From positions 291,517 to 355,516 of the forward strand of contig JBMORM010000009.1 of assembly GCA_049322675.1 (NCBI GenBank): a DNA stretch of 64,000 nucleotides, read 5' to 3'. Below, in pieces: positions 1-64,000 of the stretch. The notes beneath the pieces were generated by a model. It was given only the letters and a program-made list of their open reading frames with translations, had not been told where the DNA came from and made no database searches. A program made the translations under genes and the position numbers. Every line of letters begins with the position of its first letter. Positions within the stretch are counted from its first letter, which is position 1. Origin of the DNA: Patescibacteria group bacterium. GTDB taxonomy: Bacteria; Patescibacteriota; JAHJAL01.

Positions 1-686
1 GTAAAATTTTCGGGTTGGTATTTTTTTATTTCCTCTACTATAGATTGAGGGGAAGTCATATCGTAGCCTTTAGCCACAATCAATTGGTCGGAACCATCTT
101 TCAATTCCAGAGAAATAATAAATTTATCATCGTTTTCGTATTTTATTATTTTAATATTATCCTTCTGTTCCCTATTCTCAGCATAAAAACCTTTGACATC
201 GTTATTTTGAAATTTAACGTTTTTTTCGGTAAATTGGGTGAGATACTCGACCTCTTTTAGAAAATAGGCGTAGGAAATAATATCTTTAGGATTGAGCTGG
301 ATTTGCAGATCTGGAAAACTTTTATTGGGGAATTTGAGTTTTGATTCTTGATTAATTTTATTGACCGTTTCTTGCCCGTATCCACTTTTAACATAATAAC
401 TATTTTCGTCCAAGTCATTTTTGGAAAATGTGTGTTCATTGAATTTTTGAACCATTTCTATTGCGACTGGATTAGTGGTCCCCAATTGCAATTTGTCATG
501 CAAAATATTTTCATTGAGATCATTCCAAGCCAGGTTCATGGCTCCACCCCAAACATAATTGTCTTCATAATAGCTTCCGAGATAATTTCCGGTATTGTTT
601 TTGGTGGTGAAGACATCAGAGACAAAACATCCGGAAACAGGAATTGCCAATAGAACGATCAGGATTGAGAAAATTAATTTTTTCAT
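1..686 (-). CDS. Hypothetical lipoprotein, partial. The 3' end runs off the window start, so it is absent from the ORF track.
   Basis: ATG on the minus strand at 686-684. Translation is MKKLIFSILIVLLAIPVSGCFVSD..., a signal peptide with a VSGC lipobox. Hand translation of this frame down to position 1 shows no stop. Confidence 0.45.
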   Translation of the reverse strand, partial: MKKLIFSILIVLLAIPVSGCFVSDVFTTKNNTGNYLGSYYEDNYVWGGAMNLAWNDLNENILHDKLQLGTTNPVAIEMVQKFNEHTFSKNDLDENSYYVKSGYGQETVNKINQESKLKFPNKSFPDLQIQLNPKDIISYAYFLKEVEYLTQFTEKNVKFQNNDVKGFYAENREQKDNIKIIKYENDDKFIISLELKDGSDQLIVAKGYDMTSPQSIVEEIKKYQPENF

Positions 687-725
687 CTTTTGTCATTTTT
701 GAATGAATATATTTTTTAAATACAA

Positions 726-1499
726 TTATAAATCTTCTTTCTTTATTATATTCAAGAATCTGGTGATTGAAATATAACGGTCGGCCAAGAGTTGGCCGTC
801 TTTAATTAGATTAAAAACGGAATATATTCCTGGGGCGGATTGAGCTTTTTTGGCCGAGTCGATTTCGGTAATGTTCAGCTTAATCTTTTTTTGTTGCAGG
901 ATCGGCTTGACTTCTTCGACGAAACGAACCACCCAAGGGCATTGTTTGGAGTAAATAATATGCCAGCCCGAATATTGTTTTAGTCTATCTTGATTGATTA
1001 GTAATTTTGGTGGATTATTTTTGGCCGCAAATTTTTTGGCTAATAGCTGGAAGTTATTAAATTCTTCAACAATTTCAAAGCCATTTTTGACAAATAATTC
1101 TTTTTTGGCCATGAAAGGACCGTCGCTGGTGATTGTGGCGACGCCGGATTTTTTTAACTTTTTTGCATCTTGGAGAGCTGCTGCAACCAGAGTTGTTCCC
1201 AAACCGTGCCGGCGATTTTTATTGGGACTGACCCAGAGACAATGGATGAATAAATAATTTGTAGCTTTTACCGCACGCCAGGCTTCTTCACCCGGCAGAT
1301 ATTCGACGAAGCCAATTATTTTTTTGGTTTGTTTTAATCTTAATAATTTTATAACCAAACCTTTTTTGAATTGTTTTTTGAGCCAAGCGATTTTGAGATT
1401 GAAATATTCATTTTTGGGATTGATAAAACAAATTGTTTGCGGATAATCACCGAGATTGTCGGCGGTGACGGTGATCGTTTCGTATAAATTGTCTGTCAT
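726..1499 (-). CDS. GNAT N-acetyltransferase with a C-terminal thioredoxin-like (YoaP-like) domain
   Basis: The GNAT core block is HCLWVSP..RRHGLGTTLVAAAL. The C-terminal domain has a CPW motif (YSKQCPWVVRFVEE) typical of thioredoxin-fold or YoaP-like tails. Confidence 0.55.
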   Translation of the reverse strand: MTDNLYETITVTADNLGDYPQTICFINPKNEYFNLKIAWLKKQFKKGLVIKLLRLKQTKKIIGFVEYLPGEEAWRAVKATNYLFIHCLWVSPNKNRRHGLGTTLVAAALQDAKKLKKSGVATITSDGPFMAKKELFVKNGFEIVEEFNNFQLLAKKFAAKNNPPKLLINQDRLKQYSGWHIIYSKQCPWVVRFVEEVKPILQQKKIKLNITEIDSAKKAQSAPGIYSVFNLIKDGQLLADRYISITRFLNIIKKEDL

Positions 1500-1500
1500 T

Positions 1501-2220
1501 TTATTTCTCCTTGGCCATGGCTTTAGTTTTTAATTTCGGAGGCATTTTTTCAATCGCGTAGCGGAGAGCGGTGCGAGGCATGTTGTTTTTGTTTTTTATA
1601 ACATAATCAAAGACTTCTTTTTGGTGAGCCTGGCTGGCAACCTTGAGCATCCAGCCGTAACCTTTTTGGACCATGTCTTCGGAATCAGTAAGCAGCGAAT
1701 CGGCGATTTGGAAAACTTCTGGTAAAAAAAGGCCGCGTTTGGCGGGGACGATTAGTGAGACAGCGGCGGCGCGGCGCAGCCAGCGATTTTTGGATTTGGT
1801 CCAGGTAAATAATTGCGGTAGATATTTTGGATAAATTTCAATGAATGATCCGACAGTATGGTTGCAAAAAGTATCGCAAGAAGCCCAGTTGTTGATATAT
1901 TTTTTGATCCAATCTTCAAATGTTTTAAAATCTTGGGGTTCATATTTTTGGCGAAGGGCATACGACCAATTGCAAGCGATAAACGTCTCTTCCAGGTAGC
2001 CGGATTGCCATAATTGCTCGCAGAGAGAGAATATTTTCGATTTGGCTTGATCTTTTATTTCTTTAAAAAATTTTTTGCCGAGTTGGCTGACGAGAGCGGT
2101 TTTGACACCGTATAATTTTATCTCTTCTTTAAAAAATCTTTGCCCGCTGGTTTTGGTTTTTTCGTCAGCATTTTGTTTCAATTCCTGGCGGATTTGAGAA
2201 ATGATATTTTTGGTGTTCAT
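1501..2220 (-). CDS. DNA alkylation repair enzyme (AlkD/AlkC-like HEAT-repeat glycosylase family)
   Basis: The W/Y-rich HEAT-like repeat pattern (..CNWSYALRQ..WIKKYINNWASCDTF..RWLRRAAAVSLI) resembles the DNA alkylation repair family. Confidence 0.5.
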   Translation of the reverse strand: MNTKNIISQIRQELKQNADEKTKTSGQRFFKEEIKLYGVKTALVSQLGKKFFKEIKDQAKSKIFSLCEQLWQSGYLEETFIACNWSYALRQKYEPQDFKTFEDWIKKYINNWASCDTFCNHTVGSFIEIYPKYLPQLFTWTKSKNRWLRRAAAVSLIVPAKRGLFLPEVFQIADSLLTDSEDMVQKGYGWMLKVASQAHQKEVFDYVIKNKNNMPRTALRYAIEKMPPKLKTKAMAKEK

Positions 2221-2708
2221 TGAGGAGATTTTAATTGGTTAAATTTTTGCAATATTTCACTCCCCCACTTTGAGGCCCGCTCGATTTCGCCTTCGATGAT
2301 CGGACCTTCTTTTCCTTTGACCAAAAAATCAACCGGATCTGTTAGTGCCACACCACCTTTTAGTTTCAATCCTTTTTGAATGTGTTTGGCGGCATAACCA
2401 AAAAGCCACATGATAAATTTGATAAACAGACTTTCTCCGATGGCGGAAGAACCGGTACCAAAGGCTGCGATAGCAATGTTTTTTAGGCTATCCGAAGGAA
2501 GGTTTTTGATGAATAATTGGATAGGGACGGTTGGACGGCCGGCGTGGGTGGGCGAGCCGACAATCAATAAATTACAGTTTAGTGGTTTGGAAGAATCAAA
2601 TTGTTTGACCGACAAAATAGTCGTCTCGCCGCCAATACTTTGTCCGATCGCTTCGGCAATTTTTTTGGTATTACCATAGAGAGAGTCGTAGATGATTAGG
2701 GTTTTCAT
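2217..2708 (-). CDS. Flavodoxin-like protein
   Basis: The N-terminus MKTLIIYDSLYGNTKKIAEAI is a flavodoxin FMN-binding loop. The protein is 163 aa. Confidence 0.6.
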   Translation of the reverse strand: MKTLIIYDSLYGNTKKIAEAIGQSIGGETTILSVKQFDSSKPLNCNLLIVGSPTHAGRPTVPIQLFIKNLPSDSLKNIAIAAFGTGSSAIGESLFIKFIMWLFGYAAKHIQKGLKLKGGVALTDPVDFLVKGKEGPIIEGEIERASKWGSEILQKFNQLKSPQ

Positions 2709-2743
2709 TTTTACAATATGAAGAATAATAATTAAACTACGGT

Positions 2744-3580
2744 TTAAAAATTTATAAATAATCGGAGAAATGTAACTAAAAATAAAGCAAATATTAGGCT
2801 AAGAAAATTCATAATTAACACCATGGAAATCAATCGGCTAAAAGAGGTGGTTTTTTTGTTGAGAAAATAAATGAAATAGTATTCAAATGCTAGAGTAAAA
2901 ACTGCAGAAAATAAGATATATAAAAACCAATTTTTAATAAACGATATTACAAAAAAGACAACGAGCAAGGAAAGTAAATTGGCCATGAAAACCGCGAGCA
3001 AGATTTTTTTGGGAAATTTAGCGATTAGAATATACAAGAATGCAATAAATAGTTCTACAAGTAATATCGGTATGATCATAATCAGAAATGATCTAACTTT
3101 GTCGCTGGATATAATGGGAGTGGTCTCAAAAATACTGGCTGAGCCATCTGAGCTTAATTCAACCGAATAGTTACTTTTGAAATTATTTCTAGAAATCTGA
3201 TCAGTAATGAACACTTTTTTCACACTCGGCACATATATTGCCAGCTTAAAAGTCGAGGGCAACATATAGTTGAAGTGACAAGACGAGTTTTGGCAATTTC
3301 CGCCCCAAGCTAGGCCTTCCAGTTTCCAATAACAAAGATTTTTTGCATCATATTCATTTATATTTAGTTGTGGTATCAAATCCGAAATGGGAAAGGGACC
3401 TCTGTCCTCGGTTTGGCAGGTGAGCATTTTTGCATAAAAAGAATTGTCGGAAATTGTTTGATTGTTCAGGGTAACATAGATATCCGTGGAGGGTTTTGGA
3501 CCCATGTCGGCTGACGCAACCGAAGGGATAAATATCGAGAATACTAAAAATGCAATAACCGAAACGAGTTTACGATACAT
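2744..3580 (-). CDS. Hypothetical membrane protein with an N-terminal signal peptide and C-terminal TM helices
   Basis: The signal peptide is MYRKLVSVIAFLVFSIFIPSVASA. The C-terminal half is hydrophobic. Confidence 0.4.
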   Translation of the reverse strand: MYRKLVSVIAFLVFSIFIPSVASADMGPKPSTDIYVTLNNQTISDNSFYAKMLTCQTEDRGPFPISDLIPQLNINEYDAKNLCYWKLEGLAWGGNCQNSSCHFNYMLPSTFKLAIYVPSVKKVFITDQISRNNFKSNYSVELSSDGSASIFETTPIISSDKVRSFLIMIIPILLVELFIAFLYILIAKFPKKILLAVFMANLLSLLVVFFVISFIKNWFLYILFSAVFTLAFEYYFIYFLNKKTTSFSRLISMVLIMNFLSLIFALFLVTFLRLFINF

Positions 3581-3965
3581 ATTTTTTTAATGAAAATAAT
3601 AATTTTAAGATCAAACCGCTTTCAAAACATTTGATAAGAAAACCATCACAGAAACGATCATTGCGAATAATAAAAGTAAAAATTTTGTAAATGGTGTCGA
3701 TGTCAACCGTGGCGAAGTCAAAGTCCTGATCGGCCAACATTTTGCGTCCTTCTTCCCAATTGCGCCAATCAAAAGGGACGATGATTTCCGATTTTTGTGC
3801 CGCTAGGCGAAATTTTTGCACTATCGGAGCTTCTTCGTAATATGGCGCCGGAAATGACCCGTCCGGATTGGATTGTTTGATAATAATATTTCCAAATGTG
3901 GTCTTGGCCTGGATTTCCGGAATAAGATCAATTAATGCGACTACTAAAGGTGACTGTTTAGACAT
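3570..3965 (-). CDS. Hypothetical protein. The start is reassigned to an internal Met because the track ORF 3570..4037 runs through the upstream gene's terminator.
   Basis: A rho-independent terminator lies at 3991-4024 inside the 5' end of the predicted ORF. The internal start is MSKQSPLVV... Confidence 0.35.
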   Translation of the reverse strand: MSKQSPLVVALIDLIPEIQAKTTFGNIIIKQSNPDGSFPAPYYEEAPIVQKFRLAAQKSEIIVPFDWRNWEEGRKMLADQDFDFATVDIDTIYKIFTFIIRNDRFCDGFLIKCFESGLILKLLFSLKKYVS

Positions 3966-3990
3966 TAGGAAAATTAATAAACCGTTTTTA

Positions 3991-4024
3991 TTGTAATAAA
4001 AAAGAGGTGCCGGTGAAAGCACCC
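3991..4024 (-). terminator. Rho-independent terminator downstream of the AraC-family gene
   Basis: The minus-strand hairpin GGTGCtttcaccgGCACC is followed by a T-run (ctcttttttatt). Confidence 0.5.
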
Positions 4025-4037
4025 CTTTTATGCTCAA

Positions 4038-4967
4038 TTATATTTTCTTGACCGGGATACAGATATCGACGATCATGTCGCCATTTTTTTGTTTGCAGTC
4101 GGATGGGTACATCTCAAACGGCGGTTTGTTGTCTGGTTGGTAACCGCTATCTGGCAACCAATTGTTGTATAGTTCATTCCAGTATTGTTCGTATTCTTTG
4201 GGATCTTTGATGATACAACGGGCGATGGCGTACTCGCCGCCGGCAATTTCTTGCTTACCGATTTCGCCATCGACCGGCGTTTCTTTTGGCACATTTACAC
4301 ATATATCCATGCGCAATTTGGATTCGTCGGTAACTTCCGGACCATCGTAATAGATACAAATAAATTTTGACTCCTGATCGATTAGATTCCGTGGCCCGGC
4401 CCAGCTGCAAAGCTGGTTAAATAATTTTTCAAAAAGAGCCGGGTTGCCTTTGTAGGGACCGATATGACGAAGGTAAGCCAAGGTCATATCGGGCAGGGTT
4501 TTGATTTCGACTTTCATGTTTGGTTGGTTAGTTGATGTAAAAGAAATAGATGGCCGTCTATTGTTTTCATCATAATGAAAATTGATCAGATAATCTTTTC
4601 GGTTATTGCGATTTTTGTAGCGAATCTTGCTAGCCTGATATAGTTTGGGCGTGGTGTGAAAAAAGGTGCGAAATTCGCGAGCAAAGGTTTGCGAGCTGGA
4701 AAATCCGTTGGCAAGAGCTATTTCTGTCATCGAGTAATTGGGATTGGTATAGAGCATATTGGCCGCTTTTTCGATCCGGACGCGCCGGACAAATTGGTTG
4801 AGATTTTCGCCCATGAATGACTTGAAAAGGCGGTGAAAATGGTAGGGGGAAATGGCGGCGGTTTTGGAGATTTTTTCCAAGGAAAGCGGCTCGGCGATAT
4901 TTTTTTCGATATAGTCGATGGCGATGTTGATACGGGAGATGTAGTAGGTTTTTTGGTTGTGGGGCAT
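4038..4967 (-). CDS. AraC-family transcriptional regulator with a GyrI-like effector-binding domain
   Basis: The N-terminal AraC HTH region is (..HFHRLFKSFMGENLNQFVRRVRIEKAANML..GFSSSQTFAREFR..). The ~150-aa C-terminal domain is typical of GyrI-like small-molecule binding domains. Confidence 0.65.
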   Translation of the reverse strand: MPHNQKTYYISRINIAIDYIEKNIAEPLSLEKISKTAAISPYHFHRLFKSFMGENLNQFVRRVRIEKAANMLYTNPNYSMTEIALANGFSSSQTFAREFRTFFHTTPKLYQASKIRYKNRNNRKDYLINFHYDENNRRPSISFTSTNQPNMKVEIKTLPDMTLAYLRHIGPYKGNPALFEKLFNQLCSWAGPRNLIDQESKFICIYYDGPEVTDESKLRMDICVNVPKETPVDGEIGKQEIAGGEYAIARCIIKDPKEYEQYWNELYNNWLPDSGYQPDNKPPFEMYPSDCKQKNGDMIVDICIPVKKI

Positions 4968-4972
4968 GAAAA

Positions 4973-6463
4973 TTAAATAGTTTTACTAATATAATGATCA
5001 ACCGGAGCGTAATCATCGGTTAGGATCGACATGTCGGACGCGATCGGATTTTGCCACAAATGTTTTAATAGTTGATCTATTTCGGAATTGCTACTTGAAA
5101 AATCCGGTTTATCATTGGATTTCAATGCGACCAAGATAATATTTTGGACTTTTTCTCCATTGGTCGGTTCTTTTACCGGGAACAAATAAACTTGGGGAAA
5201 TATATTTTTGTAGGTGAGATACTCGGCTCGCAGAAATTGTCCTCTATCTCCATTTACGGCGGAAATAATATTCAAGATAACTACGCCGTTTTCATTTAAG
5301 ATGTCGTATTTTCTTTGAATTGCTTCTTGAGTCGTTAGCTGGTAAGGCAAGGAATAATGCGAGCTAAAGGCGTCGCCGAAAATAATATCATATTTTTTGT
5401 TTGTTTGGTTGAGATATACTCGCCCGTCTTCATGAAAAATCGTTAACCTCGGATTTTCTTTGAGTTTAAAATACTTTTGAGCCAACTGGGTAATTTTGGG
5501 ATCAATTTCTACAACGTCAATCTTGGCGTCAGGATAATGAAGTAAATAATCTTTGGGAAATGAATAACCAGCGCCGCCCAACATTAAAGCGGAATTGAAA
5601 TTGGGATGAAAGTGAGATGCCAAATGATAGTATTTTGTATATTCATAAACCAGATCATCTTTATTTAAAAACATGGCTGAGCTATTTTCGTTGTTTATAG
5701 AAAAAGTACGGATTGGTTGTTGATTTTTTTCATCAACCAGATCAAAAATCCAAATACGATTGTAGGCAGTGTCGACGTCGATAAAGCCATTTTTTTCCAT
5801 CCTTTGGCTTATTTTTTCAATCGCAAACCAACTAATAATTAGAATCAAAAATACAGATATTTTTAGACTTGGATGTTTTTTGGCAGACAGTAAGACGGAT
5901 ATCAGGACAAGAGTTATAGATATAATTATCAGCATTTTATCCGTGCCAAAATTGGGGATCAGATAAAATCCGGATAAAAATGTGCCGAATATGCTGCCGG
6001 CAGTAGAGATGGCATAAAGATTACCGATCGTTGAGCCGGAAGTTTGAAGATCGGACAACTTTAGTTTTGCCGCATAGGGCGAAACCATACCCAAAAGAAG
6101 ACTGGCTGGGGAGAACAAAATTAAAGATGCAACAATTGATGTTATTTTTATATTGGAAAAATATGTTTGAAGAAAGATTAGTAAATAATTTTTACCAACC
6201 ATGGTGAGAGCGATAAAAATGGCCGACAAAAAAATAATAAACGACAAAGTGTTTGTGTCGGTTTTTTTGTCGGCGAATTTACCGCCAAGATAATAACCCA
6301 AACTAAGACTGCCTAAGATAATTCCAATCAGACTGGTCCAAACGAAGATTGATGTGCCAAGATGTGGACCGAGGATTCGAGATCCGACCAATTCGAACAC
6401 CATGACGATAGCGCCGCAAATAAATATCGCAATTTCCAAGATGTATTTACCAGTTTTCATCAA
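4973..6463 (-). CDS. Membrane-anchored spermidine/spermine synthase-family aminopropyltransferase
   Basis: About 7 N-terminal TM helices are followed by the spermidine-synthase core (LMLGGAGYSFP..IDVVEIDPKI..FGDAFSSHYSLPYQLTTQE). Confidence 0.6.
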   Translation of the reverse strand: MMKTGKYILEIAIFICGAIVMVFELVGSRILGPHLGTSIFVWTSLIGIILGSLSLGYYLGGKFADKKTDTNTLSFIIFLSAIFIALTMVGKNYLLIFLQTYFSNIKITSIVASLILFSPASLLLGMVSPYAAKLKLSDLQTSGSTIGNLYAISTAGSIFGTFLSGFYLIPNFGTDKMLIIISITLVLISVLLSAKKHPSLKISVFLILIISWFAIEKISQRMEKNGFIDVDTAYNRIWIFDLVDEKNQQPIRTFSINNENSSAMFLNKDDLVYEYTKYYHLASHFHPNFNSALMLGGAGYSFPKDYLLHYPDAKIDVVEIDPKITQLAQKYFKLKENPRLTIFHEDGRVYLNQTNKKYDIIFGDAFSSHYSLPYQLTTQEAIQRKYDILNENGVVILNIISAVNGDRGQFLRAEYLTYKNIFPQVYLFPVKEPTNGEKVQNIILVALKSNDKPDFSSSNSEIDQLLKHLWQNPIASDMSILTDDYAPVDHYISKTI

Positions 6464-6486
6464 CGACTTTTTTAGCCATAAAAATA

Positions 6487-7278
6487 CTATCTGCCGGCGA
6501 ATATGACAGATTCGGAGATTTGATCAAAATCGCTGTACCATTTTTGAATTTCCGGGGAGGCGGTGCCGGCAACCAGCTGGTTGTAAAATTTTTCCTGTTG
6601 GTCAAAATTCCAGATTTTCTCGGTACTGCAATTGGTAGAATCGGTAGTAAAATAATCGGACATGGTTGTTTTTAGTTTATCAATCGGAGCGTAAAGCGTA
6701 ATGACAATTTGTTGGTTGTTGTGGTAGAAAAGAAGTTTTCTCTCCAAAGTCACATTACACACATCAAACCGTGATAAAACTAAAAAATCTTGAGCAAATA
6801 AAAATCCGACGGGACGGACTTTTTTGGAAGGAGTTAGGGGCCAGTCGATATCAAATCCATAACTGCCACTTGCCAAGGCTTCGATATTTTTCATTTCATC
6901 GGCCGCATCAAGATCGCTGGGGCTTTGGGTTTTTCCAATTTCTTTGGTTTCGATTTTCAATGATTTTTGATCGAGAGACGGGGTTGTATTTTGATCAATC
7001 AATGCTACTTGCGTGGGATATTCGAGAGAAATTCCCAAATCGGCATTTTCATATTTTTGTTTGGATTGATTGTCGTTGTTAGTTGCGTTTTGTTTTGATT
7101 CCTCGTTTTTTACAACTGTATTGTTTCCGGTTGCCACCTCTTGATTATTTTCTTCTTTTTGGCTGTTATTGGTTGTTTTTTTGATTGGATTGTCCGTGGT
7201 TTTGGACGCGGGGTTAGTACAACCAATGAGAGATAACAAAAGGAGAGAAAAGAGAAAAAATGGGATGGTTTTTTTCAT
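6487..7278 (-). CDS. Hypothetical secreted lipoprotein
   Basis: The signal peptide has a lipobox (LLLLSLIGC). A low-complexity N/Q/T-rich linker follows. Confidence 0.45.
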   Translation of the reverse strand: MKKTIPFFLFSLLLLSLIGCTNPASKTTDNPIKKTTNNSQKEENNQEVATGNNTVVKNEESKQNATNNDNQSKQKYENADLGISLEYPTQVALIDQNTTPSLDQKSLKIETKEIGKTQSPSDLDAADEMKNIEALASGSYGFDIDWPLTPSKKVRPVGFLFAQDFLVLSRFDVCNVTLERKLLFYHNNQQIVITLYAPIDKLKTTMSDYFTTDSTNCSTEKIWNFDQQEKFYNQLVAGTASPEIQKWYSDFDQISESVIFAGR

Positions 7279-7351
7279 AGTAAAAATAGTTAGAAAAAAA
7301 TAAATAAGTTGCTTTTATCATAAAGAATACGTCGAAGATTCACAATTTGCT

Positions 7352-8425
7352 CTATAACAATTTTTGTTCCTGTTGGAATCTTTCGATAGCCAATTGGATC
7401 AAATTGTCGATCAGTTCCGGATAGGATATGCCGCTGGCCGCCCACAATTTTGGATACATGCTAATCTTGGTAAATCCCGGAATGGTGTTGATTTCGTTGA
7501 CGAGGATATCTCCGTTGTCTTTCAGAAAAAAATCAACGCGACCCAGTCCTGAGCACGAGAGGGTTTGAAAAGTTTGTATCGCCAGATCTTGAATCTGTTT
7601 GGTGGTTTTGGCGGAAAGTTTGGCGGGGATTTCCAGTTTGGCCCCATTTTCATCGAGATATTTGGCGTCGTACGAGTAAAATTCGTGGGTGGGGACTATT
7701 TCGCCGGGGACTGAAGCGAGAGGATGAGAATTACCCAACACTCCACATTCGATTTCTCTACCAGCGATAAATTCTTCGATGATAATTTTAACGTCATAAG
7801 AAAAAGCAGTTTTGACGGCGGCGATGTATTCGGTTTGACTATTTACTTTATTTACTCCGACCGAAGACCCCATGTTGGCCGGTTTGATAAAAAATGGGGT
7901 GCCGAGCTTGGCTACGATTTCGGTAAAATCAGGGATGGCGTCATCGGATTTGAGGGCAACGAATTTACCGATCGGAATACCGGCTTCTCGCAATAAACGC
8001 TTCATCACATCTTTGTCCATACCGACCGCCGAGCCCAAAACGCCGGCGCCGACAAAAGGAATATTGGCAAGTTTTAGTAACCCTTGGATAGTTCCGTCTT
8101 CGCCAAATGGACCGTGCAAGATAGGAAAAGCTACATCCAAGGAATATTTATTTTCCGGATTGGTGAGATTTACGATGTTGCCGTTACCTTGTGAAGGAAA
8201 AACTATTTCCTCCAACTCTTTTTTCTCCGAGGTTGATGAAGGAGGTAAAAAAATCGCCTCATCGCAAGGCAGCCACTTTCCGGCTTTGTTGATGATAATC
8301 AATACCGGATGATATTTATTTTTATCCAAAGCTTCATAGACATTTTTGGCGGATTGCAAAGAAACTTCATGTTCCGCCGATCTCCCACCAAAGATGATGC
8401 CTATCTTTATCTTTTTTTGGTTCAT
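7352..8425 (-). CDS. ddl: D-alanine--D-alanine ligase
   Basis: The N-terminal block KIKIGIIFGGRSAEHEVSLQSAKNV and the ATP-grasp C-terminal half are present. The length is 357 aa. Confidence 0.85.
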   Translation of the reverse strand: MNQKKIKIGIIFGGRSAEHEVSLQSAKNVYEALDKNKYHPVLIIINKAGKWLPCDEAIFLPPSSTSEKKELEEIVFPSQGNGNIVNLTNPENKYSLDVAFPILHGPFGEDGTIQGLLKLANIPFVGAGVLGSAVGMDKDVMKRLLREAGIPIGKFVALKSDDAIPDFTEIVAKLGTPFFIKPANMGSSVGVNKVNSQTEYIAAVKTAFSYDVKIIIEEFIAGREIECGVLGNSHPLASVPGEIVPTHEFYSYDAKYLDENGAKLEIPAKLSAKTTKQIQDLAIQTFQTLSCSGLGRVDFFLKDNGDILVNEINTIPGFTKISMYPKLWAASGISYPELIDNLIQLAIERFQQEQKLL

Positions 8426-8430
8426 GATTT

Positions 8431-8997
8431 TTATTTTATAATTAAAGATTTGATCGCAGTAAATATCTGGTCATAATTGATCGCAGAAAAGTCGGTAGTG
8501 TCGATTTTTGCAATCTTTCCTTCAAGATCAAGAGGTTGATGTACGTCGCGTATTATCACATCTTTTATCTCATCATAATCTTGATGGTCGGCGTGACCAG
8601 GATGTCTTTCACCAGATTCCCAGCGGTTTTTGAAACGCTTCAATAAAGTATGCTTGTCGGCAAAACAAAATAATTGCATAGAAAGAAAATGATATTTTGC
8701 CTGCAAATTTTGAAAGATTTGATCATCAAATTTTGGGCTAAAATTGCTCTCGACGATCAAAGACTGTCCCGAAATCAAGAGTGATTCTATCATCCTATAC
8801 ATCACCTTGTAACTGGCAGCGCCGAGTTTGGTTGACCAATCACGATCTTTTATCCCCAAAGAGTCAAAAAGAGCTTCTTTGATATTGTCACGACTGATTA
8901 AAGGTAGATTAAATTTTTTGGCGATTTTTTTACCAAGGGTTGTTTTGCCCGCGCCCGGATTCCCGGAAATGATTATGAGCAGAGATCTTGTCGTCAT
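8431..8997 (-). CDS. P-loop NTPase / small-molecule or nucleotide kinase-like protein (AAA_33-type)
   Basis: A Walker A motif is at the N-terminus (ISGNPGAGKTTLGKKIA). The protein is 188 aa. Confidence 0.5.
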   Translation of the reverse strand: MTTRSLLIIISGNPGAGKTTLGKKIAKKFNLPLISRDNIKEALFDSLGIKDRDWSTKLGAASYKVMYRMIESLLISGQSLIVESNFSPKFDDQIFQNLQAKYHFLSMQLFCFADKHTLLKRFKNRWESGERHPGHADHQDYDEIKDVIIRDVHQPLDLEGKIAKIDTTDFSAINYDQIFTAIKSLIIK

Positions 8998-9072
8998 TTT
9001 AATATTTTATAAAAAATTATTTGAGTAACAGAAACGGAATGTTCTTGATTAAAATATTTTTCTGCGATATTT

Positions 9073-9351
9073 TTACTCTTTGAAATCATACTTTTTGCGG
9101 ACGGCTAGGATGAGCAGGCCGTATTTGTCGATGTCTTCTTTGGTGTAAAATTTTTCGACTGCCTTGGTGTTCAATTTGTAGAGGAGTTCGCAATCGATTT
9201 TTCGGCCGGTGAGTTCTTGGCCTTTTTGTTCGAGCAGAACGATCGTGTCGCCGGGTTCGCACTCGAAATCAGCCAGGCGGACTTCAAATCTTTTGCGGCC
9301 GTCCAAAATATCTTCAAAGTAATTGGATTGGACTTTTTTAATGATTTCCAT
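9073..9351 (-). CDS. DUF3850 / ASCH-like (PUA-fold) small protein
   Basis: The pattern ..ILDGRKRFEVRLADFECEPGDTIVLLE.. matches ASCH/DUF3850-type domains. Confidence 0.5.
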   Translation of the reverse strand: MEIIKKVQSNYFEDILDGRKRFEVRLADFECEPGDTIVLLEQKGQELTGRKIDCELLYKLNTKAVEKFYTKEDIDKYGLLILAVRKKYDFKE

Positions 9352-9371
9352 GGTTGGATTTTTTAATAATA

Positions 9372-9953
9372 TTAATACTCAATCTCAATGCCAAAAGTAT
9401 CAAGCAAAGATAATACTTCGGGGTAGGAAAAGCGGGCGTGTTTTAACTTATTTTGTTTGGGGTCGAGGTAATAATTTTTGGCACCAATAAAGTTGGCGCT
9501 TTCCAAATTGGTATTTTGAAATTTACTGGCTTTGAAATCGGAACCGGAAAAATCACATTTGGTCAGATTGGTGTTGATAAAATCATTTTCCCGTAATTCG
9601 CAATGAATAAATTGGCTATCTTTGATATTGAGGTCGCTAAAATCACAGAGGGCGACAATACATTTTTGGAAAGACCATTTGATCAGGAAAGTATGTATAT
9701 TGGCAAAGACAATACCGAGGAGTTTGCAATTGGTAAAATTTACTCCCTGAAAACGACAGCCGTCAACTTTGATGTTGGAAAGATTGCAATCCAAAAAAGA
9801 ACAGTCCATGAAAGACGAACCGGCAAACGAACATTCGCTAAAATCGCATTTTTTGAAAACACAATTGGAAAATTCTTTGTTGCGTAAATCAGTTTTGGGA
9901 CAGACGATATTGGTAAAATTTTCTTTGTCAAAAGTGGAGGCAGTAAAGTTCAT
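9372..9953 (-). CDS. Pentapeptide-repeat protein (Qnr/MfpA-like)
   Basis: Continuous A(D/N)LxF-type pentapeptide repeats (CDFSECSFAGSSFMDCSFLDCNLSNIKVDGCRFQGVNFTNCKL...) span 193 aa. Confidence 0.75.
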   Translation of the reverse strand: MNFTASTFDKENFTNIVCPKTDLRNKEFSNCVFKKCDFSECSFAGSSFMDCSFLDCNLSNIKVDGCRFQGVNFTNCKLLGIVFANIHTFLIKWSFQKCIVALCDFSDLNIKDSQFIHCELRENDFINTNLTKCDFSGSDFKASKFQNTNLESANFIGAKNYYLDPKQNKLKHARFSYPEVLSLLDTFGIEIEY

Positions 9954-10050
9954 GGAAATGCAATTGAAAAAAATAGGCTCAGAATTTATTATAGCCTATT
10001 TTGACCAGGTTGAGACGTTTTATTACCTTGAGGCGAGCAAGGGTTATGAC

Positions 10051-10377
10051 TTAGCTTTTTTTCTTTTTTGGTTTGGGGGCGGGAAGTTCGGCGGCGGTGA
10101 TTTTGATCAACTTGCTGAGCCATTCATGATCTTCCAATTTGTCCTCAATCAGAAAACTCATTTTGGCGCCGGGGTAAGCCGGGGCTTCGACTATATTTTT
10201 GATGAATGAGCGTCCGGCAGAAGTTGGTTTAACAAAAAGTTGGTTGTCGCAAACAAGAGCGACTACTTTACCGTCGCAATAGATGGCGTACTCGCCAAAC
10301 ATTTTTCTAAATGTAATGGGGCCGGCATTTTCCATCTGGCTGACGACGTAATTTACAAAGTCTTGGTCGGAGGACAT
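10051..10377 (-). CDS. TfoX N-terminal domain protein
   Basis: ..RKMFGEYAIYCDGKVVALVCDNQLFVK.. matches the TfoX_N signature. A K-rich tail follows. Confidence 0.5.
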   Translation of the reverse strand: MSSDQDFVNYVVSQMENAGPITFRKMFGEYAIYCDGKVVALVCDNQLFVKPTSAGRSFIKNIVEAPAYPGAKMSFLIEDKLEDHEWLSKLIKITAAELPAPKPKKKKS

Positions 10378-10382
10378 AACGA

Positions 10383-11183
10383 TTAATTGATTGAATTATT
10401 TTGCTCACCGCCTTCTCCACCCCATTCCACCACGGTAAATCCTTTTCTTTCAAAAGGTTGAAAGACTTGGGGCTCAATTTCGATTTTTTCGTGAAGTGGT
10501 TTAAAAATCATAAAAACTCGCAGGATTGAATCCGGTTTGGGAGTAATTGTCAGAGGTGCCGTTTTTGTATATTGTTCATCGGCAAAATGAATGAGATTGT
10601 ATTTGTTGTCTTTCATTTTCGGATACCAATAAACGATAAATTCATTGTATTCTTTGGGAGTTAGGCCAATTTTGGCAAGAGTGTCTTGTAAAAATTCTCT
10701 AGTATTTTCTCCTTTGACGACAAAACCTTGAGAGAAGTCCCAATTGATCGTTTCTCTTGATTTACCTTCCCAGAAAAGATAGCTGTATTCATTATTATCA
10801 TCATGGTTAATGATTTTTCCGTCAGGATAAGCGGTTACTTTCCAACCATGAATAATATCATTATATTTTGGATATGAGGCAGTTATAGTTCCTGCATAAT
10901 TTAATTGCACGGTCACATCTTGCTTTTGTTCTGTATATAAATAGATTATTGGTTTGGCCGGAAGGCTAGGAACTGCGCGATAATTATCATTTAAACCATT
11001 TGTCGAATTTGGAATACTTACTGGCTTTTGGTTTTCTGGACACAATATTTCAATATCTAAAAAATTGGAAATGTACCCGGCTTTGGTCAGCCCCGCCCAA
11101 CTAAAGATTATTATTAGAAGAATGATGATAATGACCTGGCCAAATTTTATTTTTGGTTTTTTTGCTAAAGGTTTTTGTTCCAT
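10383..11183 (-). CDS. Hypothetical membrane-anchored or secreted protein
   Basis: An N-terminal TM helix (VIIIILLIIIFSWAGL) is followed by a soluble domain. Confidence 0.4.
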   Translation of the reverse strand: MEQKPLAKKPKIKFGQVIIIILLIIIFSWAGLTKAGYISNFLDIEILCPENQKPVSIPNSTNGLNDNYRAVPSLPAKPIIYLYTEQKQDVTVQLNYAGTITASYPKYNDIIHGWKVTAYPDGKIINHDDNNEYSYLFWEGKSRETINWDFSQGFVVKGENTREFLQDTLAKIGLTPKEYNEFIVYWYPKMKDNKYNLIHFADEQYTKTAPLTITPKPDSILRVFMIFKPLHEKIEIEPQVFQPFERKGFTVVEWGGEGGEQNNSIN

Positions 11184-11221
11184 GATTTTTGAAAATTATT
11201 TTGTAAATTTTAGAAATGACT

Positions 11222-11800
11222 TTAGTGATGATTTTGTTGATTGTTTTTTAGATATTCTATTAATAAACTAACATTATTGATATTGTTATTCCAAAATTGG
11301 ATCATTTGCTTTCTAGGTATTTCGGACTCGGGGTGATTGAGACCCTTTGGGATGAAAATTTCGTTTATCGAAGTTTGTCCTTGTTTTCCCGATTTGATAG
11401 AAATTTTGCCTTCAGCGGAAGAAAAGAATAAAACCGGATTTTGGCCGGGTTCGCAGTATGCCAGACATTCTTTAAAAAATACTTTCCGGTTATTTTTTCC
11501 AGTCATCAATCGCAAAAAATCCTGGGCGGTCAAATATTGATTGACGTATTTTATAAAAGGGCCAGGAAAACCATTTAATGATTCGATAAAGCAACCGGCG
11601 TCTGTCAAGAAAATAGGGTGTTTTAGAATATTCGCCGCAAATTTTGCTGAAAATGAAGCAATTTTCCCCAAGTCATCACTTTGTATTTCTGGAGTATCTA
11701 TAGTTTTTTGCAATAACTCAAAGCCGGAATCTTTGAACGCCACGAGGGCGGTTTGAAATTTATTTTTATTGCCGGTAATGAAGTAAATTTTTTTTAACAT
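11222..11800 (-). CDS. rdgB: Non-canonical purine NTP pyrophosphatase (Ham1/RdgB family)
   Basis: The N-terminus IYFITGNKNKFQTALVAF..TPEIQSDD is the Ham1 signature. The protein is 192 aa. Confidence 0.7.
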   Translation of the reverse strand: MLKKIYFITGNKNKFQTALVAFKDSGFELLQKTIDTPEIQSDDLGKIASFSAKFAANILKHPIFLTDAGCFIESLNGFPGPFIKYVNQYLTAQDFLRLMTGKNNRKVFFKECLAYCEPGQNPVLFFSSAEGKISIKSGKQGQTSINEIFIPKGLNHPESEIPRKQMIQFWNNNINNVSLLIEYLKNNQQNHH

Positions 11801-11838
11801 AATTTTTTGCCTACAAAAATGGCATTTTTGTTATCTTA

Positions 11839-13104
11839 TCAATATTGTCTGATCAAATCTTCGAGCTGATCTCTTTTTCTAATCAAATAGTCTTGTCCTT
11901 GGGAATCGACCAGGACTTCGGCGGGTTTGAGGCGGCAGTTGTAGTTGGAACTCATGGACATACCATACGCGCCGGCGTCTAGAACTCCAAGAATATCGCC
12001 TTCGATAATTGTTGGGAGGGCGCGGTCTTTGGCGATGATATCGCCGCTTTCGCAAATGTTACCGACAACTGTAACGGTTTCGTTTTTGGTATTTTTTCTG
12101 GAAGTGTCACTGTAAATTTCCAGATCATGATAGGCGTCGTACATGATCGGGCGGACGAGAACATTGAAGCCGAGATCGGTGCCAACATATTTTTTACCGC
12201 CACTTTCTTTGATGGTGTGGACTTGACCTAGCAGGACTCCGCATTCGGCGACGACGTATCTGCCGGGTTCAATCATGATCGCTAGTTGTCGATTACTTTT
12301 TTTGATTTCGAGATCAAGTAATTTTTGGAGTTTTTTGCCAAATGATTTTAAATTCATGGGCTTTTCACCTCGTTCTTTGTGATACGGTATGCCAAAACCG
12401 CCGCCTAGATCGACAAATTCCAGGTCGGGAAAATCGGCGGCAAATGCGAGAATAAATGAGACGGCTTTTAGAAAAGAACTGGCAGACATAAAATGTGAGC
12501 CGATGTGTTGGTTTATCCCGACTAAACGAAGTTTATAACGAGTCAGAATTGCTTTTATTTCATCGATAAAGACGGGATTGATACCAAATTTGGTTTTGTC
12601 GCCGGCCGTAATAACTTTTTCATGGTGGCCGGCACCGATGCCCGGGTTGATACGAACGGCCACTTTGCCGCCCGGGTTTGAACGGCCGTAACGTTCGAGT
12701 TGAGACAGAGAATCGGCGCTAAATAAAACACCGGTTTTGACGGCATAAGTTATCTCGTCATCGGAAACATTGTTGCCGACAAAGAAAATTTCTTCCGGTT
12801 TGTAGCCGGCTTGCAACTCGAGAAATATTTCTCCGGCCGACATGGCGTCAACTGACAATCCCTCGGAACGAACAATGCGCAACAATGAAGGATTGGTATT
12901 GGCTTTGGCGGAATAGTTGACACGGAAATTGGGGTAAGAAATAAGGTTTTTCAAATCGCGGCAACGTTGGCGGAGAATATTTTCATTGTAAACATATAAT
13001 GGGGAACCATATTTTTTGATAAGATCAACGGGGTTGGTTTGACCATAAAATGAATTGGCTTTGGTCCAGATTTCGTGGATGTATATTGAATTATTTTTGT
13101 CCAT
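11839..13104 (-). CDS. lysA: Diaminopimelate decarboxylase (PLP-dependent, Orn/DAP/Arg decarboxylase family)
   Basis: A PLP-lysine block is present (YSAKANTNPSLLRIV). The 421-aa length, a Gly-rich loop DLGGGFGI and a C-terminal beta-domain fit lysA. Confidence 0.7.
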   Translation of the reverse strand: MDKNNSIYIHEIWTKANSFYGQTNPVDLIKKYGSPLYVYNENILRQRCRDLKNLISYPNFRVNYSAKANTNPSLLRIVRSEGLSVDAMSAGEIFLELQAGYKPEEIFFVGNNVSDDEITYAVKTGVLFSADSLSQLERYGRSNPGGKVAVRINPGIGAGHHEKVITAGDKTKFGINPVFIDEIKAILTRYKLRLVGINQHIGSHFMSASSFLKAVSFILAFAADFPDLEFVDLGGGFGIPYHKERGEKPMNLKSFGKKLQKLLDLEIKKSNRQLAIMIEPGRYVVAECGVLLGQVHTIKESGGKKYVGTDLGFNVLVRPIMYDAYHDLEIYSDTSRKNTKNETVTVVGNICESGDIIAKDRALPTIIEGDILGVLDAGAYGMSMSSNYNCRLKPAEVLVDSQGQDYLIRKRDQLEDLIRQY

Positions 13105-13206
13105 TTGGCGTCCTTTTTTTTGCTTATGGATTTCCGGTTTTATTCAGATAAAATCAGATGTACTGCGGTAGTTAAATATTAAACGTATTTAAAGGGTTGT
13201 AACGGC

Positions 13207-13554
13207 TTATTTTATTTTTTGCGATAGCCAGATGACGTTGCCGTCCGGATCGGCAAATTGGGTTAAAAGAACATCATTTTTCATTTGACAACGAGTACTG
13301 ATTTCTACGCCGAGCGATTCATAATATTTGGTTGCCGCTTCGCAATCTTCCACTTGAAAACCAATACCGGCATTGCCGATATTGTCGTCGTTGGTAACTT
13401 TTTTAAGTGCTAGATCGAAATTTTCGTCAAAAGCAAGTTCGGACCAATCGTCAGTTTGGTAGAGAACTTTCAATCCGAGTTTGTTTTGATAAAAGTCCAA
13501 AGATTTTTCCATATCTTTGACGGAAAGCATAAAATGACTGGGAGTGGTTTTCAT
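13207..13554 (-). CDS. VOC-family (glyoxalase/bleomycin-resistance fold) protein
   Basis: The 115-aa protein has the N-terminal block HFMLSVKDMEKSLDFYQNKLGLKV. Confidence 0.55.
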   Translation of the reverse strand: MKTTPSHFMLSVKDMEKSLDFYQNKLGLKVLYQTDDWSELAFDENFDLALKKVTNDDNIGNAGIGFQVEDCEAATKYYESLGVEISTRCQMKNDVLLTQFADPDGNVIWLSQKIK

Positions 13555-13581
13555 AATAATATTGGTTTATTTAATATATTC

Positions 13582-13986
13582 TTAGATCGCATGTAATTTA
13601 TTTTCGTTTGATGAATTTTCTGATTGTTTCTTATTGATCTCTTCTACCCTAAATTTGACAATTTTTTTAATAATTGCGAACGGTATTGGCTTATCAATTG
13701 GAAATTGGACTGAACCTTTGGCTTGTTTATATATTGATAATTCTTTTTTGAAAGCCGAAATGGCGGTGGGAGTTGGATAAAAACCAATATGATTTTTATA
13801 GCCGGCAAAGTGGACCAGGTTTTCTGAGAGTACAAAAGTGGGGATGCCGTATTTCATTGCTTCTTTGGCTGCTGGAGCCGATTCTTTTATCACTTGTCTG
13901 ATTTTTTCTAGAATTGTCTGGGTATTTTTGGGAAATGAGGCAATGTAGGAGTCGATATTATTTATTTTTTTGGGCAAAGAAAACAT
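13582..13986 (-). CDS. DUF1801 (YdhG-like) domain protein
   Basis: The pattern ..TQTILEKIRQVIKESAPAAKEAMKYGIPTF..HFAGYKNHIGFYP.. fits DUF1801. Confidence 0.45.
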   Translation of the reverse strand: MFSLPKKINNIDSYIASFPKNTQTILEKIRQVIKESAPAAKEAMKYGIPTFVLSENLVHFAGYKNHIGFYPTPTAISAFKKELSIYKQAKGSVQFPIDKPIPFAIIKKIVKFRVEEINKKQSENSSNENKLHAI

Positions 13987-14042
13987 ATTCTCAATTAATA
14001 ATCAGCTTCAAAATGATGTTTTTGTACAATCGGAAAAAATTT

Positions 14043-14783
14043 TTATGTCATATTGTTTTTTCGCTTTTCGTATTTTCTTCTCACTTTTGTTTTTCGCCAC
14101 TTTTCAATTTTTTCGTGATGTCCGGACAATAGTATTTCCGGGACCTGCCAGCCTTTATACTGGACTGGTTTTGTGTATTGTGGATATTCCAGTAAATTTG
14201 GGGTGCGACCTTTTTTGTTGGCCCTGATGGAAAAAGATTCCCCTTGATGGGATTCGGTTTTTATGACGCCGGGGACGAGGCGACTAACGGCGTCAATGAC
14301 GACCATAGCGGGAATTTCGCCACCGGTTAAAACATAGTTGCCGATGGAAATTTGTTCATCAACCAGATGTTCGCGAATTCGTTCGTCAAAGCCTTCATAA
14401 TGGCCACAGATTAAGATCAATTGATCGTATTTGGCCAGACGGCGGGCGGTTGATTGGTTAAATGTTTTACCTTGAGGGGTTAATAATATTTTATGGGTTT
14501 TTCGTAGGGGCAGGTCGCGATCTGCCCCTACATTTGGGCGGACACTTTGGTCCGCCCCTACGATATCGGTTAAACATCGGTCCATCACATCAACTTTTAG
14601 GACCATGCCGGCTCCGCCGCCATATGGCGTGTCGTCAACTTGTTTGTGTTTGTCGATAGCCCAATTTCTTAAATTATGAAGATTAATATTGATAATCCCT
14701 TTCTGTTGAGCTTTTTTCAAAATACTGACATCAAAGACGCCAATAAACATTTCGGGGAATAAAGTGATAATGTCGAAGATCAT
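14043..14783 (-). CDS. trmD: tRNA (guanine37-N1)-methyltransferase
   Basis: MIFDIITLFPEMF...DDTPYGGGAGMVLKVD...ILLTPQG...ICGHYEGFDERI aligns to TrmD throughout. The track's longer start (14831) translates the upstream repeat (WKLCLENWEFN), so the start is reassigned to the internal Met. Confidence 0.85.
   Translation of the reverse strand: MIFDIITLFPEMFIGVFDVSILKKAQQKGIININLHNLRNWAIDKHKQVDDTPYGGGAGMVLKVDVMDRCLTDIVGADQSVRPNVGADRDLPLRKTHKILLTPQGKTFNQSTARRLAKYDQLILICGHYEGFDERIREHLVDEQISIGNYVLTGGEIPAMVVIDAVSRLVPGVIKTESHQGESFSIRANKKGRTPNLLEYPQYTKPVQYKGWQVPEILLSGHHEKIEKWRKTKVRRKYEKRKNNMT
14504..14561. repeat. Tandem pair of GC-rich perfect hairpins, both ending in GCCCCTAC, lying in-frame inside trmD
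   Basis: GTAGGGGCAG-gtcgcgat-CTGCCCCTAC has a 10-bp stem. GGGCGGAC-actttg-GTCCGCCCCTAC has an 8-bp stem. The composition is very GC-rich against an AT-rich background. The pair encodes ..VGADQSVRPNVGADRDLPL.., about 15 aa extra relative to E. coli TrmD. Confidence 0.6.
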
Positions 14784-14801
14784 AATATTAAATTCCCAAT
14801 T

Positions 14802-14913
14802 TTCAAGGCACAATTTCCAATAAATTCTCAATTTCCAATTTTCAAACGGATTTATTTTTTGAAATTGATCATTGGAAATTTTTTGGAAGCTGGAAATTGG
14901 GAATTGGAAATTT
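14802..14913. repeat. TTCCAAT/ATTGGAA-rich intergenic palindromic repeat (copy A)
   Basis: An imperfect inverted repeat built from ATTTCCAA units flanks a central spacer. It belongs to the family seen again at 15706, 24036, 40250, 45968, 48020, 49140 and 52292. Confidence 0.6.
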
Positions 14914-15652
14914 ATTTTGAATAGAATCTTTTTATTTCTGGCGCTTTGAGCAATCGATAATGTCCCTTGGGGAGGTCGCCGAGTTTGAGATGACCGATCC
15001 GGACTCTAATCAACTTTTGTACCTTCAAACCGACGTTGTGGCACATGCGATATATTTGATGCTTTTTTCCTTCATTGATAGTGATATTAAAACTGATTTT
15101 TTCTCGATCAACTCGAATATTTGTAACATCGGCTGGCTTGGTAAGATAGCCAGAGATCAAAACACCTTTAGTTAACTTTCTGATTGATTCTTCCAGATCC
15201 AAGTCATCAAATCGACTTTTGGCGATAACAAAATATTCTTTACCAATGTGATGTTTGGGATGAGTCAGATAATTGGTGAACTCACCATCGTTGGTCAGTA
15301 TTAACAACCCTTCGGTATCTTTATCCAAACGACCGACGGGATAAACGGGCGGATTGTATGGCACGAGGTCGGTGACTTTTCGGTCGGCATGAATATCAAA
15401 TCTGGTTGAAACATAACCGGCCGGTTTGTGCAGTAGATAGTATATTTTTGACTGAGTCTGAATATTCTTTCGTCCTACTTGGATACGATCAATAGTAGGG
15501 TCAACTTTGGTCCCGAGCTTGTCAACAACGTGACCATTGACCTTGATCAAGCCTTCTTGAATCATGTCTTCGGCCTGCCGACGGGAAGCGACTCCGCATT
15601 GGGAGAGATATTTTTGAAGGCGAATTTTGCTATCAGTGTTTTTCATTGCCAT
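14912..15652 (-). CDS. Pseudouridine synthase, RsuA/RluB family, with an S4 domain
   Basis: An S4 domain is at the N-terminus (LQKYLSQCGVASRRQAEDMI). The catalytic block is RLDKDTEGLLILTNDGEF. Confidence 0.8.
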   Translation of the reverse strand: MAMKNTDSKIRLQKYLSQCGVASRRQAEDMIQEGLIKVNGHVVDKLGTKVDPTIDRIQVGRKNIQTQSKIYYLLHKPAGYVSTRFDIHADRKVTDLVPYNPPVYPVGRLDKDTEGLLILTNDGEFTNYLTHPKHHIGKEYFVIAKSRFDDLDLEESIRKLTKGVLISGYLTKPADVTNIRVDREKISFNITINEGKKHQIYRMCHNVGLKVQKLIRVRIGHLKLGDLPKGHYRLLKAPEIKRFYSK

Positions 15653-15705
15653 CTATAATATTTATTGTTAGAATATGATAATTTTGCGTAGCGAGATAAC
15701 TCGAT

Positions 15706-15845
15706 TAATTCCCAATTTCCAATTCTCAATATTCAAAAAATGTCCAATTTCCAAACGAATGCCAAAAAGAATCATGAAACCAAATTAGTTTGGAAATTGT
15801 GCTTTGGAAATTTATTAGAAATTGAGAATTGAAAATTGGAAATTA
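15706..15845. repeat. TTCCAAT-rich intergenic palindromic repeat (copy B)
   Basis: The left arm cccaatttccaattctcaatattcaaaaaatgtccaatttccaaa mirrors the right arm tttggaaattgtgctttggaaatttattagaaattgagaattgaaaattggaaatt. Confidence 0.6.
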
Positions 15846-15869
15846 TTGGTATTTTTCCACAGGTGTTCA

Positions 15870-15898
15870 TTGACTTTATTCTTGTTGATATGTATAAT
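15870..15898 (+). promoter_or_regulatory. Near-consensus sigma70-type promoter (TTGACT-17 bp-TATAAT)
   Basis: TTGACT is at 15870-15875. The 17-bp spacer is ttattcttgttgatatg. TATAAT is at 15893-15898. Confidence 0.55.
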
Positions 15899-15904
15899 GT
15901 TATG

Positions 15905-16155
15905 ATACTAGAAAATGAGATGTTTATCTAGTATCCCCTTCAAAGGAGGGCAATACAATACGATACTCGAAAGTTTTTTCAAACAAAAACAAAAAAATAT
16001 AAACGAAAAAACTTTCAAACAAAAAGAAAAAAACAAAAATAAATCATAACTTTCGAGTATTGTATTTCACAAACAAAAAGGAGAATATATGTGTCGTATT
16101 ATCCTTTAGAGGAAGAAAAATAATCAATCAAAAAGAAATATCTTACGGATATGAG
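15905..16155 (+). ncRNA. Candidate structured ncRNA of unknown class, forming an orphan promoter-to-terminator unit
   Basis: It sits between a consensus promoter and a strong terminator, with no sizeable + strand ORF. There is a 5' hairpin (gatactag...ctagtatc). A long-range helix (caatacaatacgatactcgaaagtt ... aactttcgagtattgtatt) encloses an A/C-rich ~70-nt loop with a duplicated CTTTCAAACAAAAA motif. Confidence 0.3.
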
Positions 16156-16156
16156 C

Positions 16157-16190
16157 AGGTTTTTGAACCTGTTTTTTTTATTTTTTATAG
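16157..16190 (+). terminator. Rho-independent terminator
   Basis: The hairpin CAGGTT-tttg-AACCTG is followed by TTTTTTTT. Confidence 0.6.
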
Positions 16191-16235
16191 TATAAAATCT
16201 TGACAAATATAATATATGTTGTTTGATATAAAAAT

Positions 16236-17105
16236 TTATTTCTTGCGACCAGAAAAAGATTTTGTTTGTTTTTCCACAGCTTCAAGGAGGTTTTCAAACA
16301 GGGAAACGACGGTCATCGGCCCCACTCCTCCGGGGACTGGTGAAACGGCTTTAGATTTCGATTTTACGTCAAAAAAATCCACATCGCCGGTCAATTGAGA
16401 ACCGGAGATCTTGGTAATGCCGACATCAACTATAACCGCATCCTTTTTTACGTGAGCAGCTTTTATCAGATTTGGCTGACCAGCAGCGACTATCAAAATG
16501 TCGGCTTTGGTTGTTTCATGAGTTAAATCCGGTGTCTGGCGATGACAAATGGTTACGGTAGCATCTTGATGCAACATTAGCAAAGCAGTGGGCAAGCCAA
16601 CTAGACGACTACGCCCGATTATGACTGCTTTTTGGCCAGCAATCGGAATTTGATAGAAATCCAATAGAGAAATAATGCCTTTGGCGGTGGCCGGAAAAAA
16701 ACCACCGGGAATATTGTTGAGTAATTTCCACTGATTAATATAGGTTAATCCGTCAACGTCCTTATCAATGTCGATTACTTGAAGTAATATATTGGGATCC
16801 AAGTGATTGGGCAATGGCAATTGGACAATAATACCATGACAATCTGGATCCTGATTGTCGGCATTTATGGAAGATATTATTTCTTCGGGAGAGGTCTCGG
16901 CGACAAATCTTTTGACGACACATTTGACTCCCAATGCCGAGGCTTTTTTTTGTTTGACGCCAATATATGACAATGACGATGGATTATCGCCAACCAGATA
17001 GATATGAAGGTTTGGAATTATCCCTTTGTTTTTTAAATTATCAATTTTTTTGGCAAGTTTTTCGGTTATTTCACTAGCGACTTTTTTGCCATCCAAAATA
17101 ATCAT
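16236..17105 (-). CDS. folD: Bifunctional methylenetetrahydrofolate dehydrogenase/cyclohydrolase
   Basis: The N-terminus is MIILDGKKVASEI.. The protein is 289 aa with a Rossmann block VVIGRSRLVGLPTALLM. Confidence 0.85.
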   Translation of the reverse strand: MIILDGKKVASEITEKLAKKIDNLKNKGIIPNLHIYLVGDNPSSLSYIGVKQKKASALGVKCVVKRFVAETSPEEIISSINADNQDPDCHGIIVQLPLPNHLDPNILLQVIDIDKDVDGLTYINQWKLLNNIPGGFFPATAKGIISLLDFYQIPIAGQKAVIIGRSRLVGLPTALLMLHQDATVTICHRQTPDLTHETTKADILIVAAGQPNLIKAAHVKKDAVIVDVGITKISGSQLTGDVDFFDVKSKSKAVSPVPGGVGPMTVVSLFENLLEAVEKQTKSFSGRKK

Positions 17106-17107
17106 AG

Positions 17108-17180
17108 AAAATTTTTAATTTTTAATTTTTAATTTTTAAACGATTTCTGTTTAGAAATTAAAAATTAAAATTTAGAATTG
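17108..17180. repeat. AT-only palindrome (aatttttaattttt... / ...aaattaaaaattaaaattt) between folD and the PBP gene
   Basis: An inverted repeat made of TTTTTAA units. A possible weak terminator. Confidence 0.4.
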
Positions 17181-17187
17181 AAGATCG

Positions 17188-19179
17188 TTATTTTTCGGAA
17201 CTGCTTGTAGGGTTGTTGTTCTTTTCCGGGGAGAAATAATAATTGATAATATCTAAAGCAATCGGGGCGGCAGTATCCGATCCTTCTCCTCCACCTTCGA
17301 CAAATACCGTGATAGCTATTTGCGGATTGTCAACGGGGGCATAACAAGTAAACCAGGCGTGTTCTTTTTCATTGTTGCTGAATTGGGCAGTACCGGTTTT
17401 ACCCGCTACTTTGACAACAGCGTTTTGCATAAATTTTGCTGTTCCGTCTGTAACCACTTCTTCCAATCCCTGACGAATAATCTGTAAATCATTTTGTTCT
17501 AAAATATTGTCACTGATTACTTCCGGATTTATATTTAGTTTTATTTTACCATCGCTGGTTTTTATTGTCTGCAAGAGATGAGGTCGATATATTTTGCCAC
17601 CGTTGGCGATTGCTTCGGTATAGGCATTTACTTGAAGGGGGGTAACCAGTATATCTCCCTGACCAATAGCGGTATTATAATCATCTCCCAAATACCACTG
17701 TTCGTTTTTTGTTTTTTGTTTCCAATCGGGATATGGAATAAATCCGGCTCTTTCTCCTGATAAATCTATCCCCAGGGTTTTTGATAACATGTATTTTTCG
17801 GCATACTTGATCAGTTTTTCTATTCCAAGACCTTGATATTCTTCATAACCGCCGCCGAAAATATAGAAATAAATATCAGAAGAAAGACTGAGGGCTTTGA
17901 CTACATTAACAGGTCCCAAACCGGCATGATCCCAACTATAGAAAATATAAATGATCGAGGGGTCATATTTGTTGACAATTCTCAGACTGCCTTGGTCGTT
18001 GATAAAGGTATTGATGTCGGCAATCTTTTCTGCCAGGATAGCGGTGGCGGTGACGATTTTGAAAGTGGAGCCTGGCGGATATTCTCCCGAGATAGCACGA
18101 TTGAATAGTGGTAATTTTTCGTTATTTAATAAAGAATCATACTCGGCCTGAGTAAGTCCTTTGGTCATTTGATTTATGGAAAAAGAGGGATAATTTACCA
18201 AACTTAAAATTTGTCCAGTATTGGGGTCGCTGATCACCACGGAAGCTCCTGTTGCTTTGGGAATATTTGATAACTTGTCTTGCAAGCGTTGAAATACAAA
18301 TTTTTGCAGGTCGGAATCAATGGTTGTGTATAGATTATTTCCGGCTGAACTTTCTTTCGGAGTTAGGGTTTGAATTATTTTACCTGTGGCATCTACGATT
18401 CTATACTCGGCGCCGTTGGTTCCTTTTAATTCTTTTTCATAGTATATTTCTAGTCCGGATTTTCCAACTTGGTCGATTGGTTGATATTTTTCGTCTGAAT
18501 TTAAAGTATCTTGATCGACCAGACCAGTATATCCCAAGAAATGGGCGCATTCTTGATCGCAATAATATTGTCGGGAAGAAATGGTTTGGATAAAAAAACC
18601 GGGAATGATTTTTGATTTAATAAGTAGGCTTTTGTCTCGATCGAGGTTTTTGGCAATCAGCAACTCATTCCAATTTTTCAGTCCATCTTTTTCCACCAAT
18701 CGACTAATATCGCTGACCGAAATCGACGTAATAGACGAAATGTCTTGATAGATTGTTAGTCTTTGTGAACTATTGTCGGGCAAGAGGGCGGGGATTACTT
18801 TTAGATCGTATCTTGAAGTATTGCCAGCAATAATGTTACCTTGGCGGTCGTAAATTACCCCTCGGGGAGCATAGTTTGTTTTTACATGAATGATATTACC
18901 TTCGGCTTTTTTTAAGCTTTCTGCACCTTTTATCACTTGCAGCTGCCAGAGGCGTGTTCCAAGAATCAAAAGAAGCAATATTGAAAATAATTGGGCAAGA
19001 TATTGCCAGGTGAAATTTCTATCCGGTAAAACTTCCGATAGTTCTTTTTTGGTTTGGAGAAGTTTGTCGGTACTGGACAAGTTGCCTTCCCAACTTTCTA
19101 TTTCTTGTTGATTGGGATTGATATTTCGTCGTTTGTTGTCTCCGGGCAAACGATCATATTTTCGACCAAAATAGTCCAT
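17188..19179 (-). CDS. mrdA: Penicillin-binding protein 2-type peptidoglycan D,D-transpeptidase
   Basis: An N-terminal TM helix is followed by SxxK (PGSTFKIV), SxN-like (LSSD) and KTG (GKTGTAQ) motifs. The protein is 663 aa. Confidence 0.8.
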   Translation of the reverse strand: MDYFGRKYDRLPGDNKRRNINPNQQEIESWEGNLSSTDKLLQTKKELSEVLPDRNFTWQYLAQLFSILLLLILGTRLWQLQVIKGAESLKKAEGNIIHVKTNYAPRGVIYDRQGNIIAGNTSRYDLKVIPALLPDNSSQRLTIYQDISSITSISVSDISRLVEKDGLKNWNELLIAKNLDRDKSLLIKSKIIPGFFIQTISSRQYYCDQECAHFLGYTGLVDQDTLNSDEKYQPIDQVGKSGLEIYYEKELKGTNGAEYRIVDATGKIIQTLTPKESSAGNNLYTTIDSDLQKFVFQRLQDKLSNIPKATGASVVISDPNTGQILSLVNYPSFSINQMTKGLTQAEYDSLLNNEKLPLFNRAISGEYPPGSTFKIVTATAILAEKIADINTFINDQGSLRIVNKYDPSIIYIFYSWDHAGLGPVNVVKALSLSSDIYFYIFGGGYEEYQGLGIEKLIKYAEKYMLSKTLGIDLSGERAGFIPYPDWKQKTKNEQWYLGDDYNTAIGQGDILVTPLQVNAYTEAIANGGKIYRPHLLQTIKTSDGKIKLNINPEVISDNILEQNDLQIIRQGLEEVVTDGTAKFMQNAVVKVAGKTGTAQFSNNEKEHAWFTCYAPVDNPQIAITVFVEGGGEGSDTAAPIALDIINYYFSPEKNNNPTSSSEK

Positions 19180-19182
19180 AAT

Positions 19183-19728
19183 CTATTGTTTGATTATCAT
19201 TTTTGGTTGATTGTTTTGTAAAAATAAATTGCCCAAAATGATAAATAATTGGATAAGTAAAAAATAAACAATTGTCTCCATGAGGCCGATTTTTAAAATA
19301 TAGGGGAAAATATTATCCCAGGTGATCAACTTTTGCCAAAATGAAAAAATAATTAGGCAAGTTTCTGTCAAAATCGAGAGACTGAGAATGGCGAAAATTT
19401 TTCCCAATGACAGCTTATCAAATTTATAGTATCGACGAAGAAATATAGTCCAACTACCAAGAATTATTAGTAAAAAAGCGTTGGAAAATAAAGTCAAGCT
19501 ACTGCTAAAAAATAAACAGATCAGGGAAACGAAAAATAAAAACAAGAATGAACGGCTACGTGGAAAAAATATTAATGCTAGAAAGAAACATAATAAAATA
19601 TTGGGGGTAAAGCCGAGAATATGGATTTGCTGCGGAAACGATGTTTGGAGCAAATATAAAAACAAGGGGAATCCCAAAAAGATTGTTTTTAAGAAACGCA
19701 TAAAAAAAGAGGTTAGTTTTTTAACCAC
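19183..19728 (-). CDS. Polytopic membrane protein, possibly MreD-like
   Basis: The 181-aa protein has about 5 TM helices. It lies immediately upstream of PBP2 in the same orientation. Confidence 0.3.
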   Translation of the reverse strand: MVKKLTSFFMRFLKTIFLGFPLFLYLLQTSFPQQIHILGFTPNILLCFFLALIFFPRSRSFLFLFFVSLICLFFSSSLTLFSNAFLLIILGSWTIFLRRYYKFDKLSLGKIFAILSLSILTETCLIIFSFWQKLITWDNIFPYILKIGLMETIVYFLLIQLFIILGNLFLQNNQPKMIIKQ

Positions 19729-19752
19729 CCTTTGGAATATTTTCTAATATTT

Positions 19753-20601
19753 TTATCTGAGGCGGCCGCCAATAATTTTTAAGGATTGGGGGATGATTTG
19801 AATGGAGGCTGGAGTTCTGGCAATTACTTCTTGGCCGGAAAAAAAGAACAACGGTTTTTCGCTTCTGATGTCAATCTGGTTAGCGTGAAAGAGGCTGATA
19901 TTATTTTTTTCAAGAAATTTTGGACTATTGTTGAGCGAATTATAGACTTCGGGTGAATCGACGCGATCAGAAAATGATAGGTGAAGGCTGTTGTCGATCA
20001 TGCTATGGCGAACGCTGTCCAAATCGGAACCAAAAGGACGGATGTTACTGACAACCAAACCGGATACTTCAGAGTGAACTTGATAGTTATTTTCAATCTC
20101 GATATCGACCGGAATTTTTTCCGATGGCGACTGACCATTGCCGGCACCAAGAATTTTGGAAAAAATTGATTTGGATTTGGCAACGGGAGGAAAATCAGGA
20201 GAATGGCTGGCCATGATTTCTGAAATAAAATATTTGTCGTTGATGATTCCAGTATCCATCATCAGAACGCGACGAGCAGCCAAGATTTCACAGGCGGTTT
20301 TCCAGTTACCCAAACCAAGAGCAGTTGATAATACACTTTCTTCCAAGGGCAAAATGCCAATAGCAGTCTTACTGGAAACAAGATTGACGGCAATCTTGTT
20401 GACTAAAATATCTCCTCCAACTGCAACTATAGTACTAAATCCTTTACCAATTCCTGCTTTGACCGCATCGTCAACATCCAAAAGATTGTCAATAAAGTTG
20501 AACTCTCCCAAAATATCAAAATTGGTGAGAATCTCTTTGATTTTTAATTCGATTTTTTCAAATTCGGCCCTTTTGGCGCTTTCTACAATATAGTAATACA
20601 T
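19753..20601 (-). CDS. Diacylglycerol-kinase catalytic-domain (YegS/BmrU-like lipid kinase) family protein
   Basis: The DAGK_cat-like blocks are IVAVGGDILVNKIA (GGDG-like), TAIGILPLE..ALGL and ARRVLMMDTGIIND. Confidence 0.45.
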   Translation of the reverse strand: MYYYIVESAKRAEFEKIELKIKEILTNFDILGEFNFIDNLLDVDDAVKAGIGKGFSTIVAVGGDILVNKIAVNLVSSKTAIGILPLEESVLSTALGLGNWKTACEILAARRVLMMDTGIINDKYFISEIMASHSPDFPPVAKSKSIFSKILGAGNGQSPSEKIPVDIEIENNYQVHSEVSGLVVSNIRPFGSDLDSVRHSMIDNSLHLSFSDRVDSPEVYNSLNNSPKFLEKNNISLFHANQIDIRSEKPLFFFSGQEVIARTPASIQIIPQSLKIIGGRLR

Positions 20602-20603
20602 AG

Positions 20604-20969
20604 TTATATTTCGTAAACTGGTTCGGTATTTAATAATTTAGAATTTTTTTCTTGATCGATTTTTTTACTACAACCAATAAAGTCAGCCCCTTCGTCAATT
20701 TTTAGGATACTGGAAATAACGTCTCCCAGTAGTTTTCCCGTTGCGGAAACATAGACTTTTTTGGCTCGGCATTTTCCTTCCAAGGTGCCATACAAGGAAA
20801 AATCGAGACATTCAAGGCCACCTTTCACTACTCCTGATTGATTGACGATAATATTTCCGTCAGAGAAGATGGTGCCATCTGTCTGACCGTTGACGACAAT
20901 ATTGGCGACAGTTTTCATATTTCCGGAGACGGAGGTGTTTTGACCAATTATTGTATCGTTGAATTGCAT
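20604..20969 (-). CDS. Bactofilin (polymer-forming cytoskeletal protein)
   Basis: The 121-aa protein shows the beta-helical repeat pattern GNMKTVANIVVNGQTDGTIFSDGNIIVNQSGVVKGGLECLDFSLYGTLEG. Confidence 0.65.
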   Translation of the reverse strand: MQFNDTIIGQNTSVSGNMKTVANIVVNGQTDGTIFSDGNIIVNQSGVVKGGLECLDFSLYGTLEGKCRAKKVYVSATGKLLGDVISSILKIDEGADFIGCSKKIDQEKNSKLLNTEPVYEI

Positions 20970-21093
20970 AGATCAAATTATATTTTTTTCTATTATACTA
21001 TATATTTTCTAAATATTTTTTTCAGAATGTCTGCATCTCAATAACCTAGACAGGAAGGGCGTTTTTTGGTACAGTTCGGTAAAACTTACAACT

Positions 21094-21783
21094 ATGGAGC
21101 AGACGGAAACAAAAATATGGCGAAATTCCAATAAAATCCTAATATTGATTTTAGGTATTTTGGGTTTGTATCTGGCAGGAAATATAAATATTCAAACTTT
21201 GTTGATTATTGCTGTCTTTACCGTGATTATTTTTTTCGTAAACGAACTGGCTTTATTTTTTTTGGCGGCGATTACCTTGATTTTATGGCCAACGGTATTT
21301 TATTTTGACGAAAATTGGCTAATTTTCATCGGAAATCTGACATATATTTTGTTGTTTTTGGCTGCGGTTATAGCGATCGCTAAAGGTCAGATGATAACTA
21401 ATATTAAAGTTGAGTGGCGAAAATATATCGTGCCATTGGCAGGAGCGACGCTTGTAATCCTGATTGGATTGACGGGATATAAATTGTCGAGAGATTATTA
21501 TAAAACCGATAACAAGCAGATCAAAGAAGATTGGTCAATCGGCGTTAAGAGTCAGAATATTGATGAGGATTTGATAGTGACGATAGAAAACTTGAAAGAT
21601 AAAAAACAATTTTTGGTTGTCTGGCAAAAACCTGACGGACAATTGTTTTCCTTTAAGAATTTTCTGGAAGAGAATAATAATGCAATCACAATTTACAAGG
21701 AACTTGTCGATCAAACTGGAAAATACTGGCTGACTGTTGGGGAAGGAGAAGAAATGAAAACAAAAGAAATTGAGATAAAATAA
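21094..21783 (+). CDS. Hypothetical membrane protein
   Basis: Four N-terminal TM helices precede a soluble C-terminal domain. Confidence 0.45.
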   Translation: MEQTETKIWRNSNKILILILGILGLYLAGNINIQTLLIIAVFTVIIFFVNELALFFLAAITLILWPTVFYFDENWLIFIGNLTYILLFLAAVIAIAKGQMITNIKVEWRKYIVPLAGATLVILIGLTGYKLSRDYYKTDNKQIKEDWSIGVKSQNIDEDLIVTIENLKDKKQFLVVWQKPDGQLFSFKNFLEENNNAITIYKELVDQTGKYWLTVGEGEEMKTKEIEIK

Positions 21784-21819
21784 ATATAGGTTATATTTCA
21801 GCAAATAAGAAACTAATTT

Positions 21820-22749
21820 TTGCAAAGATTTTTTACCAAAGAACTAAAGAAATATTGTCTAAACTTGGGTTTTGATTTGTTTGGCGTGACTTTGCCGAGA
21901 AAATCAAATTTTGGAGAATATTTTGAGAAGTGGCTAGATAAAAAATATCAAGCGGATATGAGCTGGTTGAAAAAAACAGAAACCAGAAATAATCCCACCT
22001 TGGTTTTAAAAGACTGTAAATCGATATTGATATTGGGTGTTTCATATTTTAACCGCGACTACGGAGACGACGAGAAAAATGATAATAAAAGAGCATTGAT
22101 TGCTAGATATGCGTGGGGAGATGATTACCATTTGGTTTTAGGTGAAAAAATGAAACAAATTCAAGAGTGGCTTAATAAACAATACTCATGCAATTATCTA
22201 CACAAGTACTATGTAGATACCGGACCGATTTTGGAAAAAGAATTGGCAACGTGGGCGGGATTGGGTTTTATGGGGAAGAATACACAATTGATAAATCAAA
22301 ATTTTGGTTCGTATTTTTTTATTGCATGTCTCTTCACTCAAATTCCTTTTGAGCAATCAACGACAAAAGTTGTCGGTGGCTGCGGCACGTGCGACAAATG
22401 TATCAAGGCTTGTCCCACCAAGGCTTTGGAGGAACCATACGTTTTGAATGCTTCAAAATGTTTGTCTTATCACACAATAGAAAACAAAGGAATAATTCCG
22501 GATGAAATAAAAAAAGCAAAGAAAAATCGGATATTTGGCTGTGATATATGTCAGGAAGTATGTCCTTGGAATAAAAGAGCTAAAATAACCAAGATGCCTG
22601 ATCTGAGAACGAAACTTCGTCGAGATAAGCTCACTATAGAGCAAATTAAGGAAATGGACATAAATGAATATCGCCGAATTTTTAAAAAATCGGCGGTAAA
22701 AAGAGCGAAATTTTCTGGTTTAAAAAGAAATATCGAGGGACTGAATTAA
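21820..22749 (+). CDS. queG: Epoxyqueuosine reductase
   Basis: The 4Fe-4S motifs are CGTCDKCIKACP and CDICQEVCPWN. The C-terminal region is HEAT-like. Confidence 0.8.
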   Translation: MQRFFTKELKKYCLNLGFDLFGVTLPRKSNFGEYFEKWLDKKYQADMSWLKKTETRNNPTLVLKDCKSILILGVSYFNRDYGDDEKNDNKRALIARYAWGDDYHLVLGEKMKQIQEWLNKQYSCNYLHKYYVDTGPILEKELATWAGLGFMGKNTQLINQNFGSYFFIACLFTQIPFEQSTTKVVGGCGTCDKCIKACPTKALEEPYVLNASKCLSYHTIENKGIIPDEIKKAKKNRIFGCDICQEVCPWNKRAKITKMPDLRTKLRRDKLTIEQIKEMDINEYRRIFKKSAVKRAKFSGLKRNIEGLN

Positions 22750-23972
22750 ATTTTTTCAGTTTTAAATAGCGCCAAAGATATGAATAAAAGCATTATTCCG
22801 CTGCAGACCAAGGTTACATGAACCATCTGGGAAACATTTTGATGGAAAAAAGTATAGGCAAAGAATTGAATAATAGCCGAAAATCCTAAAGCAATAGCAA
22901 ATAACCAACCTTTGCGAGCCAGTAAATAATTGACGATCAATTGAACAATCCCTACCACTCCCAAAGACAAGCCAATAAGACCCAATAAGATCCAAGAAAA
23001 AACATATTTTTCGCCAAATAAAATGGTAAATATCAACTTTGGCCAGATAAAATAAAATATTAAGGCGATCACAACTACGCCGCAGACCATCAATAAAGCT
23101 TTTTTAAGTAATTTCAGGCGTATTGCCAGTCTGCTTTCCTGACTTATATAGGGAAAAAGGGCGGTGGCGATGCTAAGGGGGGCAAAATAGACAATTTTGC
23201 CAAGAGTGGACAGAGCGGTATATAGGCCGGCATCATAGGCGGATAAATATTTTTTTGCCATCAAGACATCAATACTAAGAAAAAATGAAACACCCAAAAT
23301 ACCAACTATCATGCGCAGACTTTCTTTAATAAGTTTTATGTAGTCGATTTTTATGTCTTTGGATATTTTGTTGGCGGAAAATTTTTGTTTGAGATAAAAA
23401 ATGCTTAAACAGAAAGCAACCAATAAAGCCAAGACTAAACTAATAATGGCGATATCAGCACGTAAAAAAAGCAAACCTAGCAGTATTCCAAAAAAAAGTT
23501 TAACCAGTCCTTCGGAAGCAAAAGAGATACTAAGCCAATTGAAATCAAATAATCCCTGCATGACTCCCCTATTCCAGGAAAGTTTAAACATAAACAATAA
23601 ACCGAAGCCGAGTATGGTTAAACCAATAAAACTGGTGAAGTTGAAATAATGATAAATAAGTCCAATACAAAAAAAATAAATGAATAGCGAGATAATGCTG
23701 ATTTTATTCAAATATTGATTGGTGAGGGCAATTTTCCCCGCCAAAATATTGGAATCTTCTTTTTTTTGGCTGATTATTTTGGCAGCCGTATTCTCCACTG
23801 CACCGAGTGGCGTGGCCAAAATAATATAAATAGATAGCAGAGCGCCGAGGGTAGAATACTCAGCCGGCGACAAAATTCGACCAAGCGCCAAATGAAAAAA
23901 ATAGGCGCCGGCATTGGCGGTCATGGTCCCGATGAATAATATTACTGAGGATTTTAGAAAGGATTTGGACAT
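22746..23972 (-). CDS. MOP-superfamily polysaccharide/lipid-linked oligosaccharide flippase (Wzx/MurJ-like)
   Basis: The 408-aa protein is predicted to have 12 to 14 TM helices, and its N-terminus is typical of this family. Confidence 0.55.
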   Translation of the reverse strand: MSKSFLKSSVILFIGTMTANAGAYFFHLALGRILSPAEYSTLGALLSIYIILATPLGAVENTAAKIISQKKEDSNILAGKIALTNQYLNKISIISLFIYFFCIGLIYHYFNFTSFIGLTILGFGLLFMFKLSWNRGVMQGLFDFNWLSISFASEGLVKLFFGILLGLLFLRADIAIISLVLALLVAFCLSIFYLKQKFSANKISKDIKIDYIKLIKESLRMIVGILGVSFFLSIDVLMAKKYLSAYDAGLYTALSTLGKIVYFAPLSIATALFPYISQESRLAIRLKLLKKALLMVCGVVVIALIFYFIWPKLIFTILFGEKYVFSWILLGLIGLSLGVVGIVQLIVNYLLARKGWLFAIALGFSAIIQFFAYTFFHQNVSQMVHVTLVCSGIMLLFISLALFKTEKI

Positions 23973-24035
23973 TATTTTTTATTTAGCTTGAAAACAAAAT
24001 TTTGAATATTGGATAGTATTTACGAGTTTTGTCTT

Positions 24036-24112
24036 AATTTTCAATTTTCAATTTCCAATTTCCACTAAATGATCAATTTTCAATGAGAATGATTAGTTTG
24101 GAAATTATTAAT
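24036..24112. repeat. TTCCAAT-rich intergenic palindromic repeat (copy C)
   Basis: ttttcaattttcaatttccaatttccac...gattagtttggaaattattaattgaag. Confidence 0.5.
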
Positions 24113-24126
24113 TGAAGATTTTGTTA

Positions 24127-27069
24127 TTATTTTACGACAATGTTTACTATCTTTCCCTTAATATAAATTTCTTTGACAATTTCTTTGCCGGTGATAAACT
24201 TTGTTACTTCGGGAGTTGATTTGGCAAGGGAAATGATTGTTTTTTCTTCAAGGTCGGCGGCAATAACAATTTCCGCCCGTCTTTTGCCGTTAACTTGAAT
24301 AGGAATTGTCAGAAGTTCTTCTTTGACTAGATCAGGATCGTATTGCGGCCAAGTCATGAGATTGATTGAATTGTTGTGACCCAATTGATGCCAAAGTTCT
24401 TCGCAAACATGGGGACAAATTGGAGAAAGCAATAACAATAAACCTTCCAGGGCTTGTTTCCAAGCCAGGGGATCTTTGGCAAGAGGAAATTTTTGTTTCA
24501 GATCGTTGAGGTCGTTAACAAAAATCATCAGATTGGAAACAACGGTGTTGAAGCTAAATTTGTCATACAAGGAGCTGATGCGCTTGATGTTTTTGTGTAC
24601 AAGAGAAGCCAATTCGACTTCTTTTATTTCTGACGAGTCATAGAGCCATTGGTCGGGGGTTTCTTGGATCTTTTCGTTTACCAAAATAATTTCTTGTGCT
24701 AACGTCCACAGTTTGAATAAAAATCGATTGACGCCTTTGACGCCGTTGGTATCCCAAGGAATGGCATCGGTATAAGGACCCATAAACATTTCATAGCCAC
24801 GCAAAGTATCGGCTCCGTATTCATCAATTACTTCTATGGGATTGATAACATTGCCCTTGGATTTGGACATTTTTATACCACCTTCTCCAAGAACCATGCC
24901 ATGAGCGATGCGTTTTTGGTAAGGTTCGGAAGTCGGCACCAGGCCTTGATCAAAGAGAAATTTGTGCCAGAAACGGGAATACAGAAGATGCAAAGTAACA
25001 TGTTCCATTCCACCATTGTAAATATCGACCGGAGACCAATATTGTAATTTTTTGTAATCAGCAAAAATATCCTCATTATGAGGGTCGCAATAGCGAAGAT
25101 AATACCAGGAAGATCCTGCCCAGTTGGGCATAGTGTCGGTTTCGCGTTTGGCCGGACCACCGCAAGTTGGACAAGTAGTATTTACCCACTCGTCAATCGA
25201 GGCCAAAGGTGATTCGCCGGTATCGGTTGGTTGGTAATTTTTGACGTCTGGCAAGATTAAAGGCAAATCTTTTTCTGGCAAAGGAATAGTGCCACATTGT
25301 TCACAATAAACAATTGGAATCGGTTCGCCCCAATAATGCTGGCGGGAAAAAACCCAATCGCGGAGATTGTAATTGACTTTCTTTGATCCTAGTTTTTGTT
25401 CTTGTAACCAAGTAATTATTTTCTCTGTGGCAATAGCCGAATCCAATCCGGAAAATTCGCCCGAATCATGAGTGACACCATAATCAGAGAATAGTTTGGA
25501 GTTATTAAAAAATCTTTCTTTCCAGATATTAAATTCTGAGCAATTTAGATTTGGATCATGTTCCAATTCATCCCAAGTAAGCCAAATTAGATCGTATTTT
25601 TCTTGCTCATCGGCAGAGATGGATTGCTGTTGATTATCTATAAGCTCAAAGACCAAAGCAGTAAATAATGCTTGTCGGTTTACGTCTTTATGGGCGGCAT
25701 AAAAATTGGACTGAACTGGTAATCCTAGCGTTTTGATAAATTTTAAATTAAAAAATCCCGTTTCTTCGGCGATCTCTCTTTGAGCGGCAGCGATAGTATC
25801 CTCTCCTTCTTCGATACCTCCTACAATTAATGTAGTCCAAGGAAATTTTTTATGTCGAAGGCACAATATTTTTTTTGTCTTTGGATCAATAACAATGGCC
25901 TGGATTGCTTGTCGAAATACAGTAGATTTATCGTCTCGCAGAGGATGTTTGGTATCAATTATTTTGGGAATAATTACTTCTTTGATAGGCAAATCGTATT
26001 TGGAAGCAAAATCCCAATCGCGTTGATCGTGAGCAGGGACGGCCATGATGGCGCCGGTGCCATAGTCGGCCAGAACATAATCGGCAATCCAAATTGGTAT
26101 TTTCTCATTATTGATTGGATTAACCGCATAAGAACCAGTAAAAACACCTGTTTTTTCTTTATTTTCTTGGCGTTCGATATTGCTTTTGGCAAGCGAAAGC
26201 TTGACATACTTGTCCACATCTTTTTTTTGTTCGGGAGTAATTATTTTTTCAATCAATTCATGCTCAGGTGCCAAAACCATAAAAGTAACGCCAAATAAGG
26301 TGTCAGGTCTGGTTGTAAAAACTTCTAAATATTTATCTTTGAGTTTTGAGTTTTGAATTTTGAATTTGATACTTGCCCCTTCCGATCTTCCGATCCAGTT
26401 GGCTTGTTGATCTTTAATCGCAGGCAGATAATCAACATCCTTGAGACCATTTAATAATTTGTCCGCGTAGGCAGTAATTTTGAGCATCCATTGAGAAAGC
26501 TCTTTTTTGGTTGTGGGCGTGCCGCAACGCTCGCAATTGCCGGCAATTACTTCTTCGTTGGCTAAGCCCGTTTTACAAGAAGGACACCAATTGATTGGCA
26601 TCTTTTTTTTGTAAGCCAAACCGGCTTTGTAAAGTTGCAGAAATATCCATTGGGTCCACTTGTAGTATTCAGGTTTGGAGGTGTCAATTTCCCTCGACCA
26701 ATCGAAGGAAAAACCGACACGTTGAGCTTGTTTTTTAAAATTGGCGGTATTTTTGGCGGTAACGATTGTCGGATTGATCCCGTGTTTGATGGCATAATTT
26801 TCGGTTGGCAGGCCAAAAGCATCCCAGCCAAAGGGGAAAAGAACATTGTAACCATCCATACGACTTTTGCGTGCGACGATATCTAAAGCAGTATAAGGAC
26901 GGCAATGACCGACGTGCAGACCTTCGCCGGAGGCGTAGGGAAACTCGATCAAAATATATTTTTTGGGCTTGGAGGAAGAGTCTTGGCCTTGATATATTTT
27001 TTCTTCTTCCCAGACAGATTGCCATTTGGGCTCTATTTCTTGCGGATTATAATTTTTTTGTTTATCCAT
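24127..27069 (-). CDS. leuS: Leucyl-tRNA synthetase carrying an internal Nudix-domain insertion
   Basis: Present are the HIGH-class motif (HVGH), KMSKS, an editing-domain block TTRPDTLFGVTFMVLAPEH and the conserved C-terminal domain. At 980 aa it is longer than the roughly 860 aa of E. coli LeuRS. Confidence 0.9.
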   Translation of the reverse strand: MDKQKNYNPQEIEPKWQSVWEEEKIYQGQDSSSKPKKYILIEFPYASGEGLHVGHCRPYTALDIVARKSRMDGYNVLFPFGWDAFGLPTENYAIKHGINPTIVTAKNTANFKKQAQRVGFSFDWSREIDTSKPEYYKWTQWIFLQLYKAGLAYKKKMPINWCPSCKTGLANEEVIAGNCERCGTPTTKKELSQWMLKITAYADKLLNGLKDVDYLPAIKDQQANWIGRSEGASIKFKIQNSKLKDKYLEVFTTRPDTLFGVTFMVLAPEHELIEKIITPEQKKDVDKYVKLSLAKSNIERQENKEKTGVFTGSYAVNPINNEKIPIWIADYVLADYGTGAIMAVPAHDQRDWDFASKYDLPIKEVIIPKIIDTKHPLRDDKSTVFRQAIQAIVIDPKTKKILCLRHKKFPWTTLIVGGIEEGEDTIAAAQREIAEETGFFNLKFIKTLGLPVQSNFYAAHKDVNRQALFTALVFELIDNQQQSISADEQEKYDLIWLTWDELEHDPNLNCSEFNIWKERFFNNSKLFSDYGVTHDSGEFSGLDSAIATEKIITWLQEQKLGSKKVNYNLRDWVFSRQHYWGEPIPIVYCEQCGTIPLPEKDLPLILPDVKNYQPTDTGESPLASIDEWVNTTCPTCGGPAKRETDTMPNWAGSSWYYLRYCDPHNEDIFADYKKLQYWSPVDIYNGGMEHVTLHLLYSRFWHKFLFDQGLVPTSEPYQKRIAHGMVLGEGGIKMSKSKGNVINPIEVIDEYGADTLRGYEMFMGPYTDAIPWDTNGVKGVNRFLFKLWTLAQEIILVNEKIQETPDQWLYDSSEIKEVELASLVHKNIKRISSLYDKFSFNTVVSNLMIFVNDLNDLKQKFPLAKDPLAWKQALEGLLLLLSPICPHVCEELWHQLGHNNSINLMTWPQYDPDLVKEELLTIPIQVNGKRRAEIVIAADLEEKTIISLAKSTPEVTKFITGKEIVKEIYIKGKIVNIVVK
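25510..25947 (-). other. Nudix hydrolase domain inserted in-frame within leuS
   Basis: A perfect Nudix box GGIEEGEDTIAAAQREIAEETGF is encoded at + 25757-25821, inside about 140 extra residues between ..IKEVII and ..SGEFSGLD. Confidence 0.7.
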
Positions 27070-27169
27070 AGATATTTATAAAAAAGTATTACGATAAGTT
27101 TATTTTACAATAAATATCTTCACTGAGCCATTGTCGAAATAATAAAAAATTCTTATCTGTTTTTGATTG

Positions 27170-27204
27170 ACTTGTTTCAATTTTTTTGTTATAATGTGAA
27201 GATT
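27170..27204 (+). promoter_or_regulatory. Near-consensus sigma70-type promoter (TTGACT-17 bp-TATAAT) for the HExxH / ATP-grasp operon
   Basis: The sequence is ttgact tgtttcaatttttttgt tataat. It lies about 40 nt upstream of the start at 27242. Confidence 0.55.
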
Positions 27205-27241
27205 TAGTGCGAACTGAAAATAAAAAACAAAAATAAAAAAA

Positions 27242-29251
27242 ATGATCGAGGAATTGATAAATTTTAGTTCAAAAAATGGGGAAAATACGACAAGATCGGC
27301 GACTTACCGCTCGAAGTTGGAGATGTATCCAACTAGACCGACGGAAGGATTGGAAGAACCGATCGAAGAGTTGAAAAAAATATTTGAAAGTAAAAATAAA
27401 GAAAATATCAATGAAAAGAACGAGCTGTCGGAAGAAAACAAACAAAAACTTTTTAAATTCGAGGAACAGTTATTCGAAAAATTGAAACCTTCTTATGATT
27501 TGGAAGTAGGGTTATACACTTTTTACCCGGAATATTTTTTGACCAAAGAAGGACAAAATAATTGGGAGGAAATATTTGGAGAATCAATCGAATTTAAGGA
27601 CGAAAATGATATTAAAAGATATTTGATTACCAATCGAAATAGATTGGAAAGAGCGGTTTTGGAAGAAAGAGAAATAAAAAAATCGCAAAGAAAAAGATCA
27701 GTCAAATACGCCAATAAAAAACCAGAAAAACTATTATTCGATTTTATAGTTAAAGAAGGACCGGAGATTGGGGAGTTGCCACCTGACAGCATAAAAGGTT
27801 TGAAGTACCCGGAGCGAATTTCAGTAGTAGCTGATTTGAAGGGATTGTTGACAAAAATAGAAGCATATCTTGAATTCAAGAAAGATTTGTCTGTAAAAAT
27901 TGTTGAGTTTGAAAAAGAAGATAATAATTTAAAAAAACGCTTGATAGATTCAGAGGATGATTTATTGGAGAACAAGAGACAACTGTGGCGAGCGAAAATG
28001 GCGATTGCAAAAATTTATCAGAAAAAAATCAATGTTTTGTTGGCTGAATTATATGAATATGCGGTGGCTTTACAATTGATAAAAAAAGAAGACAAATTGT
28101 CCGAGGAAGAAAAAAGTATATTGAATTATTTTCGGGGTTTGAATAGACCGGAAAAAAACTTATCCAGAATCGATAAATTTAAACATGGTACCGCAATCGA
28201 AAAGCCGGCACAAATTGGATCAAATCTTTTAGAATATGCCGAAGAGCTTCGGGAAATTTATCAAGAAAATGAAATCAAGAAAATTGAAAATCCAGAGATA
28301 TTTTTGGAGGGCAAAAATGGTTTTTCGGTTGAAACTTTTGAAGAGCTGGCAAACAAATTATTAATACGATTGGAGCTTAAAACTACCAAGGACACAAGCA
28401 AGATTCCAATGGAAAAAAAAGCTGATGATAATAAGTGGCGAATAACAGTTGATGATGCAAAAACTTCCATGGGAATAGATAGAAAAACTAAAAATATCAT
28501 ATTGGATAAAAAGGGAAAATCGATATATTCAATTTTTTGCGTGATGATGGCACATGAATTTACTCATGTATTTCAAAATATTTTGAAGGAAGAGTTGAAG
28601 GATGTTTTGAATCTCAAAATAATCGCCGAGATCGGCGGGGATCGTGGCGCAATTTTCGCGGAAGCGGGCGCGAAAATGATGGAAGACAAGATGAGCCAGG
28701 AATTATTTGGGTTAAAGAATCTTCCTCACCCTAATTATATTGCCGCCATGCAAGCCAGATTGGCGGGCAATAATTATTTTGGTTGCGTTAAGGCTTTTTA
28801 TGATAGTGCGCTGGAAATAAATCGATATGTAAAAACACAAAGAATAAACAGAGGGGATAATCCCGAAGAAGTTATGGCCGATTTTATGGCACAAAACAAA
28901 AAAAATCTAAACGATGCAATTTCGAGAGTCAAAAGGTTATTTAGGCCAAGTGTAGTTTCCTTGAATTCTAAAGATCCTTATCTGACTTCAAGCAAAGAGA
29001 CTGTATATTTGGAACAATTACAATTGGTGGAAAAACTAGGGAAAAACAAGATGGAATTTTTGACCTTGATTGGAGGATTGAATCTGGAAAATTTGGCTTT
29101 GTTGACCAAAGTCGGCCTGATCGATAAAAATATTTTGAATAAGTTGAGAGAAAAAACGAGCGAGATTGAGAAAATGTTATTTACAAAAATCAAAGAGATA
29201 TATAATGAATTCGTGATGGAACAACAAAAAGTTAAAATTAAGAGCATATAG
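27242..29251 (+). CDS. Large coiled-coil protein with a C-terminal HExxH zinc-metallopeptidase-like domain (possibly DUF1704/MATCAP-like)
   Basis: The N-terminal ~400 aa is E/K-rich. The C-terminal domain has CVMMAHEFTHVFQ, an HExxH motif. Confidence 0.45.
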   Translation: MIEELINFSSKNGENTTRSATYRSKLEMYPTRPTEGLEEPIEELKKIFESKNKENINEKNELSEENKQKLFKFEEQLFEKLKPSYDLEVGLYTFYPEYFLTKEGQNNWEEIFGESIEFKDENDIKRYLITNRNRLERAVLEEREIKKSQRKRSVKYANKKPEKLLFDFIVKEGPEIGELPPDSIKGLKYPERISVVADLKGLLTKIEAYLEFKKDLSVKIVEFEKEDNNLKKRLIDSEDDLLENKRQLWRAKMAIAKIYQKKINVLLAELYEYAVALQLIKKEDKLSEEEKSILNYFRGLNRPEKNLSRIDKFKHGTAIEKPAQIGSNLLEYAEELREIYQENEIKKIENPEIFLEGKNGFSVETFEELANKLLIRLELKTTKDTSKIPMEKKADDNKWRITVDDAKTSMGIDRKTKNIILDKKGKSIYSIFCVMMAHEFTHVFQNILKEELKDVLNLKIIAEIGGDRGAIFAEAGAKMMEDKMSQELFGLKNLPHPNYIAAMQARLAGNNYFGCVKAFYDSALEINRYVKTQRINRGDNPEEVMADFMAQNKKNLNDAISRVKRLFRPSVVSLNSKDPYLTSSKETVYLEQLQLVEKLGKNKMEFLTLIGGLNLENLALLTKVGLIDKNILNKLREKTSEIEKMLFTKIKEIYNEFVMEQQKVKIKSI

Positions 29252-29268
29252 ATTTAAACACACAACAT

Positions 29269-30174
29269 ATGAAAATTGGAATTTTTGGTTCAAAAAATAC
29301 TCCTGAATCTCAATTGTTGGAAAAAGCAGCGATTGAGAAAGGACATACAGCCGTCAGATTTTCGCAATATGATTTTACTTTCGAATTGCGCAACAATATT
29401 TTTTCGATTAGATCGGAAATTGATTTTGCCGACTTGGATATTGTATTAATCAGAGGAATAGACAGACAGTACAATTTTGATAATAGAAGTTTTAATAAAG
29501 CAAATGAGGCATTGATTACCCTCAGGTACTTAAGAGAAGAATTGGGTATTCCTCTGGTTGATGAATATCGGGTATTGGATCCATTTTTTTATCAATCCGG
29601 TAAAATGATGACAGCACAAAAGTTGGCTCAGGAAAAAATTCCTCAACCTGATGCTTGGCAGTTTGGTTCAAAAGAAAAACTGAAAGAAGCTATAAATAGT
29701 TTTTCCTTTCCTTTGATTGCCAAAAGTCCCAATGGAAGAAAGGGGTTGGGAATCTACAAGTTGGAATGTCAGGCTGATTTGGAAAAATTGTTGAGCGATC
29801 TGACAACAGATAGTTTTCCTTATATTATTCAGGAATATCTTCCTTCGGATGGGGATATTCGGGTTTTTTGCGTCGGTTACAAAGCATTGGGCGCGATGAA
29901 AAGGTTTATTCCAACAGGCGACTTTCGAGCAAATATATCTCAGGGCGGCAGAGGAGAAAAAATTGTTTTACCAAAAGAAGCGATAGAAATTGCCGAAAAG
30001 GCTGCCGAGGTGACTAAAACGGAAATTGCCGGCGTGGATTTGATTGAGTCAAATGGCAAATACTATGTGATAGAGGTCAATCAAGCGCCGCAGTTTAGAG
30101 GTTTTATTGAATATACTGGTATCAATCCGGCTAACGCGATCGTGGATTATCTGGAGAAGAAAGCAAAAAAGTGA
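29269..30174 (+). CDS. RimK-family ATP-grasp ligase (alpha-L-glutamate ligase-like)
   Basis: GDIRVFCVGYKALGAMKRFIPTGDFRANISQGGRGEKI and GVDLIESNGKYYVIEVNQAPQF align block-for-block with E. coli RimK. The start is 18 nt after the upstream gene's stop. Confidence 0.75.
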   Translation: MKIGIFGSKNTPESQLLEKAAIEKGHTAVRFSQYDFTFELRNNIFSIRSEIDFADLDIVLIRGIDRQYNFDNRSFNKANEALITLRYLREELGIPLVDEYRVLDPFFYQSGKMMTAQKLAQEKIPQPDAWQFGSKEKLKEAINSFSFPLIAKSPNGRKGLGIYKLECQADLEKLLSDLTTDSFPYIIQEYLPSDGDIRVFCVGYKALGAMKRFIPTGDFRANISQGGRGEKIVLPKEAIEIAEKAAEVTKTEIAGVDLIESNGKYYVIEVNQAPQFRGFIEYTGINPANAIVDYLEKKAKK

Positions 30175-30178
30175 TTTT

Positions 30179-31063
30179 TTACTTTTGGATTTTTTGCTGG
30201 AGATAATCAATAATCTCGGCCGCCACGTCAATACTGGTGGCCTTTTTGAAACCGTCAAAATAACAATATCGATTGATTTCGATAATATACGGTTGGCCTT
30301 GATGAAAAAGAATATCGATTCCGGCGTGTTCGCATTTGACCGCTGAGGAGGCGCGGAGTGCCAGATCGGCAATTTCCGGAGGAACGGAATAATTTTCGAC
30401 TTGATTGCCCAATGAATAATTGGTGCGAAATTCCTGTGGATTTATAGAAATTCTTTTCATGCCACCGAGTACTTTTTTACCCAAAGTAATAATGCGTAAA
30501 TCATAATCGATCGGCCAGTATTTTTGAGCCAAATAAAGACGATGTTTGGCTCTTTTTTGATATCTGGGGAGATTTTCAAGATCGGATGAATTATTAATTT
30601 TATAAACTGTCAGACCGCAAGTACCGTTGATGCATTTGTAAATAAATGGCAGACCAAATGTTTGAGAAATGTAGCGAAAATCATTTTTTACAGTATCCAA
30701 GGTGGCCGGAATGATGGGAATTGATTTTTCGGCTAGCAGAGCATATTGGATAGCTTTGTCAAAGAGCGGATAATCGATAATAGAGTCTTGATTGAGTAGA
30801 TATATATTGTGTTTTTTGGCGTAAATTGCCAGTAGATGAGAAATATGAGTAAGATTGACCGGACGGCGCAGGATAAGACAATCATAGGTTGACAAAGGCA
30901 AATCGGGAACAAGTATTTGGAAACCGTCTTGATTGTTAAAAATTAGTTTAAGATCACGATAGCTGCAGTGATCGATTTGATGATTTTTTGACTGGCCGGC
31001 AGCGATCAAACTTTCCACCGGTTGATTGTTTTTTTTGATTAAACTGACGATAAGAATTTTCAT
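30179..31063 (-). CDS. Second RimK-family ATP-grasp ligase, convergent with the first
   Basis: The blocks DYDLRIITLGKKVLGGMKRI..EFRTNYSLGNQ and AGIDILFHQGQPYIIEINRYCYFDGF are present. Confidence 0.7.
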   Translation of the reverse strand: MKILIVSLIKKNNQPVESLIAAGQSKNHQIDHCSYRDLKLIFNNQDGFQILVPDLPLSTYDCLILRRPVNLTHISHLLAIYAKKHNIYLLNQDSIIDYPLFDKAIQYALLAEKSIPIIPATLDTVKNDFRYISQTFGLPFIYKCINGTCGLTVYKINNSSDLENLPRYQKRAKHRLYLAQKYWPIDYDLRIITLGKKVLGGMKRISINPQEFRTNYSLGNQVENYSVPPEIADLALRASSAVKCEHAGIDILFHQGQPYIIEINRYCYFDGFKKATSIDVAAEIIDYLQQKIQK

Positions 31064-31138
31064 AGTTTTTTGGTTAAAAAATATAAGTATTTGATATAAT
31101 TGTTTTACTGATGAATATTTATCAAAGAGAAGGGCAAA

Positions 31139-32413
31139 ATGGATTTAAAAGAATCAATAGATTTTAGTTGGATGAAAACATTGAATGGAGATCGGGGGGT
31201 ACCAAATAAAGAAGAGTTAATAAATCAACGCAATCGCTTGCTTGGCGAATTGATGCAACAAACCCAACTTACACCAAATGACAATGGAGAGAAAAGAGGA
31301 AAATTGCTGAGCGAAATAAAAGAGTTGATGCAAGAGATAAACGAGTTTGGCAAAGAAAATGAGGAAAATGAATTTAAGACGGTTCAGCTTGCTCCCGAAC
31401 AGGAAGAAGATGATTTGACGACCAGAATGTTGCCGGAGTTGCCGGAGGATTTTTCTGACAATACAAATATGGACACAAAGACAAATATTCTGCCTGACGA
31501 GATGGGAAGCGGACAAAACAAAGCGGATGAAATTTTGGAACATGAGAATATTTATTTTTTGCAAGATAGTTTGTACGAGCTTTTTGCCGATGTGTGGGCA
31601 GATGATTTTGACCAAAATAGATTTGAAAAATTGAAGCAAGAAATCGAATGTAGGTTTGAAGATTTGGATGATAGAAGAGAGTTGATCCAGGGTTATATCA
31701 ATGACCATCGATTGAAGAGTCGGATATTTTTGAATTTGGCCGAATTGATTTGTTTCAAAACGACCAAAATTGTGATGCGAGAAAAACCGGGAGAAAATAT
31801 CGAATTATATGATGAAGAATTGATTAGGGAGTTGGACGATACGCTTTACAACTTCATTGCTTTGGATTTGAATAAAGACGAGGACAAATTTGATAATCCT
31901 GATTTATGCGAGACAGAAGAACAGGAGGAAAAATATCTGGCTACGACCGATATTGACAATATTATCCAAACAATTGACCAGGACAAAAGAAGTAAAGAGG
32001 AAATGGCAAATTATTTGTCCAGTTATTACGGTGATTTAAAACAAAAAATCAAATATTTTTATAAGATTGCCAACAATCTCTGCGAAAAACCGATGGATAT
32101 AATTTTTGAACCGGGAGAAAAGTTGACGGAAAGAGAATTGAAGATAATGTTGGAGGATTTTGGTTTTGGAAAATATTTGTTTGACATTATCGAATTTGAA
32201 GACATAAAACATAAGCCCAACAAAGAAACAAATAAAACTACCGCCGAACCAGATCGCTCTAACGAGGCAGAGATTATAAAGGTTAAACCGATTGCTTATG
32301 ATAGCTCGGAAATAAAAACGATCGGCAATGCCAGAGGTGGCCAAAAAGTGTTTTATCAGTTTGAAAATCCACTGGTAGAATTGTGGGGAGAAAGAATAAA
32401 AAAGAAGGAATAG
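31139..32413 (+). CDS. Highly acidic (D/E-rich) hypothetical protein
   Basis: The 424-aa protein has long D/E-rich stretches and no recognisable catalytic motif. It is divergently arranged with the second ATP-grasp gene. Confidence 0.45.
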   Translation: MDLKESIDFSWMKTLNGDRGVPNKEELINQRNRLLGELMQQTQLTPNDNGEKRGKLLSEIKELMQEINEFGKENEENEFKTVQLAPEQEEDDLTTRMLPELPEDFSDNTNMDTKTNILPDEMGSGQNKADEILEHENIYFLQDSLYELFADVWADDFDQNRFEKLKQEIECRFEDLDDRRELIQGYINDHRLKSRIFLNLAELICFKTTKIVMREKPGENIELYDEELIRELDDTLYNFIALDLNKDEDKFDNPDLCETEEQEEKYLATTDIDNIIQTIDQDKRSKEEMANYLSSYYGDLKQKIKYFYKIANNLCEKPMDIIFEPGEKLTERELKIMLEDFGFGKYLFDIIEFEDIKHKPNKETNKTTAEPDRSNEAEIIKVKPIAYDSSEIKTIGNARGGQKVFYQFENPLVELWGERIKKKE

Positions 32414-32479
32414 TTTTTACTTGTTCCAAAAAATTTATTATCCTAAAATTACCATTATTTTTTATATAAGAGCCATATC

Positions 32480-35400
32480 ATGACATTCAAACCGATCGAT
32501 CCCAAAAAAAAGTTGCCCCAGTTGGAGGAGGAAGTGTTGGAATTTTGGGAAAGTGATAAAACATTTGAAAAGAGTATTCAAATCAGGGAAGGCGGAGAAA
32601 ATTTTATTTTCTACGAGGGCCCGCCGACTGCAAACGGAAAGCCCGGTCTTCATCATGCGATTGCTCGCGCTTTCAAGGATATCGTCCCTCGCTACAAAAC
32701 TATGAAAGGTTACAAAGTGGAGCGGAAAGCCGGTTGGGATACCCATGGTTTACCGGTAGAATTACAGGTGGAAAAACAGTTGGGCCTAAAAAATAAACAG
32801 GATATTGAAAATATAGTTCCGGGAAACCCAAGACAAAGCATTATTGATTTTAATCAGAAATGTAAAGAGTCGGTCTGGGAATACAAAGATTTGTGGACAA
32901 CTTTTACTAAACGAATGGGTTATTGGGTGGATTTAGAAAATCCATATATTACCTATGAAGATAATTATATTGAAAATGTTTGGTGGGTGTTGCAGCAAAT
33001 GGCAACGGTTGAAGACGAACAAAAAAACAGCATTGTCTATAAAGGCCACAAAGTTGTCCCCTATTGTTATCGTTGCGGAACAGCTTTATCGACACATGAA
33101 TTGGCGCAAGGTTATCAAACTATAAAAGATAATTCCGTTTATATTAAAATGAAGTTGGCCGGTCAGGAAAATACATATTTTCTAGTCTGGACAACCACTC
33201 CTTGGACTTTGCCCGGTAATGTTGCCTTGGCGATAGGTAAAAATTTTAATTACGTCAAAGTAAAGTACAACGGTGAGTTTTTGATTCTGGTAAAAGATAG
33301 ATTGGCAGTGTTGGACGGTGATTATGAAATAGTGGAGGAAATGACCGGGGAGAGTTTGTTGGACCTGGAGTACGAACCATTGTTCAAAGTCGATAATCCT
33401 GAAAACAAAAAAGCTTATTTTGTAATTGCGGGGGATTTTGTTTCGACAATGGATGGAACCGGTATTGTGCATATTGCGCCTGCTTTTGGTGTTGATGATG
33501 AAGTGGTTAGCCGAGCAAACAATTTACCGGTTTTAAACACAGTTAATGACAAAGGACAAATAACCGCTGATGTTCCGGGGCAAGGAATACCGCTCAAAAA
33601 GAAAAATGATAAAAACCGATACGAAGTAGATGACTTGATCATGAATAACCTGAAAGACCGGGGTTTGTTTTTCAAAGAAGAATCATACGAACACGAATAT
33701 CCGTTTTGCTGGCGTTGTGACACACCGCTGATTTATTTTGCCAAACCGTCGTGGTTTGTAAAAATGAGTATTTTTGCTGATGATCTGGTGAAGAATAACG
33801 ATGAGATCAATTGGGTGCCGGAGCATATCAAGCACGGAAGATTTGGAGAATGGTTGGCAGGGGTCAAGGATTGGGCGATTTCCCGGGATCGGTTTTGGGG
33901 TACTCCCCTACCGATTTGGGAATGTGATCAATGCCACCGATTTGAAGTGGTTGGTTCAAAAAAAGAGGTTGAAGAAAAATCGGGAAAGACTTTGACCGAT
34001 TTGCACAAACCTTATATTGATGAAGTTGGTTGGAAATGCGAGTGCGGCGGGAATATGAATCGAGTGCCGGAGGTGATGGACGTTTGGTTTGATTCCGGTT
34101 CTATGCCCACGGCTCAGTTTGGTTACCCCAATAATGCGACGGAAGATGATAAGAAAAAAATTGAGAGTGGCGATTTTTATCCGGCAGACTATATATCTGA
34201 AGCTATCGACCAAACTCGAGGCTGGTTTTATACACTTTTAGCCATAGCAACCGTTTTAAACAAAGCGGGAAAAGTACCCAACGGCTTCCCCTATCGCAAT
34301 GTTATTTGTTTGGGGCATATCAACGATAAAAATGGGAAGAAAATGAGTAAATCGCGCGGGAATGTAGTAGATCCGGCTGACGTTATGAATCAATTTGGGG
34401 CAGATATCATGCGCTGGTATATGTACACTATCAACCAGCCGGGCTTGCCAAAAAGATTTGACCCCAAAGGATTGCAGGACATCAATAATCGCTTGATGAG
34501 AATGTTGATCAATTCGTATTCTTTCTTTGTTATGTATGCAAATACGGATAATTGGCAGCCAAATAATGATAATGATTTCAGTCCGAGTAATTTTTTGGAT
34601 CAGTGGATTTTATCAGAATTAAATGAATTGATCTTGCTAGTCGATGACAGGCTAGAAAAATACGATATTTACGGGGCAGCCAAAGAGATTGAAGTTTTTG
34701 TAGATAATTTGTCAAACTGGTATATCAGGCGTTCGAGAAGACGTTTTTGGAAGAGTGAAAGCGATAAAGATAAAAACGAGGCTTATCAGACTTTGTATAT
34801 GGTATTAGTGGATTTGTGCAAATTAATCGCTCCGTTTATGCCTTTTGTGACAGAGACTATTTACCTTAATCTCACCAAAGAAAAAGAATCGATTCATTTA
34901 CAAGATTTTCCTATCCCAAGGAAGGACTTGATTAAACCGGAATTGAACCAGCAGATGGATATTGTTAGAAAGGCGGTAGAATTGGGGTTAGCAGTGCGGG
35001 CAAAAGCGGCAATCAAGGTTAGACAACCATTGGGCAAATTAATAATTGCAACAACAAGCAGTATTGAGATTGACGAAAATTTAATCGAGCTGATAAAAGA
35101 CGAAGTAAATATTAAAGAAATCGCGATTGAAAAAGATTTTGATGGAGACGAAAAATGGGCGGTGATAGAAAATTATGGTTTAAAAGTTTACCTGGACACT
35201 ACTATCACCGACGAATTGCGGTTGGAGGGATTGTCGCGGGAGATTGTTCGTCATATTCAAGAGGCGAGAAAGGCGGCGGGTTTAAATATTGATGATCGAA
35301 TCAAGGTGACGTGGCTTACTGAAAGTGCGGAAATAAAGGAAGTGATGATGGTCCATCATGATTATATTGCCGGAGAAATCTTGGCGGAGAATTTGGCGGA

Positions 35401-35482
35401 GAATTCTTCAGGAGATTTTTCTTTCAAGACAGAAGTGATGATTGAGGGACAAAAATTACAGATATGTTTAAATAAGATTTGA
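32480..35482 (+). CDS. ileS: Isoleucyl-tRNA synthetase (type-2-like, 1000 aa)
   Basis: PPTANGKPGLHHA (HIGH region), KMSKSRGN, a CP1 editing region and C-terminal Zn-binding Cys pairs (CYRCGT, CDQCH, CECGG) are all present. Confidence 0.9.
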   Translation: MTFKPIDPKKKLPQLEEEVLEFWESDKTFEKSIQIREGGENFIFYEGPPTANGKPGLHHAIARAFKDIVPRYKTMKGYKVERKAGWDTHGLPVELQVEKQLGLKNKQDIENIVPGNPRQSIIDFNQKCKESVWEYKDLWTTFTKRMGYWVDLENPYITYEDNYIENVWWVLQQMATVEDEQKNSIVYKGHKVVPYCYRCGTALSTHELAQGYQTIKDNSVYIKMKLAGQENTYFLVWTTTPWTLPGNVALAIGKNFNYVKVKYNGEFLILVKDRLAVLDGDYEIVEEMTGESLLDLEYEPLFKVDNPENKKAYFVIAGDFVSTMDGTGIVHIAPAFGVDDEVVSRANNLPVLNTVNDKGQITADVPGQGIPLKKKNDKNRYEVDDLIMNNLKDRGLFFKEESYEHEYPFCWRCDTPLIYFAKPSWFVKMSIFADDLVKNNDEINWVPEHIKHGRFGEWLAGVKDWAISRDRFWGTPLPIWECDQCHRFEVVGSKKEVEEKSGKTLTDLHKPYIDEVGWKCECGGNMNRVPEVMDVWFDSGSMPTAQFGYPNNATEDDKKKIESGDFYPADYISEAIDQTRGWFYTLLAIATVLNKAGKVPNGFPYRNVICLGHINDKNGKKMSKSRGNVVDPADVMNQFGADIMRWYMYTINQPGLPKRFDPKGLQDINNRLMRMLINSYSFFVMYANTDNWQPNNDNDFSPSNFLDQWILSELNELILLVDDRLEKYDIYGAAKEIEVFVDNLSNWYIRRSRRRFWKSESDKDKNEAYQTLYMVLVDLCKLIAPFMPFVTETIYLNLTKEKESIHLQDFPIPRKDLIKPELNQQMDIVRKAVELGLAVRAKAAIKVRQPLGKLIIATTSSIEIDENLIELIKDEVNIKEIAIEKDFDGDEKWAVIENYGLKVYLDTTITDELRLEGLSREIVRHIQEARKAAGLNIDDRIKVTWLTESAEIKEVMMVHHDYIAGEILAENLAENSSGDFSFKTEVMIEGQKLQICLNKI

Positions 35483-35648
35483 GATCAAAATTGTCGATAT
35501 CTCTTTATTTGACGGCGATAATCGCATGAGTTATGATTGATTTGAGATCATGAATGTTTAATATTTTTACATAAGATATGCATTGTTTTCAGAAATATTT
35601 TTGTTTGGAGAAAGAAAGATTATTTTCCAACATCGACGTTGTTTAGGA

Positions 35649-35676
35649 TAGTTTTGGCGGCGGACACTTGTGTTCG
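35649..35676 (+). terminator. Rho-independent terminator about 170 nt downstream of ileS
   Basis: GGCGGAC-acttgt-GTTCGCC is followed by TTTTTT. The stem resembles the GGGCGGAC hairpin found inside trmD. Confidence 0.5.
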
Positions 35677-35738
35677 CCTTTTTTATTTAAGATTGGGGGA
35701 TCTATTTTTTAGAAAAAGCATTTGGGTAGAAAAATAAT

Positions 35739-36581
35739 ATGAGTACGAGCGACAAAATAAAAAGTGAACAGAAAATGTATTTTAACCTTGAATATGTCGA
35801 GCGGATTATTGCCAGGCAAAGAGATTATGAAAATAATCGCGAGCACATCGGGACAACAAGAATTTTTCAATCTATTGCATTGACTCATCTAAAAAAGAAC
35901 GAGGCAAAAAGTATAATGATAGCCAATTTGGGGGCAGGCGCTTGCATTGATGAATTGGGAGATCTGTTTGACTATTTGTCGGCAAGAGCAGGCAAGATCT
36001 CTTGGGTAGATCATTCTCCTTTCATGATTAAATTTGCCAAAGAATATTTGCCAAAAAAATATCTTGATACTGTGGAAATTTATCAGCAAGATTGGTTAAC
36101 TTGGCTGAATACACGTATCGACGAGACCCTGGATTTTGTTTTTATGGAATATACTTTTAATTACGTTGATGATTTGGACAAATTTTTTAAGCTTTTGGCG
36201 AAAAAGATGTCCAAGAAAGCAATATTTGCCGCTAATCCCAATTTGTATCCTCGGGGTTTGAAAAGTGAAACAACAAATGCATTTTATTCAATTAACGGAC
36301 AAATGATCGCCGATGGCACAGTGGAATATCCGGTTAGTGGCGATGTGATCGGCGTGCATTTTAAAACTGCCGTAAATTCCAGGCAAACTATTACTTCTTA
36401 CAAGATTACATACCTGGATAAAAACGATATTTTGAAAGCCGCGACAAAATACTTTAAAAAAGCTACGATTTTGGACAATTGGCAACAGAACAAAGAATAT
36501 GTGAATGAATTTGATAGATTGTCAAAAAATCAGAAACTGGATTTTAATAAAGATAAAATATATTTGATTATGGAAAAATAA
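35739..36581 (+). CDS. Putative class I SAM-dependent methyltransferase-like protein
   Basis: A glycine-rich motif IANLGAGACIDE (motif I-like) is present. The call rests on weak similarity only. Confidence 0.3.
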   Translation: MSTSDKIKSEQKMYFNLEYVERIIARQRDYENNREHIGTTRIFQSIALTHLKKNEAKSIMIANLGAGACIDELGDLFDYLSARAGKISWVDHSPFMIKFAKEYLPKKYLDTVEIYQQDWLTWLNTRIDETLDFVFMEYTFNYVDDLDKFFKLLAKKMSKKAIFAANPNLYPRGLKSETTNAFYSINGQMIADGTVEYPVSGDVIGVHFKTAVNSRQTITSYKITYLDKNDILKAATKYFKKATILDNWQQNKEYVNEFDRLSKNQKLDFNKDKIYLIMEK

Positions 36582-36641
36582 GCGGAATAATTTTTTCTTC
36601 AGAAAATTTTTAATTGTATTTAATTTTTTGTTTAATTTTTT

Positions 36642-36717
36642 ATCATCCCCTATTTTTTATTGTTATTTGGTGAACTTTAAAAATTCACCAAAAAAATAAA
36701 AAAGGGGATGATTTTTT
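36642..36717 (+). terminator. Long perfect palindrome plus T-run. It serves as a terminator for the upstream gene and also overlaps the Shine-Dalgarno of the next gene.
   Basis: The palindrome is atcatcccctattttttatt..ttggtgaa-ctttaaaaa-ttcaccaa..aataaaaaaggggatgat, followed by tttttt and then the ATG at 36718. The SD AAGGGGA lies inside the 3' arm. Confidence 0.5.
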
Positions 36718-39700
36718 ATGGCAAAAACCAAAACGATAATTTTGATTATCTGTATTTTGGTATTTTCAGGTTTGACTGATCAAATGGGAATTTGCGGGGA
36801 AAAAATTTTGTATGACGTGCCATACCGCAATCAGGTTATTGATTTTCCTGGTTGGTCGCAAAATTGGGCTTCGTGCGGTTATACTTCCACGTTGATGAAT
36901 TTATTGTATTGTGAGGCGTTACCATCCGGGATGTCGGAACAATCATTGATCGAGAAAATGTACACAGACTGTTCTATAACGACTGAAGATGGCTCGGTGA
37001 TTTTTTACTACGAAAAATTGGATGAATTTTGTGAACAAAATATCCCCGAGTATGATCTGGAAGTGCGATTTATCCGCGACGACTTTGAAAATAAGATCAA
37101 GAAAACGATTGATGACGAAATGCCGGTAATATGCGGTACATATATTTTTGGCAATGTCGGGCATGTGATTTTGATCGTCGGTTATGACGATAACAATTGG
37201 ATTGTGCACGATCCGGCCAACGACTGGGGACAAGAACGCTGGCCAGACGGAGGTTTTACTTGGGAAAATGCCGATTTTGTTCGTTTTCCAATCGGTAGTT
37301 TTACGATTTTGTATGGAGCCAGTATTTTTTCGGAAAACAGTAAAGAATTTGCCGCCAAGATAGTCGAACAAAGCCCGACGATAGTTTTGTCAAACGAGGG
37401 AGAAATGAAGATGCTGTGGGTAAAGTTGAAAAATAATGGTACTAGTGATTGGTTGCAGGAAAAAATCCATTTGGGAACTTATCAACCGCTTGATCGTTTG
37501 TGCGGATTGGTGGCAAAATCTGATCCAGAAAAATATCGGTGGCTAGGAACGAAAAACAGACTGATGATGGAACAAAAAAAGGTAGAGCCAGGGCAAACGG
37601 CAATTTTTGGAATACCAATGGAGAAAAATAATTTCGTAGGAAATTTTCCCGAGAGTTTTCGTTTGATTAACGACGATCAAAACGGTCGCTGGTTTGGACC
37701 AACAATCTGCTGGAACATCGAGTGCTTGCCGACAGCGAATATCAATCAGCCGGTGAGTATTTTTGCCGGCAAATACTGCTTTCATACCGGCGATCTCCAC
37801 AATCACAGTTCTTGGTCGGGCGAGAAGACAACCGTTGCCCAACTGGTCGAACAAGGTAAAACAAATGGTTTAAAATTTTTGGGCATTACGGATAAAGCGG
37901 AAAAATTGGGAGACAATACTAATATTTGCCAATATCTGTCGGAGATAAAAAAGGTGGCGGATGAAAAGCAATATATTTTGCTGGCAGGCATAGAATACAA
38001 TGTGACAAATTACGGCAACGAAATTTATAGTCCGAACGAATCTGGGATAAAGGCGATCGGGTTGGGCTACAATAATTTGCAACCACAAGATTTGCCAGAT
38101 TGGTTTCCTTGGGAGACAAAGGGAAAAAAAGTGACTTGGGAAGAATTGGTTGACTGGCATTTTCAGCATGGGTTGCCACTTTTTATCGCTCATCCGTTGG
38201 ATAAGGGCAAAAACGGATGGTCGGCAAAGGAATTGATTGAAAAAAGTATGATATCTAAATTAGAAAAATTGGCTGGAATCGAGATTTTTGCAAAAATTCA
38301 TTTTTCATCTTTGTTTGCAATCAACGGCAATAATATGATTGGATTGTTTAATCCCGGTTTGAATTTGGAGAATTCGATCGAATTGTACAAAAACTTTCTG
38401 GGACCGATAGGGATAGGGGTGTTTGGTGGGGAAAATCCGGCAAAAACAATAATTGCCACGGAATCATCTCAACTTAAAACCGAGCAAATAATCGAGGCAA
38501 TATCCAAGAAAAAAACTGTTGCTGTCAACAATACCGCAGCCATTGATTTTATTAAAATATCCAATAAGGAATGGGCGCCGGGAAATTGGGGACAAACGAT
38601 AATATCGGGAGGACAGGTAAAGATCGAGGGGCAAACCCTATGGTTGCCAAACTCCAGTCAACAAAAGTGTTTATATATTATAAGAAACAACAAATTGGTT
38701 CACAAACAGTTGATTGAGGGTAGAGAGAGAATTAATTTTTCTTTTACTGACAACTGCCATAAACCGGGAAAATACGGTTATCAAATCGCAATTTGCGAAA
38801 AGAGAGCAAATCAAGCCGAAGAAGGGAAATTGTTCACTAGTCCGATTTACGTCGAAGTCAAAGATGAAGATCAGGTGGAAAATCAGATGGAAACGGTAAG
38901 TGAACAACAAAAAGAATTGCTTGTTTTTACACCGACAATTCATCTGGGCGATTCGTTTTATGAGGGCGAGATCAATCGGGGTTTTAAACGAGAAAAAGCC
39001 GAATCTGTTTTGGTTACAAAGATTTTTTCTTTATCTTCTGAGGATTTAGTTAATATATCTGATTGTCAGTTGCAACTAGAGCTGTGCGGGGCGCAACTGG
39101 AAAAAAATAGCAATCAAGGTAATCCTATCGTCATCAATTGCCAAAAAATCGGCGAATGTCTGATCCCCAATGAAGATCCCCAAAAAAATAATTTGGTTTA
39201 CAAATACGCCGTTCCTTTGTCCTGTTTGCAAACTGGAAACAACGAGCTATTTATCCGATCTTTGCCTCGAGCTTACTTTTTACGAAATGGAAAGACATTT
39301 ATTGATTTTGATGATTTTGAGATCAGAGACATCAAACTGGTTTTTTATTATGGTAAAAATAATTTCCGACCAGATAAAAATGCCGTTGTGTCAGCCAAAA
39401 AGATACCCTTGAAAAACGGGAGCGAAGAGTTGTCATTTGTCTCGGATCAAGACTTGGATGATTTTTCTCAAGAATCAAAAAAAATAATTGATGATTTTGA
39501 ACAAAAGGGCGGAAAATTTGTTGTGGACAAAGATCCTCGATACCCACAATTTTTAGCTCTGATCGAGCCAATTGTAGAAAATATTGAAAAACTACCGCAA
39601 AGGACAACAATAAAATGGAAATTTTTTGAATCAAATACACTGGATCCGATCGCCTTGCCCGATCGGACAATATTGGTGCCAACAGGGTTGTTGACCAACG

Positions 39701-40182
39701 AAAAGGAACTTCCGGAAAATAAAATATTTCCGATAGTATCCGCAATTTTTCAGTCAGACTTAGGGATAAGTCACAAACAAGCAAATCGGAAAGATTTGGC
39801 CGGTGTTTTAGGTTTTTTGGGGTCGATGCTGACAAAAAATGAAAACATTGTCGCCAAATATACTGGTATGGGTTTATTGTTGGCAGGATCATTATCTTTG
39901 AAATCAGAAGATGAAGACTTTTATATCGCTGACGCCTATGCTTATGATTGGATGAAACAAAATGGCCTGGGATCCGATCAGGCTTTTTCTCTGTTGGATG
40001 CCGCGGGCAGACTAGAAAAATACCCAGGTAATGATCAGAAATATAATATTTTGGCGCCGCCGGCAAACAAAAGGTTGGAGGCGTTGACAAATTATATTTA
40101 TTGGCAGAATACTTATCCTTTGCCAATAACACCAGATATAATCGATTGGGAGAGGGCAGTAGAGAAAAAAGATAAAAATTAA
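36718..40182 (+). CDS. Giant secreted multidomain protein with an N-terminal C39-like papain-fold cysteine peptidase domain and a PHP-family phosphoesterase domain
   Basis: The signal peptide is MAKTKTIILIICILVFSGLTDQ. A Cys/His pair typical of the Peptidase_C39-like fold is present (..NWASCGYTS.. and ..GHVILIVGYDDNNWIVHDPAN..). A PHP motif follows (FHTGDLHNHSSWSGE). About 700 aa at the C-terminus are unassigned. Confidence 0.55.
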   Translation: MAKTKTIILIICILVFSGLTDQMGICGEKILYDVPYRNQVIDFPGWSQNWASCGYTSTLMNLLYCEALPSGMSEQSLIEKMYTDCSITTEDGSVIFYYEKLDEFCEQNIPEYDLEVRFIRDDFENKIKKTIDDEMPVICGTYIFGNVGHVILIVGYDDNNWIVHDPANDWGQERWPDGGFTWENADFVRFPIGSFTILYGASIFSENSKEFAAKIVEQSPTIVLSNEGEMKMLWVKLKNNGTSDWLQEKIHLGTYQPLDRLCGLVAKSDPEKYRWLGTKNRLMMEQKKVEPGQTAIFGIPMEKNNFVGNFPESFRLINDDQNGRWFGPTICWNIECLPTANINQPVSIFAGKYCFHTGDLHNHSSWSGEKTTVAQLVEQGKTNGLKFLGITDKAEKLGDNTNICQYLSEIKKVADEKQYILLAGIEYNVTNYGNEIYSPNESGIKAIGLGYNNLQPQDLPDWFPWETKGKKVTWEELVDWHFQHGLPLFIAHPLDKGKNGWSAKELIEKSMISKLEKLAGIEIFAKIHFSSLFAINGNNMIGLFNPGLNLENSIELYKNFLGPIGIGVFGGENPAKTIIATESSQLKTEQIIEAISKKKTVAVNNTAAIDFIKISNKEWAPGNWGQTIISGGQVKIEGQTLWLPNSSQQKCLYIIRNNKLVHKQLIEGRERINFSFTDNCHKPGKYGYQIAICEKRANQAEEGKLFTSPIYVEVKDEDQVENQMETVSEQQKELLVFTPTIHLGDSFYEGEINRGFKREKAESVLVTKIFSLSSEDLVNISDCQLQLELCGAQLEKNSNQGNPIVINCQKIGECLIPNEDPQKNNLVYKYAVPLSCLQTGNNELFIRSLPRAYFLRNGKTFIDFDDFEIRDIKLVFYYGKNNFRPDKNAVVSAKKIPLKNGSEELSFVSDQDLDDFSQESKKIIDDFEQKGGKFVVDKDPRYPQFLALIEPIVENIEKLPQRTTIKWKFFESNTLDPIALPDRTILVPTGLLTNEKELPENKIFPIVSAIFQSDLGISHKQANRKDLAGVLGFLGSMLTKNENIVAKYTGMGLLLAGSLSLKSEDEDFYIADAYAYDWMKQNGLGSDQAFSLLDAAGRLEKYPGNDQKYNILAPPANKRLEALTNYIYWQNTYPLPITPDIIDWERAVEKKDKN

Positions 40183-40212
40183 TATCAATATTAAAATCGA
40201 TCGCAAATATTG

Positions 40213-40242
40213 ACCTCGGATATAAATATCTGAGGTTTTTTA
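40213..40242 (+). terminator. Rho-independent terminator
   Basis: acctcggata-taaa-tatctgaggt is followed by TTTTTT. Confidence 0.5.
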
Positions 40243-40249
40243 TTAAATT

Positions 40250-40375
40250 CTAATTTCCAATTCTCAATTTCCAAAAAATGTCCAATTTTCAATTTTCAAA
40301 CATTATTGAATTTAACTTGGAAATTGGACATTTTTTGGAAATTGAAAATTGTGAATTGGAAATTTTGTGCAGCTA
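40250..40375. repeat. TTCCAAT-rich intergenic palindromic repeat (copy D)
   Basis: aatttccaattctcaatttccaaaaaatgtccaattttcaattttcaaac mirrors cttggaaattggacattttttggaaattgaaaattgtgaattggaaatt. Confidence 0.6.
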
Positions 40376-40417
40376 CTTGTATAATTATGTTTGTATATAT
40401 TCAAATTAAACTGAATT

Positions 40418-40990
40418 ATGGAAATATTTTGGCACGGTAATTCATCGGTAACCATCAAGACCAAAAATGCAACCCTTGGTTTTAACCCCAAGAAAAATGA
40501 TGATTATGATTTGTTGGTATTTGGTACCAAACAGGAAAAGTTGAAATTGAAAGAATATCAATTTGTCATCGATAGTCCGGGAGAATATGAGGCAAAGTCA
40601 ATTATGGTTTATAGTGTTTACAACGAAGAAAAGCAAAGTCGTGGTTGGCAAGTCAAGATTGAAGACTTAACCGTGTATTTTACCGATAATCTAGATTTTT
40701 TGCCGACTAAAGAACAGCTGGACAATTTGGGAACAGTCGATTTGGCCTTTTTCCCAGCGGTAATCAATAAGGACGATGAAAAAAAACTGCAGAAACAAGT
40801 AGAAGCGATCGATCCACGGATTATTATTCCAATCGCCGGCAGCGACGAAGTGGAAGCACAGGTTTGCCAAGATTTGGCCCGAGTTTTAGGATTGAAATGC
40901 AATGAAATATTAAAAAGTTACAAGATCAAATCAAGACAGCAATTGCCTGAAGAAGAACAGCTTTTCGTAACACTGGAAAAGACAGCGTAG
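40418..40990 (+). CDS. Putative metal-dependent hydrolase (MBL-fold/Lactamase_B_3-like)
   Basis: The beginning MEIFWHGNSSVTIKTKNATLGFNP and ..DLAFFPAV...IIIPIAGSD resemble short MBL-fold hydrolases. The assignment is weak. Confidence 0.35.
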   Translation: MEIFWHGNSSVTIKTKNATLGFNPKKNDDYDLLVFGTKQEKLKLKEYQFVIDSPGEYEAKSIMVYSVYNEEKQSRGWQVKIEDLTVYFTDNLDFLPTKEQLDNLGTVDLAFFPAVINKDDEKKLQKQVEAIDPRIIIPIAGSDEVEAQVCQDLARVLGLKCNEILKSYKIKSRQQLPEEEQLFVTLEKTA

Positions 40991-40997
40991 TTCATTA

Positions 40998-41090
40998 TTG
41001 AATTTCCAATTTTTCCCTCACGGGACTTAAGCTGCTGCTGGCAATTTATAATTTCCAAAGGAAAATCTCTTTGAAAATTATAAATTGAGC
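40998..41090. repeat. TTCCAAT repeat variant with a conserved GC core (CCCTCRCGGGA...GCTGCTGCTGRCAATTT...GAAAATCYC..TTTGAAAATT), copy 1 of 2
   Basis: About 70 nt are shared with 45968-46078. The loop of the small hairpin ccc-tcRc-ggg differs between the copies while the stem is kept. Confidence 0.5.
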
Positions 41091-41265
41091 CATTTTTGGA
41101 GAGAAAATTGTTCTTGGCTTTCAGCGAAAAGGTAAAATGATGCTTGAATGTGTATTTAACAAAAAAATTGTCGCAGAAATTTTTTTGTAGAGGAGGAGGC
41201 GTTCTGGTAGTGGAGTGAGAGACGGTATTCCGGCTCGCACGGAACGATAAGAACGACTCCGACGC

Positions 41266-41349
41266 GGGCGAGTGGCGGAACTGGCAGACGCAAGGGACTT
41301 AAAATCCCTCGGAGTTTACTCCATGAGAGTTCGATTCTCTCCTCGCCCA
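41266..41349 (+). tRNA. tRNA-Leu (anticodon TAA), type II with a long variable arm
   Basis: The acceptor pairs GGGCGAG with CTCGCCC. The D-arm is gcgg..cgc. The anticodon stem pairs AGGGA with TCCCT and the loop is cTTAAaa. The variable arm pairs ggagt with actcc. The T-arm is GAGAG-TTCGATT-CTCTC, and the discriminator is A. Confidence 0.85.
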
Positions 41350-41365
41350 GCTTTAGAATAAGACA

Positions 41366-41396
41366 AAACACAGTTATTTAAACTGTGTTTTTTTAT
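41366..41396 (+). terminator. Rho-independent terminator after tRNA-Leu
   Basis: aaacacagtt-attta-aactgtgttt is followed by TTTTTT. Confidence 0.55.
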
Positions 41397-41493
41397 GATA
41401 TAAAAATGTAGATTTAATATTTCCTTAAGAATTTCTTTAATTTTATTTAATTTCCTTAATATATTCTTAGAATTGTTTATGTAGAGCCAATTT

Positions 41494-42348
41494 ATGAAAA
41501 TATATAAAATGAAAAAAGATTATCTAGAAATTGAGCGATTCAGTGATGATCGGGAGATATCCGAACAAAACATCGAAGAAATTGTGGGATTGGACGAGTA
41601 TATCGACAATATTGGATGTATTGTAGAAAGGTTTAAAAATACTGGTAATCCAAAAATCAACCATTTACTTCATGAAATAAAAAACCAGATGGCAATAATT
41701 GTTGGACACAAGGAATTACAAGAAAATTTTTCAAAACCATTTCCAGAATCAAAAATCGCTATTGCAAAATCACGAGGGAAAATAAGTAATATGATTTTGA
41801 TACTTTATGATAAAATTCCTATTAAAAAAACAACCGAGTTTAGAAAATATTTGTTTATCGACTCATATGGCAAGAAAGAAGTTGATTCTCATGCAAAATT
41901 ATTTTGCAGTAAAAAAGTTATTCCTGATTTGATTGATACCGATGCAAAAAATTTCCTTCCAAAAGACGAGGAAATTTATACTAAATTGTGCAACCAGGAT
42001 TATAATATTATGATGGTAAATTTGATTAAAAATGCTGCGGAATCTTTTGATAAAAAAAGAAGTAGGATTGGATTGGAGTTGCGAAAGGAGATTGTCGCAG
42101 AAGAAAACAAAGAGGTTCTTTCGATCAAACTAACAGACAATGGTTGTGGAATAGAAAAAAATGATTTGAATAGGATATTTGAGGAAGAATTTTCTACAAA
42201 AGAAAAATCTGATACTATCGCTTTTGGGAGAGGGTATGGATTGCCAATAGTAAAGGATATTGTGCAAAAGGCGGAAGGAAAAATAGAATGTACCAGTAAA
42301 AAAAGTGAAGGCACTTGTTTTTCAATTTTGTTGCCGATAATTTCGTAA
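41494..42348 (+). CDS. Cytoplasmic sensor histidine kinase (H-box plus HATPase_c), with no cognate response regulator in the window
   Basis: The H-box-like region is LHEIKNQMAIIVGH. The ATPase N/G boxes are LIKNAAESF, TDNGCGIE and GRGYGLPIV. Confidence 0.6.
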   Translation: MKIYKMKKDYLEIERFSDDREISEQNIEEIVGLDEYIDNIGCIVERFKNTGNPKINHLLHEIKNQMAIIVGHKELQENFSKPFPESKIAIAKSRGKISNMILILYDKIPIKKTTEFRKYLFIDSYGKKEVDSHAKLFCSKKVIPDLIDTDAKNFLPKDEEIYTKLCNQDYNIMMVNLIKNAAESFDKKRSRIGLELRKEIVAEENKEVLSIKLTDNGCGIEKNDLNRIFEEEFSTKEKSDTIAFGRGYGLPIVKDIVQKAEGKIECTSKKSEGTCFSILLPIIS

Positions 42349-42443
42349 ACGAAACAAAAAAAGATAAAACGATTCCCATATAATGAAAATAAGTATATAC
42401 TCACTCTGTTATGAATATAGAATCGTTAATTTGGTAAAACTTT

Positions 42444-43136
42444 ATGGGAAATTTTAATCGAGGCAATAGATCAGGCGGCGGTAGAGGTTTTGGTGGACGC
42501 AGATTTGGTGGTGGCGGCGGAGGAAGAGGTATGGGACGACCGCAGATGCATCAAGCTACTTGCAGTGAATGCGGAGAGGAATGCGAAGTTCCTTTTCGGC
42601 CAAGCAATGACAAACCAGTATATTGCGATGATTGTTTTGGAGAAAAAAAAGGTAGTAGTTTAAAAAGATCGGATAGAAGAGATGCTGATTTTGGGAATAG
42701 GTCAAAGTTTAATGATAAAAAAATGCATGATGCTATCTGTGATAGTTGCGGAGATCGATGTCAGGTTCCTTTCAAACCAACCAGCGGCAAACCAGTGTTT
42801 TGCAGTGAATGTTTTGAAAAAGAGGGGGGCGGGGCAAGAAAAAATAAGAGAAATGACAGTAGGTCAGAACAAGCAGAAATTATTGATAACAGCTATGAAA
42901 TTGGACAGATCAAGGCAGAATTATTCGCTTTAAATAGCAAAGTGGATAATATATTGCATATTTTAAATAAAACAGAGACGACCGAGGAACCAAATAAGAA
43001 GGAAGTTAAAAAGCCAGAAAAAAAGGAAGTTACCAAAAAAAGTGGCAAAAAGAATAAGACGGAAAATACTGAAAAACAGTCTATCGGGAAAAAGAAAACA
43101 ACGGTCAAAAAGACAAAGAAATCGAAGAGAAAATAG
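42444..43136 (+). CDS. RGG-rich protein with a tandem CxxCG zinc ribbon and a lysine-rich tail (putative nucleic-acid binding)
   Basis: The N-terminus is GGGRGFGGRRFGGGGGGRG. The two repeats are CSECGEECEVPFRPSNDKPVYCDDCF and CDSCGDRCQVPFKPTSGKPVFCSECF. The C-terminal tail is K-rich and histone-H1-like. Confidence 0.55.
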   Translation: MGNFNRGNRSGGGRGFGGRRFGGGGGGRGMGRPQMHQATCSECGEECEVPFRPSNDKPVYCDDCFGEKKGSSLKRSDRRDADFGNRSKFNDKKMHDAICDSCGDRCQVPFKPTSGKPVFCSECFEKEGGGARKNKRNDSRSEQAEIIDNSYEIGQIKAELFALNSKVDNILHILNKTETTEEPNKKEVKKPEKKEVTKKSGKKNKTENTEKQSIGKKKTTVKKTKKSKRK

Positions 43137-43158
43137 CTTTCGTATTGCTAATTATTAA

Positions 43159-43188
43159 AAGACACAATTTAATGTTGTGTCTTTTTGT
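43159..43188 (+). terminator. Rho-independent terminator
   Basis: aagacacaa-tttaatg-ttgtgtctt is followed by a T-run. Confidence 0.45.
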
Positions 43189-43513
43189 ATTCGATACGTT
43201 CGCGTAATATTCTTTCATTTAATAAATTACGATTTATTAAAAATTCTGGAAAATCAATATTTTCCTGTTCTTTGGCCATCTCAAGATATTTCTGCCCTAA
43301 TTTACTTTCATCGATTTGAAAAAAATAGTCACTAATTTCCCCCATCAATTTACTATTGGTTTTATTTTCAGACAGTTCTTGTTTTAATTTTTCGATTTTT
43401 TTTCGAATATCGTCTTTTTCCCAGGGAGCAAGGTATTCAAGGCTCATAAAATTAGGAAAATTAAATTTGATAAAGATTAATGGCCCAATGTTGCAATAAT
43501 AAAATTCTAACAA
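43169..43513 (-). CDS. Hypothetical protein
   Basis: The 114-aa ORF has no recognisable motif. Confidence 0.3.
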   Translation of the reverse strand: MLEFYYCNIGPLIFIKFNFPNFMSLEYLAPWEKDDIRKKIEKLKQELSENKTNSKLMGEISDYFFQIDESKLGQKYLEMAKEQENIDFPEFLINRNLLNERILRERIEYKKTQH

Positions 43514-43616
43514 AAAATTTTGATGACTGATAGAGGTAAATTTTTGATTCTATAATAAACCACGTATTTTTTTAAATACGTGGTTTATATTTTATCTGTT
43601 GTCAGAGAAGATGCTG

Positions 43617-44897
43617 CTAATATGATTTTTGACGACGAAAATTTGGCTTGGACCATCGGGATTGTCGATTGCGAGGAAAAGAATTTCGAGAATGTTGATT
43701 TTTCGAAGAAGATCTTCTTCGAGATGATTGTCTAGGGCTACTATCGGCAGACGTGATTGGATACGGATGTTCTTCGATAACTGGAATAGTTTGTTTGATT
43801 AGATAATTTATGTCACGGAGATATTTTTTTTCTTCTTGATCACAAAAAGACAAGGCGATACCCGCCGCGCCGGCGCGTCCGGTTCGACCGATGCGATGAA
43901 CATAGGTTTCGGGCAGGTTGGGAATATCGTAGTTGATCACATGTGACAATGATTCAATATCCAGTCCTCTGGCGGCAATATCGGTGGCAACCAAAATTTT
44001 AGTTCGTTTGTTTTTAAAATTTTGCAAAGCGCGCTGACGGGCATTTTGGGATTTGTTGCCATGAATCGCTTCGGCGCTAATGCCAGCTTGATACAGATAT
44101 CTGACGACACGATCGGCACCAAATTTGGTCCGGGTAAAGACAAGAGCGGAAGCGATATTGTTTTCTTTAATAACGTCAATCAGGAGAGATCTCTTTTTTG
44201 ATTTTTCGACATAATACATGGATTGCTGAACCGTGGTCGCTGTTGAAGAAACTGGATTGACCGCTACTTTCACCGGATTGACTAAAATTGTTTTCGACAG
44301 ATCATCGATGGCTGAAGGCATAGTGGCGCAAAAAAACAAGTTTTGGCGGTGGGGCGGTAAATAATTGATTACTTTTTTTATATCATGAATAAAACCCATA
44401 TCGAGTAAACGATCGGCTTCATCCAGGGTAAAAATTTTGACAAAAGACAAGTCAATATAGCGCTGATTAATCAAATCAAGTAACCTTCCGGGGGTAGCAA
44501 TCAAAATATCAACACCGGCTCGTAACATTTTGGTCTGGTGAAATTGACTGACCCCACCATAGATCACGCCATGTCGGAGGTGAAGATATTTGCCATATGA
44601 GGAAAAATTCTCACTGATTTGAATGGCCAATTCTCGAGTCGGGGTAATAATCAGTGCTCGAATATTTCTTCGATAACTCGATTTTTTTTGGTTTTTTTGA
44701 TCATTGTGAAGAAGTTGCAAAATAGGAATAGCAAAGGCGGCGGTTTTGCCGGTACCGGTTTGGGCGCAACCCAATAAGTCCTTTTGATCAAGAATAACAG
44801 GAATGGACTTGGATTGAATAGGTGTCGGTTCGAAATATTTCTCGGATTTAATAGCATCCATAAGTGGGGAAATGAGATTGAGATCGGAAAATGTCAT
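43617..44897 (-). CDS. DEAD-box ATP-dependent RNA helicase with an Arg/Ser-rich C-terminal tail
   Basis: The Q-motif (F..L.L), Walker A (AQTGTGKTAAF), DEAD (TLDEADRLLDMGF) and HRIGRTGRAG are present. Confidence 0.85.
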   Translation of the reverse strand: MTFSDLNLISPLMDAIKSEKYFEPTPIQSKSIPVILDQKDLLGCAQTGTGKTAAFAIPILQLLHNDQKNQKKSSYRRNIRALIITPTRELAIQISENFSSYGKYLHLRHGVIYGGVSQFHQTKMLRAGVDILIATPGRLLDLINQRYIDLSFVKIFTLDEADRLLDMGFIHDIKKVINYLPPHRQNLFFCATMPSAIDDLSKTILVNPVKVAVNPVSSTATTVQQSMYYVEKSKKRSLLIDVIKENNIASALVFTRTKFGADRVVRYLYQAGISAEAIHGNKSQNARQRALQNFKNKRTKILVATDIAARGLDIESLSHVINYDIPNLPETYVHRIGRTGRAGAAGIALSFCDQEEKKYLRDINYLIKQTIPVIEEHPYPITSADSSPRQSSRRRSSSKNQHSRNSFPRNRQSRWSKPNFRRQKSY

Positions 44898-45114
44898 AGA
44901 AAAAATTTATATCAATAAACTGTAAAAGCAGAGAATAATTTAAAGTTGACCCACATTTTTTTCAACTCAAAATAATATCGCCGTTTAAACGTTGATTGAT
45001 TATAAAGTATATTACGCAAGTTGGCAAACTTTGTTGCAAAAATTTAAATTTTTGAGATTTGCCAGTCTCAGGTTAATTTGCTATTTTAGAAGCATTATAT
45101 GAATAAAGAATATC

Positions 45115-45489
45115 ATGGAGAATATCCCAGAAAGACAGGAAAAATCATTGAACAAAGAGGGGCATTTAGACCAAAAAATTGAAAAACAAACTTACAAAAG
45201 ATTGATTGTTGATTTGTCTGACAGACAAATCAAAGAAGATGCAAGGGAAGAGATTTTTAGGACTTTTTTGGAAGAAAGAGATAAAAAAACGGTATTGCCA
45301 GAATTATATGAGTTGGTTAAGGACAAACCATTTATTGTCAGACTAATTATAAAAAATACACCCGAAATGGCGAAAAAGATGGAATATTTTGATACGACTT
45401 ATACTTTTATCGAAAATACCAAAAAACCTCAGGAAAAAAGTAGATTGCTCAATGAATTGTTTAATATCAAAAATGGAAATATTGACTAA
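45115..45489 (+). CDS. Hypothetical protein
   Basis: The 124-aa ORF has a K/E-rich N-terminus. Confidence 0.35.
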   Translation: MENIPERQEKSLNKEGHLDQKIEKQTYKRLIVDLSDRQIKEDAREEIFRTFLEERDKKTVLPELYELVKDKPFIVRLIIKNTPEMAKKMEYFDTTYTFIENTKKPQEKSRLLNELFNIKNGNID

Positions 45490-45967
45490 TCCCAATGACT
45501 TTTTGCGACAAAAAATGAAAAAAGTCGAGGTGTTTGATCGCAACTTGCAGCAATTTGCTCGTGATTTTATTGAGACTATGTTGGAAAAAGATGGGGTGGG
45601 ATTGGCCGCAACCCAGATTGGCGCAAACAGGAGAATTATCGCTATCAATTTGGATAAAAAAGAGGGTTACCCGGATAGTTTGATTATGCCGATGGTTTTG
45701 GTTAATCCGGAGATTTTGGAAGCATCAGCTCAACAGGTTGAAATGGATGAGGCCTGCTTGAGCGTACCGGGCCTGGTCGGATCAGTAATCCGACCAGAAG
45801 AAGTGATCGTTACCTATCAAGATTTAAATGGAAAACAATATCATGTTGATGCCGATGGTTGGCTGGCAAGAGTATTACAACACGAGATTGATCATCTAAA
45901 CGGAATTTTATTTATCGATAGAATTTCAGACAAGAAAAAATTGCGGAAATATGAGGTGAAAGAATAA
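45473..45967 (+). CDS. def: Peptide deformylase
   Basis: GVGLAATQIG, EACLSVPG and QHEIDHLNG are present. The start is set at the internal Met (MEILTNPNDFLRQ) rather than the track's longer ORF. Confidence 0.85.
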   Translation: MEILTNPNDFLRQKMKKVEVFDRNLQQFARDFIETMLEKDGVGLAATQIGANRRIIAINLDKKEGYPDSLIMPMVLVNPEILEASAQQVEMDEACLSVPGLVGSVIRPEEVIVTYQDLNGKQYHVDADGWLARVLQHEIDHLNGILFIDRISDKKKLRKYEVKE

Positions 45968-46078
45968 TTTCCGGTTTCCAATTTCCAAAAAATTTCCAAT
46001 GATTCCCTCGCGGGATCGAGTTGCTGCTGACAATTTTCAATGAAAATCCCGTTTGAAATTGGATATTGAGAATTTCTT
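45968..46078. repeat. TTCCAAT repeat variant with the conserved GC core, copy 2 of 2
   Basis: tttccaatttccaaaaaatttccaatgattCCCTCGCGGGAtcgagtTGCTGCTGACAATTTtcaatGAAAATCCCgTTTGAAATTgg. The matching copy is at 40998-41090. Confidence 0.5.
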
Positions 46079-46101
46079 GAAGAAAATAATAACTAATAGA
46101 A

Positions 46102-47037
46102 ATGAATATTTGCGATCAAAAAATCGTTTTTATGGGAACGCCCGAGTTTGCGGCGGGGATTTTGCAATCTCTGCTGAATAACAATTTTAACGTTGTCGGG
46201 GTGGTGACGGCACCGGATCGGCCAAAGGGGCGGGGACAAAAGATAGCAATGTCCGAAGTAAAGGAATTGGCGTTGAAAAACAAATTAGTTGTTTGGCAAC
46301 CGGATAAAGTTAGATCCGAAGATTTTTTTCAGAAGCTAAAAGATATACTACCGGATTTGATCATAGTGGCCGCATATGGTCAGATAATACCAAAGAAGAT
46401 ATTGGAATTGCCCAAATTTGGGTGCATTAACGTGCATGCTTCCCTGCTCCCAAAATATCGCGGTGCTTCGCCGATTCATTATGTCTTGCTCAATGGCGAA
46501 CAGGAAACCGGGGTTACTATTATGAAGATGGATGAGGGAATGGATACGGGGGAGATAATTTCCAATTTCCAATTTCCAATTTCCAATAAAGACAATCTGA
46601 TTTCTTTATACGAAAGGTTAGCTAAAATAGGAGCGGAATTGTTGGTCAAGACAATACCGGATTATATAGCGGGGAAAATTGAATTGAAAAAGCAGGACAA
46701 TAATCTGGCGAGCTACACGAAGATAATTACCAAGTCTGACGGTAAAATTGATTGGAATATGAAGGGACGAGATATTTTTAATAAAATCAGAGCATTTAAC
46801 CCCTGGCCGGGTACTTTTACCAATTGGCAAGAAAGAAAATTGAAGATTCATTCTGCAAGGTTGACTGAGAGGAAATTTTCACCAGGTGAGGTTATAGTTG
46901 AAGACAAAAAAATTTACGTGGGAACGGACGATTTTGCTCTGGAAATTATAGATTTACAACTTGAGGGAAGAAAAACTGTCTCAGCCGAGAATTTTGTGTT
47001 GGGAAATAAGGAGATAGATAAAGCCAAGTTGTTATAA
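46102..47037 (+). CDS. fmt: Methionyl-tRNA formyltransferase
   Basis: KIVFMGTPEFAAGIL, NVHASLLPKYRGASPI and a C-terminal domain are present. Confidence 0.85.
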   Translation: MNICDQKIVFMGTPEFAAGILQSLLNNNFNVVGVVTAPDRPKGRGQKIAMSEVKELALKNKLVVWQPDKVRSEDFFQKLKDILPDLIIVAAYGQIIPKKILELPKFGCINVHASLLPKYRGASPIHYVLLNGEQETGVTIMKMDEGMDTGEIISNFQFPISNKDNLISLYERLAKIGAELLVKTIPDYIAGKIELKKQDNNLASYTKIITKSDGKIDWNMKGRDIFNKIRAFNPWPGTFTNWQERKLKIHSARLTERKFSPGEVIVEDKKIYVGTDDFALEIIDLQLEGRKTVSAENFVLGNKEIDKAKLL

Positions 47038-47119
47038 ATTGAGTTGATTTGACTATTTTTATCACCTATAATAAGATTTGTGTGAGATTTATATTTGTTT
47101 TTATATCAGAAGAGAAATT

Positions 47120-47470
47120 ATGTTAATGATCAGATTGGCTCGCTTTGGCAAGAAGAAACAACCTTTTTATCGTTTGTCCGTAGCGGAAAGAAGACATAGT
47201 CCAAATGGTAAGAATACTGAGTATATTGGTATTTATAATCCGAAAAGCAAGGAATTGAAAATTGACCAAGAAAGAGCGAAGTACTGGTTAAGCAAAGGTG
47301 CTGGTTGTTCCAGAACTATAGCTATGTTATTTGTCAAAGAGGGGTTATTAAAAAAAGAAGGTTTGCCAGCCAAGTACTTGCATGCCAGAACAAGGAAGAA
47401 AAAGAAACAATCAGAATCGGAGGCAGCGCCACAAGCTGCTGCTAGTCCGGCTGAGCAACCAGCGGCGTAG
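47120..47470 (+). CDS. rpsP: 30S ribosomal protein S16 with a basic/Ala-Pro C-terminal extension
   Basis: MLMIRLARFGKKKQPFYRLSVAERRHSPNGKNTEYIGIYNP. The start is set at an internal ATG, because the track's upstream extension MCEIYICF.. is unlikely to be real. Confidence 0.8.
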   Translation: MLMIRLARFGKKKQPFYRLSVAERRHSPNGKNTEYIGIYNPKSKELKIDQERAKYWLSKGAGCSRTIAMLFVKEGLLKKEGLPAKYLHARTRKKKKQSESEAAPQAAASPAEQPAA

Positions 47471-47484
47471 AGTTGGTACCGAAA

Positions 47485-47513
47485 TTGAATTCAGTCTGAA
47501 TTGTTGTTATAAT
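47485..47513 (+). promoter_or_regulatory. Consensus-like sigma70-type promoter (TTGAAT-17 bp-TATAAT) between rpsP and the KH-domain gene
   Basis: ttgaat tcagtctgaattgttgt tataat. About 110 nt of leader contain an 8-bp stem (ctggtaaa / tttaccag) before a strong SD, GAAGGAG. Confidence 0.5.
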
Positions 47514-47638
47514 ATTTTTGAAGTGTCTTGCAAGCTGGTAAATTTTGTTTTGGTCGATGATAGCAATATATTTTTACCAGTAACTTTGGACACGGTTTTC
47601 TAAATAGTTTATCAGTAAGAAATATTTGAAGGAGTGAA

Positions 47639-47935
47639 ATGGGTGACGAAAAAAGACAAGATCAGGAGTTTATTGAATTCATCGTCAAAGCGATTGTTGA
47701 TATTCCTGATAAAGTAAGAACAGAGAGAATTATCGACGAAAGAGGTGTTTTGATTACTTTGTATGTTGACCCTTCTGATATGGGCAAAGTAATTGGAAAA
47801 GAAGGTCGCACGGCCAAGGCTATTCGAACTTTGTTGAAAGTTTTGGGCGCCAAAAATGAAGCTCGCGTTACTATGAAAATTGTTGAGCCAGAAGGTGGAC
47901 GAGCAGTTGATTTGGGCGGTGACGAGGACCTATAA
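47639..47935 (+). CDS. KH-domain RNA-binding protein (YlqC/UPF0109-like)
   Basis: It has the KH GxxG loop VIGKEGRTAKAIRTLL. The position downstream of rpsP is conserved. Confidence 0.7.
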   Translation: MGDEKRQDQEFIEFIVKAIVDIPDKVRTERIIDERGVLITLYVDPSDMGKVIGKEGRTAKAIRTLLKVLGAKNEARVTMKIVEPEGGRAVDLGGDEDL

Positions 47936-47961
47936 TCTCTAATAAATTGAAAGTAACAAAT

Positions 47962-47991
47962 AATACCTCCGGTTGGGGGTATTATTTTTTT
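47962..47991 (+). terminator. Rho-independent terminator
   Basis: aatacc-tccggttggg-ggtatt is followed by a T-run. Confidence 0.5.
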
Positions 47992-48019
47992 GGATTAATA
48001 AATATAATTAGAATAATAG

Positions 48020-48144
48020 AAATTTTCAATTCTCAATTTCCAATTTCCAAAAAATTTCCAATGATCAATTTCAGATGGATGATCTGCTTGGAAATTGGAA
48101 ATTGAGATTTTTTTGGAAATTGATCATTGGAAATTGGAAATTAA
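48020..48144. repeat. TTCCAAT-rich intergenic palindromic repeat (copy F), ending at the start codon of the next gene
   Basis: A nested perfect inverted repeat (ttccaatgatcaatttc / gaaattgatcattggaa) is present. The element abuts the ATG at 48145. Confidence 0.6.
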
Positions 48145-49134
48145 ATGTTTTTTATGTGGCAGGAAGGATTAAAACTAGCGATGGCTGGATTGATGATAAT
48201 TCTTGATTTGATGGGGATTAATCAGGCGAATCAACAAGTGATTAATGCTACTACAAGGTTGGGTATTGAACAGCCTTATGCAATAAATAATAACGAGGAA
48301 AATGATCTGACAATCGCAACAGTACGATCGGTCGCAACTCCTCAATTGCGTTTGGCTACCAGATACCCCAAGGTGGTTGATTCAATTAGCCAGCCGGTAG
48401 TTGATGCGCAAGCAATCGCAATAATCGATGCCAAAACCGCCACTTTGCTTTATGCCAAAAATGCTGATGAGAAGAGAGCTATTGCTTCGGTAACAAAACT
48501 GATGACGGCTTTGGTAGCACTCGATAATTTAAAAACTAATGACGCGATTGTCGTCCAACCTCAAGATGTGGAAATTGAGCCTACGACAATGAATTTGACG
48601 ATTGGGGAATCGATTACGGTTGGCGATTTGATGCGGGGTTTATTGATAGTCTCGGCCAATGATGCCGCTTTAACGCTAGGACGAGTGGCGGGAGATGGGG
48701 ATTTGGACAATTTTGTGAAAATGATGAATGAGAAAGCAAGTAAGATGGGGTTAAAAAACAGTCATTTTTCCAATCCCCATGGTTTGGATCAGGATGGTTT
48801 ATATTCTTCGGCAAAAGATATGGCTCTGATCGCCAAAAATGCTATCGATAATCCAATAATTGCTGAGATTGTTTCTACAAAGGAAACTACAGTAACTTCA
48901 ATCGATGGGAGTATTTCACACTCTTTGAAAAACACAAATAAATTACTCGATTCTTATCTCAATGTATACGGAGTAAAAACCGGATTTACCGATAACGCGG
49001 GCCAAGTATTAATCACAGCCGCGACAAATAAAGACGGGGACAAAATAATTTGCGTAGTATTGGGCAGTAATGATCGTTTTCAGGACTCAAAAGTACTGAT
49101 TGATTGGACTTTTGGTAATTTTTATTGGGAATAG
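48145..49134 (+). CDS. D-alanyl-D-alanine carboxypeptidase (peptidase S11, PBP5/6-like)
   Basis: The SxxK (ASVTKLM), SxN (SANDAA) and KTG (KTGFT) motifs are present. A signal/TM segment is at the N-terminus. Confidence 0.75.
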   Translation: MFFMWQEGLKLAMAGLMIILDLMGINQANQQVINATTRLGIEQPYAINNNEENDLTIATVRSVATPQLRLATRYPKVVDSISQPVVDAQAIAIIDAKTATLLYAKNADEKRAIASVTKLMTALVALDNLKTNDAIVVQPQDVEIEPTTMNLTIGESITVGDLMRGLLIVSANDAALTLGRVAGDGDLDNFVKMMNEKASKMGLKNSHFSNPHGLDQDGLYSSAKDMALIAKNAIDNPIIAEIVSTKETTVTSIDGSISHSLKNTNKLLDSYLNVYGVKTGFTDNAGQVLITAATNKDGDKIICVVLGSNDRFQDSKVLIDWTFGNFYWE

Positions 49135-49139
49135 CAAAG

Positions 49140-49262
49140 CAATTTTCAATTCTCAATTTCCAAAAAATGTCCAATTTCCAATTTTCAATGAATGCGATCT
49201 GTTTGGAAATTGTGCCTTGGAAATTTTTTGGAAATTGGAAAAAGGAAATTGGAGATTTATTA
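49140..49262. repeat. TTCCAAT-rich intergenic palindromic repeat (copy G)
   Basis: caattttcaattctcaatttccaaaaaatgtccaatttccaattttcaatg ... tttggaaattgtgccttggaaattttttggaaattggaaaaaggaaattgg. Confidence 0.6.
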
Positions 49263-49280
49263 TAAATTATAAATTGAATT

Positions 49281-50219
49281 ATGTTTTACGCAATTACCAT
49301 TGATGGGCCAGCGGGCAGCGGAAAAAGTACCTTGGCCCGAAATTTGGCAAAAGAACTAAAAAGTTTTGCAGTCGTTGATACCGGCGCCTACTATCGTTGG
49401 GCAACGCATTTGGCGCTGGAAGAAAAAGTGGACTTATCCAAACAAAAAGTTTTGATCAAGGCGGTCAAGGAAAAATTGACTTTGGATTTTATGCCCTACA
49501 ATCAGAACAATAAGAAATATACAAAATATGCGGCAAAAGTATTGTTTGAAGGTAAAGACATCAATGAAAAACTTTATACCAAAAAAGTAACGGACAATGT
49601 TTCTATCGTAGCGGTTTATCGGCCGCTCCGGGTAATAATTAAAAACAAGATCAAAGAGTTGGCCAAACAGAAAAATATTATTGTCGCCGGACGAGAAATT
49701 GGCACTTATGTTTTGCCAAAGGCGCAAATCAAGTTTTTTATCGAACCACAGATTGATGTCAGAGTTCGACGGCGCTATAAAGATTATGTTAAAGAAGGAC
49801 GCGCAGTCTCATTGAAAGAGTTGAGAGAAAATATTGAAAAACGCGATTATTTGGACAAAAATCGGGAATACAATCCTTTGGCAAAACCTGATGATGCTTT
49901 TGACATAGATAACACCAATTTGTTGCCATCACAGACTTTGAAAGAGGCACTGGACTATATTTACAGAAAAGAGCCGGAGATTAAAAAAATTAAAGATCAG
50001 ACGGTAAAAGAATTGAAAACAGAGGCGCCAAAAGCGACAGCTAGCAATTGTAATGGCAGCAGTTTTCAATCTCCCCTACTGGGATTTGATACTTCGCCTG
50101 TTTCTGCACCTTCTTCAACTTCGACAGTTAAGAGCGAATCAATTAAGGAATTGAAAAAGAGGTTGAAAGCAAAATACAAATCAGATCAATCCGGCGGGAG
50201 TTTTTGGCAGAAACGTTAG
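49281..50219 (+). CDS. cmk: Cytidylate kinase with a C-terminal extension
   Basis: AITIDGPAGSGKSTLARNLA is the P-loop. The core is cmk-like, followed by an unassigned tail of about 90 aa. Confidence 0.75.
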   Translation: MFYAITIDGPAGSGKSTLARNLAKELKSFAVVDTGAYYRWATHLALEEKVDLSKQKVLIKAVKEKLTLDFMPYNQNNKKYTKYAAKVLFEGKDINEKLYTKKVTDNVSIVAVYRPLRVIIKNKIKELAKQKNIIVAGREIGTYVLPKAQIKFFIEPQIDVRVRRRYKDYVKEGRAVSLKELRENIEKRDYLDKNREYNPLAKPDDAFDIDNTNLLPSQTLKEALDYIYRKEPEIKKIKDQTVKELKTEAPKATASNCNGSSFQSPLLGFDTSPVSAPSSTSTVKSESIKELKKRLKAKYKSDQSGGSFWQKR

Positions 50220-50253
50220 AATATATATTTCCAATTTATTGTTTTCAATGTCG

Positions 50254-50279
50254 GGCGGGTTTAAAACCCGCCCCTACGT
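50254..50279. repeat. GC-rich hairpin GGGCGGG-tttaaaa-CCCGCCC followed by CTACG, the same family as the hairpins inside trmD
   Basis: The shared 3' end is CGCCCCTACG. The element is very GC-rich relative to its surroundings. Confidence 0.5.
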
Positions 50280-50303
50280 TATGTCAAAAGACCACAAAAA
50301 AAC

Positions 50304-50335
50304 TCCCGGCATATACGTTTGGACGGGAGTTTTGC
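50304..50335. terminator. Bidirectional hairpin terminator AAAAAAACTCCCG..CGGGAGTTTT, copy 1
   Basis: The stem pairs CTCCCG with CGGGAG and has A- and T-runs on either side. A near-identical copy lies at 51345-51392. Confidence 0.5.
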
Positions 50336-50360
50336 TTTGATTATGAAAAAATTGAAGACT

Positions 50361-51266
50361 TTACTTTTCATAATGATGCAGTTTGTTATATATACTACTT
50401 TCTTTGTTTCTAAAAAATCCTTTTTGATTATCAGGTAATAGATCGGCGATTTTTTGACCAACCATATTTGCTTGTTCTCTCAGTTGTTTTATCACTTCAC
50501 GAAAATCGTCTCTTTCCTTTTGGGTTATTTTCTTTCCTTCTGATCTTTTGTAGAAAACCTCTTCGATGATATTTATTTTCGCAATTTTTTCGAGGGTTAT
50601 CGGTTGGCCGATATGAAAGATTGCTTTTCCATTGGCTTTACCCAATATACCTTTGGCAATATTGACTAGACCTTCCAAACTAATTGAGTTGCCGACAATT
50701 TCTAGGGCGGTCGGAATAATTTTTGTACCAGTTTTTTGGGCTAAATATATTGCTCCGATTTTTGGTTCTTTCATCTCTCCATCTTCATTGAAAGCATGAA
50801 TGGCTATCCATGGAGTTTTGCCGATTTTGATTCTTTCAAATATAGTCTCAAAATTTTTTGGATTAAACACTCCCGATTTTCCTTTGTTGGTTTTGTGATA
50901 ATCGAGGGGGATAAAGTTTTCTTCACCGCCAGTCCGAAATAACAACATACGCTGGGGGGCAAAACGGCGAAACGAAGATGATTCTGCGGTAATCTGCATG
51001 TCGAAAATATCTCCCAATGATTTAATGGCAGCAGGGGCGTCCAGATTGGAAAAATGTGAAGAAGCGATGACATATTTGTTCTCTGGATGTTTTTCTATTT
51101 CTTCTTTAATATTCTCCCTTCCCTCTACTTTAAATTCATTACAAAATTGATTTATCAGCAAATCACCCAGAGACCGCAATCTAAAATCGGTAGTCTTGCG
51201 GTTTTCTTCCACTTTGACGGTTTTGTCCTGGTTTTTAGAATAAAATTCTCTAATCTTACCTAGCAT
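50361..51266 (-). CDS. Lysophospholipid (1-acyl-sn-glycerol-3-phosphate) acyltransferase-family protein
   Basis: The HxxxxD acyltransferase motif (ASSHFSNLDAPA) is present. Confidence 0.6.
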   Translation of the reverse strand: MLGKIREFYSKNQDKTVKVEENRKTTDFRLRSLGDLLINQFCNEFKVEGRENIKEEIEKHPENKYVIASSHFSNLDAPAAIKSLGDIFDMQITAESSSFRRFAPQRMLLFRTGGEENFIPLDYHKTNKGKSGVFNPKNFETIFERIKIGKTPWIAIHAFNEDGEMKEPKIGAIYLAQKTGTKIIPTALEIVGNSISLEGLVNIAKGILGKANGKAIFHIGQPITLEKIAKINIIEEVFYKRSEGKKITQKERDDFREVIKQLREQANMVGQKIADLLPDNQKGFFRNKESSIYNKLHHYEK

Positions 51267-51344
51267 TGAATTTTTTATTAATTTAATTTTAAATCTGATT
51301 ATTGTAGCATAATTTCTTGATTATTTCCAGATATAAATTGGCAT

Positions 51345-51392
51345 AAAAAAACTCCCGGCATATGCGTCGGCGGACACGTAGATGGCGGGAGT
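51345..51392. terminator. Hairpin terminator, copy 2 (AAAAAAACTCCCGGCATATGCG...GGGAGTAAAAAAG)
   Basis: The stem is the same as at 50304. The loop contains CGGCGGACACG. On the minus strand it is followed by a T-run, directly after the stop at 51400. Confidence 0.5.
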
Positions 51393-51399
51393 AAAAAAG

Positions 51400-52176
51400 T
51401 TAGTTTTTGTTTTGATTTTGATTTTTTCCACACCCTACCCCAGGGTCTGGCAAGGTGTGAAAAATGCCGGCGGAGGACCGATCGTCCTCCTTTCTCATCC
51501 GCCAATACCATTTATGGTAATAGGGTGAGAAAAATATTGTTATTACCGTAAATAAAAACAGTAACAATAATAAAAGAAGGTGATCGGTTAAAACATTAAA
51601 ATTACTTGCCACCCAGCCGGCGAGGGCGGCGAAGAGAATGGAAATTCCCCAAGAAATGAAATAATCTAGTGGCAATCCCCCTACCCACGGGGACTTTGAA
51701 TGCCACCAGATATTTTGTGGTTTAAATTTTTCCCACTTATAATGGGGATTTAATATAAACCATAAAAAGTCCCAAAGGCACATGGCGACAAAGTACATGG
51801 CCAATGAGACTAATTCCCCTTTCAAACTCCATGCCAACCCCATGAAAAATTGGACATGGAATATCAAAAGAGGAAAAATGAACATAAAGGAGTGATAACC
51901 TGTCAGTGGTCTCCCTCCTAAAATTTTCATATAAATCTTTGCGGCCAGGCCCCTGGTACGATACCAGGTTGGCATCTTTTCGGCCCAACCGCACTTTCCC
52001 TCGGCCTCGACTTCTATGCCGGCGAGGACGAGGCAAAAAAGAAAAAAGAAGCCGGCTTTTAATAATAAAAAGGAGAAATGCAACATGCAAATCCCCTCCT
52101 TTCTTGAAAAAATTCGTTGCGACAAGAAAGACATGCAAAAAATATTATTACTAGCTGAAAAAATATTTCTTGCCAC
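51400..52176 (-). CDS. Hypothetical polytopic membrane protein (start uncertain)
   Basis: Several TM helices are present (..FFFLFCLVLAGI.., ..FIFPLLIFHVQFFMGLAW.., ..ISILFAALAGWVA..). Confidence 0.4.
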   Translation of the reverse strand: MARNIFSASNNIFCMSFLSQRIFSRKEGICMLHFSFLLLKAGFFFLFCLVLAGIEVEAEGKCGWAEKMPTWYRTRGLAAKIYMKILGGRPLTGYHSFMFIFPLLIFHVQFFMGLAWSLKGELVSLAMYFVAMCLWDFLWFILNPHYKWEKFKPQNIWWHSKSPWVGGLPLDYFISWGISILFAALAGWVASNFNVLTDHLLLLLLLFLFTVITIFFSPYYHKWYWRMRKEDDRSSAGIFHTLPDPGVGCGKNQNQNKN

Positions 52177-52291
52177 AACTTTTTAATGAACAAAAGTGGC
52201 TTTATTGTAGGGCTTTTTCGGTTAATTTGCTAGGGATTCATATTTTGTGAATATGGGAGAAAAATAGTATTATATAAGATAGTGGTTAGCG

Positions 52292-52404
52292 TAAATTTCC
52301 AATTTCCAAGGCTCAATTTCCAAAAAATTTCCAATAGTCAATTTCCAAATGATATAATTCATTGAAAATTGGACATTTTTTGGAAACTGGAAATTGGAAA
52401 TTTA
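52292..52404. repeat. TTCCAAT-rich intergenic palindromic repeat (copy H), just upstream of secA
   Basis: gtaaatttccaatttccaaggctcaatttccaaaaaatttccaatagtcaatttccaaatg ... attggacattttttggaaactggaaattggaaattt. Confidence 0.6.
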
Positions 52405-52427
52405 ATTTTTAATTATTAATTTTAAAT

Positions 52428-55130
52428 ATGAATATTATAAACTGGATATTTGGCGATCCTAATGTGAAGGAGATCAAGAAGCTGCAACCGTTGGTTGATA
52501 AGATTAATGGCTGGGAGGCCGAAATAAGTGGGTTGTCAGATGATGAATTGAAGGGAAAGACTGATTATTTCAAGAAAATTATTGCCGAGAGGTTGGTCAA
52601 AGGTGAGGAGCAGGAAAAAATATTGAATGATCTGTTGCCGGAAGCTTATGCGGTGGTGCGAGAAGCGAGTAAGCGAACGATTGGTTTGCGACATTTTAAT
52701 GTCCAGATGATTGGCGGTATTGTTTTACACCAAGGAAAGATTTCGGAAATGAAAACCGGAGAAGGCAAAACTTTGGTGGCTACTCTTCCTTTATACCTCA
52801 ATGCTTTGACCGGTAAAGGTTGCCATCTGGTGACGGTCAATGATTATCTGGCCAAACGTGACGCGGACTGGATGGGTGAGGTTTTTTACTTTTTGGGACT
52901 AAGCACAGGGGTAATAGTTCATGATCAGTCTTTTATCTTTGATCCGGGGGCGGTTAGAGAAGAAGAAGAAACAGTGGAAACCAAGGGAAAACAGTTGAAA
53001 TTCAGATTAAAGCAAGTCACGCGAAAAGATGCTTACAATGCCGATATTACCTATGGAACGAATAATGAATATGGTTTTGATTATTTGCGTGACAATATGG
53101 TGATTGAATTGTCGCAAATGGTCCAACGGGAGTTGAATTATGCGATCGTGGACGAAGTTGATAATATTTTGATTGACGAAGCGAGAACGCCACTGATTAT
53201 TTCCGGACCGGCGGAAGAATCAAACGAGATGTATCAACAATTTGCCAGTCTGGTGACAAAATTGAATGAAAACACTGATTACAATGTGGATGAGAAAATG
53301 CGAGCCGTGTCTTTGACGGAAGAAGGGATTAGTCATGTGGAAAATTTGTTGGGCGTCAAAAATGTTTATGAAGAAAAAGGGATAAAAACAGTTCATCACC
53401 TGGAGGAAGCTTTGAAGGCGCAGATTTTGTTTAAAGTTGATAAAGATTATGTTGTAAAAAATGGGGAAATAATCATCGTTGATGAATTTACCGGACGTCT
53501 GATGCCTGGTCGTCGTTATTCTCGCGGTTTGCACCAAGCGATCGAGGCCAAGGAGGGAGTGGAAATCAAACGGGAAAGTAAAACTATCGCCACTATTACT
53601 TTTCAAAATTATTTTAGGATTTACAAGAAATTGGCGGGCATGACCGGAACGGCCGTGACAGAGGCGGAAGAGTTGGCGGCGATTTATAAATTGGATGTAA
53701 TACTGATTCCAACCAATAAAGAGGTTGTCAGGAAAGATCTGAATGATTTGATTTATAAAACTGAAGAAGGAAAGTTTAACGCGGTGGCGGCGGATATTAA
53801 GGAAAAAAATTCCAAAGGGCAACCAGTATTGGTAGGTACAATATCGGTAGAAAAATCGGAAACTTTGAGTGATTTGTTGACCAGACAAGGAATCCAACAC
53901 AACGTATTGAACGCCAAGAATCATGAAAGAGAGTCAGATATCGTGGCATTGGCCGGACAAAAAGGGGCAGTGACTATTGCCACCAATATGGCCGGTCGCG
54001 GTACGGATATAAAATTGGGCGAAGGGGTGGAAGATTTGGGCGGGTTACATATTATTGGTACGGAAAGGCACGAATCAAGACGAATCGATAACCAGTTGCG
54101 AGGTCGTAGTGGACGTCAAGGAGATCCGGGATCTAGTCAATTTTACACTTCATTGGAAGATGATTTGATGCGAATTTTTGGGTCGGACAAGATTAAGGGA
54201 TTGATGGAAAAGTTTGGCTTTCCCGAAGATCAGCCGATAGAACACAAGTGGATTACTTCTTCGATTGAAGGCGCGCAAAAGAAGGTGGAAGGCTACAACT
54301 TTGATATTCGAAAAAGCGTAGTTGATTATGACGACGTAATGAATAAACATCGCACCGCAATATACAAAAAAAGACGGATGATTTTGGAAAATGCCAATTT
54401 GAAAGAAGAAATGCAGAAAATAATTCGTCAGGATATAGAAAGTATTGTTAATACTCATACTTCGGGAATTCAGGCGGAATGGAATTTGAAAGAGATAAAT
54501 GAAAATTTTAAAACGATTGTGGGTGCATATTTCGTCCCACAGGATTTGAGCAAATTTGATAACCCCCAAGGAATTATTGATCACCTGTATGAACAGGCGA
54601 TCCTTTATTATGACCACAAAGAAAAAGAACTGACACCGGAGGTGATGCGAAGATTGGAAAAATTGGTGATGCTGAGAATCATAGATAATTTGTGGCAAGA
54701 CCATTTGGATGAAATGGATTATTTGCGAACAGGGGTGGGTTTGCGGGGATATGGACAGAGAGACCCATTAATAGAATACAAAGAAGAAGCATATAAGCTT
54801 TATCAACAATTGTTGTTTCAAATCAATGATCAGATATCAAAAACAATCTATAAAGTGACAATTTTGCAAGCCCCTACCCAACCGGTAAAAGGTCAGGAAA
54901 TAAAAAGAGAGGCAGCGCCTATAACACCGGGCAATAGTCAAAATAGCGGTACTGAGGGAAATGTGCGAACTTATTCTCGATCAGGAAGCAGCGCTTCTTT
55001 GCCCCAGCAAACTAAAGCCAACCCAACCGGAAAAGCGGCAACCGTCACACGCAGCCAACCAAAAGTCGGGCGCAATGATCCTTGTCCTTGTGGGAGCGGG
55101 AAGAAGTATAAAAAATGCCATGGAGTCTAA
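52428..55130 (+). CDS. secA: Preprotein translocase ATPase SecA
   Basis: Both DEAD motor domains are present, and the protein is 900 aa. The C-terminus has the zinc-binding motif [14 protein letters not shown]. Confidence 0.9.
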
Positions 55131-56095
55131 AGATGGGAAAGTGGGTATTGATTTTCTGCTTTTTGCTTTTATTGTTTGTTCCTTTGAAATTTATCGGTTT
55201 TCTGCCGGTGAGTTCAGTAAATTTTTTAGTGGAATTTCAAGGCAAACAATATAATGGAGCGGATATAAAAATTTTATCCTGTCAAAAGAATTTTTCTGAG
55301 AGTTTGGAGGCTAACACAAAACAGTACGTCTCTGAAACAAAAGATGTAATTAATAATTGTTATTGGTATGTGGACAATATAAAATCCGACGACTACGCAA
55401 TTTACAAAATGCTAAATCAGATGACACGTCCGTGTTCGGTAGCGGTGAATGGAGTTTGTAAAACAAATGCTGTTATTGGGAGTTTTGAGAGATATCACCA
55501 GACTTATTTTGTCCCAGATAAATACAGAATTCACGTTGTGGACTACACAAATGACATTCATTGGACTTCGGAGCCGATTATCAAAAAGACGGTAAATGAG
55601 CAGATACTGGTCAAAATGTCAGATACAAAAAATATTCAGCTGGTAAATAGCGAGAGTTTTTATGGCGGGTTGTATATTGGTAATTTTTTCTTTGGAATAT
55701 TAATCTTATTGATAGCAAAAATAATAATTATTCTCTATTTTTCATCAAAATATCATCCGTTGAATAAAATAAATCCGGAAGACAGGTTGGATCAAATTGG
55801 CTTGAAAATTGATATTGAAGAAAATAATAATCGAAAAATTGGTTTAATTTTGACCACTTTGGTTTTGGGAATACTGTTTATGGGGATTTATTGGTTTGTT
55901 TTACCAGTAATGCTTCACCCCAAGTTTTTTGTTTTGGTTTTCGTTTTTGGTACCTTTCTGTTTGAAATACCGCTTTTATATTTTTTTAACAGAAAAAGAA
56001 TATCTTGGTGGCAGGCGTTGGAATTGGTTTTGTTGCCATATATTTTATTAACCGTAATTGGCTTTGTTCCATATAGTCGCTGGAGACACTATTGA
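55115..56095 (+). CDS. Hypothetical membrane protein
   Basis: An N-terminal TM helix is followed by about 200 soluble aa and then about 4 C-terminal TM helices. Confidence 0.4.
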
Positions 56096-56155
56096 TAATC
56101 AGGCCCTAAATCTATTTTTGGACGCGGTTTTGGAAAAAGTTAATTTTGGTGGAGA

Positions 56156-56791
56156 TTGGTTTTTCATGATTTCTTTTATTTGAAAATAATGAATAAATTT
56201 TGGCACAATAAATATTTACTGAATCTGTTTGTTTTCAATGGGATATTTGTTTTGGCAAGCGGTTTATTGGGACCCTTGTATGCTGTTTTTGTGGAAAAAA
56301 TCGACAATAGCGTGTTGGCTGTTAGTTTTTCTTGGGCGGCATTTTTGTTTTCCACTACATTTTTTTTGTTTTTGGTTGCAAGATATGCCGATCGAGTAAG
56401 GCCGCGAAAATATCTAGTGATGGCCGGGTATCTGATCCAAACAATAGTCTGGTTACTATATCCTAGTATTACAAGTTTGTGGCAACTGGTGGTTTTGCAA
56501 ATAGTGCTTGGTTCGGCCGAAGCTATGGGAGCGCCCACTTTTCAAGCTATGATTGCCGAACATTTGGATGATGGAAATAAAATTCAGGAGTTATCAGTCT
56601 GGAAAATAATTTTGAATGCCGCAACGGCAATAGCTGCAGTAACCGGAGGCCTCGTAGTAAACTTTTGGGGATTTGATGTTCTGTTTTATTTGATGGCTTG
56701 TTTGGCAATAATTTCTTTTTTGGGATTGTCGTTTAATTTAAAAGAAAGTAATGAAAAAACTCGGCCGCGAGGAAATAAAAAAGATATTTAA
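56156..56791 (+). CDS. Six-TM N-terminal half of an MFS transporter (truncated gene or half-transporter)
   Basis: MFS motif A (ARYADRVRPRKYL) lies between TM2 and TM3. Only 6 TM helices are present before the stop. Confidence 0.45.
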   Translation: MVFHDFFYLKIMNKFWHNKYLLNLFVFNGIFVLASGLLGPLYAVFVEKIDNSVLAVSFSWAAFLFSTTFFLFLVARYADRVRPRKYLVMAGYLIQTIVWLLYPSITSLWQLVVLQIVLGSAEAMGAPTFQAMIAEHLDDGNKIQELSVWKIILNAATAIAAVTGGLVVNFWGFDVLFYLMACLAIISFLGLSFNLKESNEKTRPRGNKKDI

Positions 56792-57179
56792 AAAAGTAAA
56801 GCACTTGCGATTGGCAGGTGATTTTGATGATGTAAATTTTGATGAGATAAAATATTACTCTTGGATTGACGAGACCAATAAGCGATGTTTGATGTTGTGT
56901 GATTACAAGGGAGAAATGACGGGGATTGTTTGGAAGATTTATCGAGCCAAAGAAGCCGCCATGAAATTGGGGCGGTGTGAAATATGTTTGAAACACCGGA
57001 AAAACAATGAAGTAATTTTTGTTTATACAAAAACCAAACACTTACCGAAAGGAATAGAATACAGAAGTCGGGGAAATTTTGTTTGTAGCAATTATCGAAA
57101 ATGTAATCAAGATATGAAAAATGAGGATGGTATCGAAAAATTATTTGATCTAATATTACAAAATGAAAAAAATATTTGA
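56751..57179 (+). CDS. Hypothetical Cys-containing protein (possible treble-clef zinc finger), start uncertain
   Basis: RCEICLKH...CSNYRKCNQD. The ORF overlaps the preceding gene's 3' end. Confidence 0.3.
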   Translation: MKKLGREEIKKIFKKVKHLRLAGDFDDVNFDEIKYYSWIDETNKRCLMLCDYKGEMTGIVWKIYRAKEAAMKLGRCEICLKHRKNNEVIFVYTKTKHLPKGIEYRSRGNFVCSNYRKCNQDMKNEDGIEKLFDLILQNEKNI

Positions 57180-57741
57180 AAAGTTGTCGAAAATTATTTT
57201 TAAAAAACAAATGGATAGGCCGAAACCGTGGAAAGAATTGTCTCGGGAGGTGGTTTTTGAGAAATTTAATCGCAAAGTGGAAGAGGTTAAGTTTTTAACT
57301 CCGGTCGGCAAAGAGGAAAAATATTGGATTCGCAATGAACAAAAAGTGGCTACTGTTTTGGCTTTGACGCCGGAAAAGAAAGTGATACTTTGTCAGCAAT
57401 TTAGACATGGTCCCAAAAAAGTTTTGACTGAATTTCCCGGAGGTTTGGTCAATGAGGGCGAGGAGCCGATAGTTGCGGCCAAACGAGAACTACTGGAAGA
57501 AACTGGATATAGCGGTAAAATGGAATTGGTAACATCTTATTTTGATGACGGTTATTCGACTCGGATTAGTTATGCTTTTGTCGCGACCGGTTGCAAGAAG
57601 ATTGGCAAACAAAAACTGGATACAACAGAATATATTCAAGTTAGATTATTTTCGTTGGACAGATTAAAGAGATTATTGAGAAGCGGTAATATGACTGATA
57701 TTGAGGTGGGTTATCTAGGTTTGGATTATTTGAGATTGTGA
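57163..57741 (+). CDS. Nudix hydrolase (ADP-ribose pyrophosphatase-like)
   Basis: The Nudix box is GGLVNEGEEPIVAAKRELLEETGY. Confidence 0.7.
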   Translation: MKKIFEKLSKIIFKKQMDRPKPWKELSREVVFEKFNRKVEEVKFLTPVGKEEKYWIRNEQKVATVLALTPEKKVILCQQFRHGPKKVLTEFPGGLVNEGEEPIVAAKRELLEETGYSGKMELVTSYFDDGYSTRISYAFVATGCKKIGKQKLDTTEYIQVRLFSLDRLKRLLRSGNMTDIEVGYLGLDYLRL

Positions 57742-57744
57742 TTT

Positions 57745-58218
57745 ATGTCGGAAGTAAAAAATTTATACTCAAAGGAAAATATGATTGAATTTAATTTTAA
57801 AAAAGAAAAGTCGTGTGGTTTTGTGGTTTATCAAAGGCCAGAAGAAGGAGAGATAAAATATTTATTGGTGCGACAAGGCAATAATACCTGGGGATTTCCG
57901 AAAGGACATATTGAAAATAATGAGAGTGAATTGCAAACAGCCATGAGGGAGTTGAAAGAAGAAACGGGACTGGAAGTGAGAATTTTTTTGGGATTCAAAG
58001 AAATAATCAGTTATCCTTTGGGCAAAAACGCAGTAAAAAAAGTTATATTTTTTTTGGGAGAAAGCGATACCGACGAGGTAAAATGCGATGGGGCGGAAAT
58101 TGTGGAATACCGGTGGTTACCTTACAATATCGCCCTAAGTCAGTTGTCTTTTGATGATCTAAAAAGAGTTTTGGAGAAGGCCGATGTTTGTTTGAATACG
58201 ATCAAGAGAAAAAAGTAG
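57745..58218 (+). CDS. Nudix hydrolase
   Basis: The Nudix box is GFPKGHIENNESELQTAMRELKEETGL. Confidence 0.7.
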   Translation: MSEVKNLYSKENMIEFNFKKEKSCGFVVYQRPEEGEIKYLLVRQGNNTWGFPKGHIENNESELQTAMRELKEETGLEVRIFLGFKEIISYPLGKNAVKKVIFFLGESDTDEVKCDGAEIVEYRWLPYNIALSQLSFDDLKRVLEKADVCLNTIKRKK

Positions 58219-58291
58219 CGAGATATGATTGTAAATAAATATTTTTTTTCTTATGATTATGGAGGAATAAAAAAATAATTGAGGAGAGAAA

Positions 58292-58972
58292 ATGGACGAA
58301 ATAAATCAGGTGCAGGGCACCAAAGAACCAAAAAATAATCAGGTTCTTTTTTTTGTTGTAGTGATTGTTTTGTTGGTGATTATTGTTGGCGGGTATATGT
58401 GGTGGAAATCAGGAAGTGATAAAAATAGACAAGGCAGTGAACAAAAAGTGGCGGAAGAACAAAATAGAAATCAGAGTGTGTTGAGTTTTTTTGGTTTGAT
58501 TAAAAATATTGAAGGGAACAATATCACGATATATGACGCAGGCAGCGGACAAACCGCAACTTTTGTTCGATCCGAAAATACTTCGGTAACCAAAGAAAAT
58601 ATTGTTACCCAAGGTTTTGACAAGATTAGTTTTGCCGAATTGAAGACAGGGCAAACCGTTAATCTGATGTACCAAAATGATCAGACAAAAACTCCGTTGT
58701 CGATAGTTGTGATGGGGGGAACCAATATCGCCGGAGAAGTAATCGAAACAAGTAATGATCAGATAACTATTAAAAATCAAACTGACACATACACAGTAAA
58801 ATTTAAAAAACAAACAAGTATAGTTCGTCTAGGAGATAATGGCAAAATGGAAAACAATTTGTCTTTGACTGAAATTAAAAAAGGAAATTACGTGACAGTG
58901 ACGGCAGAAAATAGATTGCAAAATGAGGAAAAAATAGTGGAAGCGGACAAGATTGAGATTTTATCTCAATAA
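58292..58972 (+). CDS. Hypothetical membrane-anchored protein
   Basis: An N-terminal TM helix (VLFFVVVIVLLVIIVGGYMWW) is followed by a beta-rich extracytoplasmic domain. Confidence 0.4.
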   Translation: MDEINQVQGTKEPKNNQVLFFVVVIVLLVIIVGGYMWWKSGSDKNRQGSEQKVAEEQNRNQSVLSFFGLIKNIEGNNITIYDAGSGQTATFVRSENTSVTKENIVTQGFDKISFAELKTGQTVNLMYQNDQTKTPLSIVVMGGTNIAGEVIETSNDQITIKNQTDTYTVKFKKQTSIVRLGDNGKMENNLSLTEIKKGNYVTVTAENRLQNEEKIVEADKIEILSQ

Positions 58973-58981
58973 AAAATTAAG

Positions 58982-59542
58982 ATGTCCAATAGAAAATTAA
59001 TATTTGCGTTTATTGGTTTTTCATTTGTCATCCTGATAGCGGCGATTTTGGTTGCGAGAGAAAAAAGTCCGAGCGTCAAGGAAAATACGATTGAAAAAAA
59101 AGTGGTTGGATTTATTGATCAACTCCAAGAGGACAGATTGGTTGTTGATGACGGAAAATATCTTTATGAATTCAAAAATTGGAAAGATAGCGATATTTTG
59201 TTGGCAAATCAAGCGATGCAGGCCGAGAAAGTAGATTGGAATATTTTAAAGGAATACGCCCCATTAGAACAAAAAATTGAGGTTAATTTTACTCAAAAAG
59301 AAGACGAAAGCGAGGTGCTGGAAATAATAATTTCTTTAAACAAGGCATGGACGGGAAGATTGAAAGAAATTGATTTGGAAAAAAAGACTTTGTCACTACA
59401 AGGAGATAATAAAATATTGGTATTCGCCAATGACAAAGTAAAAGGAATTGATTTAAAATCAGGTGATGAGATATCAATTTGGGTAGATTATGACCGAGTG
59501 ATAAAAAAATTTATTATAAGTAAAATACAATTAAATCAATAA
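58982..59542 (+). CDS. Hypothetical membrane-anchored protein
   Basis: The N-terminal TM helix is LIFAFIGFSFVILIAAILVA. Confidence 0.4.
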   Translation: MSNRKLIFAFIGFSFVILIAAILVAREKSPSVKENTIEKKVVGFIDQLQEDRLVVDDGKYLYEFKNWKDSDILLANQAMQAEKVDWNILKEYAPLEQKIEVNFTQKEDESEVLEIIISLNKAWTGRLKEIDLEKKTLSLQGDNKILVFANDKVKGIDLKSGDEISIWVDYDRVIKKFIISKIQLNQ

Positions 59543-60541
59543 ATGAGAAATTATTTTTTGGTATTGGTGATTGGATTATTTAGTTTTTTGGGATTCGGAA
59601 TACAGACGGCAAATGCTTGTGAAAATCAGCCAAAATTGGAGATCAAGAACAAAGGGGAAACAAATGAGGAATGGGTTTTGTCAGTTGATTTATCTGATCC
59701 TAGTTGCAAAACGGTAAAGAAATTTACCTGGTCGTATGATTGGTGGGATTATCAAGGACAGGCTGTACAAAGTGTTAAAGAAAAAGAGGTGGCCGACGGT
59801 GAAAGTATTTCTCTAAAACATGGCGACATGGTAACTATCACCGCCAGCATGTTTTCGCCGGTAACCAATAATGAATCTTCCGAGAGCGGTAATCCATGTT
59901 CCAATTTGCCGCCGGGAGTTTTGGGCTGTTCAACCGATGGAGGTAAAACATTTTATAGTTATACCAATAAGACAAAACGAGATACTGCCGGAGCAGACAG
60001 CTACAATGAATCGACAAATACTTATACTTATCAATTGATGCCCTATTCCGATTTTCCTCTCGAGGCAACGGTAGAATGCAACAAAACAACACCTAGTGTC
60101 CATTTGTATTGGATAGATTTTGAGACCAGGGCAAGAAGGGTTTCATCTTCAAGTACTGCTGATGGCGTGACTAGAAATGATAGTTTATTGTCACATGTTT
60201 TGGCATCGAGCGACGGGAGTAGTGCTTATGATTTCCGGATTTATCGGGGTAACGGGGAACAATATGAAGCGGAAAATTGCCGGGACAATTTGCCATATCA
60301 TTGCGTACAATCATCAGTTGATTCAACGCCCATCTACGAGAGAAATAATGATTGGGATTATGAAAATCCGGTGGGAACGTTGGCAAAGTATGGGTATGAT
60401 GAATTTTTAGATAGTAATGTAACTAATAATCAATACTATCACTATTTTGCTTCATATTCCGGTTCCAGCGGATCATATGGAGACTTGAATGCGGATTCAA
60501 ACTATCTGACTGTTTATGTCAATTGCCCTAACATGCAATAA
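59543..60541 (+). CDS. Hypothetical secreted Cys-containing protein
   Basis: The signal peptide is MRNYFLVLVIGLFSFLGFGIQTANA. Eight or more Cys are spread through the mature region. Confidence 0.45.
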   Translation: MRNYFLVLVIGLFSFLGFGIQTANACENQPKLEIKNKGETNEEWVLSVDLSDPSCKTVKKFTWSYDWWDYQGQAVQSVKEKEVADGESISLKHGDMVTITASMFSPVTNNESSESGNPCSNLPPGVLGCSTDGGKTFYSYTNKTKRDTAGADSYNESTNTYTYQLMPYSDFPLEATVECNKTTPSVHLYWIDFETRARRVSSSSTADGVTRNDSLLSHVLASSDGSSAYDFRIYRGNGEQYEAENCRDNLPYHCVQSSVDSTPIYERNNDWDYENPVGTLAKYGYDEFLDSNVTNNQYYHYFASYSGSSGSYGDLNADSNYLTVYVNCPNMQ

Positions 60542-60581
60542 TTTGCGGATAAAAATTTATTTTTAGTTAATTTTTTAAATA

Positions 60582-63500
60582 ATGAAAAATAAAGTATTTT
60601 TTGGTCTTGCGATCTTGATTGGTATCTTGCTTCCCACCATTGAGGTAAGGGCACAAGTAGCCGGTGAGGATATTCCTCGAGAACAAATTCAGACAAAGAT
60701 TATTCAATTGGCGGATGTGGAGATAGTTGACCCAAAAATACTTAAACAAAAGGATAATGTTGTTACCTTGTCTTGGCAGTTGACCAATGGTGACAATGTT
60801 CAGCCAGATGTCAATTATGGCGTAAAGCTGGTGAAATACATTGGCACAGATAAATTTTTGGTTGACGAATATCATTATGATCATGTGCTAAATATGGTCG
60901 CTGAGGAGAAAATTGATTTGGAGGCGGAATACAAGGCTCCCGCATATCTACAAGGCAAATACGAAATATGGATAAATGCCTTCAACAGCAATTCTATGAC
61001 TTTTGGTTTGGCTAGAGCGGGAGATATTGAATTGAATGGTAATGGCAAATATGTAGAAATCGAAACGCAAAGTTGTTTTTTGACCTTGGAAGGTGACGAA
61101 AACCAGACTTCTTACCAACCGTTGCAGGGTTTAACTGTCGATTCCCAAGAAAAATTATTGGCTCACTGTCCGACCAAAAATCTATTGGGAAAAGAAGCCA
61201 AAATAATCGGGAAGATTCAATTGTTTTATCGGTCGTTGGCCGGAGAAGAGATTGCTTCCGATACTAAGGATGATATGTTGACTTTGAAAATTGACGAAGA
61301 AAGAGAATATGTCCAGTTGTTGCCAAAACCACTTGATGCTAAACCTCAGGCTTATGAAGCTGTGTTAAAGTTTTTTGATGAACAAGGTCAACCAGTATCA
61401 AATATGGTTGTTTTTCATTTTGTCTTGACTGGTCCATCTGCCACCATACAAAATGTTACTTTGGACAAAGATGGTTACAAAAAGGGCGATATAGCACAAG
61501 TAACAGCTTATTGGACGGGAGCGGCAGACGACTATTTGAATTCCAGGTTAAAAGAAGGCGGCACACTGAATGAGTTGCAGATGATTTTGGAATTGAAAAA
61601 CGCTGAGGGACAAAGTTGTACAGAAATAAAGAAGGAAGTGTGGCCGATTAATACTGACAAACAAAAGGTTATCAGTTTGCCAATTGACAGAGAATGCACT
61701 CGACCAAATGTGATTTTGAGCTTGGCTGATAGCGACAGCGGCAAGATTTTGGACGAAAAAAAATATGATATCGTTACGCGACAGGACAATAATCGTAATA
61801 ATCTGATTTTAATCCTGACAATATTGTTGATTATAGTTGGTTTGATTTTGGTGATATGGTTTAGGAAAAGAGTAAAAGGAATTCACTTGTGGGTAGGTCT
61901 TTTTTTGGGAGTCGGAGCTTTATTTTTTTCCAACAAAGTCTATGCCAAAACATTTTTGGTAGAGGCGACCTGGGGAGCCACTACTATTGGAAGGATAGAA
62001 TATACCGTTAGTTTGGATAAAGCGACTTATGTTCAGGATGATCCAATGACTTATAGCATTTCCGTCAAAGATGCCAATTGTTTGAATCATTCTGCTCAAT
62101 CTGATTTTTTGGTCTGGATTGATGATGCTTTTGTCGCAGACGGAGATCATGGTCAGACCGATCCACAAAATCAGGCGGAAAGTTTGACACTGGGTGACAC
62201 AACATTAAATAATCCACCGAGTAATTTTGATGATAGTTTTTCTTCGATCGGGTTTATTGCTTCTCATGCTCCCAATGATTTGTCAAATCCGTATCATTTT
62301 TTACAAAGTCGTTTGGATGTAAGTATCAATTATGCTCCCGACCCGGGCAACCTGCATGATTTTGGACCATATTTTAGTTATAGTTCCGGTTTTGATATAC
62401 CTTATGTCATCAAGAGTGACCCGACTCCTCCGGCTCCACCACAAACTCTAACTGATCCAATAACCTATTTGGATAAAGATGTAACTGTTAATAATCCTCA
62501 ACCGGAATTTCCTTTAGAAAATTATACTCTTCGATATGAGAAAAGGTGCGACAGCGGCAATCCGATTGTAGATTTGCATTGGGAAAAATTTGATCAGGCG
62601 ACGCAGTATTATCTGGTCAGGAACAATAATCCAATCACGAGTATGTGGACAAATTATAGTTATGATTTGGGTGACGGTGGATTTATCGAAGGAGCCAAGA
62701 TGGAAGTGAGGGGTGATTATATAAAATACACTCAGGGTTTGACATATCAGGATCAAATAAATCCTTGCGCGGCAACTTGTTTTGGCAATGCAGCTTGTGT
62801 TAATGATTCAAATTGGGACGGAGTAATCGACACAACTCCATATTATTCAATTCGCGATTTGGATAATGACAGTACGGCGGATATCAATGATGTGGATTTT
62901 GGTTATGCTTCTCTACCTGACATAGACAATGACTTGGATAATGATGGCCTAACCAATGATGTTGATCCGGATATTGATAATGATGGTATATCAAATGACT
63001 TGGACCCGGATGATGACAATGATAGCGTCTTGGATATTTATGATGTTGATTGGGACAATGACCAAATAGTAAATTTGTTGGACCCAGATAGTGGAGGCGG
63101 GCAGAGTGATCTGGATAATGATTTGGACGATGATGGTCTGACCAATGACGTCGATCCAGATATTGACAATGATGGCACCTCAAATCAGGGTGGTAATGAT
63201 TGGGATGAAGACGGGATAGAAAATGATATCGATGTTGATGACGATGGCGATGGGATAGCTGATGCAGACGAGGTGGACACTGACGAAGATTTGGACAATG
63301 ATGGCTTGATCAATGATCAGGATCGGGATAACGATGGAGATGGTATTTTAAATTCAGAGGATGAAGACAATGATAATGACGGGTGGACAAACGATCTCGA
63401 CCCGAATAGCCGTGGCGGTAATCACAGTGACTGTTCAGCAGAGTATAGAGTCTATGCCCATGTTCCGATTATTAATTACAAAATGACTGTGGCGAGCGAA

Positions 63501-64000
63501 ACGCCGACGACGGTTGATTATGACTTACAGCTGGTGTTTTGGCCTGTGACGGAAAGATTTTTGTCTCATTACCGATTTCCGAGTTATTCGGTCGGATCGG
63601 CCAATACTGTACTTGTTCCTATGTATTGTTCCACTCCTGGACAACCGCCGGTAGTTGAAGAAATAAATTTGACAACCAGCGTGGATTGTTCCGATTATGA
63701 AAATCCAGAAGTCAATCTTGATTGGTCGGTGGTTTCTGATATCGAAAGTACGCACATAATCAAATTTGATGTTGACAATTATCCGCCGCGAAATATTTTG
63801 GCGATCAATCCAGTTACAGATACCGGTCTTGATGATGCGGCAATATCAAATAATAATACTTACGGGTACTATGTTCAGATAAAAAAGACAAGTGGCGAAT
63901 ATTTGTATTCCAATGAAAGAAAAGTAGTTGTCCAATGTACTCCTCCTGCACCAGATACTCTGACAATTGCCGGTGGTTGCAGCCAATGCAGCCAAGGCAA
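60582..64000 (+). CDS. Giant cell-surface protein (partial, >1139 aa, continues past the window end) with a signal peptide, an internal two-helix membrane hairpin and Asp-rich thrombospondin-type-3-like calcium-binding repeats
   Basis: The ATG is at 60582 and the signal peptide is MKNKVFFGLAILIGILLPTIEVRA. I found no stop by hand translation through 64000. The track lists no + ORF here, which is consistent with an open frame truncated by the window edge. The internal hairpin is LILILTILLIIVGLILVIWF-RKRVKG-IHLWVGLFLGVGALFF. Confidence 0.55.
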   Translation, partial: MKNKVFFGLAILIGILLPTIEVRAQVAGEDIPREQIQTKIIQLADVEIVDPKILKQKDNVVTLSWQLTNGDNVQPDVNYGVKLVKYIGTDKFLVDEYHYDHVLNMVAEEKIDLEAEYKAPAYLQGKYEIWINAFNSNSMTFGLARAGDIELNGNGKYVEIETQSCFLTLEGDENQTSYQPLQGLTVDSQEKLLAHCPTKNLLGKEAKIIGKIQLFYRSLAGEEIASDTKDDMLTLKIDEEREYVQLLPKPLDAKPQAYEAVLKFFDEQGQPVSNMVVFHFVLTGPSATIQNVTLDKDGYKKGDIAQVTAYWTGAADDYLNSRLKEGGTLNELQMILELKNAEGQSCTEIKKEVWPINTDKQKVISLPIDRECTRPNVILSLADSDSGKILDEKKYDIVTRQDNNRNNLILILTILLIIVGLILVIWFRKRVKGIHLWVGLFLGVGALFFSNKVYAKTFLVEATWGATTIGRIEYTVSLDKATYVQDDPMTYSISVKDANCLNHSAQSDFLVWIDDAFVADGDHGQTDPQNQAESLTLGDTTLNNPPSNFDDSFSSIGFIASHAPNDLSNPYHFLQSRLDVSINYAPDPGNLHDFGPYFSYSSGFDIPYVIKSDPTPPAPPQTLTDPITYLDKDVTVNNPQPEFPLENYTLRYEKRCDSGNPIVDLHWEKFDQATQYYLVRNNNPITSMWTNYSYDLGDGGFIEGAKMEVRGDYIKYTQGLTYQDQINPCAATCFGNAACVNDSNWDGVIDTTPYYSIRDLDNDSTADINDVDFGYASLPDIDNDLDNDGLTNDVDPDIDNDGISNDLDPDDDNDSVLDIYDVDWDNDQIVNLLDPDSGGGQSDLDNDLDDDGLTNDVDPDIDNDGTSNQGGNDWDEDGIENDIDVDDDGDGIADADEVDTDEDLDNDGLINDQDRDNDGDGILNSEDEDNDNDGWTNDLDPNSRGGNHSDCSAEYRVYAHVPIINYKMTVASETPTTVDYDLQLVFWPVTERFLSHYRFPSYSVGSANTVLVPMYCSTPGQPPVVEEINLTTSVDCSDYENPEVNLDWSVVSDIESTHIIKFDVDNYPPRNILAINPVTDTGLDDAAISNNNTYGYYVQIKKTSGEYLYSNERKVVVQCTPPAPDTLTIAGGCSQCSQG
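62890..63420 (+). repeat. Tandem DxDxDG-type Asp-rich repeats (TSP3-like) inside the giant ORF
   Basis: DNDLDNDGLTNDVDPDIDNDGISNDLDPDDDND ... DNDLDDDGLTNDVDPDIDNDGTSN ... DEDLDNDGLINDQDRDNDGDGILNSEDEDNDNDGWTNDLDP. The DNA is correspondingly repetitive (gataatgatgg units). Confidence 0.55.

Follow-up and report, generated by a model that had tools for sequence, protein, structure and literature searches.

A giant surface-type protein of Patescibacteria with an internal signal-peptide-like segment

Results

Genes at the locus

The last part of the window, the whole 64,000-nt stretch of DNA analysed, contains three small genes followed by the 5' part of a giant gene (Table 1). The third small gene directly adjoins the preceding one, and the giant gene begins 40 nt downstream of it. 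Each of the three upstream ORFs encodes a protein with a single hydrophobic N-terminal segment, as an earlier note on this DNA had stated; two of these segments are uncleaved-anchor-like and one, ending in QTANA↓C (↓, predicted cleavage site), is signal-peptide-like. None of the three proteins matched a Pfam or NCBIfam family above cutoff, and no significant similarity was found among them or with the giant protein (best BLASTP match of the 332-aa protein to the giant E=0.18, not significant). The 332-aa protein has no exact copy on record, and no counterpart of the upstream genes was found beside the giant's homologues at the other loci examined. The genes had been described as a cluster, which amounts to adjacency; the three upstream genes are neighbours only.

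Table 1 Features at the locus, in window coordinates; aa numbers of features from 60582 onwards refer to the giant protein
Feature	Position	Strand	Basis or remark
226-aa protein, one N-terminal TM anchor (NQVLFFVVVIVLLVIIVGGYMWW), small beta-rich ectodomain	58292..58972	+	
186-aa protein, N-terminal TM anchor (KLIFAFIGFSFVILIAAILVA)	58982..59542	+	
332-aa secreted protein, Cys-containing, signal peptide ...GFGIQTANA↓C	59543..60541	+	
Giant gene, first 1,139 of 2,681 codons (42%)	60582..64000	+	stop codon would end at window-equivalent 68627
Signal peptide SP1 (MKNKVFFGLAILIGILLPTIEVRA), aa 1-24, ...IEVRA↓Q	60582..60653	+	
N-module ectodomain, three beta-sandwich domains (aa 37-152, 158-282, 287-396)	60654..61793	+	
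TM1, aa 405-427 (RNNLILILTILLIIVGLILVIWF), stop-transfer anchor of N-module	61794..61862	+	
Basic cytoplasmic loop RKRVKG, aa 428-433, also n-region of internal signal peptide	61863..61880	+	
SP2, aa 434-455 (IHLWVGLFLGVGALFF-SNKVYA)	61881..61946	+	predicted site VYA↓KTF between nt 61946 and 61947
First passenger domain, aa 456-612, MG-like beta-sandwich	61947..62417	+	profile scores, AF2 strands
Pro-rich linker DPTPPAPPQT	62418-62447	+	after first passenger domain
Cys-initiated FnIII-like module (CDSGNPIVDLHWEKF...)	62547..62831	+	regex C...[VI]x[LF]xW
Asp/Asn-rich run, aa 767-950, presumed Ca2+-binding	62880..63431	+	motif counts vs shuffles

In-frame translation from position 60582 gave 1,139 codons without a stop up to the window end, in agreement with the open frame reported earlier; the ORF was absent from the ORF list because it runs off that end. 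Extension, which the earlier note had proposed as a check, was provided by a contig (L011) that is 100% identical to window positions 52371-64000 across 11,630 nt and continues the gene to a stop codon, giving 2,681 aa in full, so that the window contains just the first 42% of the protein. A GenBank protein (MFZ5391985.1, "CUB domain-containing protein", here P0021) is 100% identical to all 1,139 residues encoded in the window. The ORF is the genuine 5' part of a 2,681-residue surface-type protein of Patescibacteria (CPR).

It is highly improbable that the ORF is an artefact in which a sequencing or assembly error fused two neighbouring genes, or in which repeats collapsed in the Asp-rich region, and this reading is effectively refuted already. 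Frame errors or slippage are possible, as seen at a homologous locus (L007) where the reading frame changes between the two parts at an A8 run, but the longest homopolymer at the window junction is A4. The artefact is also contradicted by the identity of L011 to the window, by 142 fused members of the protein family that were assembled independently, and by cluster members of identical length, 2,681 aa, in NCBI/Logan, ENA and Logan assemblies. In a contig of a related MAG (L001) the junction is likewise in frame and the repeat layout is equal, with 98.6% nt identity over the repeat region, so the Asp-rich repeats are not a collapse artefact. Neither the stop codon or frameshift within 60582-64000 nor the assembly collapse that the earlier note had considered was found.

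The conserved N-terminal module

Residues 1-455 form a conserved module (N-module) of signal peptide, three beta-sandwich domains, TM anchor and basic loop, whose predicted structure shows three beta-sandwiches, all confident, and then two helices. Two Cys pairs, C165/C196 and C346/C372, are conserved. The N-module had no Pfam or NCBIfam match, and its top Foldseek match was RbmA. The family contains 2,407 cluster representatives at E<=1e-3 and 1,186 at E<=1e-30, and its named members are all CPR (Moranbacteria, Uhrbacteria, Campbellbacteria, Parcubacteria, Paceibacterota). Gln is the commonest +1 residue of the family's SP1 sites (31 of the 82 N-terminal sites that a simple rule identified). 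The homologues have only the N-module and the junction in common; their C-terminal parts differ. The signal peptide, TM1, the RKRVKG loop and the second hydrophobic segment are all present as previously described, and the prediction places the N-terminal domain (~380 aa; ~390 had been given) as well as the long C-terminal region outside the membrane.

The junction and its internal signal-peptide-like segment

In 142/142 fused members examined, TM1 is followed by a K/R loop and then by a second hydrophobic segment; this join is common to a large unannotated CPR protein family, with medians of 9 aa for the length of the loop and +3 for its net charge. Across the family the second segment, SP2, has the n/h/c organisation of type I signal peptides, with A-x-A↓D-T-F at its end. 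The -1 residue of fused members was Ala in 135/141 and the -3 residue Ala or Val in 129/141, frequencies which are partly circular because the site finder demanded small residues at these positions. Positions +1 to +3 were not selected for and are not circular; the residues there were Asp (75/141), Thr (98/141) and Phe (68/141). Helix-breaking residues (G/P/S/N) at -6 to -4 are kept across members that are ~25-35% identical. By a crude measure, the same for both, the uncharged span had a median of 21 residues in the internal segment versus ~15 in N-terminal signal peptides. An internal segment with a 21-residue span is long enough to remain a TM helix. A search of the 64-kb window for a signal peptidase I motif gave none.

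Stand-alone N-modules stop after TM1 and a basic tail. At four such split loci (L003, L008, L009, L010) the gene that follows overlaps the N-module gene or begins 5-30 nt from it, and the downstream protein has its own N-terminal signal peptide, ending ASA↓YTY, ASA↓DVF, AKA↓DSF or SKA↓DTF. Its mature N-terminus fits the post-junction profile in three of the four (not L008), with up to 53 bits; the scores of split-locus partners were 53.3, 35.9 (frameshifted L007), 16.2 and 11.1 bits. Multi-unit chains also occur, P0020 having the layout SP-Nmod-TM-SP-Nmod-TM-SP-passenger and P0015 and P0066 similar ones. In these chains the +1 residue goes with the downstream unit (Q ahead of an N-module), and P0066 has an in-frame Met at the start of every internal signal peptide.

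Given the signal-peptide features of SP2 and the split-gene homology, the halves of the giant are best read as two fused secretory units, probably cut apart by signal peptidase. The segments and the positive loop of the two-helix hairpin proposed in the earlier note are retained, whereas the second helix, with its type I signal peptide layout, looks like an internal export signal and not just an anchor helix.

Domains of the passenger

The first passenger domain, for which AF2 predicted strands at aa 451-520 (pLDDT 70-81 for aa 451-500), carries the conserved motif [LT]-[DN]-K-x-x-Y-x-x-[GD]-[ED], here SLDKATYVQDD, and is kept in most fused members and in split-locus partners. The Cys-initiated modules, to which an FnIII-like fold is putatively assigned, start at aa 656, 1036, 1133 and 1902 of P0021, the second and third corresponding to positions 63687 and 63978 and others lying beyond the window. 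The Pfam CUB model (PF00431) matched the giant with 94 bits (E 6.6e-27, 3 scored stretches); four copies of the CUB motif are present, at aa 1182, 1429, 1736 and 1942, all outside the window, and the passenger also has two ~130-aa repeats. At the C-terminus, NCBIfam NF058581 CPR_Pam_pilin_C matched aa 2532-2681 over profile positions 3-148/148 (E 2.4e-7), with a score of 31 bits that is below the NCBI cutoff of 55, and among 179 family members this giant alone had the match; the C-terminal domain weakly resembles a Pam-pilin donor-strand acceptor. Neither a C-terminal TM segment nor LPXTG was found in the passenger. The earlier proposal of a giant surface protein is supported, the protein being Sec-exported and of cell-surface type, and the FnIII-like, MG-like, four CUB and Pam-pilin-like domains would fit an adhesin-like role.

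Asp makes up 33.5% and Asp+Asn 46% of aa 761-960. The Asp-rich run, previously placed at 62890-63420, is present with corrected boundaries of 62880-63431, and contains the hexamer D.D.DG 11 times and, in 8 places, a full 12-residue loop of the form D-x-[DN]-x-[DN]-G-x-x-[DN]-x-x-[DE]. In its relaxed form the hexamer was counted 11 times in the region, compared with a mean of 1.8 and a maximum of 8 in 2,000 composition-preserving shuffles, and TRF reported a 39-nt period with 2.2 copies at 62937-63023. Pfam TSP_3 did not match the run even at E<=10, the run has zero Cys, and a PDB sequence search gave only a weak match, Bam M (E=0.16). From the earlier designation as TSP3 or calcium-binding repeats the DxDxDG calcium-loop pattern is kept and the TSP3 family assignment is not; the run appears TSP3-like or EF-hand-like in motif only, and the pattern suggests that it may bind, and depend on, Ca2+.

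Discussion

The giant is best explained, with moderate confidence, as a two-part, Sec-exported, polyprotein-like precursor consisting of the N-module and an internally signalled, adhesin-like passenger that is probably cleaved off. Sec would insert the precursor and SP1 would be cleaved, placing the three beta-sandwich domains outside the cell; TM1 would then stop transfer, leaving the short basic loop at the end of part 1 (aa 1-433) in the cytoplasm, and the internal signal peptide (aa 434-455) would restart translocation. A cut at the signal-peptidase-I-type site VYA↓KTF would free a 2,226-aa passenger with the MG-like domain, Cys-capped FnIII-like modules, about 8-11 Ca2+-type DxDxDG loops, the four CUB domains, the two ~130-aa repeats and, at the C-terminus, a domain with a distant likeness to the donor-strand acceptor of Pam pilins. 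The N-module would remain in the membrane with the spent signal peptide as second helix, most likely as a dock or assembly partner holding the passenger at the cell surface, and the passenger could attach to a host or partner cell as a long adhesin stiffened by Ca2+.

Signal-peptidase-processed polyproteins include Bradyrhizobium FbcH, a precursor of cytochrome b-c1 that is cleaved at an internal signal peptide, and the envelope polyproteins of flaviviruses and bunyaviruses; from these, the general signal peptidase produces individual proteins, membrane-bound or exported, in a fixed ratio. The giant shares with them a single ORF with alternating stop-transfer and internal signal sequences. It differs in that its units are surface beta-sandwich/adhesin proteins of a monoderm-type CPR cell, that its cleavage is predicted from sequence, and that the CPR junction, conserved across thousands of family members, occurs both fused and split.

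According to the model of the earlier note, the two hydrophobic segments form an uncleaved helical hairpin and the giant is one covalent polypeptide tethered mid-chain by both. The topology (SP1, outside, TM1, positive loop inside, helix 2, outside) is fully consistent with such an anchor, the uncharged span of the second segment could cross the membrane, and the surface retention of a passenger with neither C-terminal TM nor LPXTG would be accounted for. The near-invariant -1 Ala and -3 Ala/Val and the residues kept at -6 to -4 at such low identity would, however, be difficult to account for if recognition by signal peptidase were not under selection. In separate genes, moreover, the homologues of SP2 are bona fide N-terminal signal peptides, and the flanking residues go with the downstream unit in multi-unit chains; the uncleaved hairpin is considered rather unlikely.

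The other alternative, that the passenger is the tip adhesin or a pilin of a Pam-type (donor-strand-exchange) pilus, is compatible with the cleaved two-part precursor and bears only on the way in which the passenger is retained. The Pam pilus of Ca. Mycosynbacter amalyticus has PamA/B pilins, whose C-terminal domain is a donor-strand acceptor, the tip pilin PamT, the TM-anchored chaperones PamC/D and the RbmA-like, TM-anchored PamR (10.64898/2026.03.03.709456). Like this system, the giant is CPR-specific, Sec-exported and made of beta-sandwich modules. The Pam pilin C-terminal model aligns over its full length with the final 150 aa of the giant, at a score below the curated cutoff, and the Pam model puts an acceptor-domain protein at the tip. 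The N-module, with RbmA as its top structural match, shares with PamC/D/R the layout of a signal peptide, tandem beta-sandwiches and a C-terminal TM helix, but it has three domains. Unlike the Pam proteins, the giant is ~50 times larger than the tip pilin, no pam-type operon was found within 10 kb of its gene, and its anchor-like module and passenger are fused via a TM-plus-signal-peptide junction that is not described for Pam (10.64898/2026.03.03.709456). Membership of a Pam-type pilus is, on balance, doubtful.

Giant Ca2+-dependent bacterial adhesins for attachment to other cells are known among the RTX adhesins (MpIBP, LapA, SiiE, FrhA), which use type I secretion with a C-terminal signal and have GGxGxD repeats and an N-terminal plug in the outer-membrane pore (PMC5550230, PMC6272769). 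They resemble the giant in being modular Ig-like arrays of several thousand residues that combine acidic elements for Ca2+ binding with ligand-binding modules close to the distal end, whereas the giant carries Sec signals at its N-terminus and internally, gave no RTX match and lacks an outer membrane in which a plug could sit. TSP3 repeats (Pfam PF02412; bacterial OmpA-family) share with the Asp-rich run tandem D-x-D-x-D-G-x-x-[DN]-x-x-D loops with a period of ~13 residues, but true TSP3 is stapled by Cys residues which the run lacks, and position 9 of the giant's loops is usually Asn, then Asp. The CUB domains, with their clear HMM match, are of the metazoan type, found here in a bacterial (CPR) host instead of animal extracellular matrix or complement.

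Full length and authenticity of the giant open reading frame

The earlier note had reported an open reading frame starting at 60582 on the forward strand and staying open to the window end. In-frame translation of 60582-64000 confirmed this, giving 1,139 codons and no stop; the frame escaped the mechanical ORF list only because its stop lies beyond the window end. Extension of the contig, which the note had asked for, was possible with a Logan contig (L011) that is 100 % identical to window positions 52371-64000 over 11,630 nt and carries the gene to its stop codon at the window-equivalent coordinate 68627. The complete protein has 2,681 amino acids, the part of the gene inside the window being the first 42 %. 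It is known already as a deposited sequence (P0021, GenBank MFZ5391985.1), identical at all 1,139 residues encoded in the window and annotated as no more than "CUB domain-containing". The length of 2,681 amino acids recurs in further proteins of the same cluster that come from ENA and Logan assemblies. In DAIRGB01, a metagenome-assembled genome of a related strain, the gene is divided between two contigs (L002 and L001), with the in-frame junction and, at a nucleotide identity of 98.6 %, the Asp-repeat layout as in the window. The doubts that the note had raised about its own claim have not been borne out, because no frameshift, stop codon or repeat collapse accounts for the feature; L011, P0021 and DAIRGB01 agree, and it is highly improbable that an assembly or sequencing error produced the giant ORF.

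The two DAIRGB01 contigs have 88-90 % nucleotide identity with window 50641-61652, a stretch that takes in SecA, the small genes and ~1,070 nt at the 5' end of the giant gene. From window position 61581 on, the identity climbs to 98.6 %, and the contig break sits at the switch, suggesting either strain mixing in the bin or a recent recombination of the passenger-encoding part.

Domain composition of the protein

The protein consists of an N-terminal module that is conserved among CPR bacteria (N-module), an internal segment resembling a signal peptide (SP2) and a long C-terminal passenger, with the features collected in the table below. The three beta-sandwiches of the N-module ectodomain were predicted by AlphaFold2 with family alignments (pLDDT 80 and 75, pTM 0.73), and its two Cys pairs (C165 with C196 and C346 with C372) are invariant. 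No conserved motif was seen before the TM1 helix in the family alignment.

Features of the giant protein and their positions
Feature	Position (aa)	Remarks
SP1, N-terminal signal peptide	1-24	ends ...IEVRA, then Q
N-module ectodomain	25-404	beta-sandwich domains at 37-152, 158-282 and 287-396
TM1 helix	405-427	
Basic loop	428-433	RKRVKG
SP2, internal signal-peptide-like segment	434-455	IHLWVGLFLGVGALFF-SNKVYA
Beta domain	456-612	MG-type motif SLDKATYVQDD
Pro-rich linker	613-622	
Cys-initiated FnIII-like module	from 656	
Asp-rich run	767-950	
Further Cys-initiated modules	from 1036 and from 1133	
Four CUB domains	1182-2050	motif copies at 1182, 1429, 1736 and 1942; beyond the window end
More FnIII-like modules		beyond the window end
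Two repeats of ~130 aa	2236-2487	beyond the window
C-terminal 150-aa domain		beyond the window; match to NF058581 CPR_Pam_pilin_C

Searches of Pfam and NCBIfam with the 1,139 amino acids encoded in the window gave nothing usable, nor did Pfam searches with the isolated Asp-rich run and with residues 456-773 give any match. The CUB domains (Pfam PF00431) were recognized at 94.4 bits (cutoff 21.4, E 6.6e-27). P0021 has no LPXTG motif and no C-terminal hydrophobic or transmembrane segment, as would be found in a sortase anchor, and ends in ...SLMYICTPTF. No match to the HemolysinCabind/RTX families of Pfam and NCBIfam was found in the giant protein, placing it outside the RTX/type I secreted proteins.

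The Asp-rich run contains 11 D.D.DG hexamers, and eight full loops of the form D-x-[DN]-x-[DN]-G-x-x-[DN]-x-x-[DE]. The motif is regarded as real because composition-preserving shuffles gave, by the relaxed pattern, 1.8 hexamers on average and never more than 8, as against 11 by the same pattern in the run. The earlier note had described these repeats as of the thrombospondin type 3 (TSP3) or calcium-binding type, and the motif itself was upheld, whereas membership of the thrombospondin family was not, since Pfam TSP_3 (PF02412) was unmatched and the Cys residues that lie between the loops in TSP3 disulfides are absent from the run. The TSP_3 search was negative at E<=1 with the whole window protein and at E<=10 with the isolated 182-aa run and with P0021, a null result to which the HMMER composition filter may contribute. 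A PDB sequence search with the run returned just a weak compositional match (Bam M, E 0.16). The run is best described as a DxDxDG-type array, TSP3-like or EF-hand-like and presumably Ca2+-binding. The passenger combines spacers of the FnIII-like and MG-like types with acidic Ca loops and CUB modules, which is, we think, the content expected of a long, Ca2+-stiffened adhesin.

The N-module family

Homologues of the window protein align with it only from residue 1 to ~400-550 and differ in their C-terminal parts. A profile of residues 1-469, run against 1.84 billion cluster representatives, matched 2,407 of them at E<=1e-3 and 1,186 of them at E<=1e-30. The members share a signal peptide, a ~370-aa three-domain ectodomain, the motif SATIQN...LDKD.Y, a transmembrane helix and a basic segment, and the window protein belongs to this family with a score of 552 bits against its profile (A2). 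All named members are from CPR bacteria (Moranbacteria, Uhrbacteria, Campbellbacteria, Parcubacteria and Paceibacterota). No model in Pfam or NCBIfam covers the family; many CPR-enriched families are unannotated membrane proteins (Meheust et al., 10.1101/335083). In the word-indexed protein search a 13-sequence alignment gave fewer matches than a single sequence, probably because words from the transmembrane helix swamped the candidates.

The N-modules frequently have Gln directly behind their N-terminal signal peptide (31 of 82 sites, for example VRA/Q, ALA/Q and ARA/Q, the slash marking the predicted cleavage site), as does the window protein from 60654 on. This recalls the "Q-rule" described for SPase I substrates of Bacteroidetes (PMC5837995).

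The junction between the two secretory units

The segment after TM1 in the giant protein reads RKRVKG, IHLWVGLFLGVGALFF and SNKVYA, followed by K, that is, a positively charged n-region, a hydrophobic h-region and a polar c-region, as in a Sec/SPase I signal peptide. The mature passenger is predicted to start with K456-TFLVEATWGATTIGR. The same arrangement was found in all 142 members, among the 156 read, that continue past TM1. In each of them TM1 is followed by a loop rich in K/R (median 9 aa, net charge +3), then by another hydrophobic stretch and last by a few polar residues up to a small-x-small site. At the junction site, position -1 is Ala in 135 of 141 members and position -3 is Ala or Val in 129 of 141, frequencies that are partly circular as the site finder demanded small residues there. 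Positions +1 to +3 were not selected, and they have D in 75, T in 98 and F in 68 of the 141 members, giving the consensus A-x-A/D-T-F. Because these three positions are conserved without having been selected for, the sites are considered homologous; the cleavage-type motif is conserved across members that are only ~25-35 % identical.

N-modules also occur alone. Of the first set, 11 proteins end right behind TM1 and a basic tail, as do the majority of the 26 matches in another search. At four loci (L003, L008, L009 and L010) the next gene follows a stand-alone N-module at 5-30 nt or overlaps with it, and the encoded proteins have their own N-terminal signal peptides, ending in ASA/YTY, ASA/DVF, AKA/DSF and SKA/DTF. 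At all the split loci but L008 the mature N-terminus matches the post-junction domain profile, with 53.3, 16.2 and 11.1 bits. The family profile was needed for this, as BLASTP found no match between the post-junction region of the window protein and the L003 downstream protein. Two N-modules, or three secretory units, may also be chained in one ORF: P0020 has the order signal peptide, N-module, TM helix, signal peptide, N-module, TM helix, signal peptide and passenger, with comparable chains in P0015 and P0066. What comes past an internal site tracks the downstream unit, being Gln before an N-module, as at many of the N-terminal sites, and D-T-F before a passenger.

The stand-alone N-modules, the split-gene partners and the chained units are the reasons for regarding SP2 as a signal peptide and not merely as a second anchor helix. 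The earlier note had seen here a two-helix hairpin with an RKRVKG turn; TM1, the basic loop and a second hydrophobic segment are present as described, but the second helix reads as a signal peptide, from the A-x-A site seen across the family and the homology to the signal peptides of split genes. The stand-alone, split and chained states together argue that the family arose when neighbouring secretory genes were fused in frame and the signal peptide of the downstream gene was kept.

L007 was considered as a split locus and rejected, since the frame is broken in an A8 run and the second part has no start codon. In this locus (L007:7230-7420; ENA ERZ28614920 scaffold_44, P0161) the N-module ORF and the passenger are out of frame across the A8 that codes for the Lys-rich loop, which could be a sequencing error, a pseudogene, or a slippage-based (phase-variable) uncoupling of anchor and cargo. 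The chained protein P0066 has an in-frame Met at the start of each internal signal peptide, where internal translation starts are conceivable. In another member, P0012, the internal hydrophobic segment (aa ~395-420) ends in ...FSFGVFG/C, which is lipobox-like, instead of A-x-A, suggesting that the passenger may be lipid-anchored in some lineages. The passenger of P0006 (L005:10001-12331) has a Hint/Vint-type autoprocessing domain (weak match to Pfam PF14623; CFIADTLVTLANGTKK...), and its gene adjoins the EF-Tu and ribosomal protein operon, with a secreted PKD-domain protein coming next. Three loci of the Paceibacteria type (L003:9580-9825, L008:5592-5828 and L010:5580-5828) share a small basic ORF (78-82 aa; MRRYRSQRIQKT..ALSGAALASTMMF...), which follows pgk, directly precedes the stand-alone N-module and is absent from the window.

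Proposed processing and display of the passenger

The topology signals read in the giant protein are SP1, a stop-transfer TM1, a positive-inside loop and SP2. We consider it probable, though well short of certain, that the protein is a Sec-exported precursor which is cut after A455 into a membrane-bound N-module and a passenger of 2,226 amino acids, for which the N-module serves as a dock. The precursor would be inserted co-translationally by Sec, SP2 would re-initiate export, and signal peptidase I would cut at VYA/KTF, leaving the N-module in the membrane, with SP2 as a second helix, and a free passenger. We think that the N-module would then retain the cargo as its dock or assembly partner, since adjacency or fusion of the two has been kept and the cargo is conserved in its new N-terminus and the MG-like domain that comes first, the remainder being variable. 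A regular-expression search for the signal peptidase I catalytic motif found none in the 64-kb window.

If, as the earlier note proposed, the hairpin stayed uncleaved with both hydrophobic segments in the membrane, the retention of the passenger would be solved, and the uncharged span of SP2 (median 21 residues, vs ~15 for N-terminal signals by the same crude rule) could cross the membrane. The near-invariant A-x-A would, however, be left unexplained, as would the homology of SP2 to real signal peptides, and an uncleaved hairpin is considered the less likely reading. A possible role of the passenger as tip or subunit of a Pam-type pilus is compatible with cleavage and docking and would be an addition to it. 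A 2026 preprint describes CPR pili in which each pilin has at its C-terminus a truncated Ig-like domain, the acceptor of a donor strand, and to which belong chaperones (PamC/D) and an RbmA-like terminator (PamR), all of them TM-anchored (10.64898/2026.03.03.709456). Pam pilins combine a nine-strand N-terminal domain and a linker donor strand with the C-terminal domain that follows. The C-terminal domain of the giant protein resembles this acceptor domain, and RbmA was the top Foldseek match of the N-module. The match of the last 150 amino acids to NF058581 (profile positions 3-148 of 148, E 2.4e-7) scored 31 bits against a curated cutoff of 55, however, and is likely to reflect distant homology, not certified membership. 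There is also no pam operon near the giant gene: its neighbours (SecA, a truncated MFS protein, an FBP_C protein, two NUDIX proteins, three small membrane or secreted proteins, a nucleoside deoxyribosyltransferase and a PAS-histidine-kinase hybrid) include neither PamC/D chaperones nor other pilins, and no second copy of the Pam-like domain was found in the window or the loci. The domain occurs in no other family member and was rejected as a family feature (1 of 179 members). Weak as it is, the Pam link suggests that the occurrence of these pili, or of the principle by which they assemble, may not be limited to Saccharimonadia and Microgenomatia.

CPR bacteria (Patescibacteria) account for much of bacterial diversity; they lack an outer membrane and live in attachment to host cells, and to our knowledge little has been described of the way in which their attachment proteins are displayed and held. 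A CPR-wide dock-and-cargo display system is plausible but unproven. Spelled out in full it becomes tentative and on balance doubtful: an anchored three-domain dock and its cargo would be encoded by adjacent genes or as one polyprotein, in which TM anchor, basic loop and internal signal peptide join the two and signal peptidase I cuts co-translationally. The D-T-F N-terminus and first MG-like domain of the cargo would bind the dock non-covalently, perhaps by strand complementation of the kind found in Pam and chaperone-usher systems, so that variable adhesins, including the 2,226-aa giant with its CUB domains and Ca loops, would be displayed 1:1 without sortase or outer membrane. Poly-A slippage in the Lys-loop tract, of which L007 may be a case, could act as a phase switch uncoupling dock and cargo.

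Giant modular Ca-dependent adhesins are well known as type I secreted RTX proteins, with GGxGxD nonapeptide repeats, a C-terminal T1SS signal and no signal peptide at the N-terminus, whereas the present protein is Sec-dependent and has an N-terminal signal peptide of the classical kind. Viral envelope polyproteins are known to contain internal signal peptides that signal peptidase cuts, and the cytochrome b-c1 precursor FbcH of Bradyrhizobium reportedly has one as well. No description of such a junction in bacterial surface proteins or CPR was found in the literature searched, and searches on CPR giant adhesins, bacterial internal signal peptides and FbcH returned nothing directly relevant. 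The protein would thus class as a giant adhesin combined with polyprotein-like processing, both kinds being known separately. The gene by itself encodes a fairly ordinary large surface protein, and what was unexpected is that the junction is conserved, that it exists split, fused and chained, and that the unannotated family is so large. What is gained is the full anatomy of one giant CPR surface protein, a conserved unannotated anchor module with ~2,400 cluster representatives, and a testable mechanism, an internal signal peptide with polyprotein-like processing, tying this module to a highly variable cargo. Should cleavage and docking be confirmed, this would be a new general route of bacterial surface display, and host-interaction proteins in CPR genomes could be predicted as whatever follows the A-x-A/D-T-F junction.

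Upstream genes and other open reading frames

Three ORFs on the same strand precede the giant gene (58292-58972, 58982-59542 and 59543-60541, encoding 226, 186 and 332 aa), with gaps of 9, 0 and 40 nt, the last being that before the giant gene. All three proteins have N-terminal anchors or a signal peptide, as expected from the earlier description of the region as a cluster of anchored or secreted proteins, but a functional tie to the giant protein was not supported: they were rejected as its paralogues or partners, having no significant similarity to it or to each other and no counterparts beside the homologues elsewhere. None has a family in Pfam or NCBIfam, and an exact-sequence look-up of the 332-aa protein gave no record. 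A promoter and terminator scan of 57600-61000 was uninformative, with counts near shuffle expectation and no plus-strand terminator-like site between the genes. The three genes may be co-transcribed.

Further upstream, 55115-56095 (+) encodes a multi-pass membrane protein of 326 aa (320 aa as called in L011) without a family match, its start overlapping the end of secA (52428-55130) by 16 nt. The MFS ORF at 56156-56791 (+; 211 aa, 179 aa in L011) matches positions 2-181 of the 347 of the MFS_1 profile and may be a truncated or split transporter gene. A 669-aa protein encoded at 27242-29251 (+) has no NCBIfam match, and the 1,154-aa protein encoded at 36718-40182 (+) has a weak match to PHP/CehA-McbA metallohydrolases at residues 357-505.
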